A DNA stretch of 64,000 nucleotides from NCBI GenBank assembly GCA_034928305.1, contig JAYFOZ010000001.1, positions 173,255-237,254 of the forward strand, written 5' to 3'. The stretch comes from Methanomassiliicoccaceae archaeon (lineage in GTDB: Archaea; Thermoplasmatota; Thermoplasmata; Methanomassiliicoccales; Methanomethylophilaceae). The notes under the pieces were generated by a model, which was not told where the DNA came from, did not search any database, and saw only the letters and a program-made list of their open reading frames with translations. How positions within the stretch are numbered: the first letter of the stretch is position 1; each line of letters begins with the position of its first letter. The position numbers and the translations under genes are program-made. Of this stretch, positions 1 through 64,000 are shown piece by piece.

Positions 1-21
1 GATGCGGCCCGTTCCGCCGCG

Positions 22-483
22 ATGGAATCCATGTCCTCCGACGATCCTCTGAGCGTCCCGATATACTGTGACGAAAAATGGAATTGGAATATGTTCATGG
101 CGGACGACGACAGCTTGGAATGGATGGTCATGGACGATGACGGAAACCTTATCCACAAGGCGTTCGCATCGGCCTCGAAGATACCTCTGAAACCTTTGGA
201 GGGCAGCGGAAGGGATGTGTTGGCACAATACATATCTATTCTCAACCGCAGGGAAAGCTTCATGGGCAACGTTTACAGCAATATCGATGCCGCGGGATAC
301 GAGGACTCCATGACCAACGCATATTACGGAACGCTAGCCGTTTCCGTGATCGACCTTCTCTGGAGAGCTTCCATGCTGGACCACTTCATGGGAACGGGGA
401 TGGGTGCCGAGGGCATCAGGGAAGCGATAATATTCTATGACATGGACCGCTTGGACGCACCTGCCATAGGGGCGTTCATCTGA
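22..483 (+). CDS. hypothetical protein (frame is open back to nt 1, so possibly 5'-truncated by the window edge)
   Basis: 153-aa ORF, acidic and Trp-rich. No motif I recognise. Confidence 0.4.
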   Translation: MESMSSDDPLSVPIYCDEKWNWNMFMADDDSLEWMVMDDDGNLIHKAFASASKIPLKPLEGSGRDVLAQYISILNRRESFMGNVYSNIDAAGYEDSMTNAYYGTLAVSVIDLLWRASMLDHFMGTGMGAEGIREAIIFYDMDRLDAPAIGAFI

Positions 484-549
484 CGTGCTGAAGAAGGTAT
501 TGACAAACCTTCAAATAGTAAACCCCTTATGAACATTCGGTGGCTTTAG

Positions 550-765
550 ATGATGAAACCATTATCTATCCTGGGCAAAGCGGTGAACAACAATGTCATC
601 GTGGTCCTCAGGGGTAAAAGGGAGTACAGGGGCGTCCTCGACGGATACGATCAGTTCATGAACGTAGTGCTGAAGAACGCTGACGAGCTCTTCGAAGGTC
701 AGCCTGTCGCCAAGCACAGAATGGCAATAGTGCGTGGGGACAACATAATTTACATTTCGCCATAA
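550..765 (+). CDS. Sm-like (LSm/SmAP) RNA-binding protein
   Basis: 71 aa with Sm1/Sm2-like sequence (VIVVLRGKREYRGVLDGYDQFMNVVL ... IVRGDNIIYI). Immediately precedes L37e, as is typical in archaea. Confidence 0.9.
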   Translation: MMKPLSILGKAVNNNVIVVLRGKREYRGVLDGYDQFMNVVLKNADELFEGQPVAKHRMAIVRGDNIIYISP

Positions 766-776
766 GGAGTGATACA

Positions 777-947
777 ATGGGAACTGGAACATCGGCAAAG
801 GGGAGACACAACAGCAACAGGACTCACATCCCATGCCGCAGGTGCGGAAAACGCTCGTACCACGTAAGGAAGAGCGCATGCGCTTCCTGTGGATACGGTA
901 AAACCGCCAAGCTCAGGAGCTACACCTGGGCTAAGTGCCACGATTAA
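777..947 (+). CDS. rpl37e: 50S ribosomal protein L37e (56 aa, below ORF-track cutoff)
   Basis: Hand translation: MGTGTSAKGRHNSNRTHIPCRRCGKRSYHVRKSACASCGYGKTAKLRSYTWAKCHD. It has the C4 zinc-ribbon CxxC-x14-CxxC typical of L37e. Confidence 0.9.
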   Translation: MGTGTSAKGRHNSNRTHIPCRRCGKRSYHVRKSACASCGYGKTAKLRSYTWAKCHD

Positions 948-2381
948 GTGAGAAATATGACAGGGCCGAAACACAGTTGCGGTGTTGTAGGAATCAGCTC
1001 CGAAAACAACGTTGTGCCTGCTCTGCAAAAATCTCTCATGATAATCCAGCACCGCGGACAGGAGAGTGCTGGAATATCCGTGTACAATTCTGAAGGTACT
1101 ATAGATACTGTCAAGGACAACGGTCTGGTTCAGACCGCTCTGCCAAAATACATGCTGAGCAAACTCCACGGTAACGTGGGCATCGGTCATGTGAGATATC
1201 CGACCACAGGGTCAAGGATCAACGGCAACGCGCAGCCTCTGACAGCCACTACCGGGTACGGCCCGTTGGCCATCGCGCATAACGGCGATATAACGAATTT
1301 TGATTCTCTAAAGGAGATGTACCTCTCGTCAGGCTGGTCTTTCTTCACGGATTCGGACAGCGAGCTTGTGACAAAGATATTCAGCAAATACTCGGCACAG
1401 TACACCGACCCGGTCAAGGCCCTTAAGGCCACGTGCGGCGACCTCGACGGATCGTTCTCACTGGTCATGCTGGTCGGCAACAGGCTTTTCGGGATAAGGG
1501 ACCCGAGAGGCATGAGGCCGCTGTGCATCGGCAGGATAAGGGACGGATATATGCTGGTCTCCGAATCTGCGGCGATCGATGCGATGAACGGCGAGCTCAT
1601 AAGGGACGTCATGCCCGGCGAGATAGTCGAGATAACCCCTACCGAGATAATCAGCTACCCATACAACACCACGGGCCCCAAGGCCCACTGCATGTTCGAG
1701 TGGGTTTATTTTGCGAGGCCCGATTCTATAATGGACGGCCGCGAGGTCTACGATGTAAGAAGAAAGATCGGCGAGATCCTTGCAAAGGAGAGCCCTGCAG
1801 ACGTCGACCTCATCATGCCGATACCGGACTCAGGGCGTGCACACGCGATCGGTTTCTCGGTAAAATCGAAGATCCCATACGAGGAAGGGTTCATGAAGAA
1901 CCGTTTTGCGGAGCGCACGTTCATTCTGCCCGACCAGAGGCAGAGAGAGGCGGCCGTGTCCACCAAGATGAATCCCATCAAGAGCACGGTCAACGGCAAG
2001 AGGATCCTGATCGTGGACGACAGCATAGTGCGCGGAACGACGCTCAAGAAACTTATCAGCATGCTGAGGAGCGCCGGAGCCAAAGAGGTCCACGTTCGCA
2101 TAGGATGTCCGCCGGTCATCGCTCCGTGCTACTACGGAGTGGACATGAAGACCCGCGACCAGTTCATTGCGACAAACCATTCCGTCGATCAGATATGTCA
2201 GATCATAGGCGCCGACAGCTTGGCGTACATCAGTGTGAAAGGTCTGATCGAAGCGGTCGGCATACCGGAGAGCGATCTGTGCCTGGCATGCGTATGCGGA
2301 AAGTATCCGACGCTCATTCCGGGCGAGGTCCACAGGTACCAGTCCACCCTCGTAGAGGACTTCAACAGCAAAACTGTATGA
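948..2381 (+). CDS. purF: amidophosphoribosyltransferase (glutamine PRPP amidotransferase)
   Basis: N-terminal nucleophile motif SCGVVGI after a short propeptide, and PRPP-binding motif ILIVDDSIVRGTT. The true start is more likely ATG 957 than GTG 948. Confidence 0.9.
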   Translation: MRNMTGPKHSCGVVGISSENNVVPALQKSLMIIQHRGQESAGISVYNSEGTIDTVKDNGLVQTALPKYMLSKLHGNVGIGHVRYPTTGSRINGNAQPLTATTGYGPLAIAHNGDITNFDSLKEMYLSSGWSFFTDSDSELVTKIFSKYSAQYTDPVKALKATCGDLDGSFSLVMLVGNRLFGIRDPRGMRPLCIGRIRDGYMLVSESAAIDAMNGELIRDVMPGEIVEITPTEIISYPYNTTGPKAHCMFEWVYFARPDSIMDGREVYDVRRKIGEILAKESPADVDLIMPIPDSGRAHAIGFSVKSKIPYEEGFMKNRFAERTFILPDQRQREAAVSTKMNPIKSTVNGKRILIVDDSIVRGTTLKKLISMLRSAGAKEVHVRIGCPPVIAPCYYGVDMKTRDQFIATNHSVDQICQIIGADSLAYISVKGLIEAVGIPESDLCLACVCGKYPTLIPGEVHRYQSTLVEDFNSKTV

Positions 2382-2430
2382 TGGCCACTAGGAAACCTTT
2401 AATAGGAACAATTAATCACTGAATCCTACC

Positions 2431-2503
2431 GGGCAGGTAGATCAGTTGGAAGATCGCTACATTGGCATTGTAGAGGTCGCGAGTTCGAATCTCGCCCTGT
2501 CCA
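2431..2503 (+). tRNA. tRNA-Ala (anticodon GGC)
   Basis: Hand-folded cloverleaf: acceptor GGGCAGG/CCTGTCC with the G3:U70 Ala identity pair, anticodon loop TTGGCAT, T-loop TTCGAAT. No encoded CCA. Confidence 0.85.
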
Positions 2504-2564
2504 CTCTTTTCAATATTAGACTGTCAAACTTGAGTTGATATGTTAATACTCACCATGTGGTGAC

Positions 2565-2582
2565 TTAATTTACACGGTGTAA
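2565..2582. promoter_or_regulatory. putative TetR operator overlapping the tetR promoter (TTAATTTACACGGTGTAA, containing the 7-1-7 palindrome TTTACAC-G-GTGTAAA)
   Basis: Perfect inverted repeat at 2569-2583. It is followed by the TATA-like TTTATTA at 2586-2592, about 27 nt before ATG 2619. Related copies lie at 3444-3461 and 3473-3490. Confidence 0.5.
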
Positions 2583-2618
2583 AGATTTATTAGAGCAAAA
2601 CACATCGTAGAGTCTGTC

Positions 2619-3251
2619 ATGGACCTGAAATTCAAAAGGGCACGTAGCAAAGAGAATAAAGAGAAGAGATTCTCAGATATACTCGATGTGTCCGCAGAGC
2701 TGTATGATAAATTGCGTTATCCGGGTCTGACATTTGAAGAAATATCAAAGAAATTGAATATCACGCGCCCTGCAATATACAAATATTTCAAAACGAAAGA
2801 TGAGATCCTCGTAGAGATACTTCTCAGGGATCTCGACGACCTATGCAACGATCTCACGGACAGTTTCGATGTTTCTTCAGAATATACGAAGGAAGAGATC
2901 GCCACATTATGGACAGATGTCATGATGAAGAACAAGAGGATCATGGACGTTATGTCGCTTCATTCTTCATCCATCGAAAAGACGATCTCTGCCGAATACA
3001 ACAGCGGACCGGAAAGTGTTTTAAAAGGATATATCCGGGCAATCAAGGAATTGATAAAACATCTCGTTCCCGGCATCGACGATAACACTGCCGTTGATTT
3101 CGTCTTGTATCAGATATCATTTGCCGTAGGCCTATATCCGTTCATGAAGATTAAAATGAACGATACGGATTCAAACAAGGAGATATTCAGATTCAACAGG
3201 ATATACCGTGAGAATATCCTTATAAAACTAAAATCGATGAACTGTTCGTGA
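2619..3251 (+). CDS. TetR/AcrR-family transcriptional regulator
   Basis: N-terminal HTH signature (TFEEISKKLNITRPAIYKYFKTKDEIL), 210 aa, helical C-terminal domain. Confidence 0.85.
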   Translation: MDLKFKRARSKENKEKRFSDILDVSAELYDKLRYPGLTFEEISKKLNITRPAIYKYFKTKDEILVEILLRDLDDLCNDLTDSFDVSSEYTKEEIATLWTDVMMKNKRIMDVMSLHSSSIEKTISAEYNSGPESVLKGYIRAIKELIKHLVPGIDDNTAVDFVLYQISFAVGLYPFMKIKMNDTDSNKEIFRFNRIYRENILIKLKSMNCS

Positions 3252-3320
3252 GAAAATATCCACGCCGTCGTTCAAACGGCATAGAAAAAGAAAAGGGTTG
3301 AACGCGAAATAGTTTATTCT

Positions 3321-3410
3321 TTACTTTTTCTCTGCTTTTGCCTTTGCTTTCTCTGCTTTCTTTTTTGCGTAGTTGCTTTTCATTTCTGCTATTTTGTTCT
3401 TGAAGCTCAT
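3321..3410 (-). CDS. possible 29-aa lysine-rich micro-protein (MSFKNKIAEMKSNYAKKKAEKAKAKAEKK)
   Basis: Hand-translated ATG..TAA ORF. Its upstream region carries a TATA-like element flanked by two TetR-operator-like motifs. No homology is claimed. Confidence 0.25.
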   Translation of the reverse strand: MSFKNKIAEMKSNYAKKKAEKAKAKAEKK

Positions 3411-3443
3411 TTTTATGCCCCCTTGCATGTTCTGCAAGTTAAG

Positions 3444-3490
3444 TTACACATAGTAATTTAAGTATAAATAGGTTACTTGGTGTAAATTAA
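3444..3490 (-). promoter_or_regulatory. promoter of the 3410 micro-ORF: two operator-like sites flanking a TATA box
   Basis: Read on the minus strand: TTAATTTACACCAAGTAA (3473-3490), TATTTATAC (3462-3470), TTAAATTACTATGTGTAA (3444-3461). Both sites closely resemble the tetR-promoter site. Confidence 0.45.
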
Positions 3491-3613
3491 CAAATAAAAT
3501 CAAAGGCCCATCTTTCAAAGGTTCTAAAATGGCGAATCCGGACAAACCATATGTCGTCTGATGGAAAATTCTAAAAGACGGTCGCAGAAAAATGTGAATT
3601 ATTGATATTTCAG

Positions 3614-3650
3614 TGACAGACTAAGGGATTAAATCCCTTTCAGTCTGTCA
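3614..3650. terminator. strong hairpin (about 15 bp stem with a 2-nt bulge), candidate terminator downstream of the trp operon / 45-aa ORF
   Basis: TGACAGACTAAGGGATT / AATCCCTT(TC)AGTCTGTCA inverted repeat in an AT-rich spacer. Confidence 0.3.
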
Positions 3651-3684
3651 AATGAGAGAAGATATCCTTCAAAGACCAAGCGAT

Positions 3685-3822
3685 TTACCTGATCTTCTTC
3701 TCAAGTTTGGCAAGCTTCTTCTTTGCACCGTTGTCTCCGGAGTTTACCTGCCGAGTAAGTTCCTCCGCTTTTTCTTTCTTAACCTTGTTCTGCTTCGATA
3801 ACTGTTTTTTGCTCATCGCCAT
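3685..3822 (-). CDS. possible 45-aa basic micro-protein (MAMSKKQLSKQNKVKKEKAEELTRQVNSGDNGAKKKLAKLEKKIR)
   Basis: Hand-translated ORF directly downstream of trpA on the same strand. Lys-rich, predicted helical. No homology is claimed. Confidence 0.3.
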   Translation of the reverse strand: MAMSKKQLSKQNKVKKEKAEELTRQVNSGDNGAKKKLAKLEKKIR

Positions 3823-3924
3823 GCAATAGTCACTTGACCCGCCTTGTACCATACTATATTTAGACTTTGGCTTTTCTGTAATCGATTATTTTCGAACGAT
3901 ATTGGAATGTGGACGATTCCGCCC

Positions 3925-4701
3925 TCAAATATCGCGGATCGCATCCTTCATGGACCTCACATATTCACCTATGTGAAAAACAGAGTCTTTACCTTCTTCG
4001 GCAATGATCTTAATGATGGCGCTTCCTACGATGACGCCATCGCTCAGACCGGCCATTTTCGCTGCTTGCTCGGGTTTGGAGATGCCGAACCCCACAGCAC
4101 AAGGAATATTTGTGCTCCTTCTCACCAATTCGACCATGGACCCGATATCGGTCGTTATCTCGGCCCTTGTACCTGTGACTCCCAGTGAGGAAACAATGTA
4201 TACGAATCCCTTGGCCTCTTTGGCTATCATCGATATACGGTCCTCGGATGTGGGTGCGATCAACGATATCAGGTCCAATCCATATTTACGGCATATCGGA
4301 TCGAACTCGTCCTTTTCTTCAAATGGTACATCGGGCAATATCAGGCCGTCAATGCCGATGTCCCTGCATATCGATATGAATCTCTCGGAACCATATGAGA
4401 ACACTACATTCGCATATGTCATGAACACCATTGGCACTTTCACATCGTTACGTATCTCGCGGACCATATCGAAGATATCGTCTGTTGTGACCCCGTTCTT
4501 CAAAGCACGTGCATTGGCAGCCTGTATGGTCGGTCCTTCCGCCGTCGGATCCGAGAACGGGATACCCAGCTCTATCAGGTCCGCACCGTTCATGACCATT
4601 TCCTTTACTGCCTTTTTCGTTGTCTCGAGGTCGGGGTCTCCGCAGGTGATGAATGCAATAAACGCCTTACCGTTGGCAAATGCGTCTCTGATGCTGCTCA
4701 T
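3925..4701 (-). CDS. trpA: tryptophan synthase alpha chain
   Basis: [19 protein letters not shown] motif. 4-nt overlap with trpB. Confidence 0.95.
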
Positions 4702-5885
4702 TCTCTGACATCCTCCCCTCTATATCTTGCGATCGCAGCGCAATCTTTATCTCCGCGGCCTGAAAGCGTGACGACCAATATGTCGTTCCTTCCCATTTCC
4801 GGGGCGATCTTCATTACATGTGCGAGAGCATGTGCCGATTCTATCGCGGGGATTATGCCCTCCATTTTTGAAAGATATTCGAAAGCCTTGACCGCCTCCT
4901 CGTCTGTAACGGGAACATATTCGGCCCGGCGGATATCATATAGCCATGCATGTTCAGGCCCTATGCCCGGATAATCCAATCCCGCCGATATTGAATACAC
5001 GGGAGCGATCTGACCATATTCATCCTGACAAAAATAAGATTTCATTCCATGAAATATCCCGGCACGTCCGGTATTGATCGTAGCGGCCGTCTCGAACGAA
5101 TCTATTCCGCGCCCTGCTGCTTCGCAACCGATCAAACGAACATTATCATCGTTTATGAAATCGTAGAATGAACCGATCGCATTGGAACCTCCTCCCACAC
5201 ATGCTATTATCGCAGTCGGAAGTCTGCCCTCTTTTTCCAATATCTGCTGTTTTATCTCCTTACCGATCACGCTTTGAAAATCTCTGACGATCATGGGGAA
5301 CGGATGAGGGCCCATCACAGATCCGAGACAATAATGGGTGTCCTCAATGCGATTTGTCCATTCGCGCATGGCTTCGGAAACAGCATCCTTGAGCGTTCCT
5401 GTACCCGATCCTACAGATACCACTTCGGCTCCGAGGAGCCTCATCTTGTAAACATTGAGGGCCTGGCGTTCCATGTCGTTGTTGCCCATGAATACTACGC
5501 ATTCCATCCCCATCAGCGCGGCCGCCGTAGCCGTAGCCACCCCGTGCTGTCCGGCTCCGGTCTCGGCTATCAGACGTGTCTTGCCCATCTTTTTGGCCAA
5601 CAGCGCCTGTCCCAGCACATTATTGATCTTGTGTGCGCCGGTATGATTCAGGTCTTCGCGTTTCAAATATATCTTCGCACCGCCCAGATCATTCGACATT
5701 CTTTCTGCGAAATACAATCTGCTGGGCCTTCCTGCATATTCGTTGAGGAGTCTATCCAATTCGGAAACGAATTCCGGATCCGCCTTATAACGGTCATATG
5801 CTTTCTCCAACTCAATGACCGCATTCATCAGGGTCTCCGGTATGTACTGTCCCCCATGTTCTCCGAATCTTCCTTTCTTTGTCAT
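4698..5885 (-). CDS. trpB: tryptophan synthase beta chain
   Basis: [13 protein letters not shown], the PLP-lysine context [11 protein letters not shown], and GGGSNAIG. Confidence 0.95.
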
Positions 5886-6503
5886 TTACTCATCTTCTTC
5901 ATTCGATTTTCTAACAGCATCAATGAACTGTTTTATTTTTTGACGATCTTTGCTCCCATCCGTCTCCACTCCGGAACTGGTGTCGACGGCATATGGGCGG
6001 AACGATCTCACAATGTCATACACGTTGTACGGATCCAACCCTCCGGCAAAGAAAAACGGACGAGACCCCTTGTCAATCAGCGTTCCGTCAAATCGTTCTC
6101 CCGTACCGCCCGTTCCGTTATCCAATAATATGATATCTGCAGAAGACGCGATCGCCCCCTCGAAATCGTTCCTGTTGTTTATTCCGAATGCTTTCATTAT
6201 TGGTACGTCCGTCTGTTTGCGTATGGTTCCGATGAATGCATCGTCCTCGCTGCCATGGAGCTGTATCATTCCGATAGTTCCGTCTTCTACTAATTTTACA
6301 ATAAATTCGTCAGAATGATCGACAAATACTCCGACGCTTGTTATCCTGCGGTCCATCAAAGAACGCAGATGGGCCGCCGTCTCAGGCGTGACATGTCTGC
6401 GGCTTTTGTCAAAGAATACAAATCCTGCATAATCGGGGAGCAGATCATTGATGCATTCCACATCCTCGGGTGTCCTGATACCGCATATCTTGATCTTCGT
6501 CAT
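5886..6503 (-). CDS. trpF: phosphoribosylanthranilate isomerase
   Basis: [16 protein letters not shown]-terminus, about 205 aa, position within the operon. Confidence 0.9.
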   Translation of the reverse strand: MTKIKICGIRTPEDVECINDLLPDYAGFVFFDKSRRHVTPETAAHLRSLMDRRITSVGVFVDHSDEFIVKLVEDGTIGMIQLHGSEDDAFIGTIRKQTDVPIMKAFGINNRNDFEGAIASSADIILLDNGTGGTGERFDGTLIDKGSRPFFFAGGLDPYNVYDIVRSFRPYAVDTSSGVETDGSKDRQKIKQFIDAVRKSNEEDE

Positions 6504-7297
6504 TGGACGCCTTTCAGTTCGTTAAGTCTTTTCTTCTTATCATCAGAACGCATCAATGTTTCTCCGACAAGCACCCCGTCCACCTTGGATGCTCGAAGCA
6601 TATCCACATCATGCGAATTGTTTATTCCGCTCTCGGCTATGAAAAGCACATCTTCCGGTACCATTTTTCTCAGCCTTATGCTGTTCTCGAGATCGACCGT
6701 GAAATCGCTCAAATTCCTATTATTTACGCCGATCATCCTCGCGCCCGCATCTAAGGCAGATGAGATATCATGTTCATCGTGTGCTTCTACCAGTGCGGAC
6801 AGTCCGAGATCATCGCAGATCCCTATGTATCTGTGAAGATCGTCGCTATTCGTGATCGAACATATCAGCAGCACCGCTGAAGCGCCCAGCGTCTTCGCCT
6901 CATAGATCATGTAGTCGTCAACCGTGAAATCCTTTCTCAGACAGGGTACCGATACGGTCCCGGCTATTTTCTTCAGATGTTCATTGTCACCCAAGAACCA
7001 TTTTGGTTCGGTCAATACAGATATGCATGACGCGCCGGCGGACTCGTATTCTCCAGCTATCCTTTCGAAAGGATAATCGGTTACTATCTTTCCTTTGGAC
7101 GGAGAAGCTCGTTTGCATTCGCATATGAAGGACATGTCATCGCTCGATAAGGCCTTCTCGAATGGGAATCCGGTATCACATTCCATAGACGATGCCGAGG
7201 CCCTCATTTCTTCGAAGGAGATGTGCTTTTTCGATTCTTTGACACGAACCTTGGCATATTCCGCTATCGTCTGTAGAATGTCCGTCATGTATCTCAC
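6500..7297 (-). CDS. trpC: indole-3-glycerol-phosphate synthase
   Basis: [22 protein letters not shown] and GVNNRNL motifs. Confidence 0.9.
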
Positions 7298-8310
7298 GCA
7301 CTCGAGGCTTTGATGAATTCTTCCAGTTTAGACGCAGCCGCACCGCTGTCGATGATCTCTGTCGCGAGATCTATCCCCTGACCGATGTTGGCCGCTTTGC
7401 CGGCTACATACAGGGCCGAACCTGCATTGATCAATATGGAATTACGGCGGGCTCCCCCTTCTCCGTCCAGTATAGAACGTGTTATAGCCGCATTCTGAGC
7501 GGGTGTGCCTCCGACAAGTTCTTCTTTTTTACCCATAGGGAGGCCGAAATCCTCAGGGGACATCTCGAATGACCTGTAGTATCCACTTTTTATCTCGCAA
7601 ACCGTAGTCGGAGCGCTTATAGAAATCTCATCTAATCTATCCTGTCCGTATACCACCATTCCGTGTTCTACTCCGAGTTTCATCAGTACCTTTGCCAACG
7701 GTTCCACCAACGATTCGCTGTACACCCCCAGAAGCTGCATGGATGGTGATGCAGGGTTGGTCAGAGGGCCGAGGATATTGAACACGGTACGAAATCCCAG
7801 TTCTTTCCGTATCGAACCGACATACTTCATCGATGTGTGATATTTTTGTGCAAAAATGAAACATATACCCACTTCATCGAGCAGTTCAACGCATCTTTGA
7901 GGCGAGAGGTCTATGTTCACCCCCAACGCCTCCAGACAATCGGCTGTTCCACATCTAGATGAGGCTGCACGGTTGCCGTGTTTTGCAATCTTGACACCTG
8001 CCGCCGCGACCACCAATGCGGACGTCGTCGAGATATTGAAGCTCTGCGACCCGTCACCGCCTGTGCCGACTATATCCATTATTTTCGCATCATGTACGAT
8101 CTTTGTGGAATGTTCTCTCATGGCTGCGGCACAGCCCGTTATCTCGTCAATGGTCTCCGCATTGGTATTCTTCGTGCTCAATGCAGCGAGAAATGCCGCA
8201 TTCTGGATCTGGGTGGTCCGCCCAGTCATGATCTCGTTCATAACCTGATAGGCCTCGTCATACGTGAGGTCCTCTTTGTTGACCGTCTTGATTATTGCTT
8301 CTTTGATCAT
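7294..8310 (-). CDS. trpD: anthranilate phosphoribosyltransferase
   Basis: [26 protein letters not shown] and NILGPLTNP motifs. Confidence 0.95.
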
Positions 8311-8314
8311 GATA

Positions 8315-8890
8315 TCATCTGCCCATTATTTCGAAGAAATTACGCATGATCTGTTCTCCGTCGGGCGTCATTATGGACTCCGGATGGAACTGGACCCCAT
8401 AAACGTCATAACTTCTGTGGCATACGGCCATGACTTCTCTGTCCTCGCTCTTTGCTATAGTTCTGAGACATGCGGGAAGAGTTTCCTGAACAACCGCCAG
8501 AGAATGATAACGTGCTACCGGAACACTTTCCGGGCATCCTCTGAATATCGGGCTTTCGGTGTGTAATTTCACTATGGACTGTTTGCCGTGCATCTGTGTT
8601 TTTGCGTACGATACAGTTGCGCCGTAGGCCTCGCATATGGCCTGATGTCCGAGACAGACCCCCAATATCGGGATGTTCTTTCCGAATGCGCTGACCGCAT
8701 CTACGCATATGCCCGCATCCTCCGGTCTTCCCGGTCCGGGCGACAATACTATTGCATCCGGGTTCATTTTCTCGATCTCATCGAGTGTGATCTTATCATT
8801 TCTGACGACCTTGATGTCAGGGTCTATAGAACCAATCAGCTGATACAGATTATATGAAAAACTATCATAATTATCGATAAGCAATATCAT
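8315..8890 (-). CDS. trpG: anthranilate synthase component II (glutamine amidotransferase)
   Basis: [15 protein letters not shown] start. Triad context GVCLGHQ and VQFHPES. ATG 8888-8890 overlaps the trpE stop (ATGA), so the longer ORF-track start at 8947 is rejected. Confidence 0.9.
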
Positions 8891-10386
8891 TCCGATCCCT
8901 CCGAGATCTTGAGAGCTTTTACCACTGCCGCAGCTTTGTCGATACATTCCTGATATTCTCTCTCAGGTACCGAGTCGGCCACTATTCCTGCGCCTGTTCT
9001 TATGAAGACCTTTCCGTTCTTTTTATATGCTATTCTGATTGCGATACACGTGTCCAGATTTCCGGTGAAATCAATATATCCTATGGCTCCGCCGTATATT
9101 CCGCGTTTATTTTTCTCAATATCGTTTATCAGTTGACACGCTCTTATCTTGGGCGCTCCGGAAAGTGTTCCTGCGGGCAATATGGCATCCAGTACGTCAA
9201 GTGCATCAAAACCGTCACGTATTTCTCCGCATACCGTGGAACCAATGTGCATCACGTGGGAAAAACGCTCCACGGAGTGATATTTCTCCACTTTAACCGT
9301 ACCGAACTTGCTGATCTTACCAACGTCGTTCCTTCCAAGATCTACCAGCATATTGTGTTCTGCAAGTTCTTTGGTATCAGACAGGAGATCCATTTCCAGA
9401 GCTTTGTCTTCCTCTTCCGTCTTTCCCCTGGGGCGTGTACCCGCCAAAGGGAACGTATGCAATATTCCGTCCTTGAGTTTCACCAGTGTCTCGGGAGATG
9501 CACCGGCCACTTCCATGTCCGAACCTGAAAAGTAGAACATATACGGGGAAGGGTTGAGTTTTCTCAGTGCACAGTATGTGTTTAGAAGACTTCCTTCATA
9601 TTCGGTCTCCAAACGATTCGACAGGACCATCTGGAATATGTCCCCTTCCCTGATGTGGTGTTTTGCTGTCTCGACCATGGCGCAATATCTTTCTTTGTCG
9701 AAAAGGGGTTTCAATTCCGTCATCATCTTTCCGGGTTCATTCTTTTTCGGTTTACCGTTGTCAACGAGGTCAACCATCTGCTGCAGATCCAGAACGGCTT
9801 TGTTATAATTCGTATCGGCATCAGAAAGATCGATGTTCACGATGAATACGATCTTGCGGTCAAGGTTATCGAAGGCGATCACCTTATCGAAAAGCATTAT
9901 GTCAACGTCTTTGAATCCTTCAGTATCTTCAGCATCCAGATTTAAAACGGGTTCGGAATATTTCAGATAATCATATGAGAAGTATCCGACAAATCCCCCT
10001 GAAAAGGGAGGAAGATAATCCATACGCGGACTCTTATGCTCGTTCAATATCTGTCTTATATATTTTCCCGGATCGTCGGTCTTGAACGACAGTGAATCCA
10101 CCTTCATGTTTCCGTTCACACATGTTATCGATGTCTTGGGATCATAACCCAGGAAAGTGTATCTTCCCCATGTCGCATCTTTTTCCACCGACTCCAATAT
10201 GTAGCAGTGGCCCGAGATGTTTTTCAGAATGCGAAGTATATCGATCGGTGTCTTCTCGCCCGACGGAATCTCCGTGCTTACGGGAGCTGTTTTATACGCG
10301 CCGTTATTGGCCAATTTCCCTATCTCTTCAATGCTGGGACAGATTACTTTTATCATTTCCTTGACGACATCCGACTTTGCAAACAC
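8887..10386 (-). CDS. trpE: anthranilate synthase component I
   Basis: LESVE, chorismate-binding C-terminal motifs (GTLSGAPK, RGIYGGAIGY), 499 aa. Confidence 0.95.
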   Translation of the reverse strand: MFAKSDVVKEMIKVICPSIEEIGKLANNGAYKTAPVSTEIPSGEKTPIDILRILKNISGHCYILESVEKDATWGRYTFLGYDPKTSITCVNGNMKVDSLSFKTDDPGKYIRQILNEHKSPRMDYLPPFSGGFVGYFSYDYLKYSEPVLNLDAEDTEGFKDVDIMLFDKVIAFDNLDRKIVFIVNIDLSDADTNYNKAVLDLQQMVDLVDNGKPKKNEPGKMMTELKPLFDKERYCAMVETAKHHIREGDIFQMVLSNRLETEYEGSLLNTYCALRKLNPSPYMFYFSGSDMEVAGASPETLVKLKDGILHTFPLAGTRPRGKTEEEDKALEMDLLSDTKELAEHNMLVDLGRNDVGKISKFGTVKVEKYHSVERFSHVMHIGSTVCGEIRDGFDALDVLDAILPAGTLSGAPKIRACQLINDIEKNKRGIYGGAIGYIDFTGNLDTCIAIRIAYKKNGKVFIRTGAGIVADSVPEREYQECIDKAAAVVKALKISEGSE

Positions 10387-10486
10387 AGGTCCTTTACCCC
10401 TTCTTCAATAACCTTAAACCTACATCACGTATATATTTAACTACATTGATGTACATTTTAGTTCATTAATAAACCTTATAGGTGAT

Positions 10487-10741
10487 TTAAAAAACCGGAA
10501 AATAATTTGGCGTTCCAGCATCCGCCGTGCATAAGATCCTTGGCATTCTCCGAATATGTCCGCTAACGTCCGTCCAAAGCGACCATCCTGTCACGATAAT
10601 ATCTTCAAAATGAACAGATGCATCAATCCACGGAAGACTTGAACACATACACTGATGTTGCACATCGCCGTCCCCGTCTGCGCGATGTGCATGTTTTTTA
10701 TCGAAACACGAGGTCCGCAGTTCTTCGCTACCGTTCATCAT
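10487..10741 (-). CDS. hypothetical 84-aa ORF upstream of trpE (doubtful)
   Basis: ORF only. Cys/His-containing, no recognisable motif. Confidence 0.15.
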   Translation of the reverse strand: MMNGSEELRTSCFDKKHAHRADGDGDVQHQCMCSSLPWIDASVHFEDIIVTGWSLWTDVSGHIRRMPRILCTADAGTPNYFPVF

Positions 10742-10812
10742 ACGGGCCCGAAAAATGCAAAGCGATGACTGGCGCTCTCAAAGCTTATAACTGCCGGATA
10801 ATATGACCGTCC

Positions 10813-11400
10813 ATGGACATCGATGCAATGATAGCATCAATCAAAGACCACTCTCCGGAGCTGGTCCTCGTCATCGGAGGTCTGCTTGCGATATTTATCG
10901 TATATCTGTACCTAAAGGACGAGGGATCGACCAAGTATAAGTTTGCTGTTTTCCTGGGGCTGGTGGCCGGCGTAGCGATGATATATATCGCGGCCGTCTC
11001 ATGGTCGGGGCTGGCACTTTCAACGGCAATAATCGTCGCCGTGGGTGGTTTTGCGCTTATCATCAGGCCGTTCCGCGAAGTGCATTTCTCGGTAATACTG
11101 GCACTTTTCGTGATGGTCATCGTTTACATATTGCTGGGCGAACTGGATGGCACGCTGGTCTACGGTATCGAAATATCGTTCCTCGCGTCGGGATACGTAA
11201 GGATAATCATAGCGCTGGTAGCGGGCGCGATAGTGTATATGATCACCAACTTCATCGAGGAGATCATACGTCTTTTCGGTAAGATCCTGAACTGGTGGCC
11301 GTTACTCATGATCCTCGGATTGCTGTGCTTGGTAGAGGGAGCGAGCGTCTTCCTAGGATACGGATCCGTGTACGGAATCTATCTGGATTATACTTCCTGA
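10813..11400 (+). CDS. hypothetical integral membrane protein (about 6 TM segments)
   Basis: 195 aa, strongly hydrophobic with repeated TM-length stretches. Confidence 0.6.
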   Translation: MDIDAMIASIKDHSPELVLVIGGLLAIFIVYLYLKDEGSTKYKFAVFLGLVAGVAMIYIAAVSWSGLALSTAIIVAVGGFALIIRPFREVHFSVILALFVMVIVYILLGELDGTLVYGIEISFLASGYVRIIIALVAGAIVYMITNFIEEIIRLFGKILNWWPLLMILGLLCLVEGASVFLGYGSVYGIYLDYTS

Positions 11401-11462
11401 GAGCCGTTGCGATATCATCTTTATGTAAACCTTTAAATCAGTAAAGGCGTTGTTGGGTGAGT

Positions 11463-11564
11463 GGGCCCGTGGCTTAGCCAGGATATAGCGCTGGCCTTCT
11501 AAGCCAGACGCCTCGGGTTCGAAAGTTTCATAAAAAGGAACCGAAATTCCCGACGGGCCCGCCA
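11463..11564 (+). tRNA. tRNA-Arg (anticodon TCT) with a 24-nt intron in the T-loop (between positions 59/60); CCA encoded
   Basis: Acceptor GGGCCCG/CGGGCCC, anticodon arm CTGGC-CTTCTAA-GCCAG, T-stem TCGGG/CCCGA enclosing 31 nt. Removing 11524-11547 restores the canonical T-loop TTCGAAT. Confidence 0.8.
11524..11547 (+). other. non-canonical tRNA intron defined by a bulge-helix-bulge motif
   Basis: Outer helix is the T-stem. 3'-strand bulge ATT (11546-48). Central 4-bp helix TTCG(11518-21)/CGAA(11542-45). 5'-strand bulge AAA (11522-24). Inner helix GTTTC/GGAAC with a 7-nt loop. Confidence 0.7.
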
Positions 11565-11607
11565 AAGGATGCCGCCCTCGGGGCAGGTGTCCAGGAAGGA
11601 AAATAAC

Positions 11608-11715
11608 ATGAAAAGAAGTTCACGCGCCTGGAAAAAACGCGGCAATCAGCGTTGGAAATGGCGCAAGAAGAAGATGAGAAGGAGAAAGAGAGCAGCTAAG
11701 ATGCGCAAGCAGTGA
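11608..11715 (+). CDS. rpl41e: 50S ribosomal protein L41e (35 aa, below ORF-track cutoff)
   Basis: Hand translation MKRSSRAWKKRGNQRWKWRKKKMRRRKRAAKMRKQ. The KRSSR-WKK..RWKW-KK..RR.KR pattern is typical of archaeal L41e. GGAAGGA lies upstream. Confidence 0.8.
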   Translation: MKRSSRAWKKRGNQRWKWRKKKMRRRKRAAKMRKQ

Positions 11716-11733
11716 TCACAGTCATTCTGACAA

Positions 11734-11904
11734 GGGAGTATAGGCTAACCTGGCAGACTGGCGGGCTCCAGTTATCGAGCGTGATTGAATTGAGGTTGCT
11801 GAAGTTATGATGAATAACTGGAGCGATGACTCAATAATTTCGCGGGGGGTAGCTCCCCCCGTGGTGGAAACCCGCTGACGGGGGTTCAAATCCCTCTGCT
11901 CCCA
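11734..11904 (+). tRNA. tRNA-Trp (anticodon CCA) interrupted by a ~98-nt intron after position 37
   Basis: Acceptor GGGAGTA/TGCTCCC, anticodon stem GCGGG(11761-65)/CCCGC(11871-75), loop CTCCAG|..|A, T-arm GGGGG-TTCAAAT-CCCTC. The D-arm and position-26 region fold imperfectly by hand. Confidence 0.7.
11772..11869 (+). ncRNA. tRNA-Trp intron with C/D-box-like elements and an 11-nt antisense guide to its own anticodon loop
   Basis: GTGATTGA (11781-88), CTGA (11799-802), ATGATGA (11807-13), guide ATAACTGGAGC (11814-24, complementary to 11765-75), then a degenerate D-like ATGA (11826-29). Confidence 0.55.
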
Positions 11905-11928
11905 CCTTGCGTATCTTAGAAGCATCTT

Positions 11929-11946
11929 GCCCCCCGAAAAGGGGGC
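11929..11946. terminator. GC hairpin plus T-rich tract between the convergent tRNA-Trp and DUF2075 gene
   Basis: GCCCCCC-GAAAA-GGGGGC, followed by CTTTCTCTTCTTTTTTCTTCT. Confidence 0.3.
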
Positions 11947-11985
11947 TTAACAACTTTCTCTTCTTTTTTCTTCTGATTGATATCT

Positions 11986-13890
11986 TTATTTTGTTTTCTT
12001 GAATCTGTTTATGCGCATTCTCAAATGTTCCTGCAAGGGCTTGTCCGTGCAGTAGATGTAGCATCCCTTCATTCCACGGGTCATCAGGGTGCGGTAAGTG
12101 TTGCGTATTATACGGTCGGCCACTTTCTCCTGTTCTTCAGGATTCTGGTATTTTTGTCTTAGCCCACGTAGCGACTGGTCCGTCCTGGCCCTTTTCGTGC
12201 GGTCCGTCACGACCTTTCCGTCCCTGTAGGCCAGGTCGTCTCCGATTATTATTCCGACATAATCGAATTCAAGTCCCTGGCACGTATGAATGCATCCGAT
12301 TTCGTGGATGGAGGCCTCATCTATGGCCCATGTGCCGGTGGAACCAAGATTCCAGCTCATTCCGAATTCGAAGTTCGGTATTCTCACATCATGGTATTCC
12401 GGATCGTCTTTTTTGTCCGATCTCCAATCCCAGCAATAACCGGCCACCATGCGCGACCTGTTAGCCGCGAGATTCTTTTCTTCGATGTAATGTCTGAGCT
12501 CGTTGGGATCATCGAACAGCCGGATATCATATTTGAAATCATCAACGGTGTCAAAGTTAGCGGTCTCGCGTATCCCTAATACTTCATCGACCCAGGCCAT
12601 ATAGCCATCCGACCCGTCGCACCTAAACTGCGAATCCAGCTCCATTCTTTTGACGCGAGCGCCCGAGGAACGGGCGGACCTCTCTATATTGTCGACCGTG
12701 CCTATATCGTCTAAAGTCACACGCTGGCTCTCATCGATGAAGAAAATGGATAATTTGGATGCATCGATGATTTCTTTGATCTGGTTCTCTCCTTTGTTCT
12801 TGAACATCCCTGATTTTTCCATCAAACGGTGGGATTCATCGACCAACAAGACATTGAAATCGCTCTTACCGCTGGCGACGAATGCACCCGAACCTTTGAA
12901 CATGTTTTTCACGCTTGTAACGCTGTGCGATAGGTTGCCCTTGCCCTCGCTCAGTTTCCGGAAGTAGACGTTTCTGGGGGCGCTGTTCTTTGTCACATAG
13001 GCGGCCACGTCCCCTTTCTCGGTTAATTTGGCCAGAAGATTGATTGCAAGGACCGATTTTCCCGTACCCGGGCCGCCCTCCACTATAATGACTCTTTTTG
13101 AGGAATCGGTCCTCGACATTTCTGCCTGGTCCAGTATCTCTTCGAAGGCCACTTTCTGTCCGTCTATCATTATGAATTCACGGTTGCCGTTCACAAGAGA
13201 AACTATGCAGTCCTGAAGCGATTTTGACGGGCGCAGCCTTCCGCCGTCTATCATCTCTATTACGTTCCCGCTGTCGCCGTGACGAATATATGTCTGGATA
13301 AACTTTCTGAGCCTGTTTTTATCGTGTATTCCGAACAAAGGGGCCTGGGTCATATAGAAATTATAGGCGGGATCCGTCAAAGGGTCCCTTTCCCCGATAT
13401 CATAGTTATGGAGATAGGCGCAGGGCCGCAATCTCAACTGCCCGTCCTGGACACAGATATTGTAATCGCTTATCACCTGCGCATAAGACCAAGCCTGAAA
13501 AGAGGGGTGCGTCGTTTCGTTCATGGAGCCACCGAGAATGGTCCTCACGATGCCGTCTTTCTCCACAACGGATTCCGCGACCGTCCATTGCTTGAGTTCT
13601 ATGACCACCGCCGAACCGATGCCTTCGTCATCGGTGCCGGTGATGATCATGTCCACTCTTTTTCCGGTGTACGGGATATTGTACTCCACCGCTACGCCCG
13701 CATCCTTCGGGACCTCCGATCTTCCGAGGACGATATACATATCGTTCAACGAGTTCTGCCAAGAGGAGAATTCGGAATGCGGTGTGGACCTTCCCATTTT
13801 TTCGTACACGGCGGCGCTCAGCTTTCCCGTCAACAGGCCGCTGTCGACGTCAGACTCGAAATCTGCCAATGTGCCGCTGTATATGATCAT
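11986..13890 (-). CDS. PD-(D/E)xK nuclease-like N-domain fused to a DUF2075 / SF1 helicase-like P-loop NTPase
   Basis: N-terminal VDMIITG...VVIELKQW (D..ExK). Walker A GGPGTGKS, Walker B LLVDESHRL and FFIDESQRV. C-terminal HTCQGLEFDYVGIIIG and YRTLMTRGMKGCYIY are typical of DUF2075. Confidence 0.7.
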   Translation of the reverse strand: MIIYSGTLADFESDVDSGLLTGKLSAAVYEKMGRSTPHSEFSSWQNSLNDMYIVLGRSEVPKDAGVAVEYNIPYTGKRVDMIITGTDDEGIGSAVVIELKQWTVAESVVEKDGIVRTILGGSMNETTHPSFQAWSYAQVISDYNICVQDGQLRLRPCAYLHNYDIGERDPLTDPAYNFYMTQAPLFGIHDKNRLRKFIQTYIRHGDSGNVIEMIDGGRLRPSKSLQDCIVSLVNGNREFIMIDGQKVAFEEILDQAEMSRTDSSKRVIIVEGGPGTGKSVLAINLLAKLTEKGDVAAYVTKNSAPRNVYFRKLSEGKGNLSHSVTSVKNMFKGSGAFVASGKSDFNVLLVDESHRLMEKSGMFKNKGENQIKEIIDASKLSIFFIDESQRVTLDDIGTVDNIERSARSSGARVKRMELDSQFRCDGSDGYMAWVDEVLGIRETANFDTVDDFKYDIRLFDDPNELRHYIEEKNLAANRSRMVAGYCWDWRSDKKDDPEYHDVRIPNFEFGMSWNLGSTGTWAIDEASIHEIGCIHTCQGLEFDYVGIIIGDDLAYRDGKVVTDRTKRARTDQSLRGLRQKYQNPEEQEKVADRIIRNTYRTLMTRGMKGCYIYCTDKPLQEHLRMRINRFKKTK

Positions 13891-13932
13891 CTGGGTCTGT
13901 AAAGCGATCTGAAGTTATATCGATTGTGAACC

Positions 13933-15297
13933 TCAGTTCCTGAAGCTGTGTATCGGCGCAGGTATCCTTCCGCCCCTGTTAACGAATCCTTCGCAACCGA
14001 ACTTGCTTACGGGCATGATCGGCGCAGAACCCAGCAGTCCTCCGAATTCAGCATGGTCTCCCGGCTTCTTTCCGATGACCGGTATGAGGCGGCATGCGGT
14101 CGTTTTCTGGTTAACCATTCCGATGGCCATCTCGTCCGCTATTATTCCGGATATGGTCTCCGCCGACGTATCGCCCGGTATGGCGACCATATCGAGACCG
14201 ACAGAGCAGACGCATGTCATAGCTTCCAGCTTTTCGATGCACAGCGCACCGCACTCGGCCGCGCGGACCATCGAACTGTCCTCGGATACAGGAATGAACG
14301 CCCCGCTCAGCCCTCCGACGTAAGAAGACGCCATGACCCCGCCCTTCTTGACCTGGTCATTTAGAATGGCCAGCGCCGCAGTCGTACCGGGGGCGCCGGT
14401 CATTTCGATGCCCATCTCTTCGATTATGTCGGCGATGGAATCCCCTATCTCCGGAGTGGGGGCCAAAGAGAGGTCCACGATCCCGAAAGGGACCCCGAGC
14501 CTCGCCGAGGCCTCCTTTGCGACAAGCTGTCCTGCCCTTGTAACTTTGAACGCAGTCCTTTTGATGGTTTCGCAGAGGACCTCGAAGCTCTCGCCCCTGA
14601 CCTTGGATATGGATGTCTTGACCACGCCGGGCCCAGATACGCCAACGTTTATGACGGTCTCCGGCTCGGTGACCCCGTGGAACGCGCCTGCCATGAACGG
14701 GTTGTCGTCGGGCGGATTACAGAAAACCACGAGCTTTGCACATCCGATCGAGTCTCTGTCTTTGGTGAGCTCTGCCGTTTCCAGGATTATGTCGCCCATC
14801 ATCCGTACCGCGTCCATGTTTATGCCTGTCCTCGTGGAGCCTGCAGCGACGGAGCCGCAGACCCTTTCGGTCGACGACAGCGCTTTCGGTATCGATCTGA
14901 TGAGCAGCCTGTCGGCGTTCGTCATTCCCTTTTGTACAAGTGCGGAGTATCCGCCGATGAAGTTTATCCCGATATCCTTGGCCGCCCTGTCGAGGGCTTC
15001 GGCGATCTTCACGAAGTCGTCCGGGGTCTTGCATGCACACGCCCCTACGATCGAGATGGGGGTGACCGAGACCCTCTTGTTCGTTATCGGGATCCCGTAC
15101 TCGAGGCCAATGTCGTCGCCGACGGAAACAAGATCTCTGGCCTTCTCTGTGATCTTTCTGTATATCTTTTCGCAAAGCCTGTCCAGGTCCGGGTCGCAGC
15201 AGTCCATGAGACTGATGCCCATGGTTATCGTTCTGACATCCAGGCTCTCGTCTTTGATCATAGAGTTGGTTTCAAAGATCTCTTCGAAATCGACCAT
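13933..15297 (-). CDS. UPF0210 / DUF711-family protein
   Basis: 454 aa with an N-terminus [12 protein letters not shown].. typical of UPF0210. Preceded in the operon by its usual ACT-domain partner. Confidence 0.75.
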
Positions 15298-15301
15298 GCG
15301 A

Positions 15302-15574
15302 TCAGATCCTGTGCATCATGTTGAAGATATCTTCGTGCTGGGCCTGAATGATGCATCCGACCTTTTCACCCACTGCCTTTAGTCCATCCGAAAGTTCGGC
15401 GAAAGTCTTTCTGTACAGGTCTGTATCGACGATCATCATCATGTTGATGTAATCGCCCACCGTGGTCTGCTTTATGTCCAGGATGTTGATGTTGTTGTCT
15501 GCGAAGAAATTGCACACGGCGGCTATGATCCCGACGTGGTCCCTTCCTACTAATGTGACTATTGTCTTGCTCAT
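15302..15574 (-). CDS. ACT-domain protein (UPF0237 family)
   Basis: 90 aa, [33 protein letters not shown] signature. Canonical pairing with UPF0210. Confidence 0.75.
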
Positions 15575-17139
15575 TTTACAGCCTTCCTTTCGTTGATCAT
15601 TATTGCGTATTCCAGCGAGTCCACGAGCGCTATCAGCGATGCTTCGATGACATTCTGGGAGACACCTACGGTCGTCCAGCTTTCGATGCCGTCGGTGGAG
15701 CGTATTAGGACCCTTACGGCGGCCGCTGTGGCGGCCTTCTCGTCCAGCACCCTGACCTTGTAATCGGAGAGGCGTATGCCGTTCAGTACGGGGTAGAATT
15801 TCGACAGCGCCTTTCTGAGGGCATTATCCATCGCGTTGACCGGACCATCGCCGTCGGATGCGGTATGCTCAATCTCTCCGTCGCTGTTCCTGACCTTGAT
15901 GCTGGCCTCGGAGATCAGCCTGCTGTTTTCAACCTCGTCTATGAACAGTCTGAAGCCTGCGATCGTGAAATAGGGTTTGAAATCGCCCCTGACACGTTTG
16001 ACGAGCAGTTCGAAGCTTGCGTCCGCTCCTTCGAACTGATATCCTCTGGATTCGAACTCTTTCACCGTTTCGGTTATGAGGCCGCTGTCGCTGCCGTCTG
16101 TACCGATCCCGAGCTCGTTCAGCTTCTCCATTATACTGGCCTTGCCTGACAGGTCGGATATGAGGACCCTGCGCTTGTTTCCCACGATCTCGGGCTTTAT
16201 GTGCTCATACGTCCTGGTATCTTTCTTCATTGCCGAAACGTGCATGCCGCCCTTGTGGGCGAATGCCTTCTCCCCTACATATGGCAGCGAAGGCGACGGC
16301 GCGGTGTTGGCGACCTCGCCTACGAACTTCGAAAGGTCCGTAAGCTTCGAAAGGTCCTTTACATTGGTGCTGCGCCCCATTTTAAGCATCAGGTTGGGTA
16401 TGATCGAACAGAGGTTCGCGTTCCCCGTCCTCTCGCCGATGCCGTTTATGCATCCTTGGACCATGGTCGCCCCTGCCCCCACGGCCGCCAGGGAGCATGC
16501 CACCGCGAGGTCTGAATCATTATGGCAGTGTATGCCCACCGCCGTGCCGTATCTGTTGCGCACCGCCTTCACGGCATCGGTGACGCGGTCCGGAAGCGTA
16601 CCTCCGTTAGTATCGCAGAGCACCAGCCACTCGGCGCCCGCGTCCGTTGCGGCCCCGAGCGCCTCCATAGCATACTCCGGATCGGAATAAAAACCATCGA
16701 AGAAGTGCTCGGCATCGAACATCACGCGCATCCCTGATCTCTTCAGGAATCTGACGCTGTCGCCGATCATTGCGAGGTTCTCCTCCTTAGTGGTGTTGAG
16801 CGCATGTACGACCTGGAAGTCCCAGGTCTTACCGAATATGCATGCCCACCCGGCCCCCGACGATACGATGGCCTTCAGGTTCGCATCGTCCTCGGCCTTG
16901 GTGTCGCGCCTGCGGGTGCTCCCGAAGGCCGTCACTTTAGTGTTCTTCAAGTCCATGTCCTTCGCTATGGCGAAGAATTCGTCCGTCATAGGATTGGACC
17001 CGGGCCATCCGCATTCGACGAAATCTATGCCGAATTCGTCCAGCTCGCGCAATACGTCTGCCCTGTCCTGCACCGAGAAAGATATTCCTTCGCTCTGTGC
17101 GCCGTCGCGGAGCGTGGTGTCGTAGATGATAACTGACAT
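15571..17139 (-). CDS. cimA: citramalate synthase / 2-isopropylmalate synthase family (CimA-like)
   Basis: IYDTTLRDGAQSEGISFS, HCHNDSDLAVA, and a C-terminal LeuA-type regulatory domain. The cimA versus leuA assignment is an inference. Confidence 0.7.
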   Translation of the reverse strand: MSVIIYDTTLRDGAQSEGISFSVQDRADVLRELDEFGIDFVECGWPGSNPMTDEFFAIAKDMDLKNTKVTAFGSTRRRDTKAEDDANLKAIVSSGAGWACIFGKTWDFQVVHALNTTKEENLAMIGDSVRFLKRSGMRVMFDAEHFFDGFYSDPEYAMEALGAATDAGAEWLVLCDTNGGTLPDRVTDAVKAVRNRYGTAVGIHCHNDSDLAVACSLAAVGAGATMVQGCINGIGERTGNANLCSIIPNLMLKMGRSTNVKDLSKLTDLSKFVGEVANTAPSPSLPYVGEKAFAHKGGMHVSAMKKDTRTYEHIKPEIVGNKRRVLISDLSGKASIMEKLNELGIGTDGSDSGLITETVKEFESRGYQFEGADASFELLVKRVRGDFKPYFTIAGFRLFIDEVENSRLISEASIKVRNSDGEIEHTASDGDGPVNAMDNALRKALSKFYPVLNGIRLSDYKVRVLDEKAATAAAVRVLIRSTDGIESWTTVGVSQNVIEASLIALVDSLEYAIMINERKAVK

Positions 17140-17140
17140 T

Positions 17141-18139
17141 TCATTCCTCTCTGTCGTCCAGCACGGATATCAGGTCGCTGAGTATCGCCGATGCGGTCTC
17201 CAGACGTCCGGCCCCGCGTCCGGTGATGGTGATCGGGCCGGCGAGGTCGCTGAGTATCTGCGCCGCGTTCAATGTCCCGGTGACAGCAAGCGGGTGCCCC
17301 CTGGGCACGAGTCTCGGTGCCACCTCTAACTTGGTATCGGTAACTTCTCCTATCAGGCGCACGACCATATTGCGCGATTTCGCGAGCGTGATGGCCTCTT
17401 CCGTGATGCCGGTTATCCCGGTTATCGAAACATCGGAGAAAGTGACGTTGCGGCCGAAGACAGAGTTAGCCAGGATCACGACCTTGCATGCGCTGTCGTA
17501 GCCCCCGACATCTCCTGTAGGGTCCGCCTCGGCATAGCCGAGCTGTTGCGCTTCCTTGAGGGCCTGTTCGAACGGCTGCCCGCTGTCCATTTTGCTCAAT
17601 ATATAGTTGCAGGTACCGTTCAGTATGCCGCGTATCGATAGTATCTTCTCTCCGACGAGATTGTCGTGGCAGAGGTTGATTATCGGCATTGCGCCGCCTA
17701 CGGAACCCTCGAACTTCAGCTTGCACCTGTTCTTCCTGGCAAGCGCTATCAGTTCCCCGAACTTCGTTGCAAGGGGCCCCTTGTTGGTGGTTATCACGTC
17801 CTTGCCGTGTTCGAGCGCGTGGACGATGTTCTTCAGACCCTGCCCTCCGGTCTCGTAGTTGGTGGGGCTGACCTCGACAAGTATGTCATAATCCACCGAG
17901 TCCAATATCTCGAGCGCGTCCTTGTACGTCTTGGTGCCGACCCGCTTCGTTTCCATCTTCCTGGACACAAGGTCCATCGGCGCAAGTCCTTCGGGATCGA
18001 CGATATAGGTTTTGGAATCCATCACTCCGACGATCTTCACATTCTCCCCGTAACGTTTCTTGAAGAACATTTCGCGCGACTCCAGCACTTCCGCGAAGCC
18101 CTGCCCCACCGTACCGAATCCGGCTATGAAGATGCGCAT
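17141..18139 (-). CDS. hom: homoserine dehydrogenase
   Basis: MRIFIAGFGTVGQG Rossmann N-terminus and a catalytic domain with FEGSVGGAMPII. Confidence 0.85.
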   Translation of the reverse strand: MRIFIAGFGTVGQGFAEVLESREMFFKKRYGENVKIVGVMDSKTYIVDPEGLAPMDLVSRKMETKRVGTKTYKDALEILDSVDYDILVEVSPTNYETGGQGLKNIVHALEHGKDVITTNKGPLATKFGELIALARKNRCKLKFEGSVGGAMPIINLCHDNLVGEKILSIRGILNGTCNYILSKMDSGQPFEQALKEAQQLGYAEADPTGDVGGYDSACKVVILANSVFGRNVTFSDVSITGITGITEEAITLAKSRNMVVRLIGEVTDTKLEVAPRLVPRGHPLAVTGTLNAAQILSDLAGPITITGRGAGRLETASAILSDLISVLDDREE

Positions 18140-18140
18140 A

Positions 18141-18632
18141 TCAAAGCCCCCTGATATACGTGATAGCGCTTTCCCGGCATGCGTGCCTTAGGAACATGTC
18201 CAACTTATCGAGGTCGTTTTCTTCGCGTACCTTCACAGATATCATCGCTGTGCGCTTCTCGTCATGGTTCTTCGACGAGTACTGGATGTCTACGGAGTCT
18301 ATCATGACCGCATGAGAGGCCTCGTCCATGAGCTGTTCGATGTACGAAGCTGTGATACGCCCTATCAGGAGATATTCCATCGAGAACGTGCTGTATACGG
18401 AACCTATGCTGGATATTATGATGTCCCTGGATTTCCATATGTCCTCCAGTCTTTTGAGCTGCGTCGTGTCCTCGACCTCGAAAGTGACGTTGAGCGAAAT
18501 CCTGTGATTGACTATCTGCTCGCGGTCGTGGACGACGCCCATGATGTTCCCGTCGACCATGGATATCGGTTCGAGGGAACCCACGAGCTGACCGGGGAGG
18601 TCTTTGACGTACAGTTCTGCGTTCACTATCAT
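18141..18632 (-). CDS. ACT-domain amino-acid-binding protein (co-transcribed upstream of hom)
   Basis: 163 aa, beta-alpha-beta-beta-alpha-beta-like repeats, 1-nt spacing to hom. Weak motif-level call. Confidence 0.55.
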   Translation of the reverse strand: MIVNAELYVKDLPGQLVGSLEPISMVDGNIMGVVHDREQIVNHRISLNVTFEVEDTTQLKRLEDIWKSRDIIISSIGSVYSTFSMEYLLIGRITASYIEQLMDEASHAVMIDSVDIQYSSKNHDEKRTAMISVKVREENDLDKLDMFLRHACRESAITYIRGL

Positions 18633-19054
18633 TTTTATCTGCTGAATATATGCCCCTCGTTAATTATATTATCGTCCGCGTGCGCGAAAAACGGGAATCC
18701 GCGACAAAACGGTCTGCAGAGCTGCAGCCTCTCGGCACCTATGCACGGTTTCGAGGTCGGACGTCTCTTCGCCGCAGGTCGGGGTCGGACGGCCTGCAGA
18801 GCAATATCTGGTAATTCAGGACCGCCGTACAGTGTTCATACTGTCCCATCGAAAATACCGGTGGCCGAACAACGCCCTGTCTCGTTTGTTCCGCCGGAGG
18901 CAAAGAATTTACTTTGCCATTCAAAGGTCCAGGCTGTTCAGGATCGCAGCTCGGTCGCAATGCCGCATTCTCTTGGAGAGGATAGGCCCCCTACCGGAAA
19001 GTACGCTCAGAGACGTTTGAGGTTTTAGGGAATGACCCAGTTCTTCAGTAGAGG

Positions 19055-19071
19055 ATGGATGATATATCCAA
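19055..19071. promoter_or_regulatory. 17-nt palindromic operator copy (ATGGAT-GATAT-ATCCAA) abutting a TATA-like AAATTATATA
   Basis: Lies 42 nt upstream of the NifH-like start at 19113. Same motif as at 24233, 24293, 24341, 32493, 32575 and 45847. Confidence 0.55.
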
Positions 19072-19112
19072 TAAATTATATAGGCTTCTGTCAATCTGGA
19101 TGCCGGCCGGAA

Positions 19113-21260
19113 ATGTATCAGATAGCATTCTACGGGAAAGGAGGAATAGGAAAGTCGACCATGGCCGCAAACATATCGGTCGCCCTAGCGGGCAAGGGAG
19201 CCAGGGTGATGCAGATAGGGTGCGACCCCAAGCACGACTCGACAAGACTTCTTCTCGGGGGGCGGGTCCAGACGACGGTACTGGACTACGTGCGTGAAGT
19301 ACCGGCAGGAAAGAGAAAGATCGAAGATGTGATGATGAAAGGCACATCCGGGATACTGTGCATCGAGGCGGGAGGTCCCGAACCAGGCATAGGATGCGCG
19401 GGGCGCGGTATACTGACGGCGTTTGATACGCTGAAGAAACTGGGCGCAGACGACTACGACGTCGAAGTGAAGATTTACGACGTCCTCGGGGATGTGGTGT
19501 GCGGTGGTTTTGCAGTCCCGCTGAGGGGAGAGTATGCCGACGGAATAGTGCTGGTCACATCCGGCGAGTTCATGTCGTTATACGCCGCCAACAACATAAT
19601 GAAGGGGCTGACCAACTTTGACACAGGCAAACCCAGATTGATAGGAATCATACTCAATTCGCGCGGAGTGGAGGGGGAAGAGGAAACCGTCAGGCGGTTC
19701 GCCGAAGCCGCGGGGACCAAGATAATAGCGGTCATCCCCCGCCATAGGCTGTTCTATGAGGCCGAATCATCCGGCCATACGGTCCGCGAGATGTTCCCGA
19801 GTTCAAAGTTATCAGAAACGATGGATTCAGTGGCACAGTACGTCATCGACGTTCGCGATGGGAAGAACCAGGCGTCGTTTTCCCATCCGCTCAACGACGA
19901 CCAGATGTCGGACCTTGCGGCAGGACGCGAAATACGCAGAGGAACATGCGGAGAAGCACTGCGACCCAGATGTACGACGTGCAATCCCAGGACTTCTATC
20001 AAAGAATCGAAGATAATGAGCTCTTGCGCCGCATACGGGGCCGCAGCAGCATATCTCAAAATGAACGACGTGGCCGTAGTCCTCCACGGGCCGCTGAGCT
20101 GCGCGTATCTCATGGACACGGCGCGCGCCAAAGCAGTTCTCGAACTTTATGCGGGCGGAATATATTCTACGGATCCGAACCACAATCTTAGGTGCACGAT
20201 GATGGACGACAGCTCCTCCATATTCGGAGGGGTCGGGAACCTCGAAAGGACCCTGAGAGATACAATTGGGGAGGGATACAGGAAAATCGCAGTGGTAACA
20301 ACGTGTATGCCCGGCATCATCGGCGATGACAGTCTGACGGTGATAAAAAAGGTGATCGGGGATAACCCCGGGGTCAGCATCCATTATGTCCCGGCAGATG
20401 GGGACGTCAACGGCGAATTCACAGACGGATTCATGATGGCCGTCGAAAAAATAACGGAGACCATGGACACCTCGTTGGAGAAGGAGCGGGGCACGGTGAA
20501 CATCATAGGTACGTCATTTTTCGATCTTCATTCACTCAGGAACGCGAAAGAGGTGGAAAGGTTATTCTCCGCTTTCGGCCTAAAAGAGAACTGCAGGTTT
20601 CTGGACGAGACATCTTCGGAAGCTGTGGCAGGCTTTTGCAGAGGTCACATAGATCTGATGGTCAACGACTCCGCCACAACGAGGGAAATGGCCTCTATAA
20701 TAGAATCGAAGACCGAGAGGGTGGCGCTGTCCGTGCCGTTGCCAGTCGGTCTCCACGACTATGTGGAGTGGGTTCGCCAGATAGGAAAGATGATGGATCT
20801 GGAAGAGGAAGCGGAAAGAGAGATCGAACGGGCAGAATCGGATCACGAGGAGTTCATAGAGGCGCACAGTCGCCATTTCAGAGGCAGAAAGGTCATCGTA
20901 ATGAACAGGACGTCGCAGAATATCGATTGGCTGATCGACATGCTGATCTGGTTAGGAGCGGAAATTTGCAGGGTGGGATGTGTTCCCAGCGCTCGCAAGT
21001 CCGGGTCGAGATCCGCATCCCGCCACTCGGACATCATAATGTCGGATTACGACACGGACGACCTCAGACGTGACCTGGCTAACATGGACCCAGACCTTAT
21101 CATCGGTGAATTCACCGGGCCTATAGGGAGCAGGTGCCGTATATCCAGGATCGGAAAGATAGGCATAGGCATTCTCCCGACCAAAGAGTACGTCGAGTAC
21201 CTGGAAAATATAATGAGGCTTCCCCGGGAGGAAGGTTGGAAGGAGGGAAGGAAAGTATGA
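19113..21260 (+). CDS. nitrogenase-superfamily fusion: NifH/BchL/CfbC-like ATPase domain + NifD/BchN-like 'component 1' domain
   Basis: MYQIAFYGKGGIGKST, CDPKHDSTR, GGPEPGIGCAGRGI and DVVCGGFAVPLR, then in the same frame SSCAAYGAA, LHGPLSCAY and TTCMPGIIGDD. The ORF-track start 19032 adds 27 non-homologous residues and is rejected. Confidence 0.8.
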   Translation: MYQIAFYGKGGIGKSTMAANISVALAGKGARVMQIGCDPKHDSTRLLLGGRVQTTVLDYVREVPAGKRKIEDVMMKGTSGILCIEAGGPEPGIGCAGRGILTAFDTLKKLGADDYDVEVKIYDVLGDVVCGGFAVPLRGEYADGIVLVTSGEFMSLYAANNIMKGLTNFDTGKPRLIGIILNSRGVEGEEETVRRFAEAAGTKIIAVIPRHRLFYEAESSGHTVREMFPSSKLSETMDSVAQYVIDVRDGKNQASFSHPLNDDQMSDLAAGREIRRGTCGEALRPRCTTCNPRTSIKESKIMSSCAAYGAAAAYLKMNDVAVVLHGPLSCAYLMDTARAKAVLELYAGGIYSTDPNHNLRCTMMDDSSSIFGGVGNLERTLRDTIGEGYRKIAVVTTCMPGIIGDDSLTVIKKVIGDNPGVSIHYVPADGDVNGEFTDGFMMAVEKITETMDTSLEKERGTVNIIGTSFFDLHSLRNAKEVERLFSAFGLKENCRFLDETSSEAVAGFCRGHIDLMVNDSATTREMASIIESKTERVALSVPLPVGLHDYVEWVRQIGKMMDLEEEAEREIERAESDHEEFIEAHSRHFRGRKVIVMNRTSQNIDWLIDMLIWLGAEICRVGCVPSARKSGSRSASRHSDIIMSDYDTDDLRRDLANMDPDLIIGEFTGPIGSRCRISRIGKIGIGILPTKEYVEYLENIMRLPREEGWKEGRKV

Positions 21261-22528
21261 GGACCCTGCCCGACGGTTTCAACGGTGCCATCATGGCGGT
21301 AGAGAGCATAACCGACGCCATAGCTTTCCTGCACGGCCCAGGAGGATGCAGGGTAAGGCACATGGTCCATTCGACAGCCGTCTTTCCCCGCGAGGACCCT
21401 GGAGACAAGGATGGGTACGACATACCATATTTCTACAGCTACCCGAGGGTGCCAGCAACATATCTCGACGAATATGATTACATAAACGGTGCGGCGTATA
21501 AGTTATCGGAAGGACTGCATATAGTTTCATCCAAGAAGCCGGCCCTCGTAGTGATCATCGATTCACCGGGCGCGGGGCTCATCGGCGATAATCACGAAAA
21601 GGCCGTGTGGGAGCTCGGACTTGAATCCAAGGTCGTATGCATGGACGAATCCCTCATATCTATGCCGTTCACCATTTGCTACGGCCACACGCTCAGAGCA
21701 GTAGTGGAGAAGCTCGGACCGGAAAGAGGCCGCCGGGAGAAGAATACGGTCAATATAATCGGCCTGACCATCATGGATAAGGACTGGAGGGCCGCCGCGG
21801 ACGAGCTGCGGGGGCTGGTCGAGTCCATGGGCCTGAAAGTAAAGTCCGTTCCCGGTGCTGGAGCTTCCACCTCGGAGCTCCGCGACTCCGTTAATGCGGA
21901 ATACAGCATCGTGGTGTGCCCGGAGGCGTGTGCCGGCCTGTCCGAGCTTTACGAATCATATGGGGTGAAAGTGGTGCGCTCGGATGCGGGCGCCCCCGTA
22001 GGATTCGATGCCACCGAGAGATGGATAACGTCGATAGCGGAGGCTACGGGCAGGGACCCGACGTCGGCGCTGGGGTCCGTCCGCAGGGCGAAGGAGAGAG
22101 TATATGAGAAATTTGTCGGTACGAAGTATAATTCGCTGCGCATAAAAGGAATGTCATTTTCCGCAGCCGGCACGGCATCGGTCATAAGGTCGCTGACAGA
22201 GTGGCTCTATCATTATCTGGCCATGGCGCCGGTCGCGGTATCGGTAGATCCCGGGGCCGATAAAGACGAGGTCGAGGCGCTTAAGGTATTTTTGGATTCG
22301 GCAGGATACCCCGAATCTTTTGGCCGGGAACCGAGAGAAGGTTCGGGCGCAGTCTTCTGCGAAGGCATAACCGCCTACACGATGCTATTGAACGGCGGGT
22401 GCAGGATCGGAGTGCCCATCGGATATTCCTCGATGGGCCTTGACGACGTGATTTCTCGCCCGGTGTACGGGGTACAGGGCGCGATGTACATACTGGATGA
22501 GATCCTGCACGGCGTAAGGGGAAATTGA
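21257..22528 (+). CDS. NifK/BchB-like 'nitrogenase component 1' subunit
   Basis: ATGA overlap with the upstream stop. AVESITDAIAFLHGPGGC and VVIIDSPGAGLIGDN motifs. 423 aa. Confidence 0.7.
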   Translation: MRTLPDGFNGAIMAVESITDAIAFLHGPGGCRVRHMVHSTAVFPREDPGDKDGYDIPYFYSYPRVPATYLDEYDYINGAAYKLSEGLHIVSSKKPALVVIIDSPGAGLIGDNHEKAVWELGLESKVVCMDESLISMPFTICYGHTLRAVVEKLGPERGRREKNTVNIIGLTIMDKDWRAAADELRGLVESMGLKVKSVPGAGASTSELRDSVNAEYSIVVCPEACAGLSELYESYGVKVVRSDAGAPVGFDATERWITSIAEATGRDPTSALGSVRRAKERVYEKFVGTKYNSLRIKGMSFSAAGTASVIRSLTEWLYHYLAMAPVAVSVDPGADKDEVEALKVFLDSAGYPESFGREPREGSGAVFCEGITAYTMLLNGGCRIGVPIGYSSMGLDDVISRPVYGVQGAMYILDEILHGVRGN

Positions 22529-22594
22529 CCCAGTATCCCCGTCGCATAACAAAAATCCCTTCCCGGCGGTTCCTGGGGAGGGGGGAAAAGGGTT

Positions 22595-23350
22595 TCAGAT
22601 CTTTCTCGTCTTCAGCAGATAGTAGTCCAAAGCGAAGAATGCCAGACTGAACGCGGCCAACACCATCAGCGAAATCCATGGGAAATCCAAATAGCCGGGT
22701 AGCGCCGCGGCCCTTATGCACTCGCTGGCATGGGTCAGCGGAAGGCAATACAGCACTCCCTGGAAAATCGGGGACAGAGAAGAAACCGAAAAGAACGTTC
22801 CGCACAGAAATGTCATCGGAAGTATGATCAGGCTGTTGAAGGTCGCGAGGCTCTGATGAGATTTGGCCAGCAGCGCCGCGGACATGCCGAGGAAAGAGAA
22901 GGCCAGGCAGGACAAGATCACGCACAGCGCAAATAACGGCGAAAGTACGAGTTCCGGCGCCAGAAACAACCCGAGGGCGTAAATCAGGACACAGCTCATC
23001 AATCCCCTGAATATCCCAAGCACAGATTTTCCGAAAATAATGGCGGGAAGGCTCAAAGGGCACATCATCATTTCGTCAAAACTCTTGTAGTAGAGCCTCT
23101 GGACGTTCATTCTTGTGGACGTCGACGAGAATGACGACGAGAGGGAAGAGAGTGCAACGATACCCGGTATTACGAACGCAACGTACGATACTCCGATATC
23201 GGTCGTCCCCGTCCTGAGCCCGTATCCGAACGCGATAAGATACAGCAAGGGGCTCATGACGCTCATAACCAGAATGTTCAGGAAATTGTGCTTGATGAAC
23301 ATGAGGTCTCCCCAGGCAACGTAATACGTCTGCTTAAGGAAGCTGATCAT
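22595..23350 (-). CDS. ABC-2 type transporter permease
   Basis: 251 aa, 6 TM segments, 4-nt overlap with the upstream ATPase. Confidence 0.75.
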   Translation of the reverse strand: MISFLKQTYYVAWGDLMFIKHNFLNILVMSVMSPLLYLIAFGYGLRTGTTDIGVSYVAFVIPGIVALSSLSSSFSSTSTRMNVQRLYYKSFDEMMMCPLSLPAIIFGKSVLGIFRGLMSCVLIYALGLFLAPELVLSPLFALCVILSCLAFSFLGMSAALLAKSHQSLATFNSLIILPMTFLCGTFFSVSSLSPIFQGVLYCLPLTHASECIRAAALPGYLDFPWISLMVLAAFSLAFFALDYYLLKTRKI

Positions 23351-24207
23351 TTCTGTGCCCCCACGCTCTTTCCGGTGAGTTCTACGAATACGTCCTCAAG
23401 GTTGATGTTCCTTATCAGTACATTCTCTTCGCTATCGAGGGATGAGACGAAAGCCTTGGCCTCGTCCCTGCTCCGGAAATACTTATACTGGGTCCTTTTT
23501 TCGGCCATGTACTCGACCGCCGTCGAACCCATGGCATCGCAGAGCTTTTTGGGCTCATCCAATGCTATTACTTTGCCCTGGTCTATGATTCCGACCCTGT
23601 CGCACAGAGCCTCCGCCTCTTCTATGTAGTGAGTGGTCAGGAAGATCGTCGTGCCCTTTCGGTTGAGGGATCTGACTACATCCCATAGGAGGCGCCTTGC
23701 GTTGATGTCGAGGCCGGACGTGGGCTCGTCCAGGAACAGGACCTTCGGTTCATGCAAGACGGCGCAGACTATAGCCACTCTTTTCTTCCAACCTCCGGAA
23801 AGCGAATCAACGGGCATTCCGAGATATTCTTTTAGACCGAAGTAGTCCGAGAGCTCCTTGATTTTTTCGTTTCTCTCTTTCTTCGGCATCATATGGTACA
23901 TTGCGTGGGAGACCATGTTCTCCATAACGGTAAGGTCCTTGTCAAGGGAGATCTGCTGCTGTATGACCCCCATCCGATTCTTTGCCTCTGTCGGGTCCCT
24001 CTTGATATCGAAACCATCGACTGTGATGGTACCAGAATCATATCCGGTCAGTGTGGCGATGCACCTTACCGTCGTCGTCTTTCCGGCGCCGTTGGGCCCC
24101 AGGAATCCGAATAGCTCTCCGTGGCGGATCCTCAGATTCAAATGATCTACAGCCGTTTTCTCCCCGAATTTTTTGACAAGATCGTCAATGATGATGATAT
24201 CATTCAT
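23347..24207 (-). CDS. ABC transporter ATP-binding protein (ABC-2/DrrA-like)
   Basis: Walker A GPNGAGKTT, signature LSGGWKKR, Walker B LFLDEPTSGLD. Confidence 0.9.
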   Translation of the reverse strand: MNDIIIIDDLVKKFGEKTAVDHLNLRIRHGELFGFLGPNGAGKTTTVRCIATLTGYDSGTITVDGFDIKRDPTEAKNRMGVIQQQISLDKDLTVMENMVSHAMYHMMPKKERNEKIKELSDYFGLKEYLGMPVDSLSGGWKKRVAIVCAVLHEPKVLFLDEPTSGLDINARRLLWDVVRSLNRKGTTIFLTTHYIEEAEALCDRVGIIDQGKVIALDEPKKLCDAMGSTAVEYMAEKRTQYKYFRSRDEAKAFVSSLDSEENVLIRNINLEDVFVELTGKSVGAQK

Positions 24208-24232
24208 TTAATCAACTCGGGACAAAACATAG

Positions 24233-24249
24233 TTGGATTATATATCCAT
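24233..24249. promoter_or_regulatory. operator copy TTGGAT-TATAT-ATCCAT
   Basis: In the divergent intergenic region between the ABC-2 ATPase (24207) and the binding protein (24366). Confidence 0.5.
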
Positions 24250-24292
24250 ATCCTTTGCGTATTAGGTTAATCTAGAATACCGATTATTCGAT

Positions 24293-24309
24293 TTGGATGT
24301 ATAATCCAT
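24293..24309. promoter_or_regulatory. operator copy TTGGAT-GTATA-ATCCAT
   Basis: Same intergenic region. The central GTATA is identical to the copy at 32493. Confidence 0.5.
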
Positions 24310-24340
24310 CATTATTAAATACAATTTACATTATGTCGTA

Positions 24341-24357
24341 TTGGATGATACATCCAA
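24341..24357. promoter_or_regulatory. operator copy TTGGAT-GATAC-ATCCAA (perfect half-sites)
   Basis: Lies 9 nt upstream of ATG 24366 and downstream of the TATA-like ATTATTAAATA (24311-21). Confidence 0.55.
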
Positions 24358-24365
24358 GTGATCGA

Positions 24366-25694
24366 ATGGATATGAAAATCAAGATAATCACAATAGTCGC
24401 CGCGACGGCCGTCGTGGTCGGGGCGATTGGAGCGTATGCACTTCTCAACGACGCGGACGACGACAGCGTCTATGTCGATGCATCACTGGCGATAATGGGG
24501 AATGCCAATGAAGATTCTAAGATCGACCAGGACGACCTTGACATTATTGAAGAAATAATCAGTGGCGAGACGGACCCCGCCGACCACCCATTGGCCGACG
24601 CGAACAACGACGGAGACGTCGACCAGGAAGACGCGGACCTTCTTCGCGACATGATCGACCATAAATCCGGCATAACGATAAACGTGGTCTGTTCCAATGC
24701 CGACGGGACCCCGTATGTACAGGATATAACATATCCGCTCAGAAGCACGGTTGTCGTTGGGACGAACCTTCTCTCTACATGCATCCAGGTAGGCGCGGCA
24801 GACTATATCGTCGGTTACACAAAGACAAATTACGGTGTCGCCCACGCACCCGTGATAGATAACGCGACGTGCATCGGAGGGTCAATCTTCGATCTGAACA
24901 CTGACACCTCAATAACAAACTTCCAGAATCTAGACGCACAAAAGGGGATTGATGCAGTGATTACGATGCCCTCAGTTTCATATCTCAAGACGTCTGCGGC
25001 GTACATCTCCGGCGCGGGGATACCCATCCTCAGGATTGATTCCTCGGACGGAATGGATTCTGTCGGCGGAGCGCTCACAATCGGATACATCTACGGAAGC
25101 GAGACCGAGAAAACCTCTTACGAATTCGCCGAGCTCAGCTATGCGGTGCTGGAAGAAATCACAGAAAGAGTGAGTGGATTGGAAGAATCGGAGAAGAAGA
25201 CCTTCATGGCAATCACAATGGGATACTATATCAGCCAGACCGACTCCGCGTATACAGGGGTTTGCGAGTACGCAGGCGGAAGCACGGTGACGACGCTGGA
25301 GGGCACTGGTTCGGTCAAGATAAACGACGGCGACGAATATTATCTCAACTGGAGCCCCGACTACATAATCAGCTTCAGGACGCTGGATTATTCGATTGAC
25401 TACACCGATATCTCAAGCAACAGCACGAAGACCCCGCAGGAAACATGGGACCAGTATTCCGGTTATTTCGACATGATGGGAGAGTCGTATGAAAACCTGG
25501 TGTACATCAACACCAGCATGCCTGTGACTTGCAGGATGGCATACATCGCCGAGATATTCTACCCAGACCTCTTTGAAGAGGGGTACGGGGACAGCGTGCA
25601 CCAGCAGTTTGTGGACAATTATATGGGGTATCTCGGTGACTTCGATGTCACCAAGGACATGACCACGATGATAACCTATGCGGATGTGTCATAA
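24366..25694 (+). CDS. membrane-anchored substrate-binding protein of a type-II ABC importer (Fe-siderophore/B12/heme class) with an N-terminal dockerin-like module
   Basis: TM anchor KIKIITIVAATAVVVGAIGAYALL. Two Ca-binding-type repeats: NANEDSKIDQDDLDIIEEII and DANNDGDVDQEDADLLRDMI. The remainder resembles Peripla_BP_2. Start chosen at MDMKIK. Confidence 0.65.
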   Translation: MDMKIKIITIVAATAVVVGAIGAYALLNDADDDSVYVDASLAIMGNANEDSKIDQDDLDIIEEIISGETDPADHPLADANNDGDVDQEDADLLRDMIDHKSGITINVVCSNADGTPYVQDITYPLRSTVVVGTNLLSTCIQVGAADYIVGYTKTNYGVAHAPVIDNATCIGGSIFDLNTDTSITNFQNLDAQKGIDAVITMPSVSYLKTSAAYISGAGIPILRIDSSDGMDSVGGALTIGYIYGSETEKTSYEFAELSYAVLEEITERVSGLEESEKKTFMAITMGYYISQTDSAYTGVCEYAGGSTVTTLEGTGSVKINDGDEYYLNWSPDYIISFRTLDYSIDYTDISSNSTKTPQETWDQYSGYFDMMGESYENLVYINTSMPVTCRMAYIAEIFYPDLFEEGYGDSVHQQFVDNYMGYLGDFDVTKDMTTMITYADVS

Positions 25695-25731
25695 ATGGGA
25701 GTATTCCCCCTCTTTTTTTGAGAGTGATCAC

Positions 25732-26529
25732 ATGGAGATGAAGGCCGTCGATCTGGGTTTCAGGTATTATGATAATGTGATATTGAGCGATGTCAACGTA
25801 GACCTCGAAGGCAACAAAATGGTGTCGATAATAGGTCCCAACGGAGTCGGAAAGACCACGCTCATTCACTGCTTCAGTAAGATACTGAAGCCCACAGACG
25901 GACGGGTGTATGTAAACGGAAAAGATATCGAAGATTACAAACTGAAGGAACTGGCTAAAATAATCGCATACGTCCCGTGCACTTCGCTGGACACATTCCC
26001 CCTGACCGTAACGGACACGGTTCTTTTGGGAAGAAATCCCCACAGTAAATGGGGGTCCCTGAACAGGGACCTGGAGAAGGTGCAGGAGACATTGCGGCTG
26101 CTGGGGATCGAGGATCTTGCCATGAGACCTTTCAACGAGCTTTCGGCAGGGCAACGTCAAAAAGTGGTGCTCGCCAGAGGGCTCGTGCAAGAGTCCCAGA
26201 TATTGCTTCTGGACGAACCCACGGCGAACCTGGACATCAAACACCAAATGGGCGTTACCAGATTGCTGCGTGACTACTCGCACAAGCAGGGCATAATGGT
26301 GATAATGATCAGCCATGACCTCAACATCGCTGCAAAGTATTCTGACGAAGTCATCATGTTGTACGGGGGGAACATATTCGCCAAGGGGTCGCCGAAGGAC
26401 ACAATCAATCCGGAGAACATAGAGGCTGTGTACGGTGTCAGGTCGAAAACCGTCATCAATAACGGTCGGCCGCATGTGATCCTCGAAGATGACGACGACC
26501 CGAAAACAAACATCTGCGCGGGTGCTTGA
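25732..26529 (+). CDS. ABC importer ATPase (FepC/BtuD-like)
   Basis: GPNGVGKTT, LSAGQRQKVVLARGL, LLLDEPTANLD, and the H-loop ISHDL. Confidence 0.9.
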   Translation: MEMKAVDLGFRYYDNVILSDVNVDLEGNKMVSIIGPNGVGKTTLIHCFSKILKPTDGRVYVNGKDIEDYKLKELAKIIAYVPCTSLDTFPLTVTDTVLLGRNPHSKWGSLNRDLEKVQETLRLLGIEDLAMRPFNELSAGQRQKVVLARGLVQESQILLLDEPTANLDIKHQMGVTRLLRDYSHKQGIMVIMISHDLNIAAKYSDEVIMLYGGNIFAKGSPKDTINPENIEAVYGVRSKTVINNGRPHVILEDDDDPKTNICAGA

Positions 26530-27607
26530 ATTGCCTGACGAAAAGGGGCTCGTCGAGGCATACCGTCACAATCTGTTCCTCAAAGTCGTTTTCATAATAT
26601 CATGCTTCGCCGTGCTTATGCTGGTCATAGGTTACTCCCTGGCGGTCGGCCAGGGAATCACCGTGTCAGAGTCGTACGAGATAATGATGAAACATCTTGC
26701 CGGAGAGATATATCCGCTCAGGTCCGAAATGTGGTGGAAGGACTACTTCATCTGGAACAATGTGATGCCTCGCGTGGTCGTCGGAATAATAGGCGGCTGC
26801 GGTCTGGCTGCATGTGGAGCCGTCATGCAGAGCATCATGAGCAATCCTCTGGCCGATCCCTACACCACGGGGATATCTTCAGGTGCCTGCTTCGGTGCGG
26901 TGGCATCCCTGATAGCAGGAGTCTCGTTCGCATCGCTGGGCAGCGGATACACCACCGTGACCAATGCTTTCATAGGCGCATTGGTTCCGACTATGATCGT
27001 CATACTGATAAGCAGGCGCATAAACGCGACCCCCGCAACACTGATTCTGATAGGGGTCGCGATATCTTACTTCTTCAATGCGGCCGTGACTCTCATGATG
27101 GTTACTGCGACCGCCGAGGATCTGCAGGCCGCATATCTCTGGCAGGTCGGAACCCTGACAGGCATGACATGGAGCAGCGTACCGCTGATGCTGGTCATAA
27201 CGGCGGCGGGTTCCGCCGTGGCGATGCTGTTTTCCAAAAACATGAATCTGCTCACGATGGGAGAGAACAGCGCAAAGAGCATGGGTCTGGACGTTGAACA
27301 GTTCAGAATGCTGTGCTTGATTATGGTGGCGGTAATGACGGCTGCCATCGTGAGTTTCACAGGCATACTGGGTTTTGTAGGTCTCATATCCCCTCACATC
27401 ACCAGGCTGGTGATAGGTTCGGACAACAGGGTGGTCATTCCCGCTTCCATGATTGTCGGCGCGCTGATGCTGGTCTCATGCGATCTCATCTCGCGTTTGG
27501 TGTCAAATATTACAGACATCCCCGTTGGCGTGGTCCTGTCCTTGCTGTGCAGCCCGATATTCCTGCTGATGGTGACCGGATTAAAGAGAGGGAGGGGCGT
27601 GTACTGA
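26489..27607 (+). CDS. FecCD/BtuC-family permease, subunit 1
   Basis: 372 aa, about 10 TM segments. Motifs RVVVGIIGGCGLAACGAVMQ and NPLADPYTTGISSGA. Confidence 0.85.
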   Translation: MTTTRKQTSARVLELPDEKGLVEAYRHNLFLKVVFIISCFAVLMLVIGYSLAVGQGITVSESYEIMMKHLAGEIYPLRSEMWWKDYFIWNNVMPRVVVGIIGGCGLAACGAVMQSIMSNPLADPYTTGISSGACFGAVASLIAGVSFASLGSGYTTVTNAFIGALVPTMIVILISRRINATPATLILIGVAISYFFNAAVTLMMVTATAEDLQAAYLWQVGTLTGMTWSSVPLMLVITAAGSAVAMLFSKNMNLLTMGENSAKSMGLDVEQFRMLCLIMVAVMTAAIVSFTGILGFVGLISPHITRLVIGSDNRVVIPASMIVGALMLVSCDLISRLVSNITDIPVGVVLSLLCSPIFLLMVTGLKRGRGVY

Positions 27608-28674
27608 TGGTTCATGAGCAGATCTATGGATTCGTGGAGAAGTATTGCCACGAGAATCACAAGAAAATCGTTTTTACAATAACCTGTCTGATACTAGCCA
27701 TATTTGTCTTTTTCCTGACAATCTCCATCGGAAAATACGAGCTGTCTTTCGGCGAGTCGTATAGGATATTTGTCGACAATCTTTTCGGAAACGGTCAGGC
27801 TACAACAGAGAACATGATCATCTGGGAATACCGTGTCCCCCGAGCCCTCATGGGCATATTCGTCGGGGCATCGCTGGCAGTGGGCGGCGCGGTCATGCAG
27901 AACCTGATGATGAACCCGCTTGCGGAACCGTATACCATGGGCATTTCGTCCGGTGCCTTCCTCGGTGCCGTGCTGTCGATAACATGCGGTATATCCATCA
28001 TCCCGTTCCTCGGCGGAGACGACGCCACGGTATTGAACGCATTCATCCTTTCGCTCGCGCCGGTATTTCTGATCGTAGCAATATCCAAATTCAGAAAGAC
28101 CACGCCTACGACCATGATACTGTGCGGGGTGGCCATAATGTACGCATTCAGTTCGGTATCGACGATGCTGATGGTCTTGGCGGACCCTGAGCATCTCTCG
28201 GACGCATATTCGTGGCGCGTCGGAGTCCTCGGTAAGGCCTCGTGGGACAGCCTGATGCTGGTAACTCCCTCGATGACGATCCTCATTGCGATATTGTTAC
28301 TCTTCGCGGGAAAGATCAATACGATGTCCATAGGAGACAAGGGAGCAATCTCGCTGGGCACAGACCCATACCGGACCAGGCTCGTCTGCCTGGTCCTGGT
28401 CGCGTTGCTTACGGCATTCGCTGTCAGCTTCACCGGCACGATCGGATTCGTCGGCCTCGTGGCCCCACATATAGTCAGGACGTTCATTGGATCGAACAAC
28501 ACGTATCTTCTGCCGGCATGTGCGGGATTCGGAGGCATATTCCTCCTTGTGATGGACTCAATAGCCAAAGTGATAAGCGAGACCGGGCTACCCGTAGGTG
28601 TCATATCCGCGATGGTCGGGGGCCCCCTCTTCATATACATACTGGTACAGAGGAAGCGCAGGATATGGTACTGA
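27607..28674 (+). CDS. FecCD/BtuC-family permease, subunit 2
   Basis: TGATG overlap start (MVHEQIYG..). Motifs RALMGIFVGASLAVGGAVMQ and NPLAEPYTMGISSGA. The ORF-track start 27313 is rejected. Confidence 0.85.
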   Translation: MVHEQIYGFVEKYCHENHKKIVFTITCLILAIFVFFLTISIGKYELSFGESYRIFVDNLFGNGQATTENMIIWEYRVPRALMGIFVGASLAVGGAVMQNLMMNPLAEPYTMGISSGAFLGAVLSITCGISIIPFLGGDDATVLNAFILSLAPVFLIVAISKFRKTTPTTMILCGVAIMYAFSSVSTMLMVLADPEHLSDAYSWRVGVLGKASWDSLMLVTPSMTILIAILLLFAGKINTMSIGDKGAISLGTDPYRTRLVCLVLVALLTAFAVSFTGTIGFVGLVAPHIVRTFIGSNNTYLLPACAGFGGIFLLVMDSIAKVISETGLPVGVISAMVGGPLFIYILVQRKRRIWY

Positions 28675-28685
28675 TCATCCAACGT

Positions 28686-28720
28686 CCGGGGAAAAGCGGG
28701 GCAATGGCCCCGTACCCCGG
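28686..28720. terminator. nested GC hairpin between the convergent permease and cobN
   Basis: CCGGGG...GGGGC-AATG-GCCCC...CCCCGG. Confidence 0.3.
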
Positions 28721-28740
28721 ACGGCCACATATATACAGGC

Positions 28741-31700
28741 TCAGCGGTCGTTGACCTCTTCGATACGCTCTTCCAGGCCCAGGAATATTTCCTTCATTTT
28801 CTCGAGTGTTTTCGGGTCGGCGTCCCACATACCCCTGTCGCAGGCCTCCATGAGGCGGTTCATCATGTCCATCATGGCGTGAGGATTTTCGTCCTTCATC
28901 CATTCGCGCGTATCGTCGTCGAACAGATACTTCTCGGCAAGCTTCTCGTACATCCAGTCATCTACTGTTTCGGAAGTGGCGTCCCATCCGAACATGTATT
29001 CAGTAAGGTTGGCTACCTCTGCAACCCCCCTGTAACCGTGCCGTTTCAACCCCTCTATGAATTTCGGATTTAGCACTTTGCTCCTGAAAACGAACTGAAG
29101 CTCTTCTCTGGTGCTTCTCAACCTAACCTTGTCGGGATTCGAACCGTCGCCGATCAAAGATATCGCGTCCTTTTTGCCGTATGCTCTCACAAAAGAGTTG
29201 AGCCCTCCGAGATACCCGTACACATCATCCATGTCCAGCACGTCGATCTCCCTGTCCGGCATATTCTTCACGGTCACGCCGACCTTGCCGAACCTCTTGA
29301 CGAACTGGTCCCTCATGCTCTCTCCGGTCATGCCGCGCCCGTAAGCATAGCTCCCCCAGGTGATGTAGATGTCAGCAAGGTCCTGCACGGTCTTCCAATC
29401 GCCAGTTTCCACGGCGTGGTTAACGCCAGGGCCATACCCTCCCGGCGGGCAGCCGAAAATGCGCACAAGGCCCTCCTTTTTGACCTGTTCCGCCGGCAGT
29501 CCCTTCTCTATTCCCTCTACGATATCTCTGCGCAGGTTCGCCGCTAGGTAGTTTTCTTCTTCGGACTCGTCCAGGCCGGCCGCCATTTTTACTGCGTCGT
29601 CTATCAGGTCGATAAGGTTAGGGAAAGTATCCCTGAACAATCCCGTGATGCGGACGGTCACGTCTATGCGTGGTCTCCCCAGCTCAGACAGGGGAACGGG
29701 CTCCAGCCCGACGACCTGCCCGCCAACATTGGACCACACGGGCCTTATGCCCATCAGCCATAGTATATAAGCGACGTCGTCGCCGTTGGTCTTCATGGTA
29801 TCGGTCGCCCATATGATGAAACCGACCTCGCGGGGATAGTGCCCCGTTTCGTCAATATAGCGTTCGACCATCTGGTCGGCCATCTTTTTACCGATCTCCC
29901 AAGAGGAAGGCGGAGGGACGATGTCCGGATCGATGCCGTAATAATTCCTGCCCATCGGAAGTATATGGGCGTTCCCCCTGGTTGGGGCTCCAGAAGGGCC
30001 CGGGAGGACGTAACCTCCGTTACACCCATGGATAAGATTGTCCATTTCGTCAGTCATCCTCATGATGTTCCTTGCCAGGGAATCGCAGATATAGGCTATC
30101 GAAGACCCGAAGCCAGGTGACATGCCTCCGGCCGCCTCTTCCGCAAGTCTCATGCAGCTGTCCTTTTCATAATCAGCGCATCTCATTGCGGTCAGCAGGT
30201 CAAGCAGGTCTTTTTCCAGAGAATCGATAACAACGGAGTTCAGCTCGCCCTCGCGGACCTCGGATGGATTGTCGAGAAGGACATCCATATTGTATCCCCG
30301 TACCTCTGCAAAAGAATCTCTGAGCGAGGGGACGTCTCCGTTTTTCAATCTCATGATGGAATATATCATCTCGTCGAAACGGTCTCCTTCCGGGGCCCTC
30401 CCCAGTATATGGAGCCCGTCCCGGATCAACGCATCTCTGATATCCGTAAGATATGCGTGCAGATCGTCGAGGCGGCCTTCGAATTCCTCCGCAGAAATGT
30501 TTTCGGAAATATCCAGGTCCCCAAACATTTTGGCTTCGCGGACGCCGTTCAAAACACGCTCTACAAGCGCCATTCTCTTTCCGTCGCTGGAATTCCTCGC
30601 TTTGAAGTATTCCTGCAGAGCGTTATCAATCGCGGACAACTCGTCGTACGAGCCCGCCCGAGCCATCGCAGGGCACATGTGCCCTATAAGCACGGCCTCA
30701 GAACGCCTCTTGCACTGAATTCCTTCTCCAGGATCGTCGATGATGTATGGATAGATGTGCGGGATCCCGTCGAGCACGATGTCCGGAAAGCATTTCGAAG
30801 ACAATCCGACACTCTTGCCAGGGAGCCACTCCAGAGTTCCGTGCGTCCCCATATGAAAGACGATGTCCGTTCCAAAGTCGAACTTGAGCCATCTGTAAAA
30901 CATCAGATATTGATGGGGCATCGGCACCACGGGATCATGATAAACAGACTCCATCTGGTTGGCCCAAGATCTCAGGGGCTGATAACCGATGAATATGTTG
31001 CCGTTCAGCAGGCCGGGGATAACGAATTTGCCGTCTTCGACGCATATAGTTCCGGGAGGCTTTCCCCAATTTTCTTCCATCAGCCGTCTGTTGAACTCGG
31101 ACAGTTCCGAGTAGTACCGCCTATATTCCCTCAGGTCGGCCATGTCTGCAGCCTTTTCCCTCACTCTTTCGGGGGAAGACCATTCAAGGTCGTTCGTGAT
31201 ATTGTCCAAAATCTCATCGATAAGGGCCCTTCCGTTCAGGGGCACGTGATTCACGGTATAGCCCTGCCTGTCGAATCTTATGAGCATGTCGTTCACACTT
31301 TCGATGGTGTCGAGGCCCGCAGCGTTCCCTATGCGCCCCGATTCCGGACGGGATTGATACATCAGAATTGCAACCTTACGCTCGGAGGCTGGTTTCATGG
31401 ACAGTTTGGCCCAGCATTTTACTGCGTTGGAAAGATGCTCTATCCTGTCCTCTACCGGAGAATACCTCTTCGTTCCGCCCAGGCATCCCTCGTTGCTACC
31501 GATCGGCACGGTGATGATCTGACCGTCGACCTCCGGCCAGACCACGCTCATCTTCAGTTCGCCGTTGCTCAGTCCGGAAGCGCTCTCTTCGTAATCTGAA
31601 AAGTGGCCGCCCACCGTCATGGCCTGTATGACCGGGACGTCCGTCAGGTAATGATAGAAGTTCTGTTCATCGGGAGTGTAGATGCCCGTGCAGTCTCTGG

Positions 31701-32481
31701 AGTTATTGAGCTGTGAGAACGGGGTTGCCATTATAATTGCGTTCACCCTGCACTTTTTTCCGTCCATAAGATATTTTTCAACCACCGAAAGAGTGCCCCC
31801 GCTCCCCTCGGAGCTGCTGACCCTCGTGCTGAAGAAAACCGGGATGACGTTGACCTCTATTGATTCAAGCTTTCTGATGAGCATATCGATATGCTCCTGA
31901 TTGTTGTATATCCACAGATTAGATGTGTACAGTATCCCGACGGTAGGACGGCCGGGGACCAGATGTTCCAGATAATCCTTCAGGTCCACGTCTCTGGAAT
32001 AATCCGGATGATATATGCCGTCCTCTCTGTTTTTAATCGGTTCCGGGACGGCCCCATCGCCGGTAAGCTTGTTGTTCAGCCATTGCAGGATGCCCTTGTC
32101 GTTCTCTCTGCCCCTGTTTCCGATATATTCCCCCAACAGTTTGAAATCTTCATCGGAGCCCTTGAACAAATCGCGATACATGAGGCGCACTTCTACGTTC
32201 CCGGCATAGGACATGACATAGCCGGGGCATTCTCTGAGCACATTTTCAAATTGGGCGAATCTCTTCATCCGTGACGGTTCGGCCATGGATCTAATTATTG
32301 TCAGATCTGCAACTTTGGACCTGCGTACAAGTTCCTGGTACAACAGCGGATCATCGTCCACATCTTCCCCGTTAACGCAGAACAGTTCTATGTCCCATTT
32401 TCTCTCCAGGGATATTTCCCTTGCGGGCTCTTCCATATTGTGGGCGTCCGAACTCTGAATTGATATATAAACGACTTTCAT
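28741..32481 (-). CDS. cobN: CobN/ChlH/BchH-family large chelatase subunit
   Basis: 1246 aa. Length and architecture fit the class I chelatase large subunit (FHMGTHGTLEWLPGK, GNAHILPMGRNYY and similar). Divergent from the chlI/chlD-like genes. Confidence 0.85.
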   Translation of the reverse strand: MKVVYISIQSSDAHNMEEPAREISLERKWDIELFCVNGEDVDDDPLLYQELVRRSKVADLTIIRSMAEPSRMKRFAQFENVLRECPGYVMSYAGNVEVRLMYRDLFKGSDEDFKLLGEYIGNRGRENDKGILQWLNNKLTGDGAVPEPIKNREDGIYHPDYSRDVDLKDYLEHLVPGRPTVGILYTSNLWIYNNQEHIDMLIRKLESIEVNVIPVFFSTRVSSSEGSGGTLSVVEKYLMDGKKCRVNAIIMATPFSQLNNSRDCTGIYTPDEQNFYHYLTDVPVIQAMTVGGHFSDYEESASGLSNGELKMSVVWPEVDGQIITVPIGSNEGCLGGTKRYSPVEDRIEHLSNAVKCWAKLSMKPASERKVAILMYQSRPESGRIGNAAGLDTIESVNDMLIRFDRQGYTVNHVPLNGRALIDEILDNITNDLEWSSPERVREKAADMADLREYRRYYSELSEFNRRLMEENWGKPPGTICVEDGKFVIPGLLNGNIFIGYQPLRSWANQMESVYHDPVVPMPHQYLMFYRWLKFDFGTDIVFHMGTHGTLEWLPGKSVGLSSKCFPDIVLDGIPHIYPYIIDDPGEGIQCKRRSEAVLIGHMCPAMARAGSYDELSAIDNALQEYFKARNSSDGKRMALVERVLNGVREAKMFGDLDISENISAEEFEGRLDDLHAYLTDIRDALIRDGLHILGRAPEGDRFDEMIYSIMRLKNGDVPSLRDSFAEVRGYNMDVLLDNPSEVREGELNSVVIDSLEKDLLDLLTAMRCADYEKDSCMRLAEEAAGGMSPGFGSSIAYICDSLARNIMRMTDEMDNLIHGCNGGYVLPGPSGAPTRGNAHILPMGRNYYGIDPDIVPPPSSWEIGKKMADQMVERYIDETGHYPREVGFIIWATDTMKTNGDDVAYILWLMGIRPVWSNVGGQVVGLEPVPLSELGRPRIDVTVRITGLFRDTFPNLIDLIDDAVKMAAGLDESEEENYLAANLRRDIVEGIEKGLPAEQVKKEGLVRIFGCPPGGYGPGVNHAVETGDWKTVQDLADIYITWGSYAYGRGMTGESMRDQFVKRFGKVGVTVKNMPDREIDVLDMDDVYGYLGGLNSFVRAYGKKDAISLIGDGSNPDKVRLRSTREELQFVFRSKVLNPKFIEGLKRHGYRGVAEVANLTEYMFGWDATSETVDDWMYEKLAEKYLFDDDTREWMKDENPHAMMDMMNRLMEACDRGMWDADPKTLEKMKEIFLGLEERIEEVNDR

Positions 32482-32492
32482 ATCTTCAAATA

Positions 32493-32509
32493 TTGGATGT
32501 ATAAGCCAA
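32493..32509. promoter_or_regulatory. operator copy TTGGAT-GTATA-AGCCAA (cobN side of the divergent promoter)
   Basis: Lies 12 nt upstream of the cobN start 32481, between it and the TATA-like TTTATTTATAT (minus strand). Confidence 0.5.
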
Positions 32510-32574
32510 TATAAATAAATTTAATGTTCCAGTTAGAATCATTCATTATCGGATAAAGGTTTATTATAGGTAAA

Positions 32575-32591
32575 TTGGATATATGAGCCAA
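32575..32591. promoter_or_regulatory. operator copy TTGGAT-ATATG-AGCCAA (chlI side)
   Basis: Lies 17 nt upstream of ATG 32608, just after the TATA-like TTTATTATA. Confidence 0.5.
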
Positions 32592-32607
32592 CCAGTTGGG
32601 AATTATC

Positions 32608-33633
32608 ATGGACAGATTACTTTTCCCGTTCGTCTCGATCGTAGGTCAAAAAGAAATGAAAAAAGCACTGCTGCTCAACGTTGTGGACCCGAGCATCGGA
32701 GGCGTACTCATAAAGGGTGAAAAGGGAACGGCGAAATCGACGGCCGTCAGATCGCTTTCGCAGATCCTTCCCTGGCGTATGTCGGCGGAGGGATGCGCGT
32801 TCAACTGCGACCCTTCGTTGCCCGGCAGGCTGTGCCCCTACTGCAAAGAGAAGATCCTTTCAGGAAAGGACCTGAGGTCCGTAAATGTCAGAATGAGGGT
32901 TGTGGAACTCCCTCTGAGCGCCACGGAGGATCGAGTCTCGGGCACTCTGGATATCGAACACATCCTCAAGACGGGGGAAAGGAAGTTCGATCCCGGAGTA
33001 CTTGCACAGGCCAACGGGAATGTGCTCTATATAGACGAGGTGAACCTTCTGGACGACCACATCGTAGATCTATTGCTCGATTCAGCGGCAATGGGAGTCA
33101 ATTATGTGGAAAGAGAAGGGGTCTCCTTCTCTCATCCTTCTAGATTTATTCTGGTTGGTACGATGAATCCGGAGGAGGGGGACCTCAGACCGCAGCTTTT
33201 GGACAGGTTCGGGTTGTCCGTCGAAGTAAAAGGGGACAGAGACACCGACGAACGCATGGAGGTCGTCCGAAGAAGGCTTGAGTTCGACACAAACCCGGAA
33301 AAATATACTGAAAAATACGGGGCAGAGTCGGAACAGCTGACGTCCAGGCTGTCAAAGGCCCGGGAAATCCTTCCGGACGTTTCGGTGGACGACGATGTTC
33401 TGAGAGCGATAGTGAACATGACGATAAACCTGGGCATCGATGGCCACAGGGCAGATATCACAATGGTTAAAGCGAGCAAGGCCAACGCTGCCATGGACGG
33501 GAGGGTCCGCGTAACCAAAGAGGACGTCAGGGAGGCGGCCCCTCTGGCACTTTCTCATCGTATGCGGCGGCGCCCGTTCGAGGAAGAAGCATTCGACAAA
33601 GAGGAACTCGACAGATGTATGCAGACTATATGA
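32608..33633 (+). CDS. chlI: ChlI/BchI-like AAA+ chelatase subunit
   Basis: FPFVSIVGQKEMKKALLLNVVDPSIGGVLIKGEKGTAKST, Walker B LYIDEVNLLDDHIVD, GTMNPEEGDLRPQLLDRFG. Confidence 0.9.
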   Translation: MDRLLFPFVSIVGQKEMKKALLLNVVDPSIGGVLIKGEKGTAKSTAVRSLSQILPWRMSAEGCAFNCDPSLPGRLCPYCKEKILSGKDLRSVNVRMRVVELPLSATEDRVSGTLDIEHILKTGERKFDPGVLAQANGNVLYIDEVNLLDDHIVDLLLDSAAMGVNYVEREGVSFSHPSRFILVGTMNPEEGDLRPQLLDRFGLSVEVKGDRDTDERMEVVRRRLEFDTNPEKYTEKYGAESEQLTSRLSKAREILPDVSVDDDVLRAIVNMTINLGIDGHRADITMVKASKANAAMDGRVRVTKEDVREAAPLALSHRMRRRPFEEEAFDKEELDRCMQTI

Positions 33634-35510
33634 GCGGGCTTCCTTTCACTGCCATATATGGCATGGACGACCCGAAAAAAGCAGTGCTTTGCTCCATGGT
33701 CAACCCCCGCATACGTACGGTTCTGATAATGGGATGTTCGGGATCTGCAAAGACTGCTCTTTCCAGGGCGACGGGCGCCCTGATGGGCAGGGAGGTCGTG
33801 AACGTGCCACTCAATGTTACAGAGGAGCAGCTGTTTGGCGGAATGGACATCGAGGCCACCCTCAGAGAGGGAAGGCCCGTGGTACAGAATGGGATCATGC
33901 ACCGGGCAGACGGGAAGATACTGTACGTAGATGACATAAATCTCCTAGATCAGAAGATCGCCGCGGCACTGACCGACTGCATACTGAACGGAAAGGTGGT
34001 TCTGGAAAGAGAAGGAATATCCGCCGAGTACGAATGCAAAATCACCCTGATCGCAACGATGAACCCGCTGGGTCCCGAAATGAGCTCGCATCTGACCGAC
34101 CGTTTCGATCTGTGCGCATACTCTGTCTTTCCCGAGGATGAGAGCGGAAGAAAAGAGGTGCTCCGCAGGAATATAGAATATCAAAAAGGAGCCGCATCGT
34201 TCTCCGAAATGTACGGGGATGAGGAATCTTTGCTCAGGTCTAAGGTCGAGAGGGCCCAATCTATTCTTCCCATCGTAAAGATGTCCGACGACCTTTTGGG
34301 CGTAATCGTCGAGCTCGCCGCAAAGGTATCCGCAGAAGGTTTCCGCGGCGACCTGGCAATAATCAACGCCTCCATGGCTCTGGCAGCCCTCAACGGACGG
34401 GACGAGGTAACCAGAAAGGATGTGGAAGAGGTGGCGGCACTGTGCCTGGTTCACCGCCGCAATACTTCTCCCGAACCTCCGGAGCGGCGGGAGCAGGAGC
34501 AGGAGCAGGAGGGACAAGATGAAGAAAGGGAGCCTCGCAGAGACGAAGGGCAGCGGCAGGAAAGCAATGGAGAGGGACAAGATCACGGGGCCGAAGAACC
34601 GCCCGATCGGGGTGAGAGCTCCGACTCCGAGGAACCGGGCCCCGAACGGACGGCAGAGGATATCCTTTTCGAAGTCGGAGAGCAGTTCAGAGTTATCGAC
34701 TATATTCACGGGACCGGTCGCAAGGTCCGAAAGACATCTAGCAGAAAGGGCCGCAGAGAGGCCGCAGAAAGTTCGGACACGACAGGAAGATACATATGTT
34801 CCAGGTGTCCGGAAGGGAAAGCCAAGGACATTGCGTTAGATGCAACCATTCGTGCTGCGGCACCGTATCAGAGGTCCAGAGATCATGGAGATCTTGCGAT
34901 ATCGATAAATGGCCAGGATATCAGAGAGAAGGTTCGTGAAAGGCAATCCGGATGCACGATATTATTCCTTGTCGACGCCAGCGGTTCTCTGGGCGTCAGA
35001 AAGAGAATGTCAGCGGTAAAGGGCGCAGTCCTCTCGATGCTTCAGGACAGCTATGTAAAAAGGGACAAGGTGGGGCTGATGGCGTTCAGACGTGATTCTG
35101 CCGAGTTGATACTGCCGCCTACCAGGTCCGCGGAGTACGGGTATAGGAAACTGGCGGAGATGCCCACCGGGGGGAAGACCCCGCTCGCCGAGGCCCTGGT
35201 TTCGGCCGGAAAGGTCATGACATCGTATTCCAGGTCGCACCCAGGGGAGATGTGTTACATCGTGGTCATCACAGACGGCCGCGCCAACGTTCCGATCGAT
35301 CGGGGCGCCGACGCCAACGAAGAGGTGATCAAACTGGCATCGAAGATGTCCATACCCCAGGTGGACTGGATCGTAATCGATGCCGGCTCCGGATATGTCC
35401 GTTTTGATAACGCCGAAAAGCTGGCAATGGAACTCGAGGGCACATACTTCAGGCTGGACGATCTGAACTCGGACAGGCTGGCAGAGAATATCAGAGCGGT
35501 CATCAGATAA
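33615..35510 (+). CDS. chlD: ChlD/BchD-like chelatase subunit (degenerate AAA+ domain, acidic/Pro linker, vWA domain)
   Basis: Degenerate P-loop GCSGSAKT. Linker PEPPERREQEQEQEGQDEEREP...SDSEEPGPE. vWA MIDAS motif LFLVDASGSLG. Confidence 0.85.
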   Translation: MYADYMSGLPFTAIYGMDDPKKAVLCSMVNPRIRTVLIMGCSGSAKTALSRATGALMGREVVNVPLNVTEEQLFGGMDIEATLREGRPVVQNGIMHRADGKILYVDDINLLDQKIAAALTDCILNGKVVLEREGISAEYECKITLIATMNPLGPEMSSHLTDRFDLCAYSVFPEDESGRKEVLRRNIEYQKGAASFSEMYGDEESLLRSKVERAQSILPIVKMSDDLLGVIVELAAKVSAEGFRGDLAIINASMALAALNGRDEVTRKDVEEVAALCLVHRRNTSPEPPERREQEQEQEGQDEEREPRRDEGQRQESNGEGQDHGAEEPPDRGESSDSEEPGPERTAEDILFEVGEQFRVIDYIHGTGRKVRKTSSRKGRREAAESSDTTGRYICSRCPEGKAKDIALDATIRAAAPYQRSRDHGDLAISINGQDIREKVRERQSGCTILFLVDASGSLGVRKRMSAVKGAVLSMLQDSYVKRDKVGLMAFRRDSAELILPPTRSAEYGYRKLAEMPTGGKTPLAEALVSAGKVMTSYSRSHPGEMCYIVVITDGRANVPIDRGADANEEVIKLASKMSIPQVDWIVIDAGSGYVRFDNAEKLAMELEGTYFRLDDLNSDRLAENIRAVIR

Positions 35511-36030
35511 TGATATGATAATTTCTACTCCGTGTGTGAAAAAAGACTTGCTGGAATCGCGGCTTACTGGTTCACATCACGGATTGTTGTTTTGTGCGGT
35601 AAATCTGTCTGAAGATCATCTTAGTGAGCCGTCGTCCATTATGTAACGCCAGACTTTCATGTCATTCCCCTCTGTGCTTACAACGGGGCCCCGAATACCG
35701 CGTGGCGGCCGAGAAGAAATTTCCCATGCCGATCGAGTTATGGAAACAGAGGAACAAGGAAGAAGCCTTGAAACCCGAGGATGCGCCCATCGTTCCAGAG
35801 GATCAGAGGCCGGACCCTTTATGAAGTTGTCATCGGCTCGAATCTGCGTCGTATATCGAGGTCAACGGAATATCTTCGAGGGCACATATTCTGAGATCTC
35901 TTTAATTTCACAGATGCAGGGCATTTTTGGCGATTAAATCATACTAAGTCGATAGGAAAACAATAGATTAATATACCGTGCAACCAATCTATACCCAATC
36001 GATTGAAATAACGGTAAACGGAGACAAGAT

Positions 36031-37227
36031 ATGAGCAAAAAAATCTACTTGGACAACGCGGCGACGACGGAGGTGCACCCGGAAGTGCTGGAGGCAATGC
36101 TCCCCTATCTGAAGGACTATTATGGAAATCCGTCCAGCATCCATGGGTTGGCCAAGTACGCGAGGGACGCGCGCGAACATGCCAGAGCATCGGTGGCAGA
36201 GTTGATCAACGCCGGACCGAAGGAGATATATTTCACGGCCGGAGGGACCGAATCCGACAATTGGGCCCTGAAGTCCGTCGCATTCGGCAACCGCTCCAAA
36301 GGGAATCACATCATAGTTTCGAAGATCGAACATCATGCGGTAATGAACACATGCGAGTTCCTCGGGAAGAACGGCTTCGACATCACATATCTGGATGTCG
36401 ACGAGTTCGGAAGGGTGAACCCCGAGGATGTCGAGAAGGCCGTCAGGCCGGAGACGATCCTCATATCCGTCATGTATGCAAACAACGAGATAGGGACGAT
36501 CGAACCTATCGCCGAGATAGGAAAAATCGCAAGAGAGCACGGGGTCCTATTCCACACTGACGCTGTGCAGGCGTTCGGCCATGTGCCGATAGACGTAAAG
36601 GCAGAGAACATAGATCTCTTGAGTGCCAGCGGCCATAAGGTATATGGTCCCAAGGGGGTCGGGGCGCTCTACATAAGAGACGGCGTAAAGCTTGAGCCGC
36701 TAATGCACGGAGGTGCGCAGGAAAGAGGAATCCGTGCAGGTACCGAGAACATCCCGGGAATAGTCGGCATGGGAAAAGCGGCCGAGATAGCGAAGAGGGA
36801 CATGGATAAGCACATAGCCAGGGAGACAGAGCTGAGAGACCACATGATGAATCGTCTTCTCACAGAGGTGCCATTCACAAAGCTTAACGGACACAGGTCC
36901 GAGAGGCTCTCCGGCAACGTCAACATAGCTTTCAGGTTCGTCGAAGGCGAGAGCGTGTTGATGCTTCTGAACCACAGGGGCGTATTCGTATCCACAGGTT
37001 CGGCATGCGCGTCCGGGTCCCTGGACCCATCCCACGTGCTTCTGGCCATAGGATTGAAACACGAAGTGGCCCACGGGTCGGTAAGGTTCACGCTCTCTTA
37101 CAAGACGACAGAGGGCGATATCGATGAGGCGGTAGATGCGGTCAAGGAATCAGTGGCCAGGCTCAGGGAGATGTCTCCTCTGTACGCAGACCACATAAAG
37201 AACGGGACCAACAAAAAGGAGGTATGA
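36031..37227 (+). CDS. nifS: cysteine desulfurase (NifS/IscS class)
   Basis: IYLDNAATT, PLP-lysine context SASGHKVYGPKG, active-site loop GSACASG. Confidence 0.9.
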   Translation: MSKKIYLDNAATTEVHPEVLEAMLPYLKDYYGNPSSIHGLAKYARDAREHARASVAELINAGPKEIYFTAGGTESDNWALKSVAFGNRSKGNHIIVSKIEHHAVMNTCEFLGKNGFDITYLDVDEFGRVNPEDVEKAVRPETILISVMYANNEIGTIEPIAEIGKIAREHGVLFHTDAVQAFGHVPIDVKAENIDLLSASGHKVYGPKGVGALYIRDGVKLEPLMHGGAQERGIRAGTENIPGIVGMGKAAEIAKRDMDKHIARETELRDHMMNRLLTEVPFTKLNGHRSERLSGNVNIAFRFVEGESVLMLLNHRGVFVSTGSACASGSLDPSHVLLAIGLKHEVAHGSVRFTLSYKTTEGDIDEAVDAVKESVARLREMSPLYADHIKNGTNKKEV

Positions 37228-37231
37228 CGAG

Positions 37232-37675
37232 ATGTACGACGGAGTATACAGCGAGGAAGTGATGGATCACTTCACAAACCCGAGAAACGTAGGGGAGATC
37301 GAGAATGCCAGCGGCATAGGCACTGTCGGTAACGCCAAGTGCGGGGACATAATGAGAATTTTTCTCGATATAGATGAAAATCATATCATCCGGGACGTCA
37401 AGTTCAAGACTTTTGGATGCGGGGCCGCGGTGGCCAGCAGCAGTATGGCGACCGAGATGGTGAAGGGCAAGACGATAGACGAGGCGCTTCAAATCACCAA
37501 CAAGGCCGTGACCAAGGCCCTGGGCGGACTGCCGCAGGTCAAACTGCACTGTTCGCTGCTTGCCGAGCAGGCGATCCGCGCGGCCCTTTGGGATTACGCG
37601 GAGAAGAACGGCGTCGTGATAGAAGGGCTCAAAAAGCCCAAGTCGGACATAGGCGACCACGAAGATTCCGAATAA
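37232..37675 (+). CDS. nifU: Fe-S cluster scaffold protein (IscU/NifU N-terminal type)
   Basis: GNAKCGD, FGCGAAVASSS and LHCSLLA, giving the three conserved Cys. Confidence 0.9.
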   Translation: MYDGVYSEEVMDHFTNPRNVGEIENASGIGTVGNAKCGDIMRIFLDIDENHIIRDVKFKTFGCGAAVASSSMATEMVKGKTIDEALQITNKAVTKALGGLPQVKLHCSLLAEQAIRAALWDYAEKNGVVIEGLKKPKSDIGDHEDSE

Positions 37676-37739
37676 AAGAGCCAGACAGCAAAATTTAGCT
37701 TTAAAATATCGAATGTTTCAGATCGGAGAAGGACAAAAA

Positions 37740-38672
37740 ATGGCAAAAATTTACAATAATATGGGCGAGCTGGTGGGGAGGACCCCGCTGGTCAGATTCA
37801 GCAGGATGGAGAAATTACACGGAACCAAAGGCAGGCTCATCGTAAAAATGGAGATGTTCAATCCGTCTGGCTCTGTGAAGGACAGGATATCTTTGGCCAT
37901 GGTCGAAGAGGCAGAGAAAAGAGGCGTCCTTAAAGGTGGGTCCGTCATCATCGAGCCGACCTCCGGTAACACGGGAATAGGCCTCGCGATGGTGGGAGCT
38001 GCGAAAGGGTACAGGGTAATATTGACGATGCCAGAGACGATGTCCGCAGAAAGACGGAACATCCTCAGGTCGTACGGTGCTGAACTGGTATTGACAGAAG
38101 GCAGCAAGGGGATGAAAGGCGCAATAGTGAGGGCCGACGAGCTCGTGAAAGAGATCGAAGGAAGCGTCATCCCAGGTCAGTTCGTGAATTTGGTCAACCC
38201 GGAAATACACCGCAGGACCACCGGCCCGGAGATATGGGAGGACACCGGAGGGGACGTCGACGTACTGGTCGCCGGAATAGGGACCGGTGGCACCATAACC
38301 GGTGCGGGTGAGTTCCTTCGAACCAAGAATCCGGGCCTCAAGATAATCGCGGTGGAGCCGGCCGGTTCCCCAGTCCTTTCAGAGGGCCGCAGCGGAGTTC
38401 ATAAGATACAGGGTATCGGGGCCGGTTTTGTCCCGGACGTATTGAACACGGGGATCTACGACGAGATCATCGCCGTCACGGACGAGGATGCATTCGTAAC
38501 GGGAAGGGAGATAGCCAAGGTCGAGGGCGCACTGGTGGGAGTATCCACGGGCGCGGCGATATGGGCGGCCATCAAGGTGGCATCCAGGCCGGAATTCGAA
38601 GGAAAGAACATAGTGGTCATATCGGCGGACAGCGGAGATAGATACCTGTCTACGCCCATGTTCGCATTTTGA
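37740..38672 (+). CDS. cysK: cysteine synthase (O-acetylserine sulfhydrylase)
   Basis: NPSGSVKDR (PLP Lys), EPTSGNTGIGLA, GIGTGGTITG. Start chosen at MAKIYNN after GGAGAAGG. Confidence 0.9.
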   Translation: MAKIYNNMGELVGRTPLVRFSRMEKLHGTKGRLIVKMEMFNPSGSVKDRISLAMVEEAEKRGVLKGGSVIIEPTSGNTGIGLAMVGAAKGYRVILTMPETMSAERRNILRSYGAELVLTEGSKGMKGAIVRADELVKEIEGSVIPGQFVNLVNPEIHRRTTGPEIWEDTGGDVDVLVAGIGTGGTITGAGEFLRTKNPGLKIIAVEPAGSPVLSEGRSGVHKIQGIGAGFVPDVLNTGIYDEIIAVTDEDAFVTGREIAKVEGALVGVSTGAAIWAAIKVASRPEFEGKNIVVISADSGDRYLSTPMFAF

Positions 38673-38723
38673 AAAAGTAATTACTTGGATCAAACTAAAA
38701 AAATGAAAATGAGAGGTATAAAA

Positions 38724-40043
38724 ATGACAAAAAAAGACAATGTGCCGAAAGGACCGGGTAACAGCGGCGGATACAAATTCGAAACGTTGCAGCTGCATGT
38801 TGGTCAGGAGCAGCCCGATCCGACCACGGATTCACGTGCAGTTCCGATATATCTTACCACGTCGTATGTTTTCAAAAACACCGACCACGCAGCGGCAAGA
38901 TTCAGCCTGTCGGATGCGGGCAACATATACGGGAGGCTCACTAATCCCACACAATCCGTGTTCGAGACCAGGATCGCGGCCCTGGAGGGCGGGTCCGCCG
39001 CGTTGGCGTTGGCCACCGGGGCAGCCGCAATAACATACACTGTTCAGACTCTTGCGGGAAGCGGGGACAACATCATATCGTCCAAGCAGATATACGGGGG
39101 GACGTACAACCTCCTGGAACACACGTTGAGAAGATACGGTATCGACACAACTTTCGTAGATTACGACGACGTAAAGGGATTCGAGAAGGCGATAGATGGG
39201 AACACAAAGGCGATCCTGGTCGAGACCATCGGCAATCCTAACGCATCGATCCCGAACATCGAGAAACTTGCGGAGGTCGCACACAGGCACAAGATACCGC
39301 TGATTGTGGACAATACGTTCGCAACACCTTATCTTTTCAGGCCTCTCGAGCACGGGGCCGACATAGTTGTCGAAAGCGCGACAAAATTCATTGGCGGCCA
39401 TGGTACCGTTCTCGGCGGAGTCATAATCGAAGCGGGAAGATTCGATTGGAAGGAAAGCGGAAAATTCCCCCACATAGCCGAGCCAGATCCCAGCTATCAC
39501 GGCATAAGCTTTGCCGATGCATTGGGCCCTGCGGCGTTCGTGACCAAGATCAGGGCGACCCTGCTTCGCGATACGGGGGCGACCATCTCGCCGTTCACTG
39601 CTTTCATACTGTTGCAGGGCCTCGAGACCCTCTCGCTGAGGGTCGAGCGTCATGTTGAGAACACAAAGAAGGTCGTGGAATTCCTCAGGGACCATCCTAA
39701 GGTCGAGAAAGTAAATCATCCCTCTCTCCCCGACCACCCGGACAGAGCGCTTTATGATAAGTATTTCCCGGAGGGCGGAGCGTCGATATTTACCTTCGAC
39801 ATCATAGGGGGGAAGGAGGAGGCCAGGAAGTTCGTCGACAGCCTGTCTATGTTCTCTCTGCTGGCAAACGTCGCCGACGTAAAGTCTTTGGTGATACATC
39901 CTGCCAGCACAACACACTCGCAGCTCAGCGAAAAAGAGCTGAGGGAACAGGAGATCCACTCTAACACGGTCCGCCTGTCGATCGGTACGGAACACATCGA
40001 CGACATACTGGCAGACCTGTCCCAGGCATTGGACAAGATCTGA
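38724..40043 (+). CDS. metY: O-acetylhomoserine (thiol)-lyase / sulfhydrylase
   Basis: FETLQLHVGQ, SATKFIGGHG (PLP Lys), IHPASTTHSQL. Start chosen after GAGAGGT; upstream in-frame ATG/TTG alternatives exist (38685-38709). Confidence 0.85.
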   Translation: MTKKDNVPKGPGNSGGYKFETLQLHVGQEQPDPTTDSRAVPIYLTTSYVFKNTDHAAARFSLSDAGNIYGRLTNPTQSVFETRIAALEGGSAALALATGAAAITYTVQTLAGSGDNIISSKQIYGGTYNLLEHTLRRYGIDTTFVDYDDVKGFEKAIDGNTKAILVETIGNPNASIPNIEKLAEVAHRHKIPLIVDNTFATPYLFRPLEHGADIVVESATKFIGGHGTVLGGVIIEAGRFDWKESGKFPHIAEPDPSYHGISFADALGPAAFVTKIRATLLRDTGATISPFTAFILLQGLETLSLRVERHVENTKKVVEFLRDHPKVEKVNHPSLPDHPDRALYDKYFPEGGASIFTFDIIGGKEEARKFVDSLSMFSLLANVADVKSLVIHPASTTHSQLSEKELREQEIHSNTVRLSIGTEHIDDILADLSQALDKI

Positions 40044-40134
40044 TCTCCGATCCCGGCAAGCCTCCGTCGGGAAAAACTTTTCAAACCATTTCCAGCAATC
40101 TCCATAGGATTAATAAAGATACCAGGATAACACC

Positions 40135-40590
40135 ATGGGCATGCAGATTTCTACCAAAGGAAGGTACGCCATGAGGCTGATGCTCGACATTGCCAAATAT
40201 GGCAGGGGCGAGACGGTCAAGATCAAGGACATAGCCGACAGGCAGGATATTTCCCCGAAATATCTGGAGCAGATAATTTCGGAATTGAACCGTGCGGGGC
40301 TCGTCAAGAGCACGAGGGGACCGCAGGGAGGATATTCTCTTGTAAAATCGCCCGAAGAATACACTGTCGGTTCTATACTCAGGGTCATGGAGGGAGATCT
40401 CTCCGTCGTACAATGCGTCAAAGACGGCGAGGATTTTTGTGACAGGTACGACACCTGCACCACCGTCAGGCTATGGGCGAGGGTCAGCGATGCGATATCG
40501 TCGGTCGTCGACAACGTGACGTTAGCGGACCTTCTCAGATGGGAGGTCGAGAAGGATATTATCTCCATAGACGGTTCCGAGAAAGAATGA
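40135..40590 (+). CDS. Rrf2-family (IscR-like) transcriptional regulator
   Basis: MQISTKGRYAMRLMLDIA wHTH N-terminus. Three-Cys cluster motif C-x7-C-x5-C (VQCVKDGEDFCDRYDTC). Confidence 0.85.
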   Translation: MGMQISTKGRYAMRLMLDIAKYGRGETVKIKDIADRQDISPKYLEQIISELNRAGLVKSTRGPQGGYSLVKSPEEYTVGSILRVMEGDLSVVQCVKDGEDFCDRYDTCTTVRLWARVSDAISSVVDNVTLADLLRWEVEKDIISIDGSEKE

Positions 40591-40643
40591 CAGGGAATTC
40601 ATTCGGCTTAAGGAAGATATCCTGATGAAAATGAAGGTAAAAA

Positions 40644-40730
40644 TGGCGCCGAGAGGGAGATTCGAACTCCCGAGGCGAAATCGCCACGAGCTTTCCAGGC
40701 TCGCGCCTTACCGGGCTGGGCCATCTCGGC
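40644..40730 (-). tRNA. tRNA-Ser (anticodon GGA), long variable arm, CCA encoded
   Basis: Reverse complement folds as GCCGAGA/TCTCGGC acceptor, CGAGC-CTGGAAA-GCTCG, variable arm GGCGATTTCGCC, T-arm GGGAG-TTCGAAT-CTCCC. Confidence 0.85.
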
Positions 40731-40756
40731 TACCGACAGAACATTTTGTCCTTGCA

Positions 40757-41548
40757 TTAATATCTTTCTAAGGATTCGATATCATTCCAGTCGATATCTT
40801 TGCGTGCATCCGAAATATGATGTCTTATGTTTCGAAATTTTGAAAGAGCCACGTCGCTAAACGTAGCTTCGCAGGAACCTTCGCCCTCGTCCAAGGAACA
40901 CATCACATCTCCGAACGGGCTTAAAATTCTGGATCCTCCGAACATCAAGGTGCCAGCCATCTCTCCGGAGTTGTTCGCGAAAACAGTATAGCTGACATTT
41001 TCCAGTGCCCTTGCTGGGAGGACGGTCTCAAGAAAAGTCTTAGACTGCCATGCGGAAGCCGAGATACATATGTTAACGACAGATCCGGCCAGAGTACAAG
41101 ACCTGAGGACTTCCGGAAAGAAAATATCGTAACAGATGCAGAGTCCGAACTTCACTCCGCGGAACTCTCCGATAACGGGGGAACTGCCGGAAGCAAAACC
41201 GTCCTCCGAGTATACGCCGAAACGTGCCAGATGGATCTTTCTATAAACTCTGGTATCGTCAGGAGTGACAAAGTAAAGAGAATTGAATATTTTTTCGCCT
41301 TCATAGCAGGGGCCTCCAAAGACCGCGGCCTTCCCCGTATCCCGGCACGCCTCCTCAATACGTTTTATCGCAATTCCTGTCTTTTTATCCATAGACGAAC
41401 AGTCCTTTCCGTACCCTGTTAGGAACATCTCCGGAAAAATCAGAACATCTGGGCATTCGGAATCCAACTCCCTGGCAATGCGTTCCGAGTTCCGTTCGGG
41501 ATCTGCTGGAACGGGGCGGTATTGGCATACCTTGAGGTTGAGCTCCAC
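40757..41548 (-). CDS. carbon-nitrogen hydrolase (nitrilase superfamily)
   Basis: FPEMFLTGY (Glu), KIHLA (Lys), GLCICYDIFFPE (Cys) catalytic triad contexts. Confidence 0.8.
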   Translation of the reverse strand: MELNLKVCQYRPVPADPERNSERIARELDSECPDVLIFPEMFLTGYGKDCSSMDKKTGIAIKRIEEACRDTGKAAVFGGPCYEGEKIFNSLYFVTPDDTRVYRKIHLARFGVYSEDGFASGSSPVIGEFRGVKFGLCICYDIFFPEVLRSCTLAGSVVNICISASAWQSKTFLETVLPARALENVSYTVFANNSGEMAGTLMFGGSRILSPFGDVMCSLDEGEGSCEATFSDVALSKFRNIRHHISDARKDIDWNDIESLERY

Positions 41549-41624
41549 GTGATGCGATATGCATTTTGTAACATAAAAAACCCCTGTCCGATATGTTTAA
41601 TAGCATCGTACGTGTTCATGAGAT

Positions 41625-43145
41625 ATGCAGGACAATAGGACCGCGGCTGTATCCAAATCTCTCAATGTAGGTTTTGACAATCAGAAGTATATCGACCTTC
41701 AGTCCGCACAGATCAAGGAGCGTATCTCCAAGTTCGGCGGGAAACTTTATTTGGAGTTCGGCGGAAAGCTTTTCGATGATTTCCACGCTTCCCGTGTTCT
41801 TCCAGGGTTCCTCCCGGACAGCAAAGTGAACATGCTGGTAAGCATCAAGGACGTCGCCGAGATCGTCATAGCCATAAGCGCCTATGATATCGAGAAGAAC
41901 AAGCTCAGGAGCGATATAGGCATAACTTATGACCTGGAGGTTCTGCGTCTCATCGATTCGTTCCGCGACCGGGGATTGTACGTCAGCTGTGTCGTCGTGA
42001 CGCATTACAGCAATCAGAAGTCCGCGGATGCATTCTGCAACAGGCTCAGGTCTCTGAGCGTACGCGTCTACAAGCATTATCTGATCGACGGATACCCGTC
42101 CGACATCGACCTGGTGGTGAGCGAAGAAGGCTATGGGAAGAACGACTACGTTGAGACCACGAGGTCGCTGGTGGTCGTCACGGCGCCCGGTCCCGGCAGC
42201 GGCAAGATGGCCGTCTGCCTGTCACAGCTGTACCACGACAATGAGAGGGGAACACATTCCGGTTACGCAAAGTTCGAGACGTTCCCGATATGGAACCTGC
42301 CCCTGAAGCATCCTGTCAACATCGCCTACGAGGCGGCAACCGCAGACTTAGACGATGTGAACATGATCGATCCGTTCCATCTCGAAACCTATGGTAGGAC
42401 GGCCGTGAACTACAACCGCGACATAGAGATATTCCCTGTTCTGAAGGCCATATTCGAAGGCATCCACGGCGAATCGCCCTATAAGTCGCCCACAGATATG
42501 GGCGTGAACATGGCCGGCTATTGCATTACGGACGACGAGACGGTAGTGCGGGCCGCCAAGGACGAGATAATCCGCCGCTACTACTGGACGCTGTGCGACC
42601 GCAAGCGCGGCGCGGCCTCGGATAACAGCGTAAGGAAGATGGAACTTCTCATGAAGCAGGCCGGAGTGGGCACAGAGGACCGCAAGGTCGCAATGGCGGT
42701 ACATTCGCACCCCAGCGTCCAGGAGATGCCCGTTGTTGCGATATCCCTGCCCGACGGGACGATAGTCACCGGAAAGACGTCTGCTCTCCTGGCGGCGACG
42801 TCGGCTATGATGCTTAACGCCTTGAAGAATCTCGCAGGCATCAACGATTCGATGCATCTGATATCGCCGTCCGTGATAGAGCCGGTCCAGGATCTGAAGA
42901 CCAAGTATCTCGGGGACAGGGGCGCGAGCCTCCACGCATCCGAGATGCTCATCGCGCTGTCGGTATGCGCCACGACCAATCCTGTCGCCACCGCTGTGCT
43001 GGAGCGCCTGCCGGAACTCAGGGGATGCGAGGCCCATTCCTCGGTCATACTTCCGGACGACGACGAAGAGCTCATGAGGAAGCTCGGCATCCACGTCACA
43101 TGCGATCCCAAGTACGGGAGCGACAGGCTTTTCCAGGGCAGATGA
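41625..43145 (+). CDS. UPF0371 / DUF1846-family protein
   Basis: 506 aa. N-terminus GFDNQKYIDLQSAQIKERI..GGKLYLEFGGKLFDDFHASRVLPGF is typical of DUF1846. Confidence 0.7.
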   Translation: MQDNRTAAVSKSLNVGFDNQKYIDLQSAQIKERISKFGGKLYLEFGGKLFDDFHASRVLPGFLPDSKVNMLVSIKDVAEIVIAISAYDIEKNKLRSDIGITYDLEVLRLIDSFRDRGLYVSCVVVTHYSNQKSADAFCNRLRSLSVRVYKHYLIDGYPSDIDLVVSEEGYGKNDYVETTRSLVVVTAPGPGSGKMAVCLSQLYHDNERGTHSGYAKFETFPIWNLPLKHPVNIAYEAATADLDDVNMIDPFHLETYGRTAVNYNRDIEIFPVLKAIFEGIHGESPYKSPTDMGVNMAGYCITDDETVVRAAKDEIIRRYYWTLCDRKRGAASDNSVRKMELLMKQAGVGTEDRKVAMAVHSHPSVQEMPVVAISLPDGTIVTGKTSALLAATSAMMLNALKNLAGINDSMHLISPSVIEPVQDLKTKYLGDRGASLHASEMLIALSVCATTNPVATAVLERLPELRGCEAHSSVILPDDDEELMRKLGIHVTCDPKYGSDRLFQGR

Positions 43146-43184
43146 TGGAACAATTCTTTAAGGTCGCCCGTCTATCTGTCCACC

Positions 43185-43958
43185 ATGGTGGGAAGGATCC
43201 CCAAGGTAACCAGCGACGACGTTCAGAACCTGAGGAGTTTCATAAGGGACAGTGTCGAGAGCACCAAGTGCTCGGGCATAGTCATAGGGCTGAGCGGGGG
43301 CATAGATTCTGCAGTAGTGACCAAGTTGGCGGCGGACACCATGGATCCGGAGAGGATATTGAACGTCTTCATGCCTTCCCGTGTCACTCCTGCGGCCGAT
43401 TATAAGACGACCAAGGACCTGAGCCAGAAATGGGGGACCGAATACAAGATCGTCGACATCCAGCCGGCGGTGGACGCATTGACCTCGGTGCTTCTTTCAG
43501 ACATCGAAGCACCGTTGGAGAGGGGGAACATCTCTGCGAGATGCAGGATGATCGTACTGTACAACCTGGCGAAGAAGCGGAACTACATCGTGGCAGGCAC
43601 TTCTAACCAGAGCGAGCTGATGACCGGCTATTTCACAAAGTTCGGGGACGGGGCATGCGATTTCACGCCGCTTGCCAGCACGTACAAGACCGAGGTGAAG
43701 CAGATCGCCGCCATGATAGGCATACCTCAGGAGATAATCGATAGGCCCCCATCGGCCGGATTCTGGGAGGGACAGACGGACGAGTCGGAGATGGGTATAT
43801 CCTATGACGATTTGGACGCCATCCTTTATGATATGGACCTTGATTTCGACGATGACGAGATCTCCGAAGATCTGGGCATCCCGAAGGAGAAGGTCAGGGA
43901 GGTCCGGGGGCTCGTTGCATCCATGGAGCACAAGCGCCTTCAGCCTCTGCGTCCCTGA
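43185..43958 (+). CDS. nadE: NH3-dependent NAD+ synthetase
   Basis: PP-loop GLSGGIDSAV, GTSNQSELMTGYFTKFGDG. Confidence 0.9.
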   Translation: MVGRIPKVTSDDVQNLRSFIRDSVESTKCSGIVIGLSGGIDSAVVTKLAADTMDPERILNVFMPSRVTPAADYKTTKDLSQKWGTEYKIVDIQPAVDALTSVLLSDIEAPLERGNISARCRMIVLYNLAKKRNYIVAGTSNQSELMTGYFTKFGDGACDFTPLASTYKTEVKQIAAMIGIPQEIIDRPPSAGFWEGQTDESEMGISYDDLDAILYDMDLDFDDDEISEDLGIPKEKVREVRGLVASMEHKRLQPLRP

Positions 43959-44036
43959 AAAAGTCCTGGTCAGGCGCCAGAATCGGCTTGGTTCCGCACA
44001 AATTATATTAATGACTTAGTAATCAAGGCTTTAACA

Positions 44037-44109
44037 GCTCCTGTAGTGTAGCGGCCAATCATGAAGCCCTCTCGAGGCTTCGACTCGGGTTCAAATCCCG
44101 ACGGGAGCA
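44037..44109 (+). tRNA. tRNA-Glu (anticodon CTC)
   Basis: GCTCCTG/CGGGAGC acceptor, D-arm GTGTAGCGGCCAATCAT, AAGCC-CTCTCGA-GGCTT, T-arm TCGGG-TTCAAAT-CCCGA. Confidence 0.85.
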
Positions 44110-44349
44110 CTAATTTTATTATCCATCGGTCGTTTTTAAAAAGTCAATAGTTCGGCTATTGAATTTTTTATGGATCGGTAACGACTACCGAGGTATATTG
44201 CGCCCGGACCCATGCAGAGGAATCGAGCACGAGACTGGCGATATCGGCGGGGATTCCACGATGATCGGCCATCAGGGCCGGACATCATTTCTTTACCATT
44301 TCTGGTATTCTAAAATCTTCGACGACTATTAATACAGATTCACCGCGAT

Positions 44350-44856
44350 ATGTTTTCAGGGGGCATCGGAACGGATATCGAACTTTATCACGATTCGAAA
44401 TACGGAAACGGAGTCAGGGTGGCGGAGGAGTTCAAGAGGCTCATGGAGGCCGAGGGCAACCATGTCAACGTACGCAACATCAGAGAAGCGAGCCCGAGGG
44501 ATCTGCCGCAGGCCGACCTATACGTTTTCGGTTCTCCGACGCATTTCGGGAAGGCTACCAGAGGCATGGTACATTTCGTCAAGAAAGTGGCTTTGCCATC
44601 AGGGGCTAAGTATGCGGTTTTCGCCACGTTCAGCGCAGCAAGGCCTGACAAGAAGACCGGTAAGATGCCGTCGGAAGAAGAGTTGGAAAAATGGCGTCGC
44701 ACGATACCAATGATCGATGAACAGCTCAAGGCCAGGGGCATGATGAAGGTGGCAGAAATGAAGGCTTTTGTCGAACCTGAAAATCTGAAAGGGCCCCTGG
44801 AAGAGGGCTGGCAAAAGACGGTAGAGATATTCGTTACCGCCATCCTCGGCAGGTAA
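44350..44856 (+). CDS. flavodoxin-like fold protein
   Basis: LYHDSKYGNG (phosphate-loop-like), LYVFGSPTHFGKA, YAVFATF. The start is uncertain. Confidence 0.55.
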   Translation: MFSGGIGTDIELYHDSKYGNGVRVAEEFKRLMEAEGNHVNVRNIREASPRDLPQADLYVFGSPTHFGKATRGMVHFVKKVALPSGAKYAVFATFSAARPDKKTGKMPSEEELEKWRRTIPMIDEQLKARGMMKVAEMKAFVEPENLKGPLEEGWQKTVEIFVTAILGR

Positions 44857-45047
44857 AGACAAATCGATTATCCGTCGGCTCCGATGTCAAATTCGCAGAT
44901 CATGGTAAACGATGGTTGGATTTTTATTATCCGCGGTTTTTCTGTCAAACATCCTTTCCGATATACCGGTCATTTGCCGGTCGAGCGGTGACGATGGATA
45001 AATAGGCGGGCCAAGGATTATATCGAAGAATAAAATCCACCTTTTCT

Positions 45048-45422
45048 ATGAACTGGGATATGCTGACCATCGTAGCATGCGTTGCCGCAGGAGGTGCGAT
45101 AGGAGCGGTACTGAGGTACTTGGTCGGGCATTATATGGGCACGTCCGCATTTCCCTGGAGTACGTTCCTTATAAATATCATCGGATGCACGCTACTGACG
45201 TTCATCGCATTCTCATTCAGCGGCCACATGTCGAAAAATACCGTATTTTTCCTGTTCACCGGAGTGTTCGGTGCATTCACTACAATGTCGACCTTCACAT
45301 CGGAAACGGTATATCTGTTCTACGACAACGAAATTATGAAGGCCGCTTGGAACGTAGTCCTCAATGGAGGAGGATGTCTCCTCGGAGCGTTCATCGGAAG
45401 GGCCCTGTCGCTTCTGATGTAA
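45048..45422 (+). CDS. crcB: fluoride ion channel CrcB/FluC
   Basis: 124 aa, 4 TM segments, GGAIGAVLRY and GAFTTMSTF motifs. Confidence 0.9.
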   Translation: MNWDMLTIVACVAAGGAIGAVLRYLVGHYMGTSAFPWSTFLINIIGCTLLTFIAFSFSGHMSKNTVFFLFTGVFGAFTTMSTFTSETVYLFYDNEIMKAAWNVVLNGGGCLLGAFIGRALSLLM

Positions 45423-45846
45423 TCATTTTTTTATAAGGCGGGCGTGGCACTCCGACATCCGCAGTACACCCGTCGGTGCATTGCCCGGTATGTCTTTCAA
45501 TGAACAATCTATCGTCGACCCAGCCATATCCGATTCTCCGGATCAGAGCACCGTCTTTGGTTACACGTAAATGTCATTACGACCAGTATTTAGATAGGAC
45601 ATTATGGCTGCAACGGTAGTTTCGCATCTATTTCGCAACTTGTTTTTTGTGGCCATAAATCAGCAGAACCTTATGGTACCAGGCGACGGAAAAAACGCTC
45701 TTCTGCCATCATGGATATCTCTATTGTCAGATCAAGACAACCGGACGTCACGATCTCCCCCGTCAATAAACCGAAAGCAAATTTCCCCTCTGAAACCGAA
45801 AAACATATGTTGCGAATCAAGGAAGAACAAGTTACAATTCATCAGG

Positions 45847-45863
45847 TTGGATGATTCATCCAA
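45847..45863. promoter_or_regulatory. operator copy TTGGAT-GATTC-ATCCAA (perfect half-sites) abutting the TATA-like GGTATAAAT
   Basis: About 60 nt upstream of the DUF4430-like gene. Differs from the 24341 copy at 2 of 17 positions, both within the 5-nt spacer (GATTC versus GATAC). Confidence 0.55.
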
Positions 45864-45922
45864 AGGTATAAATCGGCAAGCGTCTTATATTCCGTCAGTC
45901 AAAATCGAGATAGGTGTTCAAC

Positions 45923-46699
45923 ATGCAAAACAAAACGATGGCCCTGATAGCCGCGGCGATTATAGTCGTGGCCGTTGCCGGCGCGGGAGTCTATTATTAC
46001 TACGGAGGAGACGAAACTCAGGAAGGAACCAAGATCCTCGTTCAAGACAACGAAGGAGTGTATTTCTGGATCGAGGGAGACGGTGACAATGAGTTGACAG
46101 CTCTTACGGATGCATGTGAAAAATATGACATCGAAGTTGTATTCGCCAACGGCTGGATAGACAGTCTTTTTTCACTCGGAATGGTGGGACCGGATGCAGA
46201 TAACAACTGGATCTATTGGAGCCAATACAGCTACACAGACGGAGCATGGGTCCTGAACGATTACAACATGGACCAGTACAATACTTCCGATGTAGAGGCC
46301 ATGGCCGTAGTATATTCTGATGGATCCGAAGTGCCCGCTGTCGACCCGGACGATGCAAAGGTCTGGAACCACAGCACGGATGGAACGGTATTCACCATCG
46401 AGTCCAAGTCTGGAGTGAGCTTTAAGATAAACGGCACCGGCGAAACGGCCATCGAGGCGTTGATCGATGCAACCGACAGATACGCAGTGCCCTTCGTCCC
46501 ATCGGGTAACCCGGCGAACGGGGTCGAGTCACTGTTCGGAATAACATACGCATACGAGGGCGGCCAATGGTCGTGGTGGATACAGAAGGTGCCGACCGGC
46601 GACGGGACCGGGTGGGAAACCAGCACGCTGATGATGGACGAGATGCCAACCTCCGAAACGCACAGCATGAAGCTGGTATACGGCACCGAGACCATGTAA
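45923..46699 (+). CDS. membrane-anchored extracytoplasmic protein with two DUF4430-like (transcobalamin beta-domain-like) repeats
   Basis: N-terminal TM ALIAAAIIVVAVAGAGV. Two repeats end in W-x-Y/W...W...hydrophobic-VY (NNWIYWSQYSYTDGAWV..AMAVVY; GQWSWWIQK..GWE..MKLVY). The family call is an inference. Confidence 0.5.
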   Translation: MQNKTMALIAAAIIVVAVAGAGVYYYYGGDETQEGTKILVQDNEGVYFWIEGDGDNELTALTDACEKYDIEVVFANGWIDSLFSLGMVGPDADNNWIYWSQYSYTDGAWVLNDYNMDQYNTSDVEAMAVVYSDGSEVPAVDPDDAKVWNHSTDGTVFTIESKSGVSFKINGTGETAIEALIDATDRYAVPFVPSGNPANGVESLFGITYAYEGGQWSWWIQKVPTGDGTGWETSTLMMDEMPTSETHSMKLVYGTETM

Positions 46700-46750
46700 T
46701 CCATTAATAAACGGAATAAACCCTTTACTGAATTTTAACAAGGTGTACAA

Positions 46751-48136
46751 TTGGAAAAAACCGTGAGGATCAAGACGGTGCTGTCCGCGGCGATCATTGT
46801 ATCATGTGTAATGTTCACGGTGCTTGCCGCATCGGGCCAGACAAACGCCCAGGGGACAGATGGCCTCATCATCGATTTCGGCGGGGGTGAAACGTATTTC
46901 GGAACGATCGCCGACAGCGAGGACCCCGATGCGAAAGAATGGCTCGACGTAACTTGTACGATTTTCGGTTTCGATGCCGTGTGGGACGGCGAAGAAGTAG
47001 TCTCGATCGATTCATCGGTTTCCGGGACGGACGGCAGGACATGGGCACTTTATGTTGTGGAAAAGCCCGTATCGGACATTCAGGAAACATACTCGTGGGT
47101 GAAGACATCTACAAATCCGCAAGACGTGAAAATCAAAGATTACGCCGCGGTCGCATGGGCATACTGCTCTGAAGGAGGAAACCCCTCGAGAGCCGTAGAT
47201 GCCACGGGGAAGTGCTTCTACGGATACGGGCACCCGTCCAGAATTGTTTCGATGGCACCTTCGTGCACCGAGATGATCTGTTCGGTAGGCGGAGAGCGCA
47301 AATTGGTCGGTACCGATGAATACAGCAACTATCCAGGGTCCGTAGAATCGGCTAGGTCGTCAGGCGAAATAGCAAGCATAGGCGGATTCACGAATCCCAG
47401 CTATGAGTCTATCGTAATGACCAACCCGGACCTGGTAGTGTGCATCAATAGTCAATATTCTCATCTCAACATGGCGGAGAGGCTCCGTTCCGCCGGCATC
47501 AACGTAGTGGTGGTCGATGGAGGAGAGGACGTAAGTTCGATATTGGAAAGCATAATGATGGTCGGGACGGCCATGGGGATAAGGGAGACGGCCGACAATA
47601 CCGTTGACGGCATAGCTGCAGAGATCTTCAACATCGAGAGCATAGTCGACGGCAACTCCTCTGCGCCGAAGAACGGCATGATCGCGTTATCGACGGACAA
47701 ATCCCCGTGGACTTCAGGATCGTACACGTATGCTTCCGACATATTGAACATTATATCGGTAGGCAACAGCTTCGGCGACCTTGGTGGATGGGTGATGGTG
47801 AACTCCGAGTCGCTGGTAAAAGAGGATATTGATTTTATTGTGATAATCGCCTCCGACGGCCCCAGCACCCAGAGGGAGTACGACAAGGTTCTGGATTCAT
47901 TGGGAGACGAATGGAAACGTACAGACGCGTACAAAAACGGGAAAATATATTTCTTGACGGATTCGGCAGCCGACCTCGCATCCCGTGCCGGCCCCAGGGT
48001 CGCCCAGTTCACCGAGCTGATGGCGCGCATCATTCAGGACACGGCGTTCGATGGCGATATGCCTATGTATATCGGGGACGACTACAGGGACTATATTTCA
48101 CTGACTAAGGACCCGGTAACGGAGGGATTTGCATGA
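46751..48136 (+). CDS. BtuF/FhuD-class substrate-binding protein with an N-terminal DUF4430-like module
   Basis: RIVSMAPSCTEMICSVGGERKLVGTDEYSNYPG...NPDLVVC is the Peripla_BP_2 pattern. The N-terminal roughly 130 aa repeat the W..Y..W..AWAY module. The start may be GTG 46763. Confidence 0.75.
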   Translation: MEKTVRIKTVLSAAIIVSCVMFTVLAASGQTNAQGTDGLIIDFGGGETYFGTIADSEDPDAKEWLDVTCTIFGFDAVWDGEEVVSIDSSVSGTDGRTWALYVVEKPVSDIQETYSWVKTSTNPQDVKIKDYAAVAWAYCSEGGNPSRAVDATGKCFYGYGHPSRIVSMAPSCTEMICSVGGERKLVGTDEYSNYPGSVESARSSGEIASIGGFTNPSYESIVMTNPDLVVCINSQYSHLNMAERLRSAGINVVVVDGGEDVSSILESIMMVGTAMGIRETADNTVDGIAAEIFNIESIVDGNSSAPKNGMIALSTDKSPWTSGSYTYASDILNIISVGNSFGDLGGWVMVNSESLVKEDIDFIVIIASDGPSTQREYDKVLDSLGDEWKRTDAYKNGKIYFLTDSAADLASRAGPRVAQFTELMARIIQDTAFDGDMPMYIGDDYRDYISLTKDPVTEGFA

Positions 48137-51009
48137 GGAAGGCATTTTTGACATTGTTGGTAGTAACCTCGGCCCTTTTGGCTCCGCTATCGATGGTTTA
48201 TGCCAGCGACGAATCTTCTGCCGCCAGCGACCGATACGTACTGATCGATTTCGGTAACGGCCAAACCGAGTGGGTTGAAGCGGATGCTTCCCAGGATACG
48301 ATCTCCGGTCTACTGGGTACTGCCGTTGGCGGAATCGGCGGAACGTACGACGACGCCGGTGCCGATATTATCGTCAATGGGATATCTGCCAGGTCCTCGC
48401 CTGTTACAGTATCCTGGAGGTATTTCGTTTGGACGGATGCCGGTTGGGAGGACGGTACGGCATCTTTTGACGGTAATGCGGCATCTCCGACGACATCGGT
48501 GGCGCTGGCCTACTATCCGGGCGGAACGGCCCCTGTCGAGACGCCATCGAACAGATCATCCTGGACATGTATCAGGGGCAGTTCGGAATCCGAAGGGCAC
48601 CAGGATGCGGACCTGAGCGGAGAAAATGTCGCGGGCTGGACCCAATCGTACGGGGAAGGCAACTTTGTCAACTCGGCCGTCCTGGTCGCAGGGGACAGGG
48701 TCTTCGTGAACGCCGGCGGTACAAGCAATATGGGTACAACCTCGGGCGCTCCCCAAAAACCGACGCTTTACTGTTATGATCGGACCACGGGAGAAGAGCA
48801 GTGGAGTTATGAATACGATGTCGGAGCGGGTTACGAGACGGCCACAGGCGTCATAGTCGGCGATTTCATATATGTTCCAGCCACGAACGGACACATTTAT
48901 AAAATTCCGTTGTCGGGACCGAACGAAGGCGGTTCAAACGTTACGGTAAGCGGGGACGGGGTTTTCGGTTCCGTCAGAGACGGCACGGACTCTCCGTTGG
49001 AAGGGATCATATGGGCGACGGGGCCGGCATCAATCGTTTATTATTCCGGGGCGCTGTACTTCGGAACCGCCGCCGGATATATCTTCTGTACAGATTTGGA
49101 TCTTAATGTTTTGTGGAAGGGCACAGTCGACGGCACAGTGTACTTCAACGCGCCGACCGTACAGGACGGAAGGCTTTTCATAGGAGCACTCGACGGCTCG
49201 ATGTACGTATTCGATGCGTTCAGCGGCGATGCGATATGTAACGAGTCGGTATACAGCGTTGAGGCATATGGGAAGATGTGCGGCTTCGTATCGAACATCC
49301 TGCAGGTCGAAGACCGTCTGATCTTCTCATTCAACGACGGCAAGGGCATGAATGCCACAAGCGGAGGTTATGCAGTCTACAAGTTCGACGGCACAAGCCT
49401 CAGCAAAATAAGTAAAGTAACAGAGCTGGGTCTTTCGTCTTCATACATGATCAAGTCCGACAGCTCGTTCAGCGGAGCATATTCATTCACCTCCGACGGC
49501 CTGGTCAAAATATATCTGGACGGAAGCTACGAGCTCATAAATGGCAATATCCGCAATGTACGTGCGCCCGGAATCCTCGTCAACGATGAATACATCGTCG
49601 CATCGGAATACGACAGAAAAGGGCACATGTACATAATAGGTACCGACGGCAGCCTTCTGGGACAATACGAGCAGCCGGAATCGGTGGCCGAATATGTCAT
49701 GTCTCCGCCGGTGATAGTAGATAACTGGATATACTCCGGAACCGACGGTGGAGTCTATTCTTTCTCCGGAGGGTTCCTGCCGATACCCTCGGCCGTCCAA
49801 CAGGAGAAAAACATTATCCTATGGGCCGTCTCTGTGCTGGTAGCAATACTTGCAGCCTTCCTGGCATATTGCGTGTATGTCCGAAAGAAGTTGGACGTTC
49901 CGCCGATCCCGTACATCAGGGGAAAGATATCCGAGAAGCTCGGAAGCAATTCCGAGAGCAGATCAAAGATCAAACGCAACAAGAAACGGCTGTTCTGGGT
50001 TCTGGTTCTGGGTACGGTGGCGTCCGCGGTTATGTTCCTGCTATGCCTGGCATTCGGCCCCTCCGGAAATTACTCTATGTCCGAAACGTTCAGCCTTCTC
50101 GGATCTGCGATATCGAAGGGCGGGCACGGCCTGACGGGCGACGAGACGATAATATTCGATTCAAGGCTCCCGAGGGCGCTGGCTGCATTTGCGGTGGGGA
50201 TCGGGCTCTCGATGGCCGGTGCGGTGTACCAGGCCATAATAAGGAATCCCCTGGTGGACCCATATATTATGGGAGTTTCCGCCGGCGCCGGAACGTTTGC
50301 AGTTGCAACGATTTCTGCAGGTTTCACATTCTTCGGAGTCTTCAGCACTGTTACATATTCACTGCCTTTGATGGCGATGGCAGGAGGCCTCATAGCTTTC
50401 GGAGCAACGATGATCATAGCGGAGAAGGCCGGCGGTTCGTCCACCAATTACGTTCTGGCAGGAGTTATAGTGGGCCTCGGGTTCGGTGCGGTGCAGACCT
50501 TATTGCTCTACAGCGCCGGAGATAAGATACACAGTGCCATGACGTGGCTTTTCGGAAGTTTCACAAGCATAGACTGGGGCAACATATGGCTGGTGCTCAT
50601 TCCCGCCATTCTGCTTGCTCTCGTACCGCTCATATGGGCCAAGGAGTTCAATCTCGTTCTGCTCGGCGAGGACCAGGCCCAAGAGATGGGTCTGGACGTA
50701 AGGAAGTTCAACAGGGCGATGCTCATACTGGCGTCCGTCCTGACGGCCGTGTGCGTAGCTTTCGTGGGCACCATAGGGTTCGTGGGACTTGTAGTCCCCC
50801 ATCTTTGCCGTATGATCCTGGGCGGGGACCACAGACTGGTGATGCCGTCCTCGATAGTGCTCGGCGGTTTGCTCATGATGGCTGCCGATTTCGTGGCCAA
50901 GATGCTTATCGCCCCCATCGAGCTTCCGGTCGGTGCGATAACAACCATCATCGGAGCGCCGGTTTTCGTCTATCTCATAATGAAGAAAGGGAGGATGTAC
51001 GGTGACTGA
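48133..51009 (+). CDS. tri-modular fusion: DUF4430-like module + PQQ-like beta-propeller repeats + FecCD/BtuC permease
   Basis: ATGA overlap start. Propeller motifs LYCYDRTTGEEQWSY, GHIYKI, GYIFCTDLDLNVLWKG, GSMYVFDAFSGDAI. TM at about 49811. C-terminal roughly 340 aa (from about 49984) has RALAAFAVGIGLSMAGAVYQ and NPLVDPYIMGVSAGA. Confidence 0.75.
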   Translation: MRKAFLTLLVVTSALLAPLSMVYASDESSAASDRYVLIDFGNGQTEWVEADASQDTISGLLGTAVGGIGGTYDDAGADIIVNGISARSSPVTVSWRYFVWTDAGWEDGTASFDGNAASPTTSVALAYYPGGTAPVETPSNRSSWTCIRGSSESEGHQDADLSGENVAGWTQSYGEGNFVNSAVLVAGDRVFVNAGGTSNMGTTSGAPQKPTLYCYDRTTGEEQWSYEYDVGAGYETATGVIVGDFIYVPATNGHIYKIPLSGPNEGGSNVTVSGDGVFGSVRDGTDSPLEGIIWATGPASIVYYSGALYFGTAAGYIFCTDLDLNVLWKGTVDGTVYFNAPTVQDGRLFIGALDGSMYVFDAFSGDAICNESVYSVEAYGKMCGFVSNILQVEDRLIFSFNDGKGMNATSGGYAVYKFDGTSLSKISKVTELGLSSSYMIKSDSSFSGAYSFTSDGLVKIYLDGSYELINGNIRNVRAPGILVNDEYIVASEYDRKGHMYIIGTDGSLLGQYEQPESVAEYVMSPPVIVDNWIYSGTDGGVYSFSGGFLPIPSAVQQEKNIILWAVSVLVAILAAFLAYCVYVRKKLDVPPIPYIRGKISEKLGSNSESRSKIKRNKKRLFWVLVLGTVASAVMFLLCLAFGPSGNYSMSETFSLLGSAISKGGHGLTGDETIIFDSRLPRALAAFAVGIGLSMAGAVYQAIIRNPLVDPYIMGVSAGAGTFAVATISAGFTFFGVFSTVTYSLPLMAMAGGLIAFGATMIIAEKAGGSSTNYVLAGVIVGLGFGAVQTLLLYSAGDKIHSAMTWLFGSFTSIDWGNIWLVLIPAILLALVPLIWAKEFNLVLLGEDQAQEMGLDVRKFNRAMLILASVLTAVCVAFVGTIGFVGLVVPHLCRMILGGDHRLVMPSSIVLGGLLMMAADFVAKMLIAPIELPVGAITTIIGAPVFVYLIMKKGRMYGD

Positions 51010-51817
51010 AGGCACGCCGCTTCTTGAGCTGAGGAAGCTCAACAAATATTACAATAACGGGTTCCACGCCGTGAAAGACGTGTCCTTCAGCATAGACTCG
51101 GGCAAGCTTGTCGGTCTGATAGGGCCGAACGGGTGCGGTAAATCCACCATGATGAAGTGCATCAACAAGCTCCACAATATTTCGTCCGGGGACATACTTA
51201 TAGATGGCGAATCGGTCAGGAAGAAGACCCCTGCGGAACTGGCCAGGAGCGTGGCGAACGTTCCGGCGCAGCTTAGGAACAACTTTGGCCTTACGGTGTA
51301 CGAAACCGTGATGATGGGGCGCTACCCATTCCTGAAGAACATATGGTGGGAGACCGAGAAGGACGAGTCTTTCGTGATGGAGACCATGGAGAAGTTCGGC
51401 GTGAAGGGCCTTCAGGACAATCAGCTGAACACGCTTTCCAGCGGCGAAATGCAGAGGGTGCTGATAGCCAAGGCGTACGTGCAGGAACCGAAGCTCATGC
51501 TCGTGGACGAGCCGACATCACACCTGGATATGAAATATAAGCTGGAGGTGATGGAATATCTTAACGCCATGGTGCGGAAAGACATGTCCATATTGGTGGC
51601 AGAGCATGACATTTCGCTCATGGCGAGGTACTGCGACCTTTGCATCATAATGAAGCAGGGAAGCATAGTCGAAATCGGCCGCCCGAAAGAGATCATAACG
51701 TCAGAGCTGATCGAAGACGTGTACGGCGTTTCAGCATCGGTGGGATTCGACAAGGACGGCGAGCTGTTCGTACTGCCTAAGAGATACAGGGCAGAATCCG
51801 AGCACGGGCGCATCTGA
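51002..51817 (+). CDS. ABC importer ATPase (BtuD/FepC-like)
   Basis: GPNGCGKST, LSSGEMQRVLIAKAY, MLVDEPTSHLD, AEHDI. GTG start overlaps the permease stop. Confidence 0.9.
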   Translation: MTEGTPLLELRKLNKYYNNGFHAVKDVSFSIDSGKLVGLIGPNGCGKSTMMKCINKLHNISSGDILIDGESVRKKTPAELARSVANVPAQLRNNFGLTVYETVMMGRYPFLKNIWWETEKDESFVMETMEKFGVKGLQDNQLNTLSSGEMQRVLIAKAYVQEPKLMLVDEPTSHLDMKYKLEVMEYLNAMVRKDMSILVAEHDISLMARYCDLCIIMKQGSIVEIGRPKEIITSELIEDVYGVSASVGFDKDGELFVLPKRYRAESEHGRI

Positions 51818-51842
51818 AATCAGACAAACGTGCCGACCGAAC

Positions 51843-52778
51843 TCAGGGAATCATTTCCTTCTGTTTTTCCTTCTTTCCGGACATTATCGATGCAACTATC
51901 GTTACTGCCAGGACCGAAATGATGATGGACAGGGATTGGACTATGTCGAACTCGTAATATTCGGCAATCAGCATCTTTAATCCTACGAATATCAGGATTA
52001 TCCCGAGGCCGTACTTCAGGTATTTCAGGTGGGTGAGCGAACCTCTGATCGCGAAGTATAGGGACCTCAGTCCCAGGACCGCGAATATATTGGACGAGTA
52101 GACTACGAACTTGTTGGTCGTTATTCCTAGGATCGCAGGTATCGAGTCGAGGGCAAACACAATGTCGGTGAATTCTATTACGATTATGCACAGCAGCAAA
52201 GGGGTGATCATCCTGACGCCGTCCCTGTGCGTGAAGAATTTGTTTCCGTCAAGCTCCGGCGAGACGTTCATATGTTTGGACAGGAGGGTCGCGATCTTAT
52301 TGCTAGACCCAGAGCCCTCTTTGCTCAACATGGTCTTTATGGCCGCGTATATCAGGAAGAACCCGAAGATATACATCACGAAGTGGAATCTCAGCAGGAG
52401 CTCGGATCCGGCGAATATGAACAACAGGCGGAACAATATCGCGCCGATTACCCCGTAGAAGAGGGCTTTGTGCTGATAGTCGTCCGGTATCGCAAACATT
52501 GCGAATATCAGTATGAACACGAACATGTTGTCTACGCTCAGCGCCTCTTCGATGACGTATCCTGCGTAGAATTCCATGCCCACCGTGGCGCCGCGCGTCA
52601 TCCATATGTATATGCCGAAGATCATCGCGATGGCTATCCATCCAGCTGTCTGCAGCAGGGCTGATTTTGTGGTAATGTGTTTAGAACCGCGGTTGATGAC
52701 AAATATATCCAAGGCTAGAAGTACGATGAGTATGAGGAAAAGACCTGCCCACTCAATCGGTTCGGCATCCGCGATCAT
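51843..52778 (-). CDS. TerC-family integral membrane protein
   Basis: 311 aa, ALSVDNMFVF motif and its second-half duplicate FALDSIPAI. Confidence 0.8.
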   Translation of the reverse strand: MIADAEPIEWAGLFLILIVLLALDIFVINRGSKHITTKSALLQTAGWIAIAMIFGIYIWMTRGATVGMEFYAGYVIEEALSVDNMFVFILIFAMFAIPDDYQHKALFYGVIGAILFRLLFIFAGSELLLRFHFVMYIFGFFLIYAAIKTMLSKEGSGSSNKIATLLSKHMNVSPELDGNKFFTHRDGVRMITPLLLCIIVIEFTDIVFALDSIPAILGITTNKFVVYSSNIFAVLGLRSLYFAIRGSLTHLKYLKYGLGIILIFVGLKMLIAEYYEFDIVQSLSIIISVLAVTIVASIMSGKKEKQKEMIP

Positions 52779-52897
52779 AGAGTATTGTGAGTATCAAGCA
52801 TTATAAAAAGCTGACTTACATTCCACGGAAAATATGATTTTATGAATTGTTATATTTTTTGAATAAAGTTAATAACATGGGGCACTGTCCTCCTTCC

Positions 52898-53281
52898 ATG
52901 GCAATAATAAGCGTTTCGCTGGACGGCGAAAGCATGGCGACGCTCGAGGCGATACAGGAGGCCTATTCCCTCGCGGGGCGCAGCGAGGCCGTCCGCCTGT
53001 CGATAAAGGCGGCAGGGTCCAAGGTGAAGGAGATCGAGGAGCTCAGCGGGTTCATCGAAGGCGTATTGATCATCGTGAGACGGGACCATGTCGATCCGTG
53101 GATGAGCCTTATACAGGCCAAGCACGAGGAGTCCATAAAAACACAGATGCATTCGCATCTCCTCAATCATAAGTGCCTCGAAGTAATGGTCATATCCGCA
53201 GAAGCAGACAAGATAAAATCGATGTTGAGGGAGATCCAATCCGTTGCAAAAGCGGACTATGTAAAATTCGTAAAAAGCTGA
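52898..53281 (+). CDS. nikR: NikR-type nickel-responsive regulator (RHH + ACT-like metal-binding domain)
   Basis: RHH N-terminus MAIISVSLDGESMATLEAI. The C-domain H-x-H-x5-C-LE motif (MHSHLLNHKCLEV) matches the E. coli NikR high-affinity Ni site pattern HVHINHDDCLEI. The start could be 52877. Confidence 0.8.
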   Translation: MAIISVSLDGESMATLEAIQEAYSLAGRSEAVRLSIKAAGSKVKEIEELSGFIEGVLIIVRRDHVDPWMSLIQAKHEESIKTQMHSHLLNHKCLEVMVISAEADKIKSMLREIQSVAKADYVKFVKS

Positions 53282-53347
53282 TGAATTTAGCATCATCTAT
53301 ATCATTTTATATTGCGTAAAGCATATTGAAAAACGGATGGGATAGGC

Positions 53348-55096
53348 ATGGGTATAAACTCAGGCAGAAACAGCGGTAGCACTCTAAAGGTATCCTTTAA
53401 GCGGCGCCTCTTTGGAAAAAACACAGAGGGGGTTGAGGATGAAAACGAAGGGTCGGGCAACGGACGCGACTACAAGAGGCCCTCTTCCGATCAGTCGGTA
53501 AGGAGCTTCGAAGGTAACGGGTACGTGAAATACAGTCTCGGCGCAGGCACGGACGTCTATATTTCGGCGTCGAGCGAGGATCCGTTCATCGATTTCGACG
53601 AGCCGAAGGGAGAAAAGACAGGAGGGAGGTTCCTCAGCGGACTGCTCTCCGTTCCAGCGGCCACTGCGAGGCAGTCATATAAGCCCGCATCCGGTAAGAT
53701 CAACGAGCCGAGCATGGTGTTCAATAACGCCCTGCCGGAGATTAAATTCAGCAAATCCGATTTCGAGGAGAAGGTCATCGTCAAAGAGGAGTCCGACATG
53801 ATGTCATTCTCTATGCCTTTTGCGCAGACGGCCATGACGTCGTCCTCCGTATCGGCGCCCGACACCAATTCTTCGAACATAATCGGGTTCGAGTCGGAAT
53901 ACAGCGTTGAGGTCGAGCACATCGGAGCCCCCAGATCCGACGATAACAATATCATGGGGACAGAAGTCGAACGCCTTCCGCCGGCGCCCGTCCATGCGGA
54001 ACGCCTCCCGGCAGCACGCCATGTGCCCAAAGAGGAAAAGTCAATAGCTCCGGAGATGCCCGAAGAAGTAGTGGCGACGGCCGTCGAAGTTCCGGAGGTC
54101 CCAGAGATCCCGGTCGCGCTCGCACAGCCCATCGCAATCATGGCGCTCCCGGCATCATCCAGTTTGCTGGCCGTTGCTCCGCCCGCAGCCATGCTGATGC
54201 TCTCCGAGGCTGTGCAGGCATCCGAGGAGGAAGTCAAGGCCGCTCTCGAGGGGACAGAGGAGTCGGCCCTCGCGGCCATGGCGCATCTCCCGTCGGGACT
54301 TTACGCTGAAGGCGTCGAACCCATCGCCGATGCCGTCGCCGCCGAGGAAGAAGTGATATCGTCCAGCGCAGGATGCACATGCCAGTTGGCAGAAACTTCG
54401 TCCGCCGCCGCGATCAGAACCACGCCGATCGTGGAATATTCGGATTACGCAGGATATGACTTCCTGCCGCCTGTAACGGAGCCAGTAAGGCGCAAGCCCA
54501 GGGAGATCGTCCCGGAAGCCCGTACGATCTCGCAGATGCCCGAGTACGTCGAGATCGAAGACGAGGTCAGCGGTATGATGAAGCTTACCGTCGCTGGCAT
54601 GTCCAGCGACGAGATGGAGTACTCCGACGCGGCATCGATACAGGAATCGGACATTCCCGAGGACGGGATGGAGGAACTATGCCTGATCGTCGACCGGGAG
54701 AGAGAGTACCTGTCAAATTTGATCGAGCTCGCGGATGCAACCGAAACGTCCGTGGCGCAGGAGCCTGAAACGGTATCCGTTGCAGATATCCAGGCGATCG
54801 AAGTCGAGCCGATGATCGAAGAGGCGGTAAGGGCGGTCAACGCAGTGTCCGGAGCTATTTGCGAAAAAGAAGCATCGGAAGCGGCGGGACCGAATACGCT
54901 TTACACGCTGACGCCCGAGGACGAGACAGAGATCAACGAAATGGTCAGAACGCTGATCGAGATGATATCTGCGCCCGAAGCGGAAGAAGTGAAGGCCGTC
55001 GATACAGAAGAGATTCCGGAGCCCGAGGCTCCCAGGCCGCTGATTTCGTTCGTTTTCGGCAGTGGCGGTTCCGAGTCAATACACAGCTTCTATTGA
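53348..55096 (+). CDS. hypothetical highly acidic, low-complexity protein
   Basis: 582-aa ORF rich in E/A/S/P/V, with a basic N-terminal roughly 25 aa. No recognisable domain. Confidence 0.5.
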   Translation: MGINSGRNSGSTLKVSFKRRLFGKNTEGVEDENEGSGNGRDYKRPSSDQSVRSFEGNGYVKYSLGAGTDVYISASSEDPFIDFDEPKGEKTGGRFLSGLLSVPAATARQSYKPASGKINEPSMVFNNALPEIKFSKSDFEEKVIVKEESDMMSFSMPFAQTAMTSSSVSAPDTNSSNIIGFESEYSVEVEHIGAPRSDDNNIMGTEVERLPPAPVHAERLPAARHVPKEEKSIAPEMPEEVVATAVEVPEVPEIPVALAQPIAIMALPASSSLLAVAPPAAMLMLSEAVQASEEEVKAALEGTEESALAAMAHLPSGLYAEGVEPIADAVAAEEEVISSSAGCTCQLAETSSAAAIRTTPIVEYSDYAGYDFLPPVTEPVRRKPREIVPEARTISQMPEYVEIEDEVSGMMKLTVAGMSSDEMEYSDAASIQESDIPEDGMEELCLIVDREREYLSNLIELADATETSVAQEPETVSVADIQAIEVEPMIEEAVRAVNAVSGAICEKEASEAAGPNTLYTLTPEDETEINEMVRTLIEMISAPEAEEVKAVDTEEIPEPEAPRPLISFVFGSGGSESIHSFY

Positions 55097-55148
55097 GGCT
55101 CCATCAAACCTCTTAAACTTATTATATTAGTTTTTCTTTGGTTCGACC

Positions 55149-56468
55149 ATGGATCTGTTCTCCATCCTCGCGATGTTGGTCGTATTGTATGTTCTGGCTG
55201 TCATCGGTTCAGAGGTCTTTGAGCGTTTCGGTGTTCCCGGCCTCATCGGAGAGATATTCGTCGGAATAATACTGGTAAATCTGATATGGGACGGTTCCGC
55301 ATTCTCGGGCATTCTTAGCAGCGGCAGTTTCCTCGGAATGCTGGACGTCGAAGTGGCATTCAACGGCTTCGACGGTTCGTTCAACTATCAGTTCCTATTC
55401 CTGGTGGCCGAGATAGGGGCGATGTTTCTACTTTTTTCGGTGGGACTCGAGACCCGCGTATGCGAGCTGATGTCAGTAGGTAAGGCAGCATTGACCGTGG
55501 CTATACTGGGTGTCGTATTCCCGTTCGCCGCAGGTATGACGGTTTACTTTTACGATTACAATATGACCCATGCGATGTACATGGCGGCAGCCATGGTCGC
55601 GACGAGCGTGGGCGTGACTGCCAAAGTAATAATGGACATGCGCGCCTCGGACACGAAGGAAGCACGCATAATAGTCGGTGCCGCCGTAATAGACGACGTT
55701 CTGGGAATGATAGTCCTGGCAATAGTGGCAGGAATGGCTTCCGCGGACGGCACGAGCATACTTGGGATCGCAAGGATAATATTCATCTCGGTCTCGTTCG
55801 TACTCGCGGTGTTCTTCTTCTGCAACTCGTGCACCCCACGCATCGCCTCATGGTACGGCAAGAAGAAGGAATGCAAGCCTCCAACCGAGAAAGAGGCCCG
55901 CAAGCTGGACAAGATGATGATCGCCATCGCCGTGTGCCTCTTCATGGCAGCGGCATCCGAGGCACTCGGGCTGGCCGCGATAATCGGTGCGTTCCTTGCG
56001 GGAATGATACTTGCAGATTACGCCAAGAAATGGAACCTCAAGCCAAAGGTGGAAGCCATAACCACGTTCTTCCTTCCTTTGTTTTTCCTCAACGTCGGAC
56101 TGCAGGTCAAACTGTCATCGCTCACCAATGCCAACGTACTGATGCTGGCAGCGTATATCATAGTCCTTGCGGTAGTCACAAAGTACCTGGGATCTTACTT
56201 GGGAGCAAGGCTCGCGGACAAGAAGATAGATAAAAGCTCTGCAAAAATCATAGGAATAGGTATGATTCCGAGGGCGGAGGTCGGAATAATAATAGCATCG
56301 ATCGGTCTTGTATCGGGACACCTTACTCCTGACATGAATGCAACTATAGTCTTGATGTCGGTGATAACAACTGTCATAGCGCCCCCGTTGCTTTCGCGCG
56401 CCTATAAGAAAAAGTACCCTGACGGAATACCCGAAAACCCCGCAATCTCATGCTGGGAAGAGCCCTGA
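55149..56468 (+). CDS. monovalent cation:proton antiporter (CPA2 / Kef-NapA type)
   Basis: 439 aa, about 12 TM segments, N-terminus VFERFGVPGLIGEIFVGIIL typical of Na_H_Exchanger. Confidence 0.8.
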   Translation: MDLFSILAMLVVLYVLAVIGSEVFERFGVPGLIGEIFVGIILVNLIWDGSAFSGILSSGSFLGMLDVEVAFNGFDGSFNYQFLFLVAEIGAMFLLFSVGLETRVCELMSVGKAALTVAILGVVFPFAAGMTVYFYDYNMTHAMYMAAAMVATSVGVTAKVIMDMRASDTKEARIIVGAAVIDDVLGMIVLAIVAGMASADGTSILGIARIIFISVSFVLAVFFFCNSCTPRIASWYGKKKECKPPTEKEARKLDKMMIAIAVCLFMAAASEALGLAAIIGAFLAGMILADYAKKWNLKPKVEAITTFFLPLFFLNVGLQVKLSSLTNANVLMLAAYIIVLAVVTKYLGSYLGARLADKKIDKSSAKIIGIGMIPRAEVGIIIASIGLVSGHLTPDMNATIVLMSVITTVIAPPLLSRAYKKKYPDGIPENPAISCWEEP

Positions 56469-56636
56469 TCAGACGGGGAAGAATACCTGTGCCACAATAA
56501 CTATGGCGACCAAGGCTATGGCAATGCCGATGACGGCCTTGGGTGTGATTTTTATCCCCTTGTCGGTCTCCGAGTCAAAATATCTCATGAGCCCGGCCGA
56601 AGACTGGAATCCGCTGTCGTTCTTTTTCTGTGCCAT
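56469..56636 (-). CDS. secG: preprotein translocase subunit Sec61-beta (archaeal SecG), 55 aa, below ORF-track cutoff
   Basis: Hand translation MAQKKNDSGFQSSAGLMRYFDSETDKGIKITPKAVIGIAIALVAIVIVAQVFFPV. SAGLMRYFD plus a C-terminal TM is the family signature. Confidence 0.8.
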   Translation of the reverse strand: MAQKKNDSGFQSSAGLMRYFDSETDKGIKITPKAVIGIAIALVAIVIVAQVFFPV

Positions 56637-56736
56637 CGGACTTACAATTATGGGTCTATATAAAAAGGTTATCCGTTTCGTTCGTTCAGCTTGGAAAATG
56701 TCTTAATAGAGCGTGGCTGTTGATGCTCCGATTCGA

Positions 56737-58281
56737 ATGCATTGGGCGGACGTAATTGCTAAGGACATCGCAGAAAGTTGCGAGAAGCCACTCATAGCCA
56801 CGGGCATCAGTCCCACGGGCATCATCCACGTAGGCAGCCTCAGGGAGGCCATCACCGGTGAGTCTGTGCGAAGCGCAGTTGAGGGCTTGGGCAAGGAAGT
56901 TAGATTGATATATCTCATCGATTCCTTCGACCCGCTCCGCAAACGTTATGATTTTCTGCCTCCGGAGTTCGAAAAGTACGTCGGAATGCCGATATCAAGG
57001 ATACCCTGTCCCTGCGGCAAGCACAAGAACTATGCCCATCACTTCGTCCAGCCGTTCCTTGACGCCGTGGACTCGCTGGGCGTCCAGTGCGAGATAATAT
57101 GGACCCACGAACTATACGACGAAGGAAAGTTCGCCAAAGCCGTAGACATGTCTATGAAGAAGAGGGATCAGGTCATAAGGATAATGACGGACGTCACAGG
57201 CAAGGCCGAGAACTCGGAATATGCCCCATACAATCCCCTGTGCTCGGCCTGCGGAAGGTTCACTAAGCCTGTCTTCGAAACCTATGAATTCCCATATATG
57301 GAGTACGAATGTACATGCGGAAATCACGGGAAGGCGGACGTACGCAAGGCAGAAGGAAAGCTTACATGGAGGCTCGAGTGGCCTGCCAAGTGGATGATTT
57401 TCGGCACGTCGGCCGAGCCGTTCGGAAAGGACCATGCGGCCGCCGGCGGCTCTTACGACACGGGCAAGAGGATAGTGGACGAGATCTTCGGCGGAAATGC
57501 ACCCTATCCTATTCCGTACGAGTTCGTACAGCTGAAGGGAGTGGGGCAGATGCACAAATCGCTCGGATGCCCGGTTACGGGGCTCGATGCGATCAATATG
57601 ACTCCCCCAGAAGTTTTGAACTATCTTTTCCTAAGGGTAAATCCTTCCAGGGCGATCGATTACGACTCCGGCCTGGGGACATTGGATATCGCCGACGAGT
57701 ACGACCGTATGGAAAAGCTTTACTTCGGAGGTGAATGGGCCGAAGCCGAGGACAGCTCCGTACAGGCATACGTGATCGCGCAGCATAATCATATTCCGAC
57801 TCGTCTTCCGCATCAGATTTCATACAGGCATCTGGTCAACGTGGCACAGATGGCCCCAACATTCGAAGGGGTTGTGGAGATCCTCGAACGTACTGACGAC
57901 CTTTCCGACATGACCGAAAGCGACAGGAAAAGGCTGTCGCGCCGTATAGATTGTGTCAGATACTGGCTCAACGGTTTTGCACCCGACAGCGTCAAATTTT
58001 CGGTCAGCAGCACCGTTCCGTCCGGTATCGAGCTTTCGATGAACGAGAAGGTCTTCCTGAAAGCCCTGTCTGTTAAGATGTACGACTGCAATTGGGATCC
58101 CGATTCCATCGGGTCCACTATAGCGGACACGGCCAAGGATTCCCCGCTGGGACTCAAGGGAGGGTATGGCGCCATGTACCGGATATTCATAGGCAAGAAG
58201 GCCGGACCCAGATTGGGTACGTTCTTGGCCAGCATGGACAAGAGCTTCGTGATCAACAGGATAATTCAGGCTTCCAATTGA
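56737..58281 (+). CDS. lysK: lysyl-tRNA synthetase, class I
   Basis: MHWAD start typical of class I LysRS, HIGS-type motif GIIHVGSLRE, Zn-finger-like C..C..C.C. The upstream GTG 56713 is an alternative start. Confidence 0.9.
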   Translation: MHWADVIAKDIAESCEKPLIATGISPTGIIHVGSLREAITGESVRSAVEGLGKEVRLIYLIDSFDPLRKRYDFLPPEFEKYVGMPISRIPCPCGKHKNYAHHFVQPFLDAVDSLGVQCEIIWTHELYDEGKFAKAVDMSMKKRDQVIRIMTDVTGKAENSEYAPYNPLCSACGRFTKPVFETYEFPYMEYECTCGNHGKADVRKAEGKLTWRLEWPAKWMIFGTSAEPFGKDHAAAGGSYDTGKRIVDEIFGGNAPYPIPYEFVQLKGVGQMHKSLGCPVTGLDAINMTPPEVLNYLFLRVNPSRAIDYDSGLGTLDIADEYDRMEKLYFGGEWAEAEDSSVQAYVIAQHNHIPTRLPHQISYRHLVNVAQMAPTFEGVVEILERTDDLSDMTESDRKRLSRRIDCVRYWLNGFAPDSVKFSVSSTVPSGIELSMNEKVFLKALSVKMYDCNWDPDSIGSTIADTAKDSPLGLKGGYGAMYRIFIGKKAGPRLGTFLASMDKSFVINRIIQASN

Positions 58282-59373
58282 TCAGAGTATTCCCATGTCG
58301 GTGAGCTTCTCAGGAAGGTAAGTGTCGGTAACGAAGTCCAGGCCGTACTTGGCCAAGGCCTGCTGTTCTGCCTTTTTCTTCATTCCCAGCATGGCTTGGA
58401 TCTCGTTCTCCCAGAACTCGTCCTTGAAGCGCGGGTCCGAAAGTTCGGCATTGAGGGCCCCCACGTCCTTTTCCGAGAGGCTGTCGGTCGGCAGGTCGTA
58501 GTTTAGAATGTCGGATGGAGTTATACCTATGAACTGGGCAGAAGGTGTCGCCAGGTAATCGGATATGTGGGCGGTCTTTATCGCGCCGTATGCGACCGAC
58601 GCGAATATCCTGAACGACCAGGGGTCGCCGTCGGTGAACACCGTGACGGGCAGGCGCAGTTCCTCGTTGACCCTTTTTATGAAACGTCTTGTGCTTCTCG
58701 TAGGTTGCCCTTTGAGATGTACCAGCAGTACATCGTACTTCTCCGGGAATCCGTTCTCCACGAGCCTGTCGAACATACCTCCCGTCTCTATTGCCATGAC
58801 AAATTTCGCGCCGCAATCCTTGAAATCGATCTTGTCGGGCCCGACGTTGTAAGGTATGCCGTATCCCGAATCTCCGACATCGTCGATGCAGTTGATCTTT
58901 TTCTTCTCGCCCTTGCGGGTAAGTTCCGTGAGCGTAAGGTCACCGTAGACCCTGGCGCCGTCCTCTTCGGGGCGGAGTTTGAATTCTTCCCTCATACATC
59001 CGGTTATGACCTCCAGGTCCTCTGCCAGAATGTTGCTCTCGTCCTGACTGTGGAACTTTGCGTTGTTCCATCCTTCGGAGATATAGTACATCTCCCTCAG
59101 GGTCGAGGACTTGTTGGCGTTAAGCATGCTCTTTATGAAGTCTGCGGTGTAGACGGTCCTGAGCAGCATGAGGGCTCCCTTGACGGTCTTTGCCGTACGG
59201 ACAGATTTCTGGTCGCCGTACTTCCAAACGCTGGACTTCGGATCGAATTCGATGTTCCTCTTCGATCTGAGGGAAATGTTCATTGCAGGCACGTTTCCGT
59301 TGTCTATATTGTCGTATAGACCTTCGACGATTTTGGTGAGGCTTTCTATCGTGTTCTCTTTTTTATCTGTCAT
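58282..59373 (-). CDS. top6A: DNA topoisomerase VI subunit A (Spo11-like)
   Basis: [10 protein letters not shown] (catalytic Tyr context) and Toprim [20 protein letters not shown]. Start set at MTDKKEN, just after the top6B stop; the 59448 ORF-track start overlaps top6B and is rejected. Confidence 0.9.
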
Positions 59374-59374
59374 T

Positions 59375-61417
59375 TCAGTCAGCCTCCTTTTCGAATTCCT
59401 CTTCCTCGAGTTCTTCCTCTTCCTCTTCAGAGGTGTCTTCTTCGGCAAGGATATCCTCTTCCTCTGTGATTTCCATGCCCTTTATGCCCCAGTCTCCGGG
59501 CAGTGGCTCCGCGCCCATGATTATCGCGGGGTTGATTCCCGAAACGTAAACGTCTTCCTGCGAAAAGGTATCTGCCATCTCCCCGCTCAGCTCGAACGAA
59601 ACGATGGTCGATTTCGATGGTTGCAGGTCCCTTATCTCCCAATAGGCCTTTCCGTCTTCGCTGAGCTCTACGAAAGAAGGGTTCATGAAAAGTGCCAGAT
59701 TAACGGATTCCTTAGGAACCTGTGCGTGCAGGCCGAAGTTTCTCACGGTGTTCGTGTAGTTGTATATCATGTAGGTGTATTTGCGCTCTTTTTTGCTGAG
59801 CTTTTCCATCGCTGGTTCGATCCACACCACGTTCATTATTTTGGTGATGGTCCTTTCCAAGGACGGCATCGGCCTTCCCAGGTAATCGGCCGACTTTTTT
59901 GCCAGGTCAGGCAGGATCTCCTGAACGATCTCGAACTTGGCATGTGTTTTCGTGCGTCTCTCCAGTTTGTTCAAGTGGCTTTTAAGGTTCCTTGCGCACA
60001 GTCTAAGGGCGGCAGATACCTCGCTAAGTATCTCCGGATAGCTGGCTATGGCCTCTTTTCCCTCGGATGTGAACGGCACTTTCGTGGAGGCTACATGCAC
60101 AAGTATTATCGCAGGCCCATATGGGATCCCCTTTCCGCCCCTCTGTTCCAGGCCATAACGCCTCCAATCCATATCGGATATCGCCTTGGTGATCGCGCAT
60201 GCTCCCTGCTGATACAGCAACGGGACGCGGTTCGCGAACCTCAGTATATTCACCTGGCCATCCGAAGGGATGTCCCCACCGTAAACGATGCCCGCCTCGA
60301 CCACGAACGGGTTCCCGTTGGCGGTCTTGGGAGGTCTGGTCACAGGCGTTGCATAATAATCAGGACGCAGCCCCTCCATAACATGCATGAGCCCCTTTTT
60401 GATGAGCGTGTCCCCTATAGGCGACAGACAGTCTGTCTGAGGTGCCATGATCTTAACTTTACCGATAGCATCGATCATTGCGGCGCATTGATCCCTCGTA
60501 AGGTCCTGGGGCGAAATCATCGGGTCGATCTTCGACAGTTGCAGTATATCGTCCGCTATGCGTCCCGTAACCCTTGAGAAATCTTCTTTGAGGAAAGATC
60601 TGACGTTTTTCTGTTTGCTGCCGTGGGCGAATTTTATGATGTCGCCGATCTCCATTCCCTCAGGGTGCGGTTTGATTTCCTTCGGTCTCGGAGGAATGAT
60701 CTCTGTTGCTTTCTCGAACGTCCATTTCTTACCATCTGGGTCATGGAATATTACGGATGCGTGGGGATTCACGATCGCAGTGTTCTTCAGATATTCGAAA
60801 ATAGATTGTTTGCCGGTTACATATCTGCCCTTGATGGTAAATTCTATGCTTGTCCCGTGTTCGCGGTCCCAGGTGAAAGCCCTCTCTTTTGTAACGAGAG
60901 GACGGTTAGTCTTGGTGTCTATGACAATATCCATCTCCCAGGCGACCTCATCGTCGCCCGATATCTTGGATATTACATGAGCCGGTTTTCCTGTAGTGAG
61001 ATAGCCGTACATGACGGTCGCAGATATACCGATCCCCTGTTGGCCCCTTGACTGCCTGAGGGCGTGAAACCTGGATCCGTACAGAAGGCGGCCGTACACG
61101 TTTTTAATCGCGTTGTGAACTATGCCAGGTCCGTTGTCTTCGACGGTTATTTTATAGTCGTCATCGTCAAGACGTTCTATCCTGACGGATATCTCAGGAG
61201 GTATCTCCGCTTCCTCGCATGCATCGAGCGAGTTATCTACGGCCTCCTTTATGCCCATCAGAAGAGATTTCGAACGCGAATCGAATCCGAGTATCTGTTT
61301 GTTCTTCTCGAAAAATTCGGCGACCGATATCTCCTGCTGTTTGTCCGCTAATTTGTACGCTATGGACCTGCCATTGGCCTTCGGTCCCGAATCGGTAACA
61401 TCTTCTGTAGAGCGCAT
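59375..61417 (-). CDS. top6B: DNA topoisomerase VI subunit B (GHKL ATPase) with an acidic C-terminal tail
   Basis: Bergerat-fold motifs EAVDNSLDA, DNGPGI and GQQGIGIS. Tail EEDILAEEDTSEEEEEELEEEEFEKEAD. Confidence 0.9.
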   Translation of the reverse strand: MRSTEDVTDSGPKANGRSIAYKLADKQQEISVAEFFEKNKQILGFDSRSKSLLMGIKEAVDNSLDACEEAEIPPEISVRIERLDDDDYKITVEDNGPGIVHNAIKNVYGRLLYGSRFHALRQSRGQQGIGISATVMYGYLTTGKPAHVISKISGDDEVAWEMDIVIDTKTNRPLVTKERAFTWDREHGTSIEFTIKGRYVTGKQSIFEYLKNTAIVNPHASVIFHDPDGKKWTFEKATEIIPPRPKEIKPHPEGMEIGDIIKFAHGSKQKNVRSFLKEDFSRVTGRIADDILQLSKIDPMISPQDLTRDQCAAMIDAIGKVKIMAPQTDCLSPIGDTLIKKGLMHVMEGLRPDYYATPVTRPPKTANGNPFVVEAGIVYGGDIPSDGQVNILRFANRVPLLYQQGACAITKAISDMDWRRYGLEQRGGKGIPYGPAIILVHVASTKVPFTSEGKEAIASYPEILSEVSAALRLCARNLKSHLNKLERRTKTHAKFEIVQEILPDLAKKSADYLGRPMPSLERTITKIMNVVWIEPAMEKLSKKERKYTYMIYNYTNTVRNFGLHAQVPKESVNLALFMNPSFVELSEDGKAYWEIRDLQPSKSTIVSFELSGEMADTFSQEDVYVSGINPAIIMGAEPLPGDWGIKGMEITEEEDILAEEDTSEEEEEELEEEEFEKEAD

Positions 61418-61475
61418 CCGATGGTACGAATGCCTGGGCCGTTTTTACCTTTATCGGTATGGTGGCCTGCCCAGG

Positions 61476-62612
61476 TCATTTCTTGCTTTCGAACCTTTTT
61501 CCGCAACTTGGACAGAACTCCGATGCGCTGGGGACATCCTCTCCGCACTCGGGGCATTCGAAGGTCGAATCAGACAATTCAATGGTGCCGTCAGCGTGCT
61601 GTATCTCCAATTCGATATCATCGTCGAAACCCGCACCGCACTTAGGGCACTTCTTTGCATCATCTGGAACTTCAGCGCCGCAGTCCGAACATATAAAGGA
61701 ATCCTTCTTATCGGGCTTTATCTCCTGGGGCACGTCGATGTACGATCCGCATTTGCGGCACTTAACCTCGCCGGGGAGCACTATCGAATTGCACTGTTTG
61801 CACCTTCCGTATCCCGGAGGGTATAGGCGGCCCTGCTTGACCATCTTGTCGCGGGTCTTATTGGCGCTGGACCTCATTCCGTAGGTCAGGAACAATATCA
61901 TGAAGTAGAGCAACATGCACAGTCCCAGGTAATATGCCGTACCGGTCCAGTAAACCGAGTTTTTGGCTGAGCTGGAGGTCAGCTCGTCCAAAAAGAAAGT
62001 GACGGACTGGGAATTACTCAATTTCGAGTCGGAGTTCGCTGTGTCGGCCATGTAGAAATATATTATGTACAGTTCGTTGTCGACCGGGACGTCGAAAGTC
62101 GCAGTACCGCTGGCCTGATCGTAAGAAACAGGCTGCAGGGTCCTCTCCGAACCGGAAACCCCATACGTGCTGGAATATCCGACCATGTCGATCATGGAGA
62201 CAAAGGCCAAGGGCTTGTGGTCGGAATCCGTGTCGGTATAGGTCACGGTGAATTGATAGGTGTCGGATGAGACAGTATAGGTCGCTGCGGTGAAATCGCC
62301 GCTCTCCTCGAAATCGTCGTTCGCACCTACATAGGCGGGCGAAGAGTACAGGCTTCCGGCAAGTAATGCGACCACGGCAAAAACCACGCCGTGGAATACA
62401 AACACTTTGACGTTTTTGACCTTAAGCAGGTGGGGCACCATGTAAAGGACTGCGGCCACTATGATCATGGCGAAGCAGCTGAACATCATGTATATCCCCG
62501 ACATGAGGATGAATAGTGTCAGCACAAAACTTGCGGCGAGGCCCGCCAGCTGTTTTGTGGTTAATTCTATCTTCTTTTTATCTGCCGATTTCTCGGTGTT
62601 CTCTATGGCCAT
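61476..62612 (-). CDS. membrane protein with three C-terminal zinc-ribbon motifs
   Basis: N-terminal 3 TM segments, an extracytoplasmic roughly 150 aa, one TM, then CKQC..CRKC, CSDC..CPKC, CPEC..CPSC. Confidence 0.6.
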   Translation of the reverse strand: MAIENTEKSADKKKIELTTKQLAGLAASFVLTLFILMSGIYMMFSCFAMIIVAAVLYMVPHLLKVKNVKVFVFHGVVFAVVALLAGSLYSSPAYVGANDDFEESGDFTAATYTVSSDTYQFTVTYTDTDSDHKPLAFVSMIDMVGYSSTYGVSGSERTLQPVSYDQASGTATFDVPVDNELYIIYFYMADTANSDSKLSNSQSVTFFLDELTSSSAKNSVYWTGTAYYLGLCMLLYFMILFLTYGMRSSANKTRDKMVKQGRLYPPGYGRCKQCNSIVLPGEVKCRKCGSYIDVPQEIKPDKKDSFICSDCGAEVPDDAKKCPKCGAGFDDDIELEIQHADGTIELSDSTFECPECGEDVPSASEFCPSCGKRFESKK

Positions 62613-62706
62613 CGGGCCTGTAACGGGTTCGTTAATTAAAAAGTATCTAAGTAGTTTTTCGTGCCAACTCTAATATAACCTTTCACTATCAAGGAACGGG
62701 AAACAA

Positions 62707-63807
62707 TTGGCGACCATCGAGGAGCAGATTAAGGAATTGGAGGAACAGATCTCCAATACGAAATACAACAAGGCCACCGAAGGTCACATCGGAAAGCTTA
62801 AGGCAAAGATCGCCAAGCTCTCCGCAGAGGAGGAAAAAAGGCGCTCTTCCAAAGGACCCACTAAAGGATTCTATGTAAAAAAGGCAGGAAATGCGACTGT
62901 GGCACTGGTCGGATTCCCCTCCGTGGGTAAATCAACTCTCCTTAACCAGCTTACAGATGCCAAATCCGAGATCGGCGCATATCACTTCACAACGCTGGAC
63001 GTTGTGCCAGGTATCTTGGAGTACAACCATGCGAAAATCCAGATACTCGACATGCCGGGACTGATCAAGGACGCTTCCCGCGGAAAGGGGCGCGGGCGCG
63101 AGGTCATCGCGGCGGCCAGAGCTTCAGACATAATCCTTTTCGTGGTCGATGTTTTCAATCCCAGCATCGATGTCCTTTTCAACGAGTTATATACTTCCGG
63201 AGTACGTTTGGACCAGAAGGCCCCGGACGTGGTCATAACTCCGACGGGCCAGGGCGGCGTCCTTATAAAGCCCACACTTAAACTGACCAAGACCACGGAG
63301 GAAGTGATCAAGGATATGACCATAGCATATGGGCACATCAACGCTACCGTGGTCGTCCGCGAGGACATCAATGTAGAGCAGATGCTTGACGTTTTGTCAG
63401 GAAACAGAGTTTACATAAAATCGCTAATGGCGGTCAACAAGATCGATCTGGCTCTGCCCGGGCAGCTCGAGGCCGTAAAGGAAAAGCACAACGAATTCCG
63501 CACGGTGCCTCTATCGGCAGCCACAGGTGCCGGGATAGAGGACCTGAAGCAGGCGCTGTACGACACCATCGACATGATACGCGTATACCTCAAGCCCCAG
63601 GGACAGGAGGCCGACATGGATGTGCCTTTGATCGTCAAGAGGGGAAACAATGTCGGCGACGTGTGCGAGCTCATCCATAGGGATTTCAGGAATCAGTTCA
63701 GATATGCGATGGTATGGGGAAAAAGCGCCAAGTTCCCGGGTCAGACGGTGGGTATGGACCACGTCATGGAGGACGAGGATATTCTTTCCATAATCGTAAG
63801 GCGCTGA
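62707..63807 (+). CDS. OBG-class GTPase of the DRG family (with C-terminal TGS domain)
   Basis: G1 GFPSVGKST, G3 DMPGL, G4 NKID. N-terminal coiled region IEEQIKELEEQI. TTG start. Confidence 0.85.
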   Translation: MATIEEQIKELEEQISNTKYNKATEGHIGKLKAKIAKLSAEEEKRRSSKGPTKGFYVKKAGNATVALVGFPSVGKSTLLNQLTDAKSEIGAYHFTTLDVVPGILEYNHAKIQILDMPGLIKDASRGKGRGREVIAAARASDIILFVVDVFNPSIDVLFNELYTSGVRLDQKAPDVVITPTGQGGVLIKPTLKLTKTTEEVIKDMTIAYGHINATVVVREDINVEQMLDVLSGNRVYIKSLMAVNKIDLALPGQLEAVKEKHNEFRTVPLSAATGAGIEDLKQALYDTIDMIRVYLKPQGQEADMDVPLIVKRGNNVGDVCELIHRDFRNQFRYAMVWGKSAKFPGQTVGMDHVMEDEDILSIIVRR

Positions 63808-63886
63808 ATCATCGGGGCGCTGGCATTAAATGCCGGTTGGCCCTTACCTACACCAGGATTTCCGCCTCTTTAGGCAGGGTGTGAAA

Positions 63887-64000
63887 ATGAACAGCAAAAC
63901 TAAGATCATGTTGGTCGCGGTCCTGGCCCTTTCCGCGGCGGCATTCGGAGCCGTCGTCTACGAGGCCGAGGAGGCCGACGCAGCCCATCCTGAGTACCTC
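63887..64000 (+). CDS. hypothetical secreted/membrane protein, 3'-truncated by the window edge
   Basis: MNSKTKIMLVAVLALSAAAFGAVVY signal/TM-like start. The ORF runs off the window. Confidence 0.35.
   Translation, partial: MNSKTKIMLVAVLALSAAAFGAVVYEAEEADAAHPEYL

Follow-up and report, generated by a model that had tools for sequence, protein, structure and literature searches.

The question raised by this locus is what a class I chelatase, with a large CobN-like subunit and ChlI- and ChlD-like partners, is doing in a methanogen of the order Methanomassiliicoccales. The window, meaning the whole stretch of 64,000 nucleotides that was analysed, is archaeal, given that the closest relatives of its CobN are from Methanomassiliicoccales, and topoisomerase VI and a class I LysRS are also encoded in it. 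An earlier sequence-only reading highlighted a complete three-subunit class I chelatase in an archaeon; this is not unusual, as close homologues number hundreds and are named CobN in public sources. Three-subunit archaeal chelatases were already known, with haloarchaea carrying a CobN-ChlID set (PMC8305020), and ChlI/ChlD as CobN partners is an earlier proposal (Rodionov 2003, as cited in PMC9227772). That reading also regarded the archaeal CobN/ChlID homologues as lacking assigned roles, in agreement with the literature (PMC12583661, PMC3087415, PMC8305020). In the literature searched, no description seems to exist of the conserved module around the chelatase, of its gene fusions or of its operator, and an operator common to chelatase, importer, exporter and reductase provides a concrete route to test the role of the archaeal CobN enzymes.

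Judged by the domains, family scores and motifs of its three genes (Table 1), the I/D/H architecture claimed for this locus is present, and cobN, chlI and chlD together encode a complete class I chelatase. The cobN product matches the Pfam model PF02514 (CobN-Mg_chel) over its full length (1199 bits, E=0) and scores above the cut-off of the NCBIfam model TIGR02257 (cobalto_cobN; 916 bits, cut-off 822) and below that of the BchH model (738 bits, cut-off 829), the nearest solved structures being, in descending order, M. tuberculosis CobN 7c6o (674 bits), CobN 9uk9 (593), ChlH (463) and HmuS (355). It carries the superfamily motif HMGTHG at residues 543-548 and the CobN-type motif REIDVLDMDD..GG from residue 1077, while the His of the bacterial CobN "REHD" is missing in all 94 archaeal CobN-like ORFs, with Ile at that place in the window protein. 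No transmembrane segment was found in the cobN product, and the protein is cytoplasmic.

The chlI-like product has AAA_lid_2, AAA_5 and Mg_chelatase domains, with a Walker A motif GEKGTAKS (residues 37-44) and a Walker B motif LYIDEVN; its listed ORF begins at TTG 32596, with ATG 32608 being the likelier start and the one that matches the public gene call. A Cys4 insert is also seen in this protein at residues 63-79. The likely chlD start, ATG 33630, overlaps the chlI stop, and the product has VWA_2 and AAA_lid_2 domains, an AAA+ domain carrying GCSGSAKT and, as described before, an acidic and Pro-rich linker (residues 280-347; 68 aa, 37% Asp+Glu, 12% Pro) and the MIDAS motif DASGS of the VWA domain (residues 449-453). 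The contrast previously drawn between an intact P-loop in ChlI and a degenerate one in ChlD has to be moved elsewhere, since both follow one common form, GxxGxAK[ST], and the difference sits in Walker B, with DE in ChlI versus DD in ChlD, the usual pattern, found as DE in 23 of 27 ChlI homologues and as DD in 19 of the 26 ChlD homologues with a recognisable motif. The chlD-like product, that is, keeps the P-loop and lacks the Walker-B glutamate. In such an assembly, CobN would bind the macrocycle and the metal, ChlI would be the ATPase motor, and ChlD would link ChlI to CobN.

Table 1. Coordinates of the chelatase genes, their neighbours and the operator sites in the window.
Feature	Position	Strand	Details
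cobN-like large subunit, class I chelatase	28741..32481	-	1246 aa; predicted substrate- and metal-binding
chlI-like AAA+ motor subunit (predicted)	32608..33633	+	341 aa; TIGR02030 BchI-ChlI 431 bits
chlD-like bridging subunit (predicted)	33630..35510	+	626 aa; TIGR02031 BchD-ChlD 429 bits
Operator half-palindrome pair TGGATGTATAAGCCA	32494..32508		Centre 20 bp upstream of cobN start
Operator TGGATATATGAGCCA	32576..32590		Centre 25 bp upstream of chlI ATG
Operator TGGATGATATATCCA	19056..19070		50 bp upstream of nifH-nifD-like fusion gene
NifH-like Fe protein fused to NifD/BchN-like subunit	19113..21260	+	715 aa; Fer4_NifH + Oxidored_nitro
NifK/BchB-like partner subunit	21257..22528	+	423 aa; Oxidored_nitro domain
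ABC-2 type exporter	22595..24207	-	Permease 22595-23350, ATPase 23347-24207
Three exact operators, exporter/importer intergenic region	24234..24356		24234-24248, 24294-24308, 24342-24356
FecCD/BtuCD-type ABC importer	24366..28674	+	FecCD + ABC_tran domains; binding protein 24366-25694, ATPase 25732-26529, permeases 26531-27607 and 27607-28674
Second importer operon and its operator	45848..51817	+	Operator 45848-45862

The automatic annotation implies an ordinary cobaltochelatase serving de novo B12 synthesis by the aerobic-type, cobalt-late route, and it is true that the TIGR02257 equivalog cut-off is exceeded, that the public name is CobN, and that a COG0523 GTPase and a CobB-type amidase occur in a few loci. 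We nevertheless consider this very improbable, because neither the 64-kb window nor the approximately 80 related loci contain CobG/CobZ, CobF, CobS/T or other cobalt-late genes, the steady neighbours are transporters and a nitrogenase-like reductase, and the host is a strict anaerobe from an order reported with the anaerobic corrin pathway genes cbiJ, cbiT and cbiC (PMC7617358). There are, besides, multiple CobN paralogues within single genomes; in a rough tree these archaeal paralogues form a large radiation, with two bacterial reference CobNs branching near the base, and paralogues and binding proteins have multiplied side by side. The sequence-only reading would have been undone by CobN orthology combined with an aerobic cob pathway; the protein is indeed more CobN-like than ChlH- or HmuS-like, and no cob pathway of the aerobic type was found in the window or the loci.

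The same reading had the chelatase physically, and probably also regulatorily, tied to a nitrogenase-like reductase and an importer, and this link now extends to four methanogen orders, in which CobN, ChlI/ChlD, the FecCD importer, the ABC-2 exporter and the DPOR-like reductase co-occur. Among 76 loci, the families recurring beside CobN-like genes are FecCD (43), ChlD (35), the ABC-2 permease (31), SBP (25), ChlI (25), the NifH-NifD fusion (19) and a NifK-like protein (14). The taxa include Methanosarcinaceae (L028, with chlD, SBP, fecCD, ATPase, nifHD, nifK, cbiK and cobN in this order on one strand), Methanoregula (L050), Methanospirillum (L055) and Methanoculleus (L058), and Bathyarchaeia keep the module without the reductase. 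Two assemblies have an in-frame fusion of a FecCD permease with a full CobN. In the window itself, the exporter is DrrA/DrrB-like, with ABC2_membrane and ABC_tran domains, the importer permeases have BtuC-like top matches below the cut-off, and the binding protein, with an N-terminal transmembrane anchor and no significant Pfam match above the cut-off, aligns profile-to-profile (hhalign) with the Peripla_BP_2 group (99.5%, E=2e-22).

The reductase has a 3+1 Cys arrangement, as in tetrapyrrole reductases. Its NifH-NifD fusion, kept in the 19 loci across the four orders, places Cys95/Cys130 at the positions of NifH Cys97/Cys132 and Cys305/330/398 at those of NifD Cys62/88/154, with Asp at the position of the FeMo-cofactor Cys275, for which there is no equivalent; it falls below both the CfbC and NifH cut-offs (the NifH part has 318 bits on the CfbC model, cut-off 402). 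The best matches of the NifK/BchB-like subunit are weak, to DPOR BchB, and its conserved Cys are limited to Cys31 and Cys382. The reverse association is not obligatory, as NifHD+NifK stand without a neighbouring chelatase in one locus (L079).

Following the logic of F430 and chlorophyll, where a chelatase is followed by an a,c-diamide synthase and a nitrogenase-like ring reductase, the module might make an unrecognised reduced metallo-tetrapyrrole or form an O2-independent cobalt-late corrin branch, which we judge unlikely. The enzyme types of CfbA/CfbB/CfbCD and BchHID/BchLNB do co-occur, with a CobB/CfbB-like amidase (488 bits against a CfbB-model cut-off of 560) accompanying the class I chelatase and the DPOR-like reductase; furthermore, the fused reductase differs from the CfbCD cluster that these genomes are reported to carry at another place (PMC4153887), and many nitrogenase-like clades lack an assignment (PMC13474568). 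However, methylases, ligases and other tailoring enzymes do not recur consistently, few loci have the a,c-diamide synthase, and the partners that do recur are transporters, as would suit the handling of external compounds. To our knowledge, there is no report of a new cobalt tetrapyrrole in these organisms.

External compounds are also central to a metal-harvesting scheme with the logic of HmuS, in which a metal-tetrapyrrole or another chelated metal would be imported, reduced by the nitrogenase-like enzyme and stripped of its metal (Fe, Co or Ni) with ATP by CobN/ChlID, the toxic metal-free ligand being then pumped out by the ABC-2 exporter. This family does contain a proven de-chelatase, HmuS/BtuS (PMC12583661), whose need for a reductant could be served by the nitrogenase-like enzyme, and both importer and exporter are tightly tied to CobN; there are also the permease-CobN fusion and, in L080, a fusion of an isochorismatase-type hydrolase to the exporter ATPase; side-by-side CobN paralogues and binding proteins would be expected if the cargos were diverse. 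We still hold this scheme to be unlikely, since HmuS needs no ATP or AAA+ partners, yet chlI and chlD are conserved here, and since the window protein has neither the membrane anchors nor the Met-rich insertion that lengthens HmuS (1246 vs. 1463 aa), has Asp and Gly at the positions of HmuS His1209 and Glu1212, and matches CobN much more strongly than HmuS. Moreover, cbiMN and the a,c-diamide synthase in the regulon suit cofactor building more than stripping.

This regulon is defined by the palindrome TTGGAT-N5-ATCCAA, of which seven sites lie in four intergenic regions of the window, and TTGGATnTATAnnCCA has 9 matches there vs. 1.4 expected, a number reached by 0 of 100 shuffles. The core sites, searched as TGGAT-N5-ATCCA, are all seven intergenic, and six have their centre 17–68 bp upstream of a start codon, while the one at 24294 has the start of the binding protein 65 bp away and that of the exporter 94 bp away. 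The divergent promoters with a common operator proposed earlier between cobN and chlI are present, and the motif recurs in orthologous intergenic regions at 24–31 bp from cobN, at 16–45 bp from chlI (L002, L006, L009, L012, L013, L076), and at 33–43 bp past the mapped 5' end for the fusion gene (L003, L005, L019, L037); the array between exporter and importer has the same three sites in L005, and similar ones occur in L009, L012, L013 and L019. The site at 45848 heads a membrane-anchored hypothetical protein, a Peripla_BP_2 binding protein, a beta-propeller-FecCD fusion and an ATPase. In the approximately 80 related loci, the exact operator has 44 intergenic matches vs. 0.09 expected, and 117 vs. 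2.9 with up to one mismatch, with site centres most often lying 10–40 bp from the start codon; it was also found in ISO4-G1.

In one locus each, the operator precedes cbiM (TIGR00123, 294 bits, cut-off 184) with cbiN (PF02553) and a gene of the CobB type after it (L021), an a,c-diamide synthase (TIGR00379, 497 bits, cut-off 261; L024), and cbiZ (L033). All four MtaC-like corrinoid protein genes have it too, farther upstream at about 85–100 bp, and these sites could point to a regulon broader than cobalt. Other corrinoid-related neighbours are CbiZ (9 loci), CbiK-like proteins (2), tetrapyrrole methylases and a COG0523 CobW-type GTPase (2). Because the operator stands before cobalt-uptake and corrinoid genes in related genomes, we read this as a cobalt/corrinoid-responsive regulon, and the earlier statement that specificity cannot be read from sequence holds for the protein alone, whereas the operator-sharing genes in relatives point to cobalt/corrinoids. 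Neither the regulator of this operator nor its effector was found.

Nickel economy, with ATP-driven, high-affinity Ni insertion into an F430 precursor under Ni scarcity, is quite improbable in our opinion, even though production of a CobN paralogue and a NikR homologue by M. marburgensis is confined to Ni limitation (PMC12350162), a role as Ni chelatases was suggested for CobN-like proteins in 2011 (PMC3087415), and the F430 demand of methanogens is large. The regulon transporter scores as CbiM and has CbiN after it, which makes a pair of the cobalt type, cbiZ and mtaC belong to the corrinoid genes, the characterised Ni chelatase is CfbA, and the operator is a short-spacer palindrome. NikR sites are widely spaced, so the operator is unlike them.

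We tentatively favour, at somewhat less than even confidence, an importer-coupled cobaltochelatase of the cobalt/corrinoid regulon, acting in salvage or late cobalt insertion alongside the CbiX route; salvage was also speculated for the haloarchaeal CobN-ChlID (PMC8305020). In Methanomassiliicoccales, the palindrome stands a few tens of bases before the start of every module transcription unit, and a putative dimeric regulator probably sits there over the TATA/start region and represses transcription. The chelatase would most likely insert Co2+ with ATP into a cobalt-free, a,c-diamidated corrinoid or tetrapyrrole, passed on from the importer, in parallel to CbiX, and the reductase would act at low potential, reducing either the ring or Co(II) to Co(I). 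Against this cobaltochelatase, we know of no natural source of cobalt-free corrinoids for import, and simple insertion leaves the tight ABC-2 exporter association unexplained. A late chelatase is not obviously needed given the anaerobic, cobalt-early genes reported in the order (PMC7617358), and the Methanothermobacter CobN paralogue is induced by nickel, not cobalt, limitation (PMC12350162). The absent REHD His, the few cobalt-linked loci, the mtaC sites and L079 were also counted against it.

Compared with known systems, HmuS/BtuS of Bacteroidota, a heme de-chelatase, is likewise of the CobN/ChlH superfamily, encoded with an external-tetrapyrrole uptake system in gut organisms, and requires a reductant, but it is periplasmic and membrane-anchored, with a Met-rich insertion, an LSLDHxxEFMGG motif and no ATP/AAA+ partners, whereas the cytoplasmic window protein shows none of these features and comes with ChlI and ChlD. 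The F430 pathway (CfbA, CfbB, CfbCD, CfbE) shares chelation, a,c-diamidation, nitrogenase-like reduction and the same organisms, and differs in its small CfbA versus a class I chelatase, in the window reductase being fused and having an extra K-like subunit, and in the cobalt-type co-regulated transporter; a separate NflD/NflH/MurF-like cluster is known in the order (PMC4153887). BchH/I/D plus DPOR BchL/N/B similarly couple a class I chelatase of three subunits to a nitrogenase-like reductase of three components, with 3+1 ligands for a [4Fe-4S] cluster and without a FeMo-cofactor ligand, but the window large subunit is below the BchH cut-off and without the ChlH-type C-terminal-region motif, its Fe protein is fused to a D/N-like subunit, and there are no other bch genes in this methanogen host. 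The CobN cobaltochelatases (CobNST of Pseudomonas denitrificans/Rhodobacter, CobN-ChlI/ChlD of actinobacteria; 7C6O) have in common with the window set the full-length CobN fold family, LD-x-DD...GG and HxGTHG, and the ChlI/ChlD-type AAA+ and VWA partners; they give the window protein its best family-model and structure-sequence scores, and its operator is shared by cobalt-related genes in relatives. Unlike them, the window set lies amid an ABC importer, an ABC-2 exporter and a nitrogenase-like reductase in a strict anaerobe. Finally, the haloarchaeal CobN with fused ChlID (HVO_B0051/HVO_B0050) is also an archaeal class I chelatase beside a cobalt-early pathway (PMC8305020), while in the window ChlI and ChlD are separate genes, with a conserved link to the fused reductase, importer and exporter, and with a defined operator.

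The cobN, chlI and chlD genes encode, as judged from their sequences, a genuine and complete three-subunit chelatase of class I, predicted to put a divalent metal into a tetrapyrrole at the expense of ATP; the full I/D/H architecture proposed in the sequence-only reading is upheld, with a CobN-family large subunit, a ChlI-type AAA+ protein and a ChlD-type AAA+/linker/VWA protein all present. As members of their protein family these three are ordinary. What we did not find in the literature searched is the conserved setting of the chelatase, in which it goes with an importer and an exporter as well as with a fused DPOR-like reductase (a nitrogenase-like fusion with a NifK-like partner), the permease-CobN fusion, and the Methanomassiliicoccales operator with its regulon. 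The source organism is a Methanomassiliicoccales archaeon: topoisomerase VI and class I LysRS are archaeal host markers within the window, and the closest locus, from Methanomassiliicoccaceae UBA72, carries a CobN 91% identical to that of the window.

Features of the window discussed in the text (window coordinates; chlI and chlD starts from public gene calls on the identical contig)
Feature	Position	Strand	Remarks
Schlafen group 3-like helicase-domain protein	11986-13890		634 aa; among otherwise biosynthetic genes
ORF	18264-19028		254 aa; no family matches, not conserved
Operator core TGGAT-N5-ATCCA	19056	.	5' of nitrogenase-like genes
NifH-like Fe protein fused to NifD/BchN-like subunit	19113-21260		19 loci, four methanogen orders
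Operator core TGGAT-N5-ATCCA	24234, 24294, 24342	.	between exporter and importer operons
cobN	28741..32481	-	1246 aa; Pfam CobN-Mg_chel (PF02514) 1199 bits, aa 118-1225
CobN REID motif	29224-29253		aa 1077-1086
Operator core TGGAT-N5-ATCCA	32494, 32576	.	cobN-chlI spacer
chlI	32608-33633	+	ATG 32608
ChlI Cys4 insert	32794-32844		aa 63-79; C-x3-C-x8-C-x2-C
chlD	33630-35510	+	ATG 33630; start overlaps chlI stop
ORF	35659-35937		92 aa; no family matches, not conserved
NifS, NifU-N, CysK-like, O-acetylhomoserine sulfhydrylase-like and Rrf2 genes	36031-40590		3' of chlD
Operator core TGGAT-N5-ATCCA	45848	.	5' of second FecCD-type importer operon
Membrane-anchored protein	45923-46699		258 aa; no family match; 5' of the beta-propeller-FecCD fusion
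PQQ_2-like beta-propeller fused to FecCD permease N-terminus	48133-51009		958 aa; second operator-controlled importer

The large subunit scored above the cut-off of the TIGR02257 CobN equivalog (916 bits against 822), below that of the TIGR02025 BchH model (738 against 829), below those of two further BchH/ChlH equivalog models (671 against 1300 and 554 against 1166), and also below those of other, narrower CobN models. Against solved structures it gave 674 and 593 bits with bacterial CobNs, 463 with ChlH and 355 with HmuS. The HxG(T/A)HG motif, which is superfamily-wide (PMC12583661), reads HMGTHG at aa 543-548, and the C-terminal active-site region retains DxDD..GG; the bacterial CobN "REHD" reads REID, with Ile in place of the His that is found in 0/94 archaeal CobN-like ORFs. 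No transmembrane segments were found in the window CobN, which is cytoplasmic. Identity as a Mg-chelatase H subunit (BchH/ChlH) is ruled out by the family-model cut-offs and by motif. In a rough tree, built from the C-terminal 240 aa only plus four reference fragments and carrying no strong claim, the CobN paralogues cluster by gene context, and the window CobN falls in the clade that is divergently transcribed from chlI-chlD.

ChlI and ChlD proteins have been proposed as serving CobN (PMC9227772). ChlI matches TIGR02030 strongly (431 bits), yet below the equivalog cut-off of 467, and has a Walker A of GEKGTAKS and a DE Walker B, the latter shared by 23 of the 27 ChlI homologues in related loci. 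ChlD comprises an AAA+-like N-terminal domain (GCSGSAKT, Walker B DD), an acidic, Pro-rich linker of 68 aa (37% acidic, 12% Pro) and a C-terminal VWA domain whose MIDAS reads DASGS; DD recurs in 19 of the 26 ChlD homologues with a recognisable Walker B motif, and the DxSGS form of the MIDAS in all 35. The "degenerate P-loop" earlier ascribed to ChlD is unwarranted, given that ChlI and ChlD share the form GxxGxAK[ST]; the consistent contrast between them is the Walker-B glutamate, which is missing in ChlD. ChlI also carries, just past Walker A, a Cys4 insert that is present in 23/27 ChlI homologues and may bind Zn or an Fe-S cluster.

With one genome taken per species, a scan gave 76 loci with CobN relatives, onto which the window proteins were mapped and in which all ORFs were clustered. 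Beside the CobN-like genes stood ABC ATPases in 45 loci, FecCD permeases in 43, ChlD in 35, an ABC-2 permease in 31, the window-type binding protein and ChlI in 25 each, the NifH-NifD-like fusion in 19, the NifK-like protein in 14, stand-alone isochorismatase-like hydrolase genes in 10 and CbiZ in 9, and in many genomes CobN paralogues form adjacent sets of two or three. The module with the reductase fusion extends beyond Methanomassiliicoccales to Methanosarcinaceae, Methanoregula, Methanospirillum and Methanoculleus, and in one Methanosarcinaceae locus (L028) all module genes lie on a single strand, a CbiK-like class II chelatase homologue included. In Bathyarchaeia and one Latescibacterota-labelled contig the binding protein, FecCD, ATPase, CobN, CbiZ and ABC-2 genes occur without the reductase. 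A scan anchored on the reductase was mixed, with one ISO4-G1 paralogue standing with an importer and chlI-chlD and another locus having the reductase without the chelatase, and therefore the reductase-chelatase link is frequent, not obligatory. The NifS, NifU-N, cysteine synthase-like and other genes 3' of chlD are incidental as system members, because no locus other than the window and L005, its closest relative, shows their adjacency. The same cluster, with CobN 65-90% identical, the same gene order and the operator, is also present in six related loci (L003, L004, L008, L025, L040, L056) and for protein P0001; their contigs carry the bin labels Firmicutes, Bacteroidaceae, Ruminococcus, Dialister, Prevotella and Gammaproteobacteria; these bacterial labels on an archaeal cluster are probably mis-binning.

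The importer is complete, because its 442-aa protein, which had no significant Pfam match above cut-off, proved by profile comparison to be a divergent Peripla_BP_2-type binding protein with a membrane anchor. Two independent assemblies contain an in-frame fusion of a FecCD permease to a full-length CobN, giving a protein of 1735 aa (L080 6657-11864; L081 6219-11426, P0025). Its permease part shows 51% identity to the second permease of the window and its CobN part 66% identity over the whole length, and the C-terminus is extended by about 130 aa without assigned function; the operon order is ATPase, binding protein, FecCD and FecCD::CobN. In L080 an isochorismatase-like domain is likewise fused to the ABC-2 exporter ATPase (18372-19793). 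These fusions, which are gene calls and not protein evidence, argue that CobN may act on the cargo of the importer or receive from it. The reading that we place first, and hold only tentatively, is that of an importer-coupled cobaltochelatase that would serve to salvage corrinoids or to insert cobalt late, its chemistry being predicted. First among the alternatives comes HmuS-like metal harvesting, by which the exporter is better explained; a HmuS-type de-chelatase identity for CobN itself is ruled out by its lack of the membrane anchors, the insertion and the motif and by the presence of AAA+ partners.

The operator, whose duplex is TTGGATGTATAATCCAA, occurs twice in the 126-bp cobN-chlI spacer, and the sharing of it among the divergent cobN/chlI, nitrogenase-like and importer promoters, as first noticed from the sequence alone, was borne out by seven core sites in four intergenic regions. 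For TTGGATnTATAnnCCA the window gave 9 matches against 1.4 expected, a number reached in 0/100 shuffles, and among related loci the exact operator was found in intergenic DNA 44 times, where shuffled intergenic DNA predicts 0.09 (no more than 1 in any of 200 shuffles), and with up to one mismatch 117 times against 2.9 expected; these intergenic counts are conservative, because the simple ORF caller behind them over-calls coding sequence. The extended consensus is T-TGGAT-NWWWN-ATCCA-A, and the site centre most often stands 10-40 bp 5' of a start codon. This is where the archaeal TATA box and the transcription start of short-leader transcripts would fall, and a position overlapping the promoter fits a repressor, as judged from the usual layout of archaeal promoters. 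No DNA-binding family recurred among roughly 80 loci as a candidate regulator. The operator is essentially limited to Methanomassiliicoccales loci and is absent from the clusters compared in Methanomicrobiales and Methanosarcinales. In three Bathyarchaeia loci (L068 5819, L070 4793, L071 3354) the same half-sites stand with a 1-bp spacer, TGGAT-A-ATCCA, about 45-50 bp 5' of a ChlI/D gene. A "CBL-box" reportedly goes back to Rodionov in 2003; its consensus was quoted in no paper found, and newness of the operator relative to it is not claimed.

The regulon was counted as gene families with the operator near their start across loci, with identities checked against curated models. Genes for CobN, ChlI, binding proteins, ABC ATPases and the reductase have the operator ahead of them, and so do cbiM, with cbiN and a CobB-like gene behind it (L021), the gene for a cobyrinic/hydrogenobyrinic acid a,c-diamide synthase (L024), cbiZ (L033) and, in 4/4 cases, the MtaC-like corrinoid protein genes. 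With few loci per diagnostic gene, this points to cobalt and corrinoids as the theme of the regulon. Three mtaC operators with mtaB-/mtaA-like neighbours (L036 6186, L038 5655, L064 16122) lie about 85-100 bp upstream, against 17-50 bp elsewhere, which may point to a different kind of regulation or to long leaders. Two of these loci (L036 3656-4333, L038 3289-4023) encode, near mtaA/mtaC and chlI-chlD-cobN, a short GTPase of COG0523 (CobW/HypB/UreG-type) that bears a GCICC motif.

The nitrogenase-like reductase keeps, in 19/19 sequences, both cluster cysteines of the NifH part (Cys95/130, equivalent to NifH Cys97/Cys132) and Cys305/330/398 of the D-like part, at the positions of NifD Cys62/88/154; the D-like part has Asp at the position of the nitrogenase cofactor-ligand Cys275, and the K-like protein has a single conserved N-terminal Cys. 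DPOR, COR and CfbD enzymes reduce metallated tetrapyrroles. The second alternative, ranked after metal harvesting, is a new pathway for a cobalt tetrapyrrole, its logic akin to that of F430 or chlorophyll synthesis. That methanogens have an unrecognised importer-coupled pathway of this kind together with an archaeal transcription factor devoted to sensing cobalt or corrinoids we regard as unlikely; if so, the class I chelatase, the a,c-diamide synthase and the DPOR-like reductase with its fused Fe protein would follow the enzyme logic of chlorophyll and F430, would build or modify a cobalt macrocycle in reduced form or else serve an O2-independent cobalt-late corrinoid route, and the archaeal transcription factor would stand in place of bacterial B12 riboswitches. 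Our literature search gave a single passing mention of the NifH-NifD-like fusion, as "fused nifH/nifE", and, for an archaeal link of CobN with nitrogenase-like genes and ABC transporters, only this mention and general reviews; several nitrogenase-like clades are listed without function in a 2026 review (PMC13474568).

A nickel function ranks third among the alternatives: a Ni chelatase role was at one time put forward for the CobN homologues of methanogens (PMC3087415), and one CobN paralogue of Methanothermobacter is induced by Ni limitation (PMC12350162); the regulon theme of cobalt and corrinoids stands on the other side. Last comes a plain cobalt-late B12 pathway, the ordinary role that the sequence-only reading had tied to CobN orthology within an aerobic-type cob pathway. 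The CobN-like scores go with the orthology, and some relatives, but only some, add cobalt-late company to ChlID in the form of a CobB-type amidase (L021, L024) or the COG0523 GTPase (L036, L038), while CobG, CobZ and CobF were seen neither in the window nor in related loci. The anaerobic corrin pathway genes cbiJ, cbiT and cbiC are reported in Methanomassiliicoccales (PMC7617358), and in haloarchaea CobN-ChlID occurs alongside a cobalt-early pathway, a salvage role being no more than speculation there (PMC8305020).

The role of CobN, ChlI and ChlD homologues in anaerobic archaea has been a question since at least 2011 (PMC3087415), restated in the 2025 HmuS structural paper, where it is called unclear (PMC12583661), and the present locus gives the chelatase defined partners and an operator, turning a vague annotation into specific questions of cargo, metal, reaction direction and regulator. 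Should corrinoids be what the module handles, it would bear on how methylotrophic methanogens of gut and rumen, with their heavy reliance on corrinoid enzymes, come by their cofactor, on the riboswitch-free archaeal control of B12-related genes, and on what at least one nitrogenase-homologue clade without an assigned role does.

Compared with known systems, the reductase has the pattern of the simple inter-subunit [4Fe-4S] cluster of DPOR, COR and CfbD, a likeness to be taken as a working analogy and not as membership. It is not CfbCD, the two-component (NflH/NflD) reductive cyclase of F430, given its sub-cut-off scores (318 bits against 402 for CfbC, 28 against 268 for CfbD, TIGR03282), its additional K-like subunit, the fusion of NifH to its D part, and the separate NflD/NflH/MurF-like cluster reported in Methanomassiliicoccales (PMC4153887). 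The window CobN shares the LD-x-DD...GG motif with bacterial CobN, and not the ChlH or HmuS versions. HmuS, of 1463 aa against 1246, has membrane anchors, a Met-rich insertion and the motif LSLDHxxEFMGG, none of which is found in the window CobN, where the positions of His1209 and Glu1212 are occupied by Asp and Gly (motif from PMC12583661); and whereas HmuS has no AAA+ partners, the cobN of the window adjoins both chlI and chlD.
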